From a virus (Duplodnaviria > Caudoviricetes): a DNA stretch of 30,191 nt. The DNA lies in the IMG/VR virus record IMGVR_UViG_3300035670_000957, positions 1 through 30,191 of that record; one strand, written 5' to 3'. Shown piece by piece: positions 1 through 30,191 of the stretch (positions within the stretch are counted from its first letter, which is position 1; each line of letters starts with the position of its first letter). Under the pieces are notes generated by a model, which worked only from the letters and a program-made list of their open reading frames with translations, searched no databases and was not told the DNA's origin. The position numbers and the translations under genes are program-made.

Positions 1-425
1 ATCAGCCACACGTCGTGCGCCATCATCGCGGCCTCGTCGAGCCAGAACCACGCGAGGTTCGGGCCGCGCAGGCGATCCGGATCATCGGCGGACCGGAACA
101 GGACCGTCGAGCCGTTCACCAGCTGCATCCGCATCTCGGTGCGATGCCACGACGTCACGATGCCGCCGCGCTGGGCGAGGTCGGCGACGCTGCGCAGCGT
201 GGCGTCGCGCAGCATCGGATACGTCGGCGCCAGCACCATCCCCACCGTACCCGCCGGCATGCGCAATGCCTCGACGGCGCCGGCGCGGCTCTTACCGCTG
301 CCGACGCCGCCGACGAACGCGCGATACCGCGCCGCGCTCGACCAGAACTCGCGCTGCGGTGTCGTCGCGCTGCTGTGACGCAGCGTGATGCTACGTACCT
401 GGCGTGTCGCCGAGGTCGATGACAA
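1..425 (-). CDS. terL: Terminase large subunit, N-terminal ATPase part (truncated by the window edge; missing from the ORF track)
   Basis: Manual translation from TTG at 425 (AGGAG at 437-433) gives ...PQREFWSSAARYRAFVGGVGSGKS...VLAPTYPML...DPDRLRGPNLAWFWLDEAAMM, i.e. Walker A and Walker B. It overlaps the upstream small-subunit gene. Confidence 0.9.
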   Translation of the reverse strand, partial: MSSTSATRQVRSITLRHSSATTPQREFWSSAARYRAFVGGVGSGKSRAGAVEALRMPAGTVGMVLAPTYPMLRDATLRSVADLAQRGGIVTSWHRTEMRMQLVNGSTVLFRSADDPDRLRGPNLAWFWLDEAAMMAHDVWL

Positions 426-717
426 TGCTGGTCTCCTGCCGGATCGTCTGCTCGACGTGTTCGCGCTGCTGCAAATAGATCTTGCCCAGCCAGATCAACA
501 TCGTGTCGCTGCCGGCCCGCGCCTTCTCGAGCTGCAGTGTGCGGATCTGGTGGTGCAGATTTGCGCGGCCCGCCTTTAACTGGGCCCCAAATCGGCGTTG
601 AATGGTGTTCTCGTCGCACCCCGCCAGAATGCCGATGATCTGATCGCTGTGGCCGAGCGCGGCCAGCTCCTGGATCTGATCCGCGTCCAACTTAAGTCTC
701 TTCAGTGGTCGTGGCAT
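391..717 (-). CDS. terS: Probable terminase small subunit (HTH-type)
   Basis: 108 aa with an HTH-like N-terminus and a TMLIWLGKIYLQQ motif; lies directly upstream of terL. Confidence 0.7.
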   Translation of the reverse strand: MPRPLKRLKLDADQIQELAALGHSDQIIGILAGCDENTIQRRFGAQLKAGRANLHHQIRTLQLEKARAGSDTMLIWLGKIYLQQREHVEQTIRQETSIVIDLGDTPGT

Positions 718-823
718 TTCCCGCCTCCTTGTGCCACGCGCGGCGTCATGCGTGCTACCGCCGTGTCCTCACGATACAGTGCGCCCAGGAGACCCCAGCG
801 CCGGTCTTGGTTGAGCACAAGGG

Positions 824-1120
824 CTAGGCGTCCGGGCGATGCTGCGCGTCGAACCGCGCGACGTCGGCCCGCTGCATCGTCCGCGTCAGGCCCGCCGCAG
901 TGGCCGCCGCCGCGATGCCCTCGAGGATGCGCGTGGCGACAGCCGCCGCTTCCCACGGTTGCCCACTGGCGACACCGACGAGCAGCGCCGAGCCGACGCC
1001 GGCCACCACGCTGAACAGCACGATCCACGCGGCGTCGAGATCCGGCTTCGCCAGCTTCAGCAGCTCAACGAGGTAGCCCGTCACGACGGCTGCCGCACCG
1101 GTTGCGATGATACTGTCCAC
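824..1120 (-). CDS. Putative holin
   Basis: 98 aa with 2-3 hydrophobic segments and a charged C-terminus; lies in the lysis cassette. Confidence 0.65.
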   Translation of the reverse strand: MDSIIATGAAAVVTGYLVELLKLAKPDLDAAWIVLFSVVAGVGSALLVGVASGQPWEAAAVATRILEGIAAAATAAGLTRTMQRADVARFDAQHRPDA

Positions 1121-1123
1121 AGG

Positions 1124-1348
1124 CTATCCCCACATTCTCAACAGAAACGACAGCGCGATCGGTGTGCCTGCGCCGAGCAGACCGGCGACGGCCATGATGC
1201 GAACCATCGAGTGCTCGAGACTCTCAATGCGATCCTCGAGCTCATCGAACTGCGTGTCGCCACGATCCAAGCGTTTCTGGATCCAGATCAGCCGTTCCTC
1301 CATCGCGACCAGGCGGTTCATAATCGTCTGGACATCGGATTGTGTCAC
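1124..1348 (-). CDS. Coiled-coil protein with C-terminal TM helix (XhlA-like or holin accessory)
   Basis: Heptad-like N-terminus followed by the hydrophobic segment IMAVAGLLGAGTPIALSFLL; lies between endolysin and holin. Confidence 0.55.
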   Translation of the reverse strand: MTQSDVQTIMNRLVAMEERLIWIQKRLDRGDTQFDELEDRIESLEHSMVRIMAVAGLLGAGTPIALSFLLRMWG

Positions 1349-1875
1349 TGCATCGCCTCCGCTACGTCACGGCGCACCACGTGCAAATCGATGGCCCGGC
1401 CCGGGCAGCTCTTCGGCGAATTACAGTCGCGGTGTCCGATGATGTGGATCTGCCGACGCTGCCATCGCTGTAGTGCGACAAGGACATCATACACCACGGC
1501 GCGCATGCGCGGGCTCCACGGCGCAGCATCGTACCGGCCCACGACCTCGATGCCCACGCTGTCGACGTTGCAGACACCGGCGTGGATGCCGCGTTCGTTC
1601 AGCGCGGTCATCTGCCAGATGCCGTCGTCCTGCGGACGCGGCGAGCCGACGGCGATGAACAGATGCGGGCCCGCCGGCCAGCCGAGACCTTTGTAGTAGT
1701 TGGCCATCGCCTCCATGCTGCGCAGGCCGCGCCACTGGGCGAGCGTCGGCACGACGGTGTGGTGCAGCACGATGCGCTGCCACCAGCTGCAGATGTTGGG
1801 ATGATGATGATCGAGGTGTCGCGCCAGATCGGCGGGCGTCGCCCAGCGGCGGATGTCCATCCGGAATCGTCGCAT
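1345..1875 (-). CDS. Endolysin, N-acetylmuramoyl-L-alanine amidase (Amidase_2/PGRP-like)
   Basis: Zn-amidase motifs IVLHHT, HAGVCNVDSVGIEVVG and IIGHRD..SPKSCPG. Confidence 0.88.
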   Translation of the reverse strand: MRRFRMDIRRWATPADLARHLDHHHPNICSWWQRIVLHHTVVPTLAQWRGLRSMEAMANYYKGLGWPAGPHLFIAVGSPRPQDDGIWQMTALNERGIHAGVCNVDSVGIEVVGRYDAAPWSPRMRAVVYDVLVALQRWQRRQIHIIGHRDCNSPKSCPGRAIDLHVVRRDVAEAMQ

Positions 1876-1885
1876 AGTGCCTCCA

Positions 1886-2740
1886 CTAAACCAGCGTCTC
1901 CATGGGGCTCATACTACTGACAATCCTATCGCGAGCAATGCTCAGGTAATGGGCGTTCTGGTCTATGCCAATGAATGCCGACGCATGATGCATGCCTGCG
2001 GCAACTCCCATGGTGCCAGAACCGCAAAAGGGATCTAGCACAACACCGTCTGGTGGCACCAAATACCGGGTCCACCATTGAACGAGGGGTAGCGGCGTTC
2101 CTGCGCCATGACCATGCGCTCCAGCACTGCTGGTTGAGTTCGTATTGGCACACACAGTGACGTTGAATGGCGTAACGCCACCACGACGAATCGATGCATC
2201 AATGATGCTGTGTCGATCAATATTATGCCCAGACGGATAGTACAACCTAGAGCGTTTTTCAAGTGTTTCATGCCGTTGTTGCGATAGTGTAGCGTCAGAT
2301 GGCGACATCAATACAGTCGATTGATCGCGATAACAGTCTGGCTCACCCATCCATACAATGCACTTCAGAGCCGGACGCAACAGTCCGTACTGCGACGCTC
2401 CGCCACCAGGCATGGTAGCGTGGTTGAACCAGTACGCGTCTTGCACTATGTTCCAGTGTTGCGCCCAGTGCGCCATGAACTGCCATAGCCATGGCCGCAT
2501 GCGGCCGATTTTACTGCTATTAGGCTGCAGGATGAACACGGCAGAACCACGAGGCGTGAGCACGCGCCGGCACTCTGTCACTACGGCGTTCATCAGATCA
2601 TGCCACTGGTCCTCACTGAGTCTGCCGTAGTCACGCGAGATCTCGGCGTATGGCGGATCAGTAATGATCGTATCTATGGACGAGCTGGGAATGCTCGCCA
2701 TGATCTGGCGACAATCGCCATGGTGCAGCTCCAATCGCAT
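1886..2740 (-). CDS. DNA amino-methyltransferase (N6A/N4C, beta class)
   Basis: Catalytic TDPPY near the N-terminus and SAM-binding VLDPFCGSGT near the C-terminus. Confidence 0.92.
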   Translation of the reverse strand: MRLELHHGDCRQIMASIPSSSIDTIITDPPYAEISRDYGRLSEDQWHDLMNAVVTECRRVLTPRGSAVFILQPNSSKIGRMRPWLWQFMAHWAQHWNIVQDAYWFNHATMPGGGASQYGLLRPALKCIVWMGEPDCYRDQSTVLMSPSDATLSQQRHETLEKRSRLYYPSGHNIDRHSIIDASIRRGGVTPFNVTVCANTNSTSSAGAHGHGAGTPLPLVQWWTRYLVPPDGVVLDPFCGSGTMGVAAGMHHASAFIGIDQNAHYLSIARDRIVSSMSPMETLV

Positions 2741-2851
2741 GGTGCCTCCTGTTCAAACGTCAAGCGCCGGATCCGGTAGAATCCGGCGCCTGCCGAACGC
2801 CGGGCGCCGCAGCCCCGTAGAAGACCCCCTCGGCGCCCACCACAGTATACC

Positions 2852-5494
2852 CTACAATGTGATGATGCCCAGCTTCGGCCACGCGGCGTTGCCGAGGCGC
2901 GCAGCCTTCCGCGCCTTCCACTCGTCGGTGTAGCCCTCCGGATCCGTGCCGTGTGCAACGCCGGCCCGATCGGTGCCCCACTCCGAGACAGCGATATATC
3001 GCCGACCACCAATCGGCTCGTCCATGTACGCATCGACAATCACCATGTCAGTCGCGCCTGGTGCAGCATCGCGCATATACCACTCCGGCGGTACCACTCG
3101 AGCTTCGACCACTTCGACGGCAGGCTCGACGGCTTCGACGATGTCGGCGGTGTCGCCGACCATATGGTCAGTCCCTTGTCCCTTGTCCCCTGTTGGGGGC
3201 CTTATAGGCCCCCCAACAACAGGGGACAAGGGGACAGGTAGGGGACAAATAGGGGACAACTCAGGCGACATAGGGGACAACACCGGCGACGTTTCGCATT
3301 GCAATGCGGAATCGCCTATTGCGCCACTGGCGACAGCACTGGGGACAGAATCATCAGGCGACAGGGGACAAACGGTGCCCTTGTCCCCAGTGACAGGGGA
3401 CAGATTTCCGTTGTCCCCAGTGACTGGCGACACACTGGCGACAGATAGGGGACAAGGTGGCGACAACACTGGCGACAGTGGCGACAGTGGCGACACGGGG
3501 TTGACGCGCCAGTTGTAGCGCCCATCCTCGCTGGCCAGTGCGGCGGTTCCGATACCCCCAGCGGCAGCGACGCCTTCCAGGTACTGCTGGCCCCTCTCGG
3601 TGATGGTGAACAAACTGTTGTTCTGTTCGATCATGAATCGCTTCAACAACCGGGAGATACTCTTGCTGACCGTCTGCCGCGACTGCCCTGACGAGTCGAC
3701 AAGAGCCGACTGCGACGCCCCGTCGCGATACTGCTGCAGCATCAGAACCTCGAGGAGCTGCAGCTGCATCGGCGACAGCGGTCGATCGGCAGCTGGCGCC
3801 GCCCGATGATGGGGCGTCAGCACCACACTATCGGCCACGCCGACCATGGCGTAGTAGAGCTCCTCGAACGGCTTGCCGTTGTTGGCCTTGTCCACACGCA
3901 GTGTGACGCGGTTGTCGTCGGCATCGGCAGCGACACGCACAACCACGCGCGACGCGCCGCGCAGCGCACTCGAGCCGCGCTCGTGGGCGTCATCCCAGCC
4001 CGCGTGGTGCACGACGAGCAGCGCCGGGTTGCCGGCATCGGCGACCAGTGTGCGCAGCGCCGCGACGGCAATGCCCATGTCCTGCGCCGCGTTCTCGTCG
4101 AGCCCAGCCGCGCCCAGGCACTCCGCCAGCGGATCGATGATGATCATGCGGGCCTCGAGGGCGCGGCACTCATCAGACAGCGCGCCGATCTGATCGCGAT
4201 CGCGCAGGTTGATCGCCTCGGGGTAGACGTAGAACTGCCCCGGCCCCTGGCTGCGCGTGTGCTGGCACCACGCGTGGATGCGCGGCGCAAGCTCGCCGGG
4301 AGCCTCGCCAGCCACGTACACCACCGGCATGTGCTGCGCAATGGTCAGCGCGACATCGAGTGCGGCGAGGCTCTTGCCTGCGCCCGGCTTGCCGAAGAAC
4401 TGGGTGATGACGCCCAGGCCGAGGAGCTTGTCGACCAACCATGTGGTCTGCGGCAGGTTCGCCAGATCACTCGCATGGATCAACGACGTGTAGCGCCGTG
4501 CTGGCGCTGTGACGCCACCAGAAGCCTCAGGAACGACGACAGCATCGGACGCCACAGATTGCACGGGCGCGTCGGCAGCGTGACGCTCACGTGGTTCGTC
4601 GTCGCGCCAGTCGATCCGAGCCGGATCACGCAGCCCAGCATCGTAGCCGCTGCGCATCGTCGACACGATCTCGCGATTGCCCAGGCCGATGGCGCCGGCA
4701 GTGCTCTGCACGACGTCGAGCCACCGCTGCGCATCGGCGATGGTGCCGGCCGCGTCCAGCTGCCCGAGACGGTACGAGGTCCAGTTGAGCGCCTTGTTAC
4801 GCGCCCCTTCGCCAGCCTGGCTGAGCTCGCCGATCAGGCGCTCCATGGCGTTCTCGCCGTATGCGTGTTTGCGCGCATCGCTGGGCGCAATGTCGAACCG
4901 AGTCGCGAGAACGCGTGGCGCGGGCGCGGTCACTGCCGGCACGGCCTCGACTGGCTGCGGCAGCAGCGCGATCATCTCCGATGCCGGCACGCAGATGGTG
5001 CCTCCGAGACGGTCCAGCGAATCCATCGTGAGGTGACACAGGTTCTCGCCGGCGATCCAGTCGTACCCGCTGCCGTCGTCTGCGCGCCAGCTCCTCTTGC
5101 GCTGCCAGTCCTGCGGGACGTCACGCATGATGATATGCAATCCGCGTCCGCTATGCGACCACTCCACGTAGCCGCGCTTGAGCGCGCGCGCCACGATCGG
5201 CTGCGCCCACGCGACCAGGCTTTTGCGATCACGCGGCGACGTCGCCACCTGGTCGAGGTCGAGCACGGCGAAGCCGTCCGACATCACACGCGCCAGGCCG
5301 AGCCGGTCGCCCAGCTGCGGCATGACGTCATCGATGTGGCGTCGGCTGGTCGCGGTTCGCCACTTCTCGTAGCGCCCAGGCCGCTTCTCGCCTGCGTCCC
5401 ATGTGATCCACTGATCCGCGTGCCGAATTGCCAGCGGCAGCAGCGTGTAATCCGCCTTGGTCAGAATTGCTTGGGTGCCGAGACTCGACGCCAT
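2852..5494 (-). CDS. Replication protein: prim-pol-like domain + RecA-fold AAA_25-type helicase + winged HTH + S/P-rich repeat region
   Basis: VLDLD and YVEWSHSGRGLHI (AEP-like); RNKALN (primase C-terminal-like); Walker A GKPGAGKS; Walker B IIIDPL; LVVHH and RGSSAL. RBS GGAGG lies upstream. Confidence 0.85.
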   Translation of the reverse strand: MASSLGTQAILTKADYTLLPLAIRHADQWITWDAGEKRPGRYEKWRTATSRRHIDDVMPQLGDRLGLARVMSDGFAVLDLDQVATSPRDRKSLVAWAQPIVARALKRGYVEWSHSGRGLHIIMRDVPQDWQRKRSWRADDGSGYDWIAGENLCHLTMDSLDRLGGTICVPASEMIALLPQPVEAVPAVTAPAPRVLATRFDIAPSDARKHAYGENAMERLIGELSQAGEGARNKALNWTSYRLGQLDAAGTIADAQRWLDVVQSTAGAIGLGNREIVSTMRSGYDAGLRDPARIDWRDDEPRERHAADAPVQSVASDAVVVPEASGGVTAPARRYTSLIHASDLANLPQTTWLVDKLLGLGVITQFFGKPGAGKSLAALDVALTIAQHMPVVYVAGEAPGELAPRIHAWCQHTRSQGPGQFYVYPEAINLRDRDQIGALSDECRALEARMIIIDPLAECLGAAGLDENAAQDMGIAVAALRTLVADAGNPALLVVHHAGWDDAHERGSSALRGASRVVVRVAADADDNRVTLRVDKANNGKPFEELYYAMVGVADSVVLTPHHRAAPAADRPLSPMQLQLLEVLMLQQYRDGASQSALVDSSGQSRQTVSKSISRLLKRFMIEQNNSLFTITERGQQYLEGVAAAGGIGTAALASEDGRYNWRVNPVSPLSPLSPVLSPPCPLSVASVSPVTGDNGNLSPVTGDKGTVCPLSPDDSVPSAVASGAIGDSALQCETSPVLSPMSPELSPICPLPVPLSPVVGGPIRPPTGDKGQGTDHMVGDTADIVEAVEPAVEVVEARVVPPEWYMRDAAPGATDMVIVDAYMDEPIGGRRYIAVSEWGTDRAGVAHGTDPEGYTDEWKARKAARLGNAAWPKLGIITL
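3171..3495. repeat. Cluster of about 20 GG(G/C)GACA heptamers with a long hairpin; candidate iteron origin
   Basis: GGGGACA/GGCGACA occurs in both orientations. There is an imperfect inverted repeat at 3171-3235 and a 14-bp palindrome CGCATTGCAATGCG at 3295-3308. Confidence 0.75.
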
Positions 5495-5513
5495 GATGAC
5501 CTCCGTGTATAAT
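5485..5513 (+). promoter_or_regulatory. Possible sigma70-type promoter antisense to the rep leader
   Basis: TCGACG (5485-5490), 17-nt spacer, TATAAT (5508-5513). Confidence 0.4.
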
Positions 5514-5627
5514 GGCGGTGTGCCGCGTTCTGATCATTCGCTCCGACAGAATGTGCATTCTCCGGGCCCCTGTCCTGACGCCGCCGGTGGACGAAACCGG
5601 CGGCGTTCGTGTGTCCGGCAGTATAGC

Positions 5628-5846
5628 CTATCGGCGTCGCCGTGGTGCTGCTGCCGCTTCCTCCTCGGCGCGCTTCGCTGCGATGTGATCGACGATGACC
5701 ATCCGCAGGTACTGCGATAGCGCCATGCCGTAGCGCTGCGCCATCTGCTCGACCTGATTGAACACGATCATCGGTACCGGCACGCTGATGCGGATTGCGT
5801 CTGGGCCCACGCGTCGTGGCGTGCGCGAACGTGGTGGATTGGTCAT
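5628..5846 (-). CDS. Ribbon-helix-helix (CopG/Arc-like) DNA-binding protein
   Basis: 72 aa from ATG 5846 with a GGAG RBS; strand-helix-helix pattern IRISVPVP-MIVFNQVEQMAQRYG-MALSQYLRMVIVDHI. Confidence 0.75.
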   Translation of the reverse strand: MTNPPRSRTPRRVGPDAIRISVPVPMIVFNQVEQMAQRYGMALSQYLRMVIVDHIAAKRAEEEAAAAPRRRR

Positions 5847-5881
5847 AGCCGTCTCCATATAATGGCGGTTCCCATGACCAC

Positions 5882-5890
5882 AGTATAACA
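5882..5890 (-). promoter_or_regulatory. Extended -10 promoter for the leftward RHH/rep operon
   Basis: TGtTATACT on the minus strand in an AT-rich divergent gap; no good -35. Confidence 0.5.
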
Positions 5891-5932
5891 CACATTCTCC
5901 CCACGCACATCTATATAGCAATCGGATTGCGC

Positions 5933-5961
5933 TTGCACATCTCGTGCCGTTGTGGTATACT
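5933..5961 (+). promoter_or_regulatory. Rightward sigma70-type promoter
   Basis: TTGCAC, 17-nt spacer, TATACT with a TGn extension; adjacent palindrome GCAATC-G-GATTGC at 5918-5930. Confidence 0.7.
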
Positions 5962-6007
5962 CTGGTCATCGGGCAACGCATGCCCGAAATGGCAAGGAGA
6001 CATAACC

Positions 6008-6238
6008 ATGCAACACGTTCCTGACGCTTGGTGGATCGGACGCGGACTGCCGGGACAATCGCCGATCGAGACGGAGCTGTGCGAGGAGCTCGACACGCTG
6101 CGCAGCGTGATGAGCACGATCGACCGTCTGCTGGACACATCGCCACACGCCGAGTCGCTGGCCAGCCTGGGCTACCAGGTGCAGGAGCGCATCGAGGAAA
6201 TCGAGCGCGATCTGCGCAGCATTCGGTACTACCTGTGA
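6008..6238 (+). CDS. Hypothetical protein (helical/coiled-coil)
   Basis: AAGGAG RBS before ATG 6008; first gene after the promoter. Confidence 0.7.
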   Translation: MQHVPDAWWIGRGLPGQSPIETELCEELDTLRSVMSTIDRLLDTSPHAESLASLGYQVQERIEEIERDLRSIRYYL

Positions 6239-6420
6239 GCATCGACGTGATCGAGGACGGTGCCGGCTACACCGTCCTCGTCGACCACCAGCCGCACGCC
6301 GTCGGGATTGATCTGCCGACGGCCTACCGACTCGCCTGGGACATCGCACGCACGCATCGCGACACGGCAGTGACGATCACGCTGCCGCCCATCTACCGCA
6401 GCATCGACTGGTACGCCTGA
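6235..6420 (+). CDS. Hypothetical protein
   Basis: GTGA overlap with the previous stop codon; GC3-rich codons. Confidence 0.6.
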   Translation: MSIDVIEDGAGYTVLVDHQPHAVGIDLPTAYRLAWDIARTHRDTAVTITLPPIYRSIDWYA

Positions 6421-6442
6421 ACCGCACGAAAGGACACCGATC

Positions 6443-7252
6443 ATGACGTTCGACATCAACGATCTCGACAACTTCACCAGCGCCTACACCGACAACGCAC
6501 CGCAGGGCGACGGCCTCGCCAGGATTCATTGGCACAACGGCGATCCGGGCGCAAGGACTCCCGGCTCGTTCTTCCTGACGCGGCGCAACGCCGAGAACAA
6601 CGGCGTGACCGTGGACGGCTCGCCGTGGCGCGACGTCGTGCGCACGTTCCGGTCAGGCACGAGCGAAGACGGCTACGAAGCCCGCGCGCTGAAGTTGGCC
6701 GTGCTCGGCGTCCGGCAGTCTGACGTCGTGATCGACGCCGAGGGCGTGATGACCTACGTGGGCCGCACGCCACGCGGCGCGGCACGGCCTGCCGGCTGGT
6801 CGCTGTACGTCGAAATCCTCTGCATGGCGCAGGGGCTCAACCAGCCCGTCGTGTGGGCCAGCAAGCGCATCAAGACGAGCATGGCCATGGTCACGATGCT
6901 GCGCGAGTACCGCAGCGCGCTGCTCGACAAGATCCGTCAGGAGAAGCGGAACCCGTCGATCCCGGCCTGGGCGTTCTGGCTGCCGATCCGCGGCGAGGTC
7001 GACGCCAAGCGGCAGCCGGTGTACGAGCGAACGAAGGGCGCGCCGGTGACGCCGCCAAGGCTAATCCTGCCGGACGGCGACGCGCTGACCATGGCCCGCG
7101 GGCTGTATGTCGGCAGGCAGCTGCTCGAGATCGGCGAGGAACTCCGCCGCGAGTACGACGGCTGGCTGCAGCAGACGCCGGCAGACGCCGCACCGGCGGC
7201 TCCGTCGCACAACACGCCGCAGCCGATCGACGATGATAGCCTGACCTTCTAA
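6443..7252 (+). CDS. Putative single-stranded DNA-binding / recombination-associated protein
   Basis: 269 aa ending in a Pro/Ala linker and the acidic-aromatic tail IDDDSLTF, similar to the SSB C-terminal tip; lies next to the clamp gene. Function is inferred. Confidence 0.5.
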   Translation: MTFDINDLDNFTSAYTDNAPQGDGLARIHWHNGDPGARTPGSFFLTRRNAENNGVTVDGSPWRDVVRTFRSGTSEDGYEARALKLAVLGVRQSDVVIDAEGVMTYVGRTPRGAARPAGWSLYVEILCMAQGLNQPVVWASKRIKTSMAMVTMLREYRSALLDKIRQEKRNPSIPAWAFWLPIRGEVDAKRQPVYERTKGAPVTPPRLILPDGDALTMARGLYVGRQLLEIGEELRREYDGWLQQTPADAAPAAPSHNTPQPIDDDSLTF

Positions 7253-7269
7253 AAAAAACGACGCCCAGC

Positions 7270-7296
7270 GATGCGCCGAGCAAACCTCGGCGCATC
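7270..7296. other. Intergenic stem-loop
   Basis: GATGCGCCGAG-caaac-CTCGGCGCATC: a perfect 11-bp stem just before the AGGAGG RBS of the clamp gene. Confidence 0.6.
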
Positions 7297-7313
7297 ATCA
7301 TAGGAGGCTGACC

Positions 7314-8396
7314 ATGGAGATCAATCGAGTCGCACTGGTGTCCGCACTCAGCAAATTGAAGCCCGCCGTTGGTGGTAAGAGCGGCCAGGCGGTGTTCACG
7401 TGGCTGCTGATGGCGCCCGGCGCCCACGGCCTGACGCTGCGCACGTGCAGCGAGCACCTCAGCGTCGAGATCGAGATCGCCGCCACCGATCCGATCGCCG
7501 AGCCGGTCGCCGTCGTGTACCAGACACTCGCTGACGCTGTCGGCGCGATGTCGGACGCCACGATCGTCCTCGACGTGGTTGTCACCGCCCTGGTACTGCG
7601 CGGCCAGCACGCCGAGGTCGAGCTCGAGACCGTGTCTGCCGACCAGTACCCCGATCCGCCGCGCATGCCCAGCGCGCGCGACATCACGACGATGGGCCGC
7701 GACGGCTGGATCGACCTGCTCGCCATGATGGCGCCGGCAGCCGCTAAGGAGTCCATCAGGCCGATGCTGGCCAGCGTGCTGGTCGGCGAGCACGCGGTCG
7801 CCGCGGCGGACGGATACCGCGCCCACATGTCCGGCAGCACCTACGGCAGTCACGTGCTGCTGCCGCCGACGATGGTCGGCGCGCTGGTGGCAGCGCTCAA
7901 GGGCGCAGGCGACGGACAGTACACGCTGCGCGCCGGCGATTTTTGGGCCGCGATGACCATCGGTTCGGCGACGATCAGCGGCAGGCTCGTTGCCGGCACC
8001 TACCCCCAGCTAGGTCGCATCATCGAGCCGCTGGCAGCGGCAACGCCACGCGCCACGATCACCATCAAGGCGATGCTGGAGGCACTCAAGGTCGCGCTGG
8101 CGCTGCGCAGCGAGCTGGCCATTGTGCGCCTGAAACTCGAGCGCGGCGAGCTGACGCTCAGCGCCAAGCCGGCGACGGGTTCGTCGCGGGCGCTGGCGCG
8201 TGTGACGGTGGCCGGCGCCGATGGCGCTGACTGGCAGATCGCCGTGAACGGCGCGTACCTGCGCGACGCGCTGAACGCCATGGCGATCGTCGGCACCACG
8301 TGCCAGCTCGTCGTGATCGACAGCAAGACGCCGCTGGGGCTGAACAACGGCAGCATGTGGACCGTCGTGATGCCGATGACGGTAGGTGCGGTATGA
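7314..8396 (+). CDS. dnaN: DNA polymerase III beta sliding clamp homolog
   Basis: 360 aa; DQYP, RPMLASV, AADGYR, GRLVAGTYP, VNGAYLRDAL and C-terminal VVMPM match the DnaN motif order. Confidence 0.88.
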   Translation: MEINRVALVSALSKLKPAVGGKSGQAVFTWLLMAPGAHGLTLRTCSEHLSVEIEIAATDPIAEPVAVVYQTLADAVGAMSDATIVLDVVVTALVLRGQHAEVELETVSADQYPDPPRMPSARDITTMGRDGWIDLLAMMAPAAAKESIRPMLASVLVGEHAVAAADGYRAHMSGSTYGSHVLLPPTMVGALVAALKGAGDGQYTLRAGDFWAAMTIGSATISGRLVAGTYPQLGRIIEPLAAATPRATITIKAMLEALKVALALRSELAIVRLKLERGELTLSAKPATGSSRALARVTVAGADGADWQIAVNGAYLRDALNAMAIVGTTCQLVVIDSKTPLGLNNGSMWTVVMPMTVGAV

Positions 8397-8851
8397 GTGA
8401 CGATCTGTTCCCGCCCGAGACGGCGCCGATGTTCGGCGCCTCGCGGCGCGCCCAGTGCGTGGTGTGCAGTCGCGTCGCGATGCTGCCGTACCCGACCATC
8501 GAGCTGTGCGGTCCGTGCATCGACGACGAGGACGCGCAGTTGCTGCGCGCGCAGCGCGGCTACAACGACCTGGCCGAGCGGATTAACATCGCCAGCCAGG
8601 CCTGGTTCGCCATGGTGATCGAGATGCCGATCGAGCAGACCGAACGATGGCTGCGCATCGTCACGGCCGTGATGCTCGGCGAGGATCTGCACCGGATCGC
8701 CGCCACGCTGCGGCGCTACCCGGTGCTGCAGCCGTATCACGCCGGCCTGCTGCGCTGGCGCGCCGAGACCATGCTGCACGACAGCTCGTTGCAGCACTAC
8801 CGCACGATTATCAGTGAGTACGCTAGGCTACAAGAGGTGCGCGGTGGATGA
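8393..8851 (+). CDS. Hypothetical protein with N-terminal CxxC...CxxC
   Basis: ATGA overlap with the clamp gene; contains CVVC and CGPC. Confidence 0.7.
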   Translation: MSDDLFPPETAPMFGASRRAQCVVCSRVAMLPYPTIELCGPCIDDEDAQLLRAQRGYNDLAERINIASQAWFAMVIEMPIEQTERWLRIVTAVMLGEDLHRIAATLRRYPVLQPYHAGLLRWRAETMLHDSSLQHYRTIISEYARLQEVRGG

Positions 8852-9170
8852 TAGCGAGATCCTCGCCAGGTGGCTGGCGGGCGAGACGGTGCAGGGTATC
8901 GCCGACCGCGCCGGGCTGACGCGCCAGCGCATCGCCCAGCGCGTCCTGCGGGCCGCGGCGCGATCGGGCGACGACTGGGACCAGATGCTCGCCACACGCG
9001 CTGCGCGCCGCGAGGATCGCCGCAGGACCGTCACGGCAGACCAGCTGCGCGCCATGCTGGTGCTGCACACTGCCGGCCTGAGCCAGCGCCAGATCGCCGA
9101 GATCGTCGGCGTGCATCGGGCTACGGTGCGCAAGGCGCTCGTGGCCGCTGGGGAGAACATCCATGCGTGA
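8844..9170 (+). CDS. Double HTH protein
   Basis: GETVQGIADRAGLTRQRIAQ and GLSQRQIAEIVGVHRATVRK; GTG start after GAGG. Confidence 0.78.
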   Translation: MDDSEILARWLAGETVQGIADRAGLTRQRIAQRVLRAAARSGDDWDQMLATRAARREDRRRTVTADQLRAMLVLHTAGLSQRQIAEIVGVHRATVRKALVAAGENIHA

Positions 9171-9561
9171 CGTCAACGACCTCGCCGGCTGGGCGCTCAC
9201 GCCGTACCGGCGCGTGCGCCCAGTGCGCCGCGTGCCGACCGATCCAGCAGCGATCGCCGCCATCGCCAGCTACGTGGCTGGCGGCGAGACCTACGCGGCA
9301 GCCGCGCGCCACTTCGACCTGGGCTACGACCAGATTCGCGCCATCTGCCGAGCCGCTGGCGTGCGCAGCGACCAGGCACAGCGTACCGGCACGCTCAGCG
9401 AGACAGTGCGGCGCCGCATCGCCAGCGCCCTGATCGCTGGCCAGTCGGTGTCGGCAGTGGCGCGCGCCACCGGTGTCGGCACCGGCACGATCTACAAGAT
9501 CCGGCAGAATCTCAGGGATGCTGGAAAACTCGTCGAAAAATGCCCCAAAAAACCCCACTAA
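9163..9561 (+). CDS. Double HTH protein
   Basis: GETYAAAARHFDL and GQSVSAVARATGVGTGTIYKIR. Confidence 0.78.
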   Translation: MRDVNDLAGWALTPYRRVRPVRRVPTDPAAIAAIASYVAGGETYAAAARHFDLGYDQIRAICRAAGVRSDQAQRTGTLSETVRRRIASALIAGQSVSAVARATGVGTGTIYKIRQNLRDAGKLVEKCPKKPH

Positions 9562-9566
9562 ACCCC

Positions 9567-9595
9567 TTGACAGTACTGTACCAGTCTGGTATATT
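9567..9595 (+). promoter_or_regulatory. Strong sigma70-type promoter with overlapping palindromes, heading the cassette array
   Basis: TTGACA, 17-nt spacer, TATATT with a TGn extension; palindromes ACAGTACTGT (9570-9579) and TACCAG-T-CTGGTA (9579-9591). Confidence 0.85.
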
Positions 9596-9646
9596 ACTGG
9601 TGTCGGCGGGAAACAGAGCCGCCCGCGACAGCAGGAGACACCGACC

Positions 9647-9922
9647 ATGACGACCACCACTGCCGCCCCGACCTTCCAGACGATCGCCGAGCTCAAGGCC
9701 AGCGCAATGTACCGCCGCTGGGTCGAGCTGGACCGCGAGATCGGCGCAGCGATCACGGCACGCGACAAGGCGCAGTCCTACAGCTACGTGCGGGAGGACG
9801 GCACGCCGGTCCAGGCGAAGGCGATCGCCCGGCACCAGGCAACGATCGATCGGCTGCTGCCGGAGTGGGAGCCGCTGGACGAGATGATCCTGACGATCAG
9901 CGCCAACCTCCGCCGCCGCTGA
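9647..9922 (+). CDS. Cassette gene 1, hypothetical (91 aa)
   Basis: Starts at CAGGAGACACCGACC-ATG; its stop codon is the first TGA of repeat 1. Confidence 0.8.
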   Translation: MTTTTAAPTFQTIAELKASAMYRRWVELDREIGAAITARDKAQSYSYVREDGTPVQAKAIARHQATIDRLLPEWEPLDEMILTISANLRRR

Positions 9923-9989
9923 CACCGACGACGACGACCGGGCGCCGCTGTGGTGCCCGGCACTGACCAGACAGGAGACACCGACCATG
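9920..9989 (+). repeat. Intergenic cassette repeat copy 1
   Basis: TGACACCGACGACGACGACCGGGCGCCGCTGTGGTGCCCGGCACTGACCAGACAGGAGACACCGACCATG. Confidence 0.95.
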
Positions 9990-10229
9990 CAGTTCACGAA
10001 CGCAGTCGCCTACCACGCAGCCGCCCAGATCTTGATCGCCGAGCGTGACGAGTGCCTGGCAGCGATCGAGCGGGCCAATCGCATGTACGACGCTGCCATC
10101 GCCCCGGCTCGCGACGGCGACGACTCGATCCAGCGCGCCTACCTGCAGGACGGCTGCATCCGGATGATCCGCCGCGCGACTCGCGCACTGCACGACGTCG
10201 AGGCCAAACTTCGCGCGATGGACGAGTGA
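9987..10229 (+). CDS. Cassette gene 2, hypothetical (80 aa)
   Basis: ATG supplied by repeat 1 and TGA by repeat 2. Confidence 0.8.
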   Translation: MQFTNAVAYHAAAQILIAERDECLAAIERANRMYDAAIAPARDGDDSIQRAYLQDGCIRMIRRATRALHDVEAKLRAMDE

Positions 10230-10298
10230 CACCGACGATGACGATGACCGGGCGCCGCTGTGGTGCCCGGCACTGACCAGACAGGAGACACGACCATG
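10227..10298 (+). repeat. Intergenic cassette repeat copy 2
   Basis: Same 44-bp core; the GAC/GAT tract is one triplet longer. Confidence 0.95.
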
Positions 10299-10532
10299 AC
10301 GAACGCAACCGCAACCGCCATCGCAACCGCCCGCCTGACCTTCGCCATCGACATGCTGGAAGAGTGGCTCGGCTTCGCCAGCGACGCCACCAACGACGGC
10401 GATCGCGCCGAGTACCTGGTGAAGGCAAGCAGCTGGCGCGCACAGGTTGCCGAGCTGCAGGCATCGGTGCCGCCGACGTGCCGCGCCTACCGCCGCGCGA
10501 CCGAGGTCCTCGACGCAACGACATCGATCTGA
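10296..10532 (+). CDS. Cassette gene 3, hypothetical (78 aa)
   Basis: MTNATATAIATA...; bounded exactly by repeats 2 and 3. Confidence 0.8.
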   Translation: MTNATATAIATARLTFAIDMLEEWLGFASDATNDGDRAEYLVKASSWRAQVAELQASVPPTCRAYRRATEVLDATTSI

Positions 10533-10596
10533 CACCGACGACGACGACCGGGCGCCGCTGTGGCGCCCGGCACTGACCAGACAGGAGACGACCATG
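10530..10596 (+). repeat. Intergenic cassette repeat copy 3
   Basis: Same core with a T>C change in the 3' stem arm and a shorter RBS-ATG spacer. Confidence 0.95.
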
Positions 10597-11163
10597 ACGA
10601 CTCGCACGATCACCACCGCCACCGCAATCGCCACCGCCGCCGCCCTGACCACCGCCCAGCGCCAGCGCCAGCTGCTGGCCAGCCGCATCGCCTACTGGAC
10701 GTCGAAGGCCTCGCAGTTCGCCAGCGACGAGGTCCGCGTGTACACGCGGAAGGCGGTCGAGCTGGACGCGCAGATCGCCGAGCTCGAGATCGCCGCCGCC
10801 GCCGAGCCGTTCTGCGCCGACGATGTCCTGCTGACGCCGGACGCCATCGAGTGGCTGTACCTGCAGGCCAGCGCTGCCTGTGGGCGCGACCATCTGGAGC
10901 CGGCGCACCTGCGCTCGGATGCCGGCTACGGGCAGACGCACGCCAGCACGCATGCCGCACTGCTGTGGCAGCAGCTGCACCGCGCTGGCGAGGCCATCGC
11001 GCTGCCGACGATCCAGCAGCGCCACAGCGCCGCACAGGAGCGGCTGGCGGCGGCGGAGGCAGCGTACGAGGCATCGGACGATGCCACCACGTGGGGCGCG
11101 TATCTGGAGGCACGCGGGGTGGCTAGCGTCTGGCAGGACGCACTGATGTACCTGGGGTTCTGA
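10594..11163 (+). CDS. Cassette gene 4, hypothetical (189 aa)
   Basis: MTTRTITTATAIATAAA...; bounded exactly by repeats 3 and 4. Confidence 0.8.
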   Translation: MTTRTITTATAIATAAALTTAQRQRQLLASRIAYWTSKASQFASDEVRVYTRKAVELDAQIAELEIAAAAEPFCADDVLLTPDAIEWLYLQASAACGRDHLEPAHLRSDAGYGQTHASTHAALLWQQLHRAGEAIALPTIQQRHSAAQERLAAAEAAYEASDDATTWGAYLEARGVASVWQDALMYLGF

Positions 11164-11230
11164 CATCGACGACGACCGACCGGGCGCCGCTGTGGCGCCC
11201 GGCACTGACCAGACAGGAGACACGACGATG
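11161..11230 (+). repeat. Intergenic cassette repeat copy 4
   Basis: TGACATCGACGACGACCGACCGGGCGCCGCTGTGGCGCCCGGCACTGACCAGACAGGAGACACGACGATG. Confidence 0.95.
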
Positions 11231-11644
11231 AGCTACCGCAAGCACCACGACGAGGACATGATGATCGCCGCTGCCAGCGCCGCACGCCGGACGCAGATCG
11301 TGCCGGACCACTGCCTGATCGGGCGCGTCACCGTGACGCGCTGGGCGCCGTTCGATGACGCCATCGCCAACGGGCTGGCAGTGTCAATCCTCGCCACGGC
11401 GCTGGGCGTCGTGCCCGGCAGCAACCGCTGGGAGACGGTGCTGATGGAGATGCCGAGGCTGCGGCTGGCGTGGATCAAGGCGATGCTGCTCGAGCGCTGG
11501 GGCGCACTGGGCTGGCAGCAGCGCCGGCAGGGCCAGATCCGGCAGGTGTCGATCAACCTGCCGGACAGGGAGGCCCGGGCGCTGTACGAGACGCTCAGCG
11601 CCGTCAACCTCGACTGGCGCGTCGAGCTGTTCGTGCGCGAGTGA
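11228..11644 (+). CDS. Cassette gene 5, hypothetical (138 aa)
   Basis: ATG supplied by repeat 4; ends in TGACGATGA just before the palindrome. Confidence 0.8.
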   Translation: MSYRKHHDEDMMIAAASAARRTQIVPDHCLIGRVTVTRWAPFDDAIANGLAVSILATALGVVPGSNRWETVLMEMPRLRLAWIKAMLLERWGALGWQQRRQGQIRQVSINLPDREARALYETLSAVNLDWRVELFVRE

Positions 11645-11653
11645 CGATGATCT

Positions 11654-11689
11654 ACCAGACGCGCCAGGAACGTTCCTGGCGCGTCTGGT
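11654..11689. repeat. Perfect 36-bp palindrome
   Basis: ACCAGACGCGCCAGGAAC|GTTCCTGGCGCGTCTGGT, with no spacer. Confidence 0.95.
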
Positions 11690-11705
11690 GCATGGAGGTG
11701 CTACT

Positions 11706-12047
11706 GTGATATCCCTTGAGCCACCACCGGCCCACGTGCAGACGCTGGAGGCCGTGGACGTCTGGTGGACACTGGCGCACGCCGGGCGCGCTGCCGAGTA
11801 CGAGTGCCTCGCCGAGATCATCGCGCGCGAGAGCGCATGGAACCGGCACGCCGTCGGCGACCACGGCGCCAGCGTCGGCCTGGGCCAGCGCCACGTGCCG
11901 ACGCACGGCGCGCCGCCACAGCCGTGGCTGGTTCCCGACCAGACTCGATGGATGATGGCGTACGCCGACGCCCGGTACGGCGGCATCTGTGCGGCGTGGG
12001 CCGCGTGGCAGCAGAACCAGCTCCGCTACGGCTGGGGCTGGTGGTAG
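11706..12047 (+). CDS. Small lytic transglycosylase-like (lysozyme-fold) protein
   Basis: GGAGG then GTG; CLAEIIARESAWN, GLGQ and YADARYGGICAAW...GWW resemble the SLT/Apf C-terminal domain. Confidence 0.75.
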   Translation: MISLEPPPAHVQTLEAVDVWWTLAHAGRAAEYECLAEIIARESAWNRHAVGDHGASVGLGQRHVPTHGAPPQPWLVPDQTRWMMAYADARYGGICAAWAAWQQNQLRYGWGWW

Positions 12048-12052
12048 GAGAC

Positions 12053-12535
12053 ATGATGATCACCGAGACACACATCCGCGACATCCTGACGCACGTCCCG
12101 CAGTACGTCACACTGCGCACCGCACCGACCGACGCCCAGGCGTTAATCGGCGCCATCCAGCGCCGCGACGAGATGATGGCGCTGCTGTGGCGCGAGAATC
12201 ACGCCACGCAGGCGCACTACAGCACCTACCTGTGGGGCGTCGGCTCGATGGCCTGGCGGCTGACCACCAGCCATCGCCGGATCAATCCGGACGATCTCAC
12301 CGACTGGATCGTCGAGGTTTTGCTGTCGAAGCAGTCCGCCTACGGCCCGCAGAACCTGCGCCGCTACGGCGTCGCCGGCATCGTGATCCGGATGAGCGAC
12401 AAGGTGCAGCGACTGCAAGCACTGCACGGACGCCTGGATTCCGGATACGCCTTCGAGGAGGCCTACGACGATACGCTCGACGATCTGCTGGGCTACACGG
12501 TGCTCGGCCTGCACATGATCGGGGGTACGGCGTGA
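12053..12535 (+). CDS. DUF1599-like (nucleotide-modification-associated) protein
   Basis: KQSAYG...GIVIRMSDKVQRL...EEAYDDTLDDLLGY; AGGAG RBS. Confidence 0.7.
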   Translation: MMITETHIRDILTHVPQYVTLRTAPTDAQALIGAIQRRDEMMALLWRENHATQAHYSTYLWGVGSMAWRLTTSHRRINPDDLTDWIVEVLLSKQSAYGPQNLRRYGVAGIVIRMSDKVQRLQALHGRLDSGYAFEEAYDDTLDDLLGYTVLGLHMIGGTA

Positions 12536-12921
12536 TCGACATTATCAACCCCACCGAGGATCAGGAGCAGGCCGCGGTGATCGACTGGGCGAACCGCACC
12601 AGCGGCATCGATCCGCGACGCGGCCTGCTGCTGCACGTGCCGAACGGCGGCGCACGCTCACCAGTCACCGGCGCGCGCATGCGCCGGCTCGGCGTGCGCC
12701 CAGGCGTCCCCGATCTGCTGCTGCCGGTCGCCGTCATGCCGTACCACGCGCTATGGATCGAGATCAAGCGGAGGCGCGGGGGATCGTTGTCGCCGGAGCA
12801 GCGCGCGTGGATCGGCGCGCTGCGCTACGAGGGCTGCGCCGTCGTCGTAGCGCGTGGTGCCGAGGAGGCGATCCAGGCGATCGAGCTGTATCTCGCCGGG
12901 AGGCTGGTATGCCTGCGGTGA
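12532..12921 (+). CDS. VRR-NUC family nuclease
   Basis: EDQEQAAVIDW, HVPNGG, GVRPGVPDL, WIEIK and LSPEQRAW. Confidence 0.88.
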   Translation: MIDIINPTEDQEQAAVIDWANRTSGIDPRRGLLLHVPNGGARSPVTGARMRRLGVRPGVPDLLLPVAVMPYHALWIEIKRRRGGSLSPEQRAWIGALRYEGCAVVVARGAEEAIQAIELYLAGRLVCLR

Positions 12922-14048
12922 GACCGAAGAAAGCCCCGCGCACGTGCCGGCTGTGCGGCACGCAGTACCCGCAGCAGCGCGCGCCGCGGTTTATCTGTCC
13001 GGCATGCTTCGACGCGATCCGCGATGTTGGCGGTCTGTTCTGCACGATCTGCCTGCGGATCCGATCGCGGATTCACGCCGGAGGCCACTCGTGGTGCGGA
13101 CCGTGCTCGGTCAGGAAGCGCGCCGACTACGTCGAGAAGCTTCCGCACACGTGCGTCCTGTGCGGCGCGCAGTATCCGCGCGATAAGACCTCGCGGCACA
13201 TCTGCCCGACGTGCCAGCGCGAGATCCACAGCGCCGGCGCCCTATTCTGCGTGGCATGCCACCAGACGTATCCGTCCAACCGCCGATCGATGCGCGACCA
13301 CACGTGTCCGCCATGCCGTCGCGCGCGCTCGGCGCAAGCCCGCGCTGAGCGCGGGCGCGTCATGCTGCGGCAGACCGTTGAGGAGCGCAACGAAATCGCC
13401 CTCGCGCTCGACAGCGGCATGACCGTCACCGAGACGGCGCGCATGCTCGACATCACGCGGACGCGCGTCGTGTCGGCGATCGACGCAGGCTGGGCGCGGC
13501 CCGCTGTCGAGCGGTCGCTGCGCCATCGCCGACACAGCCACTGGATGCACAGTGGTGAGATCTGCGAGGCCCTCGGCTGGACGAAGTATCTCTGGAAAAC
13601 CCGGCGCCAGTACCTGCCGCTGACGCCGTACGGCACGCGGTGGGACGCCAGCACGCGGCAGCACGTGACAGCGATCTATATCATTGAAGGGGAGCAGTTG
13701 TACGACTTTTGTGCAGACCGGATGTCGTGGATGTTGTGGAGCCTGGCGGACTGCTCACCAGACTGGCAGCGCACGCTGGCGGTGTCGCGGCCGCCCGGCA
13801 GCATCGACTGGATCTACGCTGGGCAGGCTGCCCAGATGATCGGGCTGACGCGGCAAGCGCTGTACCCGTGGTACCGCCACGCCACCATGCCGCTCAGCAT
13901 GGTGAGCCGAATCAGCAAGCAATGGATCTGGCCGCCGGATCTCGTGGTGTGGTGCAGGCGTCGTGGCTTCGCCGTTCCGGCAGAGCTGCGCGCGCGGGCT
14001 GAGCCGCAGCCGCCGCCAGGCGCACAGCTTCGACGCGCAGCACGCTGA
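12909..14048 (+). CDS. Multi-zinc-finger / multi-HTH protein
   Basis: Eight CxxC motifs in two homologous blocks, followed by three HTH-like segments. Confidence 0.7.
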   Translation: MPAVRPKKAPRTCRLCGTQYPQQRAPRFICPACFDAIRDVGGLFCTICLRIRSRIHAGGHSWCGPCSVRKRADYVEKLPHTCVLCGAQYPRDKTSRHICPTCQREIHSAGALFCVACHQTYPSNRRSMRDHTCPPCRRARSAQARAERGRVMLRQTVEERNEIALALDSGMTVTETARMLDITRTRVVSAIDAGWARPAVERSLRHRRHSHWMHSGEICEALGWTKYLWKTRRQYLPLTPYGTRWDASTRQHVTAIYIIEGEQLYDFCADRMSWMLWSLADCSPDWQRTLAVSRPPGSIDWIYAGQAAQMIGLTRQALYPWYRHATMPLSMVSRISKQWIWPPDLVVWCRRRGFAVPAELRARAEPQPPPGAQLRRAAR

Positions 14049-14051
14049 TCC

Positions 14052-15596
14052 CTATCGGCCCACCACGTCCTCGAGGCGTGGTGGTGCTTTTTCCGGCACG
14101 ACCTCGATGCTGTCGGCGATCGCGTCGTACCGTGTCTCGATGACGCGGAACTTGCGCTTGCGGCTCAGGCCATCGACGCCGATGAACGGCGCGTTGATGA
14201 TCTCGATGGCGTCGCCTGCGCGCACGCGGTACGGCTCGACGATCGCGCCGAGCAGGACGACACGCGACGGCGTAAAGCGCACCTCCGGCAGTGGCGTCGA
14301 CAGGTAGTTGAGCCGGCTGTTGGCGAACGAGTTGACACCCAGCGACTGCGCGGCGAACAGCGAGGCGTCGACGACCGTCTCGCGGACCAGCCCTACCTGC
14401 GCGATGCTGTCGGTGTCGTCGTCGTAGTTACTGCGCAGCTTCGTACCGGCTGGCGTGGTGGTGATCGTGTACACGCTGTTGAACAGCGTGGTGTTCATGC
14501 GGTCCATGGTCAGGCTGTCGACCTCGATCTGCCACGTACTTTGCACGTCCGTCACAGGCCGCACGTACAGCACGCGCTGCTCATCGACGCCCCACTCCAT
14601 CAGCGTCGTGCCGTTGCCGATGGCGCACAGCTCGTCGAGGATGTCGCCTGGGCGCCGGTCCTCGTAGGCAACTGTCGCCCAATTGCTCTCCATGGTCTGT
14701 ACCTGCGCCGTGCTGGACACGATGTCGAGCGCGTTGGTATATGACGCCTGCAGATCGTTGACCTCGGCGATCAGATCGCCGACGACCTCGCTGTAGTTGC
14801 CACTGGCTTGCGTGTCGGTGCTGGCCGTCCGCGTGCCGATAACAATGTCGCGGACCTCGACCACGAAGGCGTCGGCGGTTGTCAGCGTTAGCGACGCTGT
14901 TGGGCGCAGGCCCACGAGAATCGCTCGCGCGTTCAGCGACGCGGCCACGCTGGTCGACACTGCTGTCGTGGACGTCGCAGGCCCGACAATCGTCGCTGCC
15001 GCAGTCGTGGCCGTGGCCAGCGTCGGACCGTACAGCACCTCGAGCGTGACGTTGTTCGGCACCTCGTACTGTAGCGTCATGCGGATGGTCGTGATCGGTC
15101 GCGACGAGCCACTGGGCACCTCGTATGCCCAGCGACCACGCATCACCGTGGTGTACTGCCGTGCTTGCATCGAGACCACCAGCGCGAAGAGCGACTTCGC
15201 GCTGTTGTACAGATCCATGCGCTCACCAGTTGTGGTGATGCGCGGCTGCCACTCGGCGACGCTCTCGGTACGCCACAGCGCGGTGTACAGTGTGTCGTAC
15301 ATGGCGACGCGGTAGCCCAGCGCCTGGATGCGCACACTGGTGGTGCTGTCGATGCTGATGCCCGCCGCCGTTACGCGGCCCTGCCACAGGATCTCCATCC
15401 CGCGGCTAACCTGCACGTGCAGGATGTCGCGACGATCAAACAGCGCCATGGCGGCGCGCGGCGCAATCGTTGCCGTGTACGTGAGGTCCTTGTCGCCGCC
15501 CGTGTCGGTCGACCACTGCAGCGCCGTGATGGCGTCGCTGTGGTCGGCAACCTGCGAGCCGTGCGGCGATTCGTACAGGCCGATCTGGTATCTCAT
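14052..15596 (-). CDS. Minor tail / baseplate hub-like protein
   Basis: Starts at MRYQIG with an ATGA overlap; contains LWQGRV and C-terminal VRAGDAIEI...FRVIETRYD; second gene after the TMP. Confidence 0.7.
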   Translation of the reverse strand: MRYQIGLYESPHGSQVADHSDAITALQWSTDTGGDKDLTYTATIAPRAAMALFDRRDILHVQVSRGMEILWQGRVTAAGISIDSTTSVRIQALGYRVAMYDTLYTALWRTESVAEWQPRITTTGERMDLYNSAKSLFALVVSMQARQYTTVMRGRWAYEVPSGSSRPITTIRMTLQYEVPNNVTLEVLYGPTLATATTAAATIVGPATSTTAVSTSVAASLNARAILVGLRPTASLTLTTADAFVVEVRDIVIGTRTASTDTQASGNYSEVVGDLIAEVNDLQASYTNALDIVSSTAQVQTMESNWATVAYEDRRPGDILDELCAIGNGTTLMEWGVDEQRVLYVRPVTDVQSTWQIEVDSLTMDRMNTTLFNSVYTITTTPAGTKLRSNYDDDTDSIAQVGLVRETVVDASLFAAQSLGVNSFANSRLNYLSTPLPEVRFTPSRVVLLGAIVEPYRVRAGDAIEIINAPFIGVDGLSRKRKFRVIETRYDAIADSIEVVPEKAPPRLEDVVGR

Positions 15597-17029
15597 TGCG
15601 GCACCACGTACGCCGAGCGCCGGCGCACCGCCCAATTCTGTGTCACGGTCACATACTGGATCGAGCTCGAGATAAACGTGCCGTAGATCGTGCCGGTGTT
15701 CGGTGCCTGGTGAATGGCGAGATCGCCGTAAACGAGCGTCGCCGGATAGCGCAGCGCATCGGCGCTGGTGCGGATGTCTGCCGTGGGCCGCGGCGTGACC
15801 GTCGGGCGATGATATGTCACCAGCCCATCAGCGCTGTATGTTGGCATGCTGCCGTCCACGTATATGGCTGCGTTGTACTGACGCGGGTAGAACGCGTAGA
15901 GCGCCGCGATGTCGATCAGCTCGCCGACTGGCGCCGTGCCGCGCGATACGCTGATCTCGATGTCGTCGAAGCTGCCGCGCAGCGGGAAGAATCCCATATG
16001 CACGACGTATACCTGCTCTGTCGTCGGCGATACGATCTCGATCGGCACTGGCGGACCCTGTACCTCCCACGTCGTGCCCGCCGGGCCGCGCAGTGTGGCG
16101 CGCAAAACCCACGGCTCGCCGTGAATCGACACCAACGACGTGGCCACCGTCAGGTACAGATCGAATCCTCCCGCCAGTGGCGAGCCGAGCGTCAGGCCGA
16201 TGGTAGCGTTGTCGACCACGGCAGACGTTGACGTAAATCTCAGGTAGTTGATGTTGAGTGCTGGCGGATACGCGTACGTGCCGGGAGGCAGCGTGCCCAT
16301 GCCCATGCCCGGAGGCAGTGCGGTGAAGATCGACGTGTCGCCGATCGTCCAGTCGCCGTCGAAGACCGAAACGGTGCCGCCGCCCGGGATGAATGTCGAC
16401 GCGTCGATGGTCACCAGATCCGCTGTGCTCTGATGCATGAGCAGCAGGCCACGCACGCGCGCCTCCGGGCCGACGACCGGCGTGAGCGACACCTCGATCG
16501 GCGACGGCACCGGATGGCTGGCCAGCGTGAATGCCGTGGTGGTCCGCGCTGCCACGGCCGACGCCGTCGCCGTTGTCGCGGCTGCGCTCGAGATCCACAG
16601 GCCACGTCGTCGCATCGATAGCGTGATCGATGAGATCTCGTTGATGATCAGCAGATCTGCCCAGTCTGCCGACAGCCCGGCGCCGCCACCGTCCGGCCCG
16701 AGCAGCGCAGCCTCGAGCACGACGCCGGAGCCGAGCGTGCTGTTATCGATTCGGATGCGGAGCTTCACGCAGGCCACGTCCTCGCCGCGCGCCCAGCGTC
16801 GCGCCTGGTCGAGGAGCCGCACGATCTCGCGCAGATCCGGGATGGCAGTGCTCCCCTGCGCCGTGACGGTGATCTGCTCGCTGACGTCGTTGTACGGGCC
16901 ACGACCGCCGAGGTCGCTGATGATCGGCGGGGCGACTTGCAGTGGCCAGCCGGTGGCGGCGAGATGCAGCGACGTCGTGCTGATCAGGCTGATCGTGGTC
17001 GTGCCGTCGCTGATGGACAGTGTTTGCAT
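15593..17029 (-). CDS. Minor tail protein (distal-tail position)
   Basis: Directly follows the TMP gene; beta-rich, 478 aa. Confidence 0.65.
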   Translation of the reverse strand: MQTLSISDGTTTISLISTTSLHLAATGWPLQVAPPIISDLGGRGPYNDVSEQITVTAQGSTAIPDLREIVRLLDQARRWARGEDVACVKLRIRIDNSTLGSGVVLEAALLGPDGGGAGLSADWADLLIINEISSITLSMRRRGLWISSAAATTATASAVAARTTTAFTLASHPVPSPIEVSLTPVVGPEARVRGLLLMHQSTADLVTIDASTFIPGGGTVSVFDGDWTIGDTSIFTALPPGMGMGTLPPGTYAYPPALNINYLRFTSTSAVVDNATIGLTLGSPLAGGFDLYLTVATSLVSIHGEPWVLRATLRGPAGTTWEVQGPPVPIEIVSPTTEQVYVVHMGFFPLRGSFDDIEISVSRGTAPVGELIDIAALYAFYPRQYNAAIYVDGSMPTYSADGLVTYHRPTVTPRPTADIRTSADALRYPATLVYGDLAIHQAPNTGTIYGTFISSSIQYVTVTQNWAVRRRSAYVVPQ

Positions 17030-19887
17030 TAGATGCCTCGCGGTAGCTGCGACTGCACAATGCCACGGCGCGCGGCTTCGTCCATCCCATCGCGGACGGC
17101 GCGCTTGATGGCGTCGATGTCGCGCGCGTCGCGGACGCTGCCGATGTTGATGACGATCGATGGGCTGGAGCCCGCTGTGACCGATGCGCCAGGTAGCACG
17201 CTACCGACTGCTGCCCCTCGTGTCGTTGGTGGCGGCGCTGGCAGCATCGCGGCAGCGCTGCGCGTGACCTTGAATCCGAGCAGCGCCAGCGCATCGCGAA
17301 TCGGCTTTGGCAGCGACTCGAGCGCGTTCCTGACCACATCCTTGAACGCGGTCTTGATGGACTCGAGGCTATTGCTGATGCCGTTTTTGATGCCGTTGAT
17401 CAGACTGTTCGCAATAGCTGTCGCTTGAGTCGCCAAGGAAAACGTGCTCAGCCAATCCTTCACAGAGGTTATGGCGTCGATTACATCGTCTTTGATATCA
17501 CTCAACGGTGTTGTGATTGCGCTCGCCGCGTCGGTGATCGTCGAGGTGATACGAGACTTGATGTTGCTCAGATTGCTGGTGATGCCGTTCCACGCGTCGT
17601 TGATCGTCGAGATGATGCGAGACTTGATGTTCGCCAGATTGCTGGTGATCCCGTTCCACGCGTCGTTGATCGTCGAGATGATTCGATTCTTGATGTTCGC
17701 CAGGTAGCCTGTGATGCCGTTCCACGCGTCGTTGATCGTCGAGATGATGCGAGACTTGATGTTCGCCAGATTGCTGGTGATCCCGTTCCACGCGTCGTTG
17801 ATCGTCGAGATGATGCGAGACTTGATGTTCGCTAGATTGCTGGTGATCCCGTTCCACGCGTCGTTGATCGTCGAGATGATGCCGTTCTTGATCGTCGTCA
17901 GCGTTGTGGTGATCCCGTTCCACGCGTCGTTGATGGCGTTGACGATGCCGTTCTTGATGTTCGCCAGGTACCCTGTGATCCCGTTCCACGCGTCGTTGAT
18001 CGTCGAGATGATGCGATTCTTGATGTTCGCCAGGTAGCCTGTGATCCCGTTCCACGCGTCGGTGATGGCGTTGACGATGCCGTTCTTGATCGTTGTCAGC
18101 GGCGGACCGATAACCGCCCAGATGGCGCTGAACGTCGTCACGATGCCGTTGTAGATACCATCGACGATCAACTTCAGACCATTCTGCAGGCCTTGCCAAT
18201 CGCCTCGGATCAGCGCGGTGATGGTCTGCACCACGCCGCGGATCACGGTCATGAATGCACTGATCTGCTGGCTGATGTAGCGGAACACACCGATGGCGAA
18301 GTCCTGAATCTGTTTGCCGTATGTCTGCCAGTACGTTTGAATCGCTTTGAGAATGTTGTTGATCACCTTGCCGATACCGATCATCGCCGCGTTGATCAGC
18401 TGGTAGATGTCATTCCACAGCGCGCCGAGCTGCGTCGCGAGGTCGTTCACCGTGGCGATGATCTCGTCGCCGTATGTCGCCCAAAACTCCGCGATCACCT
18501 CGGTGATGGTCGCGACCGTTGCCTCGATCTGCATCATCACGCTGCGCACCACGGCCTGCGCCGTTTTGAAGATTCGGTCGATGGTTTCGCCAACCTGTGG
18601 GAAGTTGGTATTGATGTACTCCACCAGCTTCATGCCGCCGGCCACCACGGCGAACAATGCGGCGACAAACGCGACCGTGGTCGCAATCACGCCGGCAATC
18701 GGCGCGATCACGGATGCCAGCGCAGCGACCAGCGCCACGCCGACCACTGCCACGAGTCCAACAATGATCGGGATGAGATTGTCCTGGACGATCTTGATGA
18801 ACGGCTGCAGCGCCGCGACGATCGCAGTCCCCTGGCCGGCGAACTGCTCGAGGCCCGGCACCAGCTTGAACACTTCCTCGAAGAGCTGCGCCAGCGGATC
18901 CTCGGCAGCCATGATGCTGTTCGCCACGCCCAGCAGCAGATCGCTGAGCGGCAGCAGCGCGAGCGAGAACTTGTCGAAGATCAGCGCCGGAACTTCGCCG
19001 AGTGAGCCCAGGATCACGCCGCGCTCGGCCTCGGCGGTTTCGCCGAGCTGTTCCATGCTCGTGCCGGTCATGGTCAGTTGCGACATGATCTGCGGGCCGA
19101 GGTCTTCCCACTGCGTGCCGAAAAACTCAATACCAATTGTATTTCTCAACAGCTCGTTGTCGAGACCGTTGAGTGCCGGCAATAGCTCTTTCATGGCATC
19201 AGCTACTGAATATGTTCCAGCCTGCATACCGTATACAATGCGATTAAAGTCTAAACTTGTGAAGCCCAGCGTTTTTAATCGTTGTTCAAATAGATTAACC
19301 TCCTTCATTTCTCCTTCATCAAATATCTTAAGTGTTTGATTAGGTAACTCGCGAATGCGAATGCCGAACTCCTTGAAGGCGTCGGCGGCCTTGTCGGTGC
19401 CGAGCACACCGCCGGCCAAGCCGCTCTCGAGCAGCGAGAAGAACTCCTCGGCGGTGGCGCCGCCATCGACGAACAGGTTCGAGTACTCGCCGATGCTGTC
19501 GAGGAAATCGCCGGAGGCATTGAGCCCGCGACTGAACCCCGACACGATGAGGTCGGTGGCTTCCTCACTGGTCAGCCCGAAATCCTCCATCAGCGTGCGC
19601 GTCGCCGCCACCGTCTTGGTGACGTCTTCGCCGTACCTGCGCGCCAGCAGCTGAGCATCGTCAAGCACTGCGGTTAGATCGACGTCGTTGAGTCCCTGCA
19701 GAACGGTGCGCGCGTTCGATGCCTGGTCGCCGATGTTCATCAGCCCGGCAGTGATCGCAGCAACCCCGGCGCCGGCTGCGACGGCTGCGCTGGTGCCGAG
19801 CCCCGTCAGGCCGGTGTTGAGGTCTTTGATGGCGCCCTTCGCCATGTCCTTGAGCTTGACGATGATCTCGAGCTCGGCTGTGGCCAT
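17029..19887 (-). CDS. Tail tape measure protein
   Basis: About 950 aa and helical; TDKAADAFKEF and FGTQWEDLG motifs, hydrophobic middle region, Trp-periodic repeats. Confidence 0.93.
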   Translation of the reverse strand: MATAELEIIVKLKDMAKGAIKDLNTGLTGLGTSAAVAAGAGVAAITAGLMNIGDQASNARTVLQGLNDVDLTAVLDDAQLLARRYGEDVTKTVAATRTLMEDFGLTSEEATDLIVSGFSRGLNASGDFLDSIGEYSNLFVDGGATAEEFFSLLESGLAGGVLGTDKAADAFKEFGIRIRELPNQTLKIFDEGEMKEVNLFEQRLKTLGFTSLDFNRIVYGMQAGTYSVADAMKELLPALNGLDNELLRNTIGIEFFGTQWEDLGPQIMSQLTMTGTSMEQLGETAEAERGVILGSLGEVPALIFDKFSLALLPLSDLLLGVANSIMAAEDPLAQLFEEVFKLVPGLEQFAGQGTAIVAALQPFIKIVQDNLIPIIVGLVAVVGVALVAALASVIAPIAGVIATTVAFVAALFAVVAGGMKLVEYINTNFPQVGETIDRIFKTAQAVVRSVMMQIEATVATITEVIAEFWATYGDEIIATVNDLATQLGALWNDIYQLINAAMIGIGKVINNILKAIQTYWQTYGKQIQDFAIGVFRYISQQISAFMTVIRGVVQTITALIRGDWQGLQNGLKLIVDGIYNGIVTTFSAIWAVIGPPLTTIKNGIVNAITDAWNGITGYLANIKNRIISTINDAWNGITGYLANIKNGIVNAINDAWNGITTTLTTIKNGIISTINDAWNGITSNLANIKSRIISTINDAWNGITSNLANIKSRIISTINDAWNGITGYLANIKNRIISTINDAWNGITSNLANIKSRIISTINDAWNGITSNLSNIKSRITSTITDAASAITTPLSDIKDDVIDAITSVKDWLSTFSLATQATAIANSLINGIKNGISNSLESIKTAFKDVVRNALESLPKPIRDALALLGFKVTRSAAAMLPAPPPTTRGAAVGSVLPGASVTAGSSPSIVINIGSVRDARDIDAIKRAVRDGMDEAARRGIVQSQLPRGI
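17540..18095 (-). repeat. 66-bp (22-aa) tandem repeats in the TMP
   Basis: TTCCACGCGTC recurs every 66 nt from 17588 to 18050 (8 copies); protein unit INDAWNGITSNLANIKSRIIST. Confidence 0.95.
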
Positions 19888-20111
19888 CACCGTCTCCGTT
19901 CTGCTGCCTTGCGCTCGGATTCCTGCTGCTGTGTCCGGGCCTCGTATGCTGCCATGATCTCGTCGAGCGCGTCGGGATCGAGGTCATCGACGTCGCGCAG
20001 ATCGAGGCGCGCCACGTCCATCAGCAGCAGGTTGATGTGGGCGTCGTACTGTCCGGCGCTGACCGCGCGTCCGCGAAACCGCGCACGCCACCGCGCGATC
20101 AGCTCGTTGCG
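19887..20111 (-). CDS. Tail assembly chaperone extension (gpGT-like) reached by -1 frameshift
   Basis: The -1 frame is open from the slippery site: RNELIARWRARF...DALDEIMAAYEARTQQQESERKAAERRR*. Its stop overlaps the TMP start. Confidence 0.8.
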   Translation of the reverse strand, partial: RNELIARWRARFRGRAVSAGQYDAHINLLLMDVARLDLRDVDDLDPDALDEIMAAYEARTQQQESERKAAERRR

Positions 20112-20467
20112 TTTGGGCTGCGGCGCGTGTTCCGATCACTAATCTCCTGCAGCACGCGCTGTACCAGCGGCTCACTGGCGTCCAGCTCGCCGATCGTCTC
20201 CGGCGTGCAGACCACGCCGTTGAACGACGGGCCCTGCCAGGCCACGATGTTCTGCCGAAGCAACGCGAGCTGGTACAGGCCGACGTCGATGTCGACCTCC
20301 ATCGCACGCCCGCCGGAGCCCTTCATGGACGTTGCCTCTGACTGCACCGCCTGCTGTACCGCGACGCTCATGCGGTTCCGGATCCAGATGATGTCGATAG
20401 CCGGCGTGATCGCAGCGTCAGCGACCTCGCCGTCCACGCCGATAGCTACCCTGCCTTTGGCGAACAT
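20099..20467 (-). CDS. Tail assembly chaperone (gpG-like)
   Basis: Lies between the major tail and TMP genes; AGGAG RBS; slippery site at the 3' end. Confidence 0.8.
   Translation of the reverse strand: MFAKGRVAIGVDGEVADAAITPAIDIIWIRNRMSVAVQQAVQSEATSMKGSGGRAMEVDIDVGLYQLALLRQNIVAWQGPSFNGVVCTPETIGELDASEPLVQRVLQEISDRNTRRSPNATS
20111..20117 (-). other. -1 programmed frameshift heptamer C CCA AAC
   Basis: Correctly phased X XXY YYZ, three codons before the chaperone stop. Confidence 0.8.
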
Positions 20468-20491
20468 GTCTGCGTCTCCTGCTCAAAAATC

Positions 20492-21499
20492 TTAGAGTGT
20501 CGCCGAGTCGTTGAACACCTTGATCTGGCAGTCGCTCGCCAGCGTGGCGTCGACCTGCCCCTCGATGGTCAGCTCCACGGTGCGGTTGCTGTCCGCGTTT
20601 GTGCCCCACGACAGCGCCGTGAACGGCCCGTACGTGTCGACGATTACCTGATGATTGAATCCGGATTCGATCGTCGCACCGTTGTGGATCACGCGGACCC
20701 TCAACGTATCGTGTGCTGCCCAGTTGTCGTACTGCGTCATGTCCGGCAGTTCCATCACGATCGTGGTGGTGATTCCGATCACGCGTGAACGCCCGGTCCT
20801 GGCGAAGTCGAGCGTGCTGGACGCACCGCCGCCCAGGTACTTGAACGTGACGCCGGTGCGCAGCGTGTGGCTCGCGCTGACCAGACGTCCCGTCACTGCC
20901 GTGGTGCCGATCGCCGAGCTGGTGTCGATGAACAAACTCATCATCTGGCCCGGCAACATCGCGCCAGCCGTCGCAGCTGGTGCCGCGTCTGCCGGCGAAT
21001 TGGTCGCGAGCTTGCGACACTCGCCATTTCCGGCAAATGTCAGGACACCATCCTCGCTCGACGCGTCGTTCGACAGCGTCGCCTCGAGGAACATGGCGTA
21101 GGCGCCGACCCACTGTCGGATCGAGCTGTCGCCGAACCACACCGTGTAGCTCTCGATGTCATCGGCTGTGATGTCGCGGGCGAAGGCCCACTCGCGTGTG
21201 TTCGTCGCGCCGCCAGGCGTGGTGGCAGAGACGTTGCCGTTCAGGATACCGCTGAGCAGGAACGGCAAGATGCGCGTGTCGACGGGCCCCTCGGCGATCT
21301 CGAACGTGGCGCCGTACCGCGTCGCGACGGTGCGGTAGTTGCTGGCCAGCGTGCCGCGACTCTCGTCGGGCGCCTGGACGCTCTTCGTCGGCGTGATGCT
21401 GCCGCCGAGGTGGATGAGATGTGTCGGCGCGCTGATCGCAGTACCGCGCGTCGACTCGATCGCGGCCAGCAGTGTCTCAAAGGCTAGCTCGACGGCCAT
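20492..21499 (-). CDS. Major tail (tube) protein
   Basis: 335 aa; N-terminal AIESTRGT; positioned upstream of the chaperone. Confidence 0.8.
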   Translation of the reverse strand: MAVELAFETLLAAIESTRGTAISAPTHLIHLGGSITPTKSVQAPDESRGTLASNYRTVATRYGATFEIAEGPVDTRILPFLLSGILNGNVSATTPGGATNTREWAFARDITADDIESYTVWFGDSSIRQWVGAYAMFLEATLSNDASSEDGVLTFAGNGECRKLATNSPADAAPAATAGAMLPGQMMSLFIDTSSAIGTTAVTGRLVSASHTLRTGVTFKYLGGGASSTLDFARTGRSRVIGITTTIVMELPDMTQYDNWAAHDTLRVRVIHNGATIESGFNHQVIVDTYGPFTALSWGTNADSNRTVELTIEGQVDATLASDCQIKVFNDSATL

Positions 21500-21514
21500 G
21501 GTGATGTCCTCCGT

Positions 21515-22213
21515 TTATCGTGTCCGACCGACTGTGATGCGGCACGTACCGCCGGTACTGCCGCCTGCCACGATGATCCGTACTGCCGGAACCCCCGGCT
21601 GCAGCACCGTGGCAAAGTTGGTGTTCGCTGTCAGCGTTGTTGTTGCTGAGATCGCCGCGCCCTGTGCGGGATACAAGAACGCACTGAACGTTTGCGTGGT
21701 CGACTGTGTGATCACAATCGATACGCCAACGTTGGTTCCAATGTGCGTTGAGGGATGCACCGTATAGGTCATAGCAGTGCCAGCCGGAGCCACGGTTTGC
21801 TCAATGCCAATGGTGACGTTGTTGTACCCGGCGTATCCCACTGGGATCACGAAGTTGATGGTCCCACCAGCTGGGCTATATGAGCCGGCAACTGGCGCGG
21901 TGGTTCCGTTTATCAAGATGTCATTCGTGAATGACGTATCCAGCGCGCCATTGCGATAGTGGTCGCCTGTGGGCGAAGACGCGGACATGATCGACATCAC
22001 ACCACCGGCAAGCCCATTGAAGTCCGCGGTTGCCAGCGTAACTGGGATGCTGTCCGCGCGCGCCGATTGCCCCAGCAGCACCGCGCCGCTCGTGCCGTGC
22101 ACCAGCACAGCGCCAGCATGCAGCTGCGACGAGATCTCGATTGCCCGGATGCTGCGCTGCGTCGTGCCCGACGGCGTTGTCACGGGTTCCAAGATGCTAT
22201 AGTTGTCTGCCAT
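21515..22213 (-). CDS. Hypothetical virion protein (beta-rich, T/G/A-rich)
   Basis: Inserted between the tail terminator and major tail genes; good RBS. Confidence 0.65.
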   Translation of the reverse strand: MADNYSILEPVTTPSGTTQRSIRAIEISSQLHAGAVLVHGTSGAVLLGQSARADSIPVTLATADFNGLAGGVMSIMSASSPTGDHYRNGALDTSFTNDILINGTTAPVAGSYSPAGGTINFVIPVGYAGYNNVTIGIEQTVAPAGTAMTYTVHPSTHIGTNVGVSIVITQSTTQTFSAFLYPAQGAAISATTTLTANTNFATVLQPGVPAVRIIVAGGSTGGTCRITVGRTR

Positions 22214-22214
22214 G

Positions 22215-22661
22215 TCAGCCTCTCAGCACTTTATCGTGTACCGCCGTCGTGATGTCGACGATCCTATACTCGTTGCCGTCGACGACGATCCAGCCCGTGG
22301 CAATGCTCTCGATGGTCGCGCCGCTGCCCGCTGTGATCAGTCCCGCGAGCGTGCGGTTCGTCGAGACCTCCATGAGATCAAGCGCTGCGCCGGTATAGTA
22401 TCGCACATCGCGCTCGGCCTGCTCGGTGTCGCGCCACGACAGCAGGATGCGCGAGATCAGGCGATACCGATACGCGACCAGGCGCGTGTTGCTGCCGGCC
22501 GACGTGGTCGCGTCGCTGCGCTCCACGTTGTCGAGCAGCGTGTACAGCAGCGGCGGAGCCTGGACGGCGCGAGGCTCGTACGGCAGCGTCGCTGTGATCC
22601 CCGGCATGCTGCCGTAGATCGTGTGCAGGTTCGTGACGATGTCCTCGAGACGATAGCTCAC
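22215..22661 (-). CDS. Putative tail terminator / completion protein
   Basis: Size and synteny only. Confidence 0.55.
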   Translation of the reverse strand: MSYRLEDIVTNLHTIYGSMPGITATLPYEPRAVQAPPLLYTLLDNVERSDATTSAGSNTRLVAYRYRLISRILLSWRDTEQAERDVRYYTGAALDLMEVSTNRTLAGLITAGSGATIESIATGWIVVDGNEYRIVDITTAVHDKVLRG

Positions 22662-23071
22662 GAGTCACCTACGATCTTCTGCCCGGCCTTGTCGATCTCG
22701 TCGCGGATCGGTTCCTGCGCGCGCTGCAGCGCCCACTCGAGGAACGGCTTGCGGCGATGAACCCGCTTGGCGTACACGACGTTCGTGCCGACGATGCCGC
22801 GCTGGCGCGGCAGCTCCACGCGCGACGTGATCGACCGTCGCAGATTGCCGGTCATCACCGGCGTGTACTCGCCGAGCGTCATGTCGCGGAACACGCGGCC
22901 GCCCATCATGATCGGACGTGGTCGCGGGCCACGCGGCCCCGGCTTCTTCGTCTCCGCCAGCACGCGGGCCGTGGCCCGCGTGATCAGCGAGTCGAGGATC
23001 TTCTGGGCGCGCTCCGGATCGAGTCGCTGCAGCAGCTGCTCGAGCCCGTCGATGTCGATGCGCGTGGTCAT
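22658..23071 (-). CDS. HK97 gp10-like neck/tail-completion protein
   Basis: TPVMTGNLRRSI, VGTNVVYA and KPFL motifs. Confidence 0.8.
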   Translation of the reverse strand: MTTRIDIDGLEQLLQRLDPERAQKILDSLITRATARVLAETKKPGPRGPRPRPIMMGGRVFRDMTLGEYTPVMTGNLRRSITSRVELPRQRGIVGTNVVYAKRVHRRKPFLEWALQRAQEPIRDEIDKAGQKIVGDS

Positions 23072-23946
23072 GTCACCACCTCGCGCCACTGCATCCGCGC
23101 GCGCTGGATCACCATGCGCTGCGTGGCGTTCAGCCCGCCGATGTACGTGACTGAACCACCGCCCTCAACGCCCTGCGTCTCGCTGTACAAACCGCGATCC
23201 CGCTGTCTCCACATGTTGACGGCGAGCTCGAGCGCGATCTGCTGCACGTCGGCTGGCGCTGCGCCGTAGCCGTACACCGCCGTGACGCGGTAGACGCGCG
23301 ACGCCGGCCAGCGGTACTCGGTGCCGGCAGCGATGACGTAGCCGTCCTGCTGGACGTAGTCGTCCGTGCTGATCGTCGTGCCGGTCGTGCTGGTCAGGGT
23401 ATCGACCTCGACCACGCTGGTCACGCTGCCGTGCTGGTGCGCCGGCAGTCGGAGATACGTTGTGCGGTACGGCTCGGTGCGGATGTTGCGCGCCGTCGCG
23501 GCGCCGTACGCGGCGTAGGCCACCGGCAGCAGCGCGGCTTCGACCATCGCGCAGGCCCGGTCGAGGATGTCCTGCAGCAGCGCGTCCAGCGCCGGGACGA
23601 TCGTCACCGACGGTGTCGTTCCGCCGGTGAGGCTGTTGGTGCCGAGCAGCAGCGGCGATGCAATCCGCGCGCTGCGCGCCGACCACACCACCAGGTACGG
23701 TCCGCCGGCGCTGCCGTACACCGACACCGGCGACGCGTCGCCCGACGTCGCGGCCACCGTCGTGATCGCCGCCTGCACGGTGGCTGGCGTGGCGTTGTAC
23801 GCAATGGCAACCGTCGCGACGCCCTGGTACGTCAGCGTGTACGTGCCGCCAGTCGGCGAGCCGGTGACCGTCACGCGCTGCGCGGCGCGATCCGGCACCT
23901 GGTCGAGGTACTCGCGCAGATCGGTAACGGTCAGCCCCAGCGCCAT
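23068..23946 (-). CDS. Head-tail connector (gp6-like) with an inserted beta domain
   Basis: LTVTDLREYL...DALLQDILDRACAMVE...VTAVYGYGAAPADVQQIALEL adaptor pattern, interrupted by about 100 aa. Confidence 0.75.
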   Translation of the reverse strand: MALGLTVTDLREYLDQVPDRAAQRVTVTGSPTGGTYTLTYQGVATVAIAYNATPATVQAAITTVAATSGDASPVSVYGSAGGPYLVVWSARSARIASPLLLGTNSLTGGTTPSVTIVPALDALLQDILDRACAMVEAALLPVAYAAYGAATARNIRTEPYRTTYLRLPAHQHGSVTSVVEVDTLTSTTGTTISTDDYVQQDGYVIAAGTEYRWPASRVYRVTAVYGYGAAPADVQQIALELAVNMWRQRDRGLYSETQGVEGGGSVTYIGGLNATQRMVIQRARMQWREVVT

Positions 23947-23947
23947 G

Positions 23948-24226
23948 TCAGTACTCCACGATGGTCACGCCGATGGCTTGCGTGTTGCCCGCGGTCGTGA
24001 TGCCGTAGATGCTGTCGCCCGGTGGCAGTGGTCCGTTGATGTACTGATTGCCGCTGCCAGCGCCGGACAGCGTGACACCAGCGCCGGCCACGACCGTTGC
24101 CGGGCCGATGGTGACAGGATGTCCGCCGTTGTCGTGGCTGATGTAGATTTGGCAGCCGTTCGATGCCGACTTGTGAATCAGCGTCGCCGTCTCTGCAATG
24201 GTTACCGTCTTGCTGATGATCGCCAT
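23948..24226 (-). CDS. Small hypothetical virion protein (92 aa)
   Basis: GGAGG RBS before MAIISKTV; the longer ORF-track start overlaps another gene. Confidence 0.7.
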   Translation of the reverse strand: MAIISKTVTIAETATLIHKSASNGCQIYISHDNGGHPVTIGPATVVAGAGVTLSGAGSGNQYINGPLPPGDSIYGITTAGNTQAIGVTIVEY

Positions 24227-24244
24227 ATGACCTCCGAGATGCTT

Positions 24245-24270
24245 CGACCGGCGAGTTGCCCCGCCGGTCG
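24245..24270. other. Intergenic GC stem-loop
   Basis: CGACCGGCG-n8-CGCCGGTCG; no U tract. Confidence 0.45.
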
Positions 24271-24279
24271 TCGCTGCGA

Positions 24280-24756
24280 TCAGATCACCGACCACACGAT
24301 GTACGCGTTGCCGACGAGGCCCGCCGACGCGCCGCTCGCCACCGAGCCGGTGACAAACTGCGTGCTGGTGACCTTGCGCGACATCGATCCGTTGGTGCCG
24401 GCGTTCGTCGCGCTGTTGAGAACCTTCGCCGCCGTCGCCAGACTGGCGCCGTCGATCAGCGTGTCGTTCAGCGTCGTGGCGTTCGCGGCCACACCGACAT
24501 CGATGGTGCAGGCGCCGGTCGTGTTCGTCGTGACATCGAGCATCACGCTGTGCACGAGGATCGCGGCGCCTGCCGGATTCGCCCACGCGAACACGCCGCC
24601 CGCCGTGTCGACAGCGGCCAGCGCGACCTTCGTCACGCGTGGCACGCCGACCGTCGCCGTCGCTGCGATCGTCATCGTGCCGTTGACGGTCAGCGTACCG
24701 TCCACGACCCACGACGCGCCGCCCTGCTCGCTGTAGTTGCTGCTGTTGTAGGTCAT
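24280..24756 (-). CDS. Putative capsid decoration / fibre-like protein
   Basis: A/T/G/V-rich, 158 aa, downstream of the capsid gene. Confidence 0.55.
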   Translation of the reverse strand: MTYNSSNYSEQGGASWVVDGTLTVNGTMTIAATATVGVPRVTKVALAAVDTAGGVFAWANPAGAAILVHSVMLDVTTNTTGACTIDVGVAANATTLNDTLIDGASLATAAKVLNSATNAGTNGSMSRKVTSTQFVTGSVASGASAGLVGNAYIVWSVI

Positions 24757-24758
24757 GA

Positions 24759-25217
24759 TCAGACCTCCGCTGGGCTCACCACCTCAGCCGCGGCTGCCGT
24801 GGTCGAGCTCGTCGCGGTTGGCGCCAGCCGCGCGCCGTACCGGATTGCCAGGATCTCGCCGAACGCCATGTTCGCCGTCGCGCTGGTGCGCACGCCCTGC
24901 ACCCACCGCTCACGCGGCGCGCGCACATCGACGATCAGGACCTTGCCGTTGACGTCGTCGTTCACCGCGCACGTCACTGCGGCCGACGCGCCAGTCAACG
25001 CAGTCATGCCGGTGTCGCTGTCCGACGTGTTCTGCTCGACCTTCAGCGTCGCCACGCCGGTTGCCGCGCTGTCGGTGATGGTGGTGATGAACACGACGCC
25101 GTCCCAGCCCGACATGTCCAGCCGCGTGCTGTTGCTGTCCGTGCTGCTCGAGTTCGACACCGCGGCGCCGACGTAGTCGATCGCGACGTTCTCGTTGAGC
25201 TGTCCGATATGTGCCAT
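24759..25217 (-). CDS. Putative head decoration (cement-like) protein
   Basis: Immediately after the major capsid gene; LDMSGWDGVVF...KVEQ...RWVQ pattern. Confidence 0.6.
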   Translation of the reverse strand: MAHIGQLNENVAIDYVGAAVSNSSSTDSNSTRLDMSGWDGVVFITTITDSAATGVATLKVEQNTSDSDTGMTALTGASAAVTCAVNDDVNGKVLIVDVRAPRERWVQGVRTSATANMAFGEILAIRYGARLAPTATSSTTAAAAEVVSPAEV

Positions 25218-25230
25218 AGCTGTTTCCTCC

Positions 25231-26463
25231 TCAGGCCAGCTTCAGACGCTGGAACGCCTCGGCGAGCACTGGCTGGCCGTCGAGGTACGTGCGACCGATG
25301 TAGCCGATCTGGTCTGTGGCGCTGTACAGCTCAGCCAGAACCTGCAGCTCGTAGCGCCCCGTCTCGGCGATATAGTAGTACGAGAAGTCGCCGATGATCG
25401 CGACGTACTGCGCCGTGGTGAACGTGTTCGGCGCGTACTCGGACACCAGATACGGCACGTCGCAGATGGTCGGTGGCAGGCCCTGCGTGATGCCGCCGCC
25501 CGGTCCAAGCCCGGGGCTCCAAAGGTAGTTGCCGTTGCCGTCCTTCAACTTGCGGACGCGCGCGATGGTGTCGCGATGCATAACCCAGCGCGTCGACGGC
25601 CGCGACCAGTACGCCGCCTTCAACGCGTGCTTGGTGTCGAGGAGGTTGTCAGCGGTGAACGACGTGGCCGCGCTGGCCGTGGTGTCGCGGCTCGTCGGGA
25701 TGCCCTGCGCGCTGGCAGTGAACACACCGAGCGGCACGCCGGCAGCGCCCGAGCCGGTCATGAACGCCTTCTCTTCGGTGATGCCAAACTTGTAGGCCAG
25801 GCGCGCCTGCACCCATTGCTCGATGTTGATGCGGCTCTGGTTCACCAGTGTGCGGCTAATCTTGACCTGCTTCGACAGGCGCGACGGTCGCAGTGTGCGC
25901 AGGCCAGTCGCCATGCTGGTGTCGGTGGTGACGCTGGCGATCTCGGTGAGCCAGTCGGCGTCTGCCGGATCGGTGTCCCACGTGGGGGCGATGAGCTCAG
26001 TACCGACGTCCATCGGGATGACCGTGGCCAGCCGCCGCAAAAATACTTCGTCATCGATGAACTTGATAATGCCCTGCGCCAGCACTGCCGGAGCGACGAG
26101 ATACCCGCCCTGGGCATCGACACCGGCGCTGAGATCCTTGCGCTCGGCAGCAGACAACTGCCCGCCCTTGAACCAGTTGCGCAGCAGGCCAAGTTGTCGC
26201 TCTTCGGTCGCGCTGCGTGCCTCGACACCACCGACGCCCAGACGCGCCTGCGGCTGCGATGCCTCGGCGATGATGCCGGCTGCGCGCTCGCCGCGCTCGA
26301 GCCGCTTCGCCTCGGCGATCCGCTCGTCGAACCGCTCCATGATCGTGTCGTACTGCGCCGACTGCTCAGCGCTCATGCCGGTCGGCGATGCCTCGAGCAA
26401 TGCCCGTGCACGACCGTACAGCTCCGTGGCCTCGTTGTAGAGGCGCTGTGTATCCGCCGCCAT
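25231..26463 (-). CDS. Major capsid protein, HK97 fold
   Basis: N-terminal coiled-coil delta domain; GGYLVAP, EEKAFMTGSG..PLG, KLKDGNGNYLW and GDFSYY. Confidence 0.95.
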   Translation of the reverse strand: MAADTQRLYNEATELYGRARALLEASPTGMSAEQSAQYDTIMERFDERIAEAKRLERGERAAGIIAEASQPQARLGVGGVEARSATEERQLGLLRNWFKGGQLSAAERKDLSAGVDAQGGYLVAPAVLAQGIIKFIDDEVFLRRLATVIPMDVGTELIAPTWDTDPADADWLTEIASVTTDTSMATGLRTLRPSRLSKQVKISRTLVNQSRINIEQWVQARLAYKFGITEEKAFMTGSGAAGVPLGVFTASAQGIPTSRDTTASAATSFTADNLLDTKHALKAAYWSRPSTRWVMHRDTIARVRKLKDGNGNYLWSPGLGPGGGITQGLPPTICDVPYLVSEYAPNTFTTAQYVAIIGDFSYYYIAETGRYELQVLAELYSATDQIGYIGRTYLDGQPVLAEAFQRLKLA

Positions 26464-26467
26464 AGTT

Positions 26468-27997
26468 TTATGATCCTCCCTTGTGCAGCAGCGCCAGCGC
26501 GGCTGCTGCAGCGCGCAGTTGCCGTGACCGATCGACCGGGACAGCGAGTGCTACTCGAGCGGCGCGCTCCTCGTCGGGATCAGGCTGAGCTATCAGGCGC
26601 ACGCTGGTCGCGCCCAATTCCACCGCCGCCTCGGCGATGCTGTTGATCAGTTGTGTGTCGCGCGTGCTGTGCCGCGCGCCGGCCCTCATCGCCGCCTTCA
26701 GCGCTGCAAGCAGCGTCGCGATCGGCAGCCGGCCATGAGCCTTCGCCGCGACGGTGGCGCTGTTCGCGCCGAACAGAACGTCGCTGGTCTCGTACAACTT
26801 CAGCTCGCGCAGGTTGCGGATGACGCCGATCGGCGATGCCGCATCCTCGGCGAAGTCATACCGGATCGCATCGAAGGCGAAGCTCATCTCCAGCGGCACG
26901 CCGCCGCGGATCGCCGCCAGCACCTCGTTGCCGCGCGGCGTGTCGAGGTAGGTCCGCGTGACCTCGGCGCCGCCCGTGGCCGTCGGCGCGCGCAGCAGGA
27001 CCTCCGCCGGCAGCGCCTGGCGCGGTACCTCGCGGATCGACTCGATCATCGCGATCGGCGGCGCGTCCATGTCATGCTGCCAGAGGTGCAGGATGCGCGT
27101 GCCGCGCTCCCGCAAGGTCTTCTCCATCGCGCCGTTGTGAATGACGTCGGCGTAGCTGTCCATGTTCCCGAACACCGAGAACACGCCAGTCACCGTGCGA
27201 TCACTGACGCCGCTGGGCGCGATCACCACCGCCTTGCGCTCGTGGCGTGGCGCCGCTGCTCGTTCTTCTTCGCTTGCCACCTGCTCCTCCGCCCAGCGCT
27301 GTGCGCGCTCTGACTGCCGCCGCGTGCCGCCGCCCCACAGCGCGTGGGCCACGACGCCCGGCGACGGGTAGTCATCGTGGCTGGGGTTTGCCGCCGGCGC
27401 GTCGAGGTCCGTCATGTGCCGCGCGAACCACGCGGCCATGCGCGTGGCCTTGTCCTCGCTCACAAAGCCGCCGGCCATGGCCCGCGCTTCGCGCACGGTC
27501 TGCGCTGTCACGCCGTCGCCCGCCAGGCCCTCGCTGTACCACTCGAGCCCGCGCGCCGCGTTGCCGCGCAGCCAGTTCGGTGCGTCGTATTTTGTCTCGC
27601 GCATCGCTGGCAGCGTTTTTGCGCGGTCGCTGCTGTCGTCGTCTTCTTCGTCGTCCAGCATCTGCGCCACGTAGCCGTCAATGATCTCGCGCGCTTCGTT
27701 GACCACATCCTCGCTGAGGTCGGCGGTCTGCGGCAGTCGAGACGCCGCAGCGCGCAGGCCGCTGCTCAGTACCTGCAGCTCGCCGTCGATCACGTCGGCA
27801 ATGCCGAGTTTGTAGCTGCCGCGCAGCTCCGGACGCTCGTCGTCGTACACGAGGAACGCCTGCCGCGCCAGCTCGACGTCCGGCTCGTCGCTGTCGAACA
27901 TGGCGAGCTCGAACACGCGCGCAGCCGCGCCCGGACCGTCCCACGGCAGATCATCGTTGAGTGGCAGATCGCGCGACGCGCCGATTACCCAAGCCAT
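26468..27997 (-). CDS. HK97-type prohead protease with two extra N-terminal domains
   Basis: C-terminal half has GVFSVFGNMDSYADVI, LWQHD, MSFAF and ELKLYETS. Confidence 0.85.
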   Translation of the reverse strand: MAWVIGASRDLPLNDDLPWDGPGAAARVFELAMFDSDEPDVELARQAFLVYDDERPELRGSYKLGIADVIDGELQVLSSGLRAAASRLPQTADLSEDVVNEAREIIDGYVAQMLDDEEDDDSSDRAKTLPAMRETKYDAPNWLRGNAARGLEWYSEGLAGDGVTAQTVREARAMAGGFVSEDKATRMAAWFARHMTDLDAPAANPSHDDYPSPGVVAHALWGGGTRRQSERAQRWAEEQVASEEERAAAPRHERKAVVIAPSGVSDRTVTGVFSVFGNMDSYADVIHNGAMEKTLRERGTRILHLWQHDMDAPPIAMIESIREVPRQALPAEVLLRAPTATGGAEVTRTYLDTPRGNEVLAAIRGGVPLEMSFAFDAIRYDFAEDAASPIGVIRNLRELKLYETSDVLFGANSATVAAKAHGRLPIATLLAALKAAMRAGARHSTRDTQLINSIAEAAVELGATSVRLIAQPDPDEERAARVALAVPVDRSRQLRAAAAALALLHKGGS

Positions 27998-28018
27998 GCC
28001 GTTCCCTCCGTCGTGGTC

Positions 28019-28027
28019 AGTATAGCA
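28019..28027 (-). promoter_or_regulatory. Possible extended -10 upstream of the protease/capsid genes
   Basis: TGcTATACT in the short intergenic gap. Confidence 0.4.
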
Positions 28028-28657
28028 TCAGTCACTCAGCACTGGCGACAAAGCACATCGACAGTTGGGATGCGCCGGCACTTCTCGCCCGCCTTCGAAC
28101 GGCGCGCCGAGCACGACGATCTGCCCGTTGAGTCCCTGGCAGATGGCGCAGGCGTTGGTTTCCGCGACCCACTGCATCCGATCGACCTCGCCGCTCTCCT
28201 GCCACGCCAGTACCTGGCCTCGGCTGTAGGCGTACGCCGACTCCGTCACCGCGATCATGAACGAACGGTACGCGCTGTCGAACGGCCGCAGCTCGACGCC
28301 GTCAGCCGTCGTCTCGACGACACCGCGCAGCAACTCCGCGGCCTGCTGGTAGCTCAGCCCCTCGGCGTCGACACGCGCCAGCACGGCGCGCACTTCTTCG
28401 CGTGTGACGTCGGCCACGCGGCGCACCTTCTGCGCCAGCCCGGCGATCGTCTCCTGCACCCGCGGGTTGCGCAGGTCAAACGCCAGGCCGAGCTGCACCT
28501 GGCCGCCGGCTCGCTCCCACGCGCGCTCGAGCAGCAGCGGGTAGAACTGCCGCATGATCTCGGCGATCTCGGTGCCGTCGTCGAGCTGCCCCACCACCAG
28601 CTCCGACTGCGCTGGCGTCAGGCCGCCGGTGAACGGATTGAACGGCGCATCGGTCAT
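28028..28657 (-). CDS. Head morphogenesis protein (Mu gpF / SPP1 gp7-like)
   Basis: IAVTES, CAIC and C-terminal PAHPNCRC. Confidence 0.88.
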   Translation of the reverse strand: MTDAPFNPFTGGLTPAQSELVVGQLDDGTEIAEIMRQFYPLLLERAWERAGGQVQLGLAFDLRNPRVQETIAGLAQKVRRVADVTREEVRAVLARVDAEGLSYQQAAELLRGVVETTADGVELRPFDSAYRSFMIAVTESAYAYSRGQVLAWQESGEVDRMQWVAETNACAICQGLNGQIVVLGAPFEGGREVPAHPNCRCALSPVLSD

Positions 28658-30138
28658 TGCACGTTCCTCGCCCGCTCGGCGTCGATCTCGCGCTGCGCCA
28701 CGCGCTCGAGCTCAACCGCCGCCGTTCGATATTGCCCGTCGACATAGCGGCGCAGTCGCCGGAACATCGACTCGGCCACGTCGTCGATCGGTGGCGCCAC
28801 GTACGCGGCGATCGGATGCGGCGCCCTGGGCGCGGCCCGCGTCTCGACTGGCGCGTCGGCTGCCGTCGGTGGCGCGTCGGTCGTCGGCGTCAGCGTCGGC
28901 ATGCCGATGACCGGGCTGTGCTGCGCGTCGAGCAGCTGCATCGAGGTCGGCAGCGCGTACACGTCGCCCGCGTCGTCGATCGGCAACATCAGCGCGTGAC
29001 GCGCTTCGTTGCGTGTGATGATGCCCGCCGACCAGGCGTTGATCGTCCGCGTCACACGCGCTGCCTGGTCTTCCTGCAGCGCCGCGACGTGCGACAGATC
29101 GTAGCGGACCACGACGCCGAACGGATCGCCGAGCGACGCTTGGATCTCGCCCTCCCACATGCGCCACAGCGGGATCAGCGTCTGCTGCGTGTAGCTGACG
29201 CGCGCTTCGGCGTAGTTGCTGTAGGTTGAGCGATCGAGACCGATGCCCAGGCCCGCCACGATCGCCGGCACGCGGAACGCCGCGGCGATGTGCGCCTCGG
29301 GCACGCGCATCAGCGCATCGAACGCGAGCTCCGCCATCGACAACCCGACGCGCTGCAGCGTGACGCCCTCCTCGAGCACGGCCACGCCGCCGCGCTGGTC
29401 GCCACCGTAGCGCTCAGACCACTGGGCCCGCATGCGGTTCACCGCCGTGTCGTCGAGCATCAGGCCCGCCGGCGTCTGCAACACCACGCGCGGCATCGCG
29501 TCGTTTTTCAAAAGCGCCCGGACGTAGCGCATCGCTTCGTTGGTCGCGTCGACCTCGGCGGCCACGGCCACGATCGGCGACAGCGCGACCCACGGCTGCT
29601 CGAGATCGACACTCGGCCAGCGAATCTGGATGACGTCCTCGACCGGTACCGGCTGCTCGGTCCCGTCGGCGTTCACGTAGTCGTACCGCGAGATCCACAT
29701 CCTGGCGCTGGCGTCCGTCGACGGCACCGGCACCATCTGGCCCGCGTGGTACGGCCACAGCTCTACCGGCACGCCGCGTCGGTCGCGGACCACGTGGATG
29801 TAGGCGTTGCCGCCGACGGCCGCATAGACGGCGACGAGCGTCCAAAACTCGCGCTGCGAGTGCATCGGGTTCGGTCGCGACAGCAGCCGCGCCAATGGCG
29901 ATGCGCCCATCTCCTCGCCCTGCGCGTTGTAGCAGCGCAGCACCGGCTCGACGAGATCGAAGGCCAGCGTGGAGACGCAGGCGTACACCGCCGCGTTGCG
30001 GCGGTAGCCGTCGCGGGACAGCGCGCGCCACGTCGGATCGAGCACAGTGGTGTCGACCCAGCGCGGCACGATGGCGAGCCCGCCCGCCTTGAGGAACATC
30101 CGCGCCAGCCCGTAGCGCAGCCGCGTCGACCAGCTCAT
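28654..30138 (-). CDS. Portal protein (HK97-like)
   Basis: RPNPMHS, GGNAYI, IAAAFRVP, STYSNYAE and ITRNEAR; ATG 30138 after GGAGG. Confidence 0.93.
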   Translation of the reverse strand: MSWSTRLRYGLARMFLKAGGLAIVPRWVDTTVLDPTWRALSRDGYRRNAAVYACVSTLAFDLVEPVLRCYNAQGEEMGASPLARLLSRPNPMHSQREFWTLVAVYAAVGGNAYIHVVRDRRGVPVELWPYHAGQMVPVPSTDASARMWISRYDYVNADGTEQPVPVEDVIQIRWPSVDLEQPWVALSPIVAVAAEVDATNEAMRYVRALLKNDAMPRVVLQTPAGLMLDDTAVNRMRAQWSERYGGDQRGGVAVLEEGVTLQRVGLSMAELAFDALMRVPEAHIAAAFRVPAIVAGLGIGLDRSTYSNYAEARVSYTQQTLIPLWRMWEGEIQASLGDPFGVVVRYDLSHVAALQEDQAARVTRTINAWSAGIITRNEARHALMLPIDDAGDVYALPTSMQLLDAQHSPVIGMPTLTPTTDAPPTAADAPVETRAAPRAPHPIAAYVAPPIDDVAESMFRRLRRYVDGQYRTAAVELERVAQREIDAERARNVQ

Positions 30139-30191
30139 ACACCGCCCTCCCACTCGATCGCGATCTGCCGCAGGACGTCAGGCACGTCGCG
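30135..30191 (-). CDS. 3' end of the gene upstream of portal (partial)
   Basis: Open frame RDVPDVLRQIAIEWEGGV* with an ATGA overlap on the portal start; identity unknown. Confidence 0.45.
   Translation of the reverse strand, partial: RDVPDVLRQIAIEWEGGV

Follow-up and report, generated by a model that had tools for sequence, protein, structure and literature searches.

The window, that is, the whole stretch of 30,191 nt analysed here (IMG/VR record IMGVR_UViG_3300035670_000957), belongs to an uncultured aquatic tailed phage of about 32 kb. About 2 kb is missing from it, a stretch with the remainder of terL plus three ORFs; by their motifs, two of these ORFs presumably resemble ThyX and a dCMP deaminase. 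The array consists of one sigma70-like promoter, five ORFs (A to E), four repeats, and a terminal hairpin. The features discussed are as follows:

6443..7252, + strand: conserved 269-aa protein, resembling the Pam3_Gp34/DUF5895 clusters (score 0.95), with an acidic C-terminus
9567..9595, + strand: predicted sigma70-type promoter with an extended -10, heading the array
9579..9591, no strand: palindrome TACCA-N3-TGGTA, within the spacer of the promoter and overlapping its extended -10
9600..9649, + strand: leader, with a weak predicted 5' stem-loop followed by an 18-bp partial repeat copy
9647..9922, + strand: cassette A, 91 aa, pN/pS 0.29; short allele of the 186-197-aa A' and paralogue of F
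9920..9989, + strand: repeat 1, with TGA, GAC tract, 9-bp hairpin (9938-9960), AGGAG ribosome-binding site (RBS), and ATG
9987..10229, + strand: cassette B, 80 aa, pN/pS 0.20; absent in L003, L007, L008, and L010
10227..10298, + strand: repeat 2, hairpin at 10248-10270
10296..10532, + strand: cassette C, 78 aa (alleles of 77 and 123 aa), pN/pS 0.48; absent in L011
10530..10596, + strand: repeat 3, hairpin at 10548-10570
10594..11163, + strand: cassette D, 189 aa, pN/pS 0.43; the 62-aa F stands in its place in L004, L008, L009, and L010
11161..11230, + strand: repeat 4, hairpin at 11180-11202; a hairpin-less spacer in its place in F-type arrays
11228..11644, + strand: gene E, 138 aa; last gene in every array with its 3' end seen, in both clades
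11653..11690, no strand: terminal hairpin, a 17-bp perfect stem closing the array (z -7.3)

This layout agrees with a preliminary description of the locus, which had listed a predicted promoter, five ORFs, and four repeats with a 44-bp core. The promoter (TTGACA-17-TATATT with TG) matches the consensus at 11 of 12 positions. It is the sole promoter-like site on the + strand between 7000 and 15000, and both strands together hold 2 sites vs 0.6 expected; the scan covers sigma70-like sites, other promoter types being outside its range. The array promoter has the same position in both clades of relatives described below. Its palindrome, intact in 10 of the 11 promoters seen, with a variable centre (the left arm is broken in L001), is possibly a candidate operator. 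At the other end, the 17-bp hairpin after gene E, which has no U-tract, is likely a candidate terminator. A metatranscriptome run (X19) yielded only scattered contigs of low depth.

Each of the four repeats is 67-72 bp long and fills the entire gap between two genes, beginning with the TGA of the first and ending with the ATG of the second. The 44-nt core begins at 9936, 10246, 10546, and 11178 and varies at a single position (T/C), with neighbouring repeats having the same variant. The longest exact repeat of the region is 46 nt, whereas none of 200 order-4 Markov simulations exceeded 17. The leader has 18 exact bases in common with repeat 1 (9632-9649), spanning the RBS to the ATG. All four repeats are predicted to fold into a 9-bp stem with a 5-nt loop (z -1.55 to -4.24), and a pattern count over 13 sequences found the 19-nt hairpin core kept in all 32 copies, save for one G-C/G-U position. 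Repeat copies are alike inside each clade and unlike across clades; the flanks have diverged, in contrast to the invariant sequence of the loop and inner stem. One outer stem pair is altered on both sides between the clades, which is the only compensatory support for the hairpin; it was inherited by one clade, and the same count was reached in 403 of 500 shuffles. The hairpin is not needed before every gene, since E follows a hairpin-less spacer in the F-type arrays. The design of a stem-loop before a Shine-Dalgarno sequence recurs at other early-region genes of this phage, and units with hairpin, AGGAG, and ACCATG, unrelated to the array repeats, sit before the genes at 6008 and 7314.

An Rfam search of the region gave no match at E<=1, and a sequence scan made no terminator-like call and found no U-tract at the four repeats. 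Two further identities for the repeat were considered and rejected. Against a host REP-like element, the 26-nt core has 0 exact matches in GTDB genomes; the loop heptamer does not behave as a Chi-like site either, with 9 copies on the + strand vs 8 on the - strand of the window and hence no bias.

The five ORFs had been described as having no recognisable family, and they have none in Pfam or PHROG at E<=0.01, nor does any PADLOC model match them; NCBIfam gave one sub-threshold match. For the cassette proteins, weak matches in NCBIfam, Pfam, and PADLOC (E 0.001-0.04) lie far under the curated cutoffs where these exist. The pN/pS values of cassettes A to D (0.20-0.48) indicate purifying selection. 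Cassette CAI is 0.67-0.83 vs 0.64-0.68 for capsid, amidase, and clamp. Ten cargo types occur across the two clades (A/A', B, C, D, F, G, H, I, J, and K), with L perhaps a remnant, and variation is intragenic as well, as in A91 vs A' and C77 vs C123.

In clade 1, nine informative close sequences, the window included, have seven gene arrangements ahead of E:

A-B-C-D: window
B-C-D: L001, L002
A'-C-D: L003
B-C-F: L004
A'-C-F: L007, L008 (F assigned in L007 on four bases only)
G-C-F: L010
B-D: L011

The losses and replacements are delimited by the repeats or by the partial copy in the leader. For example, the loss of gene A is bounded by the leader copy, with junctions in L001, L002, L004, and L011. 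For the pairs A/B, A/D, and B/D, all four combinations of presence and absence are seen. Clade 2, with 69-80% nucleotide identity in alignable genes, has the same layout with different cargo (H-I-J-E; K-L-second promoter-H-J-E; and (H)-J-E), and its repeat, though diverged, retains the 19-nt hairpin core; here gene I is absent exactly at a repeat. The proposal that whole ORFs are gained, lost, or replaced at the repeats is supported by both clades, and relatives do not always carry the same five genes. Two gene-level indels lie outside the array within about 15 kb. Reassortment of the slots could also come from crossover in gene C or in the flanks, with the repeats unused.

All of these haplotypes are metagenome assemblies, checked against Logan contigs, so some junctions could be assembly chimeras. 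One could consider all the swaps to be artefacts of assembling mixed phage populations across 44-70-bp repeats, and Logan contigs do end at repeats in most runs. However, F, G, and H to L are new sequence that cannot be obtained by skipping, C-F-E is found in 4 loci and B-C-D in 2, and on X11, a contig of 31,993 nt that comes from a different study, A is followed by repeat 1 and B just as it is in the window, so this explanation is very improbable.

Reordering of the genes had also been proposed. Every assembled locus has the same gene order, and the lone contrary hint is a backward joint (10600 to 9650) in a Logan contig (X15), which fits a repeat-preceded A allele equally as well as a circle. 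The crossovers vary in position, falling in the 18-bp leader homology, in 5' codons, or within paralogues. N-termini are swapped between C and D in L003, L008, and L011, and P0069, P0073, and P0074 are A/F chimeras.

Several of the ORFs are weak paralogues of one another or of allelic cassettes. In a phmmer comparison of 15 sequences, A matched F (E 4e-10), D matched the N-terminus of A' (2.5e-5) and C (5.5e-4), and B matched the N-terminus of A' (2.8e-4), giving two paralogous modules, A/F and B/C/D/A'-N. The array could then be a gene accordion, in which one small gene and its upstream region were duplicated in tandem, diverged, and suffered deletions, leaving the repeat as a passive relic. 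The fixed order and the T or C variant common to neighbouring repeats fit such a history as the paralogy does. The preliminary description had named paralogues from simple tandem duplication as the finding that would tell against gene shuffling, and the two paralogous modules partly bear this out. However, E, G, and the clade-2 genes H, I, and J have no convincing similarity to A to D by phmmer, and the weak helical similarities may reflect an Ala-rich composition. The repeats are near-identical whereas D can be aligned with B, C, and the N-terminal part of A' at only 22-47%, a contrast that would need homogenisation or selection, and D/F and G are replacements rather than deletions. A pure accordion is therefore unlikely.

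The absence of a site-specific recombinase, noted from the sequence at the outset, extends to the relatives. No PF00589 match was found among the 33 ORFs of the window, and in the related records (5 of 5) neither PF00589 nor PF00239 was matched; these records include one of 32,626 bp with direct terminal repeats. On these grounds the reading of the locus as an integron or other site-specific recombinase system was rejected. In integrons, one promoter lies ahead of promoter-less single-gene cassettes with structured repeats between them, the recombinase is IntI, and the attC boxes are RYYYAAC ... GTTRRRY. The array is alike in its single predicted promoter before promoter-less cassettes and in having its greatest variety promoter-proximally. 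It differs in having no IntI, attC boxes, or fixed crossover base and in that no reordering was seen, and its cargo is native and partly paralogous. Inspection of the repeats found no AAC or GTT; this and the promoter scan agree with the earlier statement that the repeats have no obvious promoter and no GTTRRRY core. The capture of foreign genes, also suggested earlier, is not borne out, as codon usage is as native as that of the core genes and the cargo is partly paralogous. The 269-aa protein, whose family is present on 25-56% of cluster members and which has no significant match among PDB sequences, is a possible candidate for an ssDNA-binding or annealing factor.

The array is instead a promoter-less variant of PeSL-type gene-swapping cassettes. 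PeSL recombination deletes and replaces ORFans in T4-like phages (PMC2839356), as seen in the pairs RB49/phi1, PST/T4, and nt-1/KVP40 (PMC2839356; PMC4122927). In both cases a repeated unit with a stem-loop runs from the upstream stop to the Shine-Dalgarno sequence and ATG among small variable genes of no known function, genes are lost or replaced at the units between relatives, and no dedicated recombinase is known. Each PeSL, however, has a sigma70-like promoter and an AT-rich tract, with about 50 per genome in a large myovirus, and terminator activity and circles have been demonstrated. Here the units are near-identical, four in a 2-kb operon behind one upstream promoter, and have no U-tract or promoter-like site (the + strand scan of 7000-15000 found no sigma70-like promoter inside the four repeats). 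Another comparison is with SAS, a 13-bp motif in 11-19 scattered copies in Cluster K mycobacteriophages, to which ESAS adds 17-bp imperfect inverted repeats; a role in translation initiation has been proposed (PMC3203893). In these, too, a repeat with AGGAG lies just before the ATG of non-structural genes, and an inverted repeat precedes it at some distance. The array unit differs in sequence, is 67-72 bp long and fills whole gaps, occurs as four copies and one partial in 2 kb, marks gene indels, and has a stem of 9 rather than 17 bp.

Blastn of the array among 50,697 known phage records gave no match, and the best capsid match in known phages is 43%. In the search for a host, the amidase had matches in 5 of 89 candidate stretches. 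Four lie in Chloroflexota/Roseiflexaceae MAGs (47-51%); the fifth (93%) lies in an actinobacterial MAG, on a contig of 1,964 bp that is itself a piece of this phage group. Among 61 Roseiflexaceae genomes, with 4 candidates scored in each, 10 of the 30 kb gave neither a spacer-like nor a prophage match, and no E homologue was found. Scans for a third clade with alignments of the clamp, the 269-aa protein, and E gave only the contigs already in hand and L016, on which the array region is missing. Literature on this phage group gave nothing among the matches listed, and such repeats are not described in passages of bioRxiv 10.1101/2023.04.06.535777 and PMC12028318.

Gene E is predicted to have a generic ferredoxin-like fold (ACT/S6/RRM-type) with a helical insertion. 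Its two models (pLDDT 65 and 74) both have this topology, which speaks against an RHH autorepressor, an idea taken from its C-terminus. P0008 and P0011 matched E spuriously and were left out. By VIA-align the best Z was 7.2, with none at 8 or above, and ACT-like domains ranked level with RNA-binding ones; with Foldseek, neither PDB nor BFVD yielded a match at E<=0.001, and an ESM Atlas search found nothing. In acr-aca operons, a strong promoter precedes variable small genes and a conserved HTH or RHH autorepressor gene. The array is similar in its strong promoter with a palindrome, variable small genes, and conserved 3' gene, but E is not predicted to be an HTH or RHH protein, the cargo has no known family, and acr-aca operons are not repeat-defined. 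The HUH tyrosine transposase that sits beside palindromes in REP/RAYT systems was not found here; the E alignment has no conserved histidine, and E has no Pfam match.

A further role for E would be in a dedicated system in which a phage protein, E being the most plausible one, recognises or cleaves the hairpin, serving message processing and regulation or guided recombination. E would bind or cut the hairpin, making single-gene messages or steering exchange, and new genes would enter promoter-proximally, each being given a sequence-specific hairpin. The same 7 IMG/VR contigs carry an E homologue and the hairpin-plus-RBS pattern, the loop and inner stem are invariant though the flanks diverged, and the predicted fold class includes the RNA-binding S6, RRM, and Cas6-type domains. 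However, linkage in two clades explains the co-occurrence, the fold scores favour ACT-like domains equally, E lacks a conserved histidine for HUH chemistry, and the crossover points vary. Such a system is doubtful, slightly more so than the accordion.

The preferred reading, with a probability of about 0.65, is a single-promoter accessory operon in which whole genes are lost or replaced at stop-hairpin-RBS-start units, most likely by homology-directed recombination and not by a site-specific recombinase. It builds directly on what the sequences show: the layout, the differences in gene content and where their junctions fall, a hairpin conserved in both clades, and the paralogy of the cargo. 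The crossovers wander, the codon usage is native, and the cargo is paralogous, and therefore homology-directed recombination is favoured over integron-like capture. The unit would be kept by selection as an RNA-level expression element, with its stem-loop 12 nt before the Shine-Dalgarno sequence likely stabilising or tuning each cistron of a polycistronic message. Since the copies are identical over 25-46 bp, co-infecting relatives likely use them as homology when genes are deleted, replaced, or converted, and any product would be immediately translatable from the sole promoter. Within the phage group, small helical modules were likely duplicated and their domains shuffled, and the cargo would have grown in part in this way; its most likely role is putative early host modulation.

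The mechanism is most likely already known biology. The locus is a compact and well-sampled case of a small phage that keeps a variable accessory operon ready for expression, with ten cargo types in a fixed promoter-to-E frame in two clades and with base-level resolution of the junctions. With it, PeSL-type shuffling is seen outside T4-like phages and with units that have no promoter, and the locus offers a short list of fast-turning orphan proteins under purifying selection as candidates against host defences. Its value is moderate unless E acts on the hairpin. If that were true, the array would be a recombinase-free, RNA-controlled counterpart of the integron, and the genes it carries would amount to a library of new proteins for host takeover or anti-defence.

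The array in the window is laid out as follows:

9567-9595, + strand: predicted promoter TTGACA-17-TATATT with an extended -10
9647-9922: ORF A
9987-10229: ORF B
10296-10532: ORF C
10594-11163: ORF D
11228-11644: ORF E
11653-11690: terminal hairpin of 17 bp that closes the array

A single 67-72-bp repeat fills every gap from A to E: it begins with the TGA of the gene before and finishes with the ATG of the gene after, and the copies of its 44-nt core vary at one position. The predicted fold of each repeat is a hairpin (stem 9 bp, loop 5 nt) whose end lies 12 nt ahead of AGGAG. The longest exact repeat in the array region is 46 nt, compared to at most 17 in 200 simulations. The proteins A-E have no match at E<=0.01 in Pfam, PHROG, or PADLOC, and the region has none in Rfam. 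Coordinates, repeat comparison, and folds thus bear out the preliminary description of a promoter-headed array of five family-less ORFs joined by structured repeats. The partial repeat proposed ahead of gene 1 is also present, as the leader and repeat 1 have 18 exact bases in common. The repeats were said to lack an obvious promoter, and a promoter/terminator scan found neither a promoter-like site nor a U-tract in them; the site at 9567-9595 is the sole promoter-like one on the + strand within 7000-15000.

The window holds most of a tailed phage genome, encoding terminase, portal, protease, capsid, tape measure, amidase, and holin, as well as a methyltransferase, primase-helicase, and beta clamp. 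One close relative is 32,626 bp long with direct terminal repeats. The ~2 kb absent from the window comprises the remainder of terL and three other ORFs; in L013 (2305-3675), this part includes, between terL and portal, ORFs whose motifs resemble those of ThyX and a dCMP deaminase. The methyltransferase gene (1886-2740) has atypical codon usage, and L012, L013, and L015 either lack it or carry something else in its place. Other local features include a divergent control region at 5490-6010, with several TATAAT/TATACT-like hexamers and a hairpin-RBS leader before 6008; a small CopG-like gene at 5628-5846 (weak Pfam match); short GGGGACA/GGCGACA-type repeats at 3100-3500 in the stretch encoding the low-complexity C-terminus of the primase-helicase; and a 66-bp tandem repeat (22-aa period) in the tape measure gene at 17447-18172, whose copy number apparently varies among relatives. 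Subsurface sites, lakes, and other aquatic settings supplied the metagenomes that contain these sequences. Among genomes, the amidase has five matches, four of them in Chloroflexota/Roseiflexaceae (47-51%). The fifth is L022 (G004:C38), a 1,964-bp contig that belongs to this phage group and was binned with an actinobacterial MAG; it is 91-96% identical to this phage and is either mis-binned or a hint of the host.

The repeat is present in four IMG/VR contigs and five metagenome contigs, and clade-1 relatives are ~87-96% identical to the window across shared parts. Nine sequences were counted, leaving out L009, which begins inside C, and they show seven arrangements: A-B-C-D, B-C-D (two), A'-C-D, B-C-F, A'-C-F (two, one of which, L007, is assigned F on four bases only), G-C-F, and B-D. 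Here, A' is a longer allele of A, and F and G are alternative cassettes. E comes next in every clade-1 array whose 3' end is visible. Where A has been lost, the breakpoints lie at the 18-bp leader copy and at repeat 1; where B or C is missing, two repeats mark the ends of the lost stretch. The D/F exchange has a full repeat as its left boundary and only the RBS segment as its right one. For A/B, A/D, and B/D, all four presence/absence combinations are seen. Gain, loss, and replacement of genes at the repeats, as proposed, are therefore observed; the proposed reordering is not, since gene order is the same in all assembled clade-1 loci.

Eight metagenome runs were also compared with the window as assembled contigs. 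X11, a 31,993-nt contig of another study, spans the window's own A-repeat-B junction, and a Logan contig of run X15 joins a repeat to a short A gene. Run X15 also has a loose end at 9652, where the leader ATG is followed by a further first cassette not seen elsewhere. Two gene-level differences lie outside the array, in ~15 kb compared; variation is thus concentrated in the array without being limited to it. In L001 (6588-7241), L002, and L003, a 217-aa gene missing from the window directly follows the terminal hairpin, at the point between window positions 11694 and 11697; it has no PADLOC match, and a similar-looking gene lies one position further in clade-2 contig L028.

A profile search with E across 1.84 billion representatives returned five proteins, three of them full-length homologues, and one led to three clade-2 contigs with 69-80% nucleotide identity in alignable genes. 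These keep the promoter, E in last place, and a terminal hairpin; their cargo (H, I, J, K, L) is not that of clade 1. In L029, gene I is absent precisely at a repeat, and a promoter-K-repeat-L-partial repeat block (4149-5033) before a second promoter copy may have been acquired or duplicated recently at the promoter-proximal end. Repeat copies resemble each other within each clade; between clades, only the stop/RBS frame and a hairpin core of 19 nt are retained. The core is kept in all 32 pattern-counted copies from 13 sequences, with a G-C/G-U variant in two. One outer stem pair differs on both sides between clades, a count reached by 403 of 500 shuffles, and this change is a single inherited event. 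The hairpin-plus-RBS pattern occurs in seven IMG/VR contigs, the same seven that encode E. The model of E (pLDDT 74) has a ferredoxin-like fold into which a helical segment is inserted, but the structures closest to it are ACT, S6, and RRM domains of a generic kind (Z <=7.2), which point to no particular function. That E acts on the sequence-conserved hairpin is the boldest reading, and an unlikely one.

The cargo genes look real and native to the phage, judging by pN/pS of 0.20-0.48 and CAI of 0.67-0.83, compared to 0.64-0.68 for capsid, amidase, and clamp and 0.32 for the variable methyltransferase. In a 15-sequence set, A and F are paralogous (E 4e-10), and B, C, and the N-termini of D and A' have weak mutual similarity (E 2.5e-5 to 5.5e-4) that may be in part compositional. 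Because the N-termini of C and D are swapped in relatives and A/F chimeras are found, exchange also occurs within coding homology. Homologues of D (3 of 2,890 candidates), E (5 of 40), and A/F (15 of 482, by profile) all belong to this phage group.

The closest parallel is the PeSL cassette of T4-like phages. According to PMC2839356 and PMC4122927, PeSLs extend from the stop codon to the Shine-Dalgarno and start codon and contain a stem-loop; through them, ORFans are lost or replaced and mini-circles form. Degraded half-PeSLs occur near indels (Comeau 2014, PMC4122927). The array resembles them in the layout of its units and in gene loss and replacement, but its repeats lack the defining internal promoter. 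The SAS/ESAS of Cluster K mycobacteriophages (PMC3203893) likewise have a repeat tied to the RBS, of another sequence, size, and layout. Of the hallmarks of an integron, the IntI recombinase, attC boxes, and a fixed crossover position were looked for and not found, and a single predicted promoter ahead of the genes is shared. No description of such an array of promoter-less repeats was found in the open-access literature, and promoter-less variants could be listed in the PeSL supplements. With its promoter-less units, the array is a variant related to known PeSL-type cassettes.

Two layers of function can be proposed, with expression predicted from sequence. In the first, each unit would be an expression element in which a strong RBS is preceded by a stem-loop; the leader and the genes starting at 6008 and 7314 show this design too, with hairpins of unrelated sequence. 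In the second, the units would probably supply the homology through which genes are deleted, replaced, or converted, since adjacent copies have 25-46 identical bases in common. Counting against these layers, all of the evidence comes from assemblies, E can be without an upstream hairpin, and some variation falls inside genes. A site-specific system is made less likely by crossover points that shift from case to case and by the missing recombinase: as first noted, none is visible, and none of five related records, including the 32,626-bp one, matches a tyrosine or serine recombinase family. A conserved gene for a 269-aa protein before the beta clamp (6443-7252) is a candidate for an ssDNA-binding (SSB) or annealing factor, solely on the grounds of where it lies and of its acidic C-terminus; it has no Pfam, PHROG, or NCBIfam match and an Atlas score of 0.95 to Pam3_Gp34/DUF5895 clusters. 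Of the modular capture and shuffling platform first envisaged, whole-gene loss and replacement at repeats stand, while native codon usage, fixed order in the assembled loci, and partly paralogous cargo speak against reordering and the capture of foreign genes. Any product of recombination would remain translatable from the single promoter. By analogy with phage accessory regions in general (bioRxiv 10.1101/2023.04.06.535777), the cargo may act on the host early in infection.
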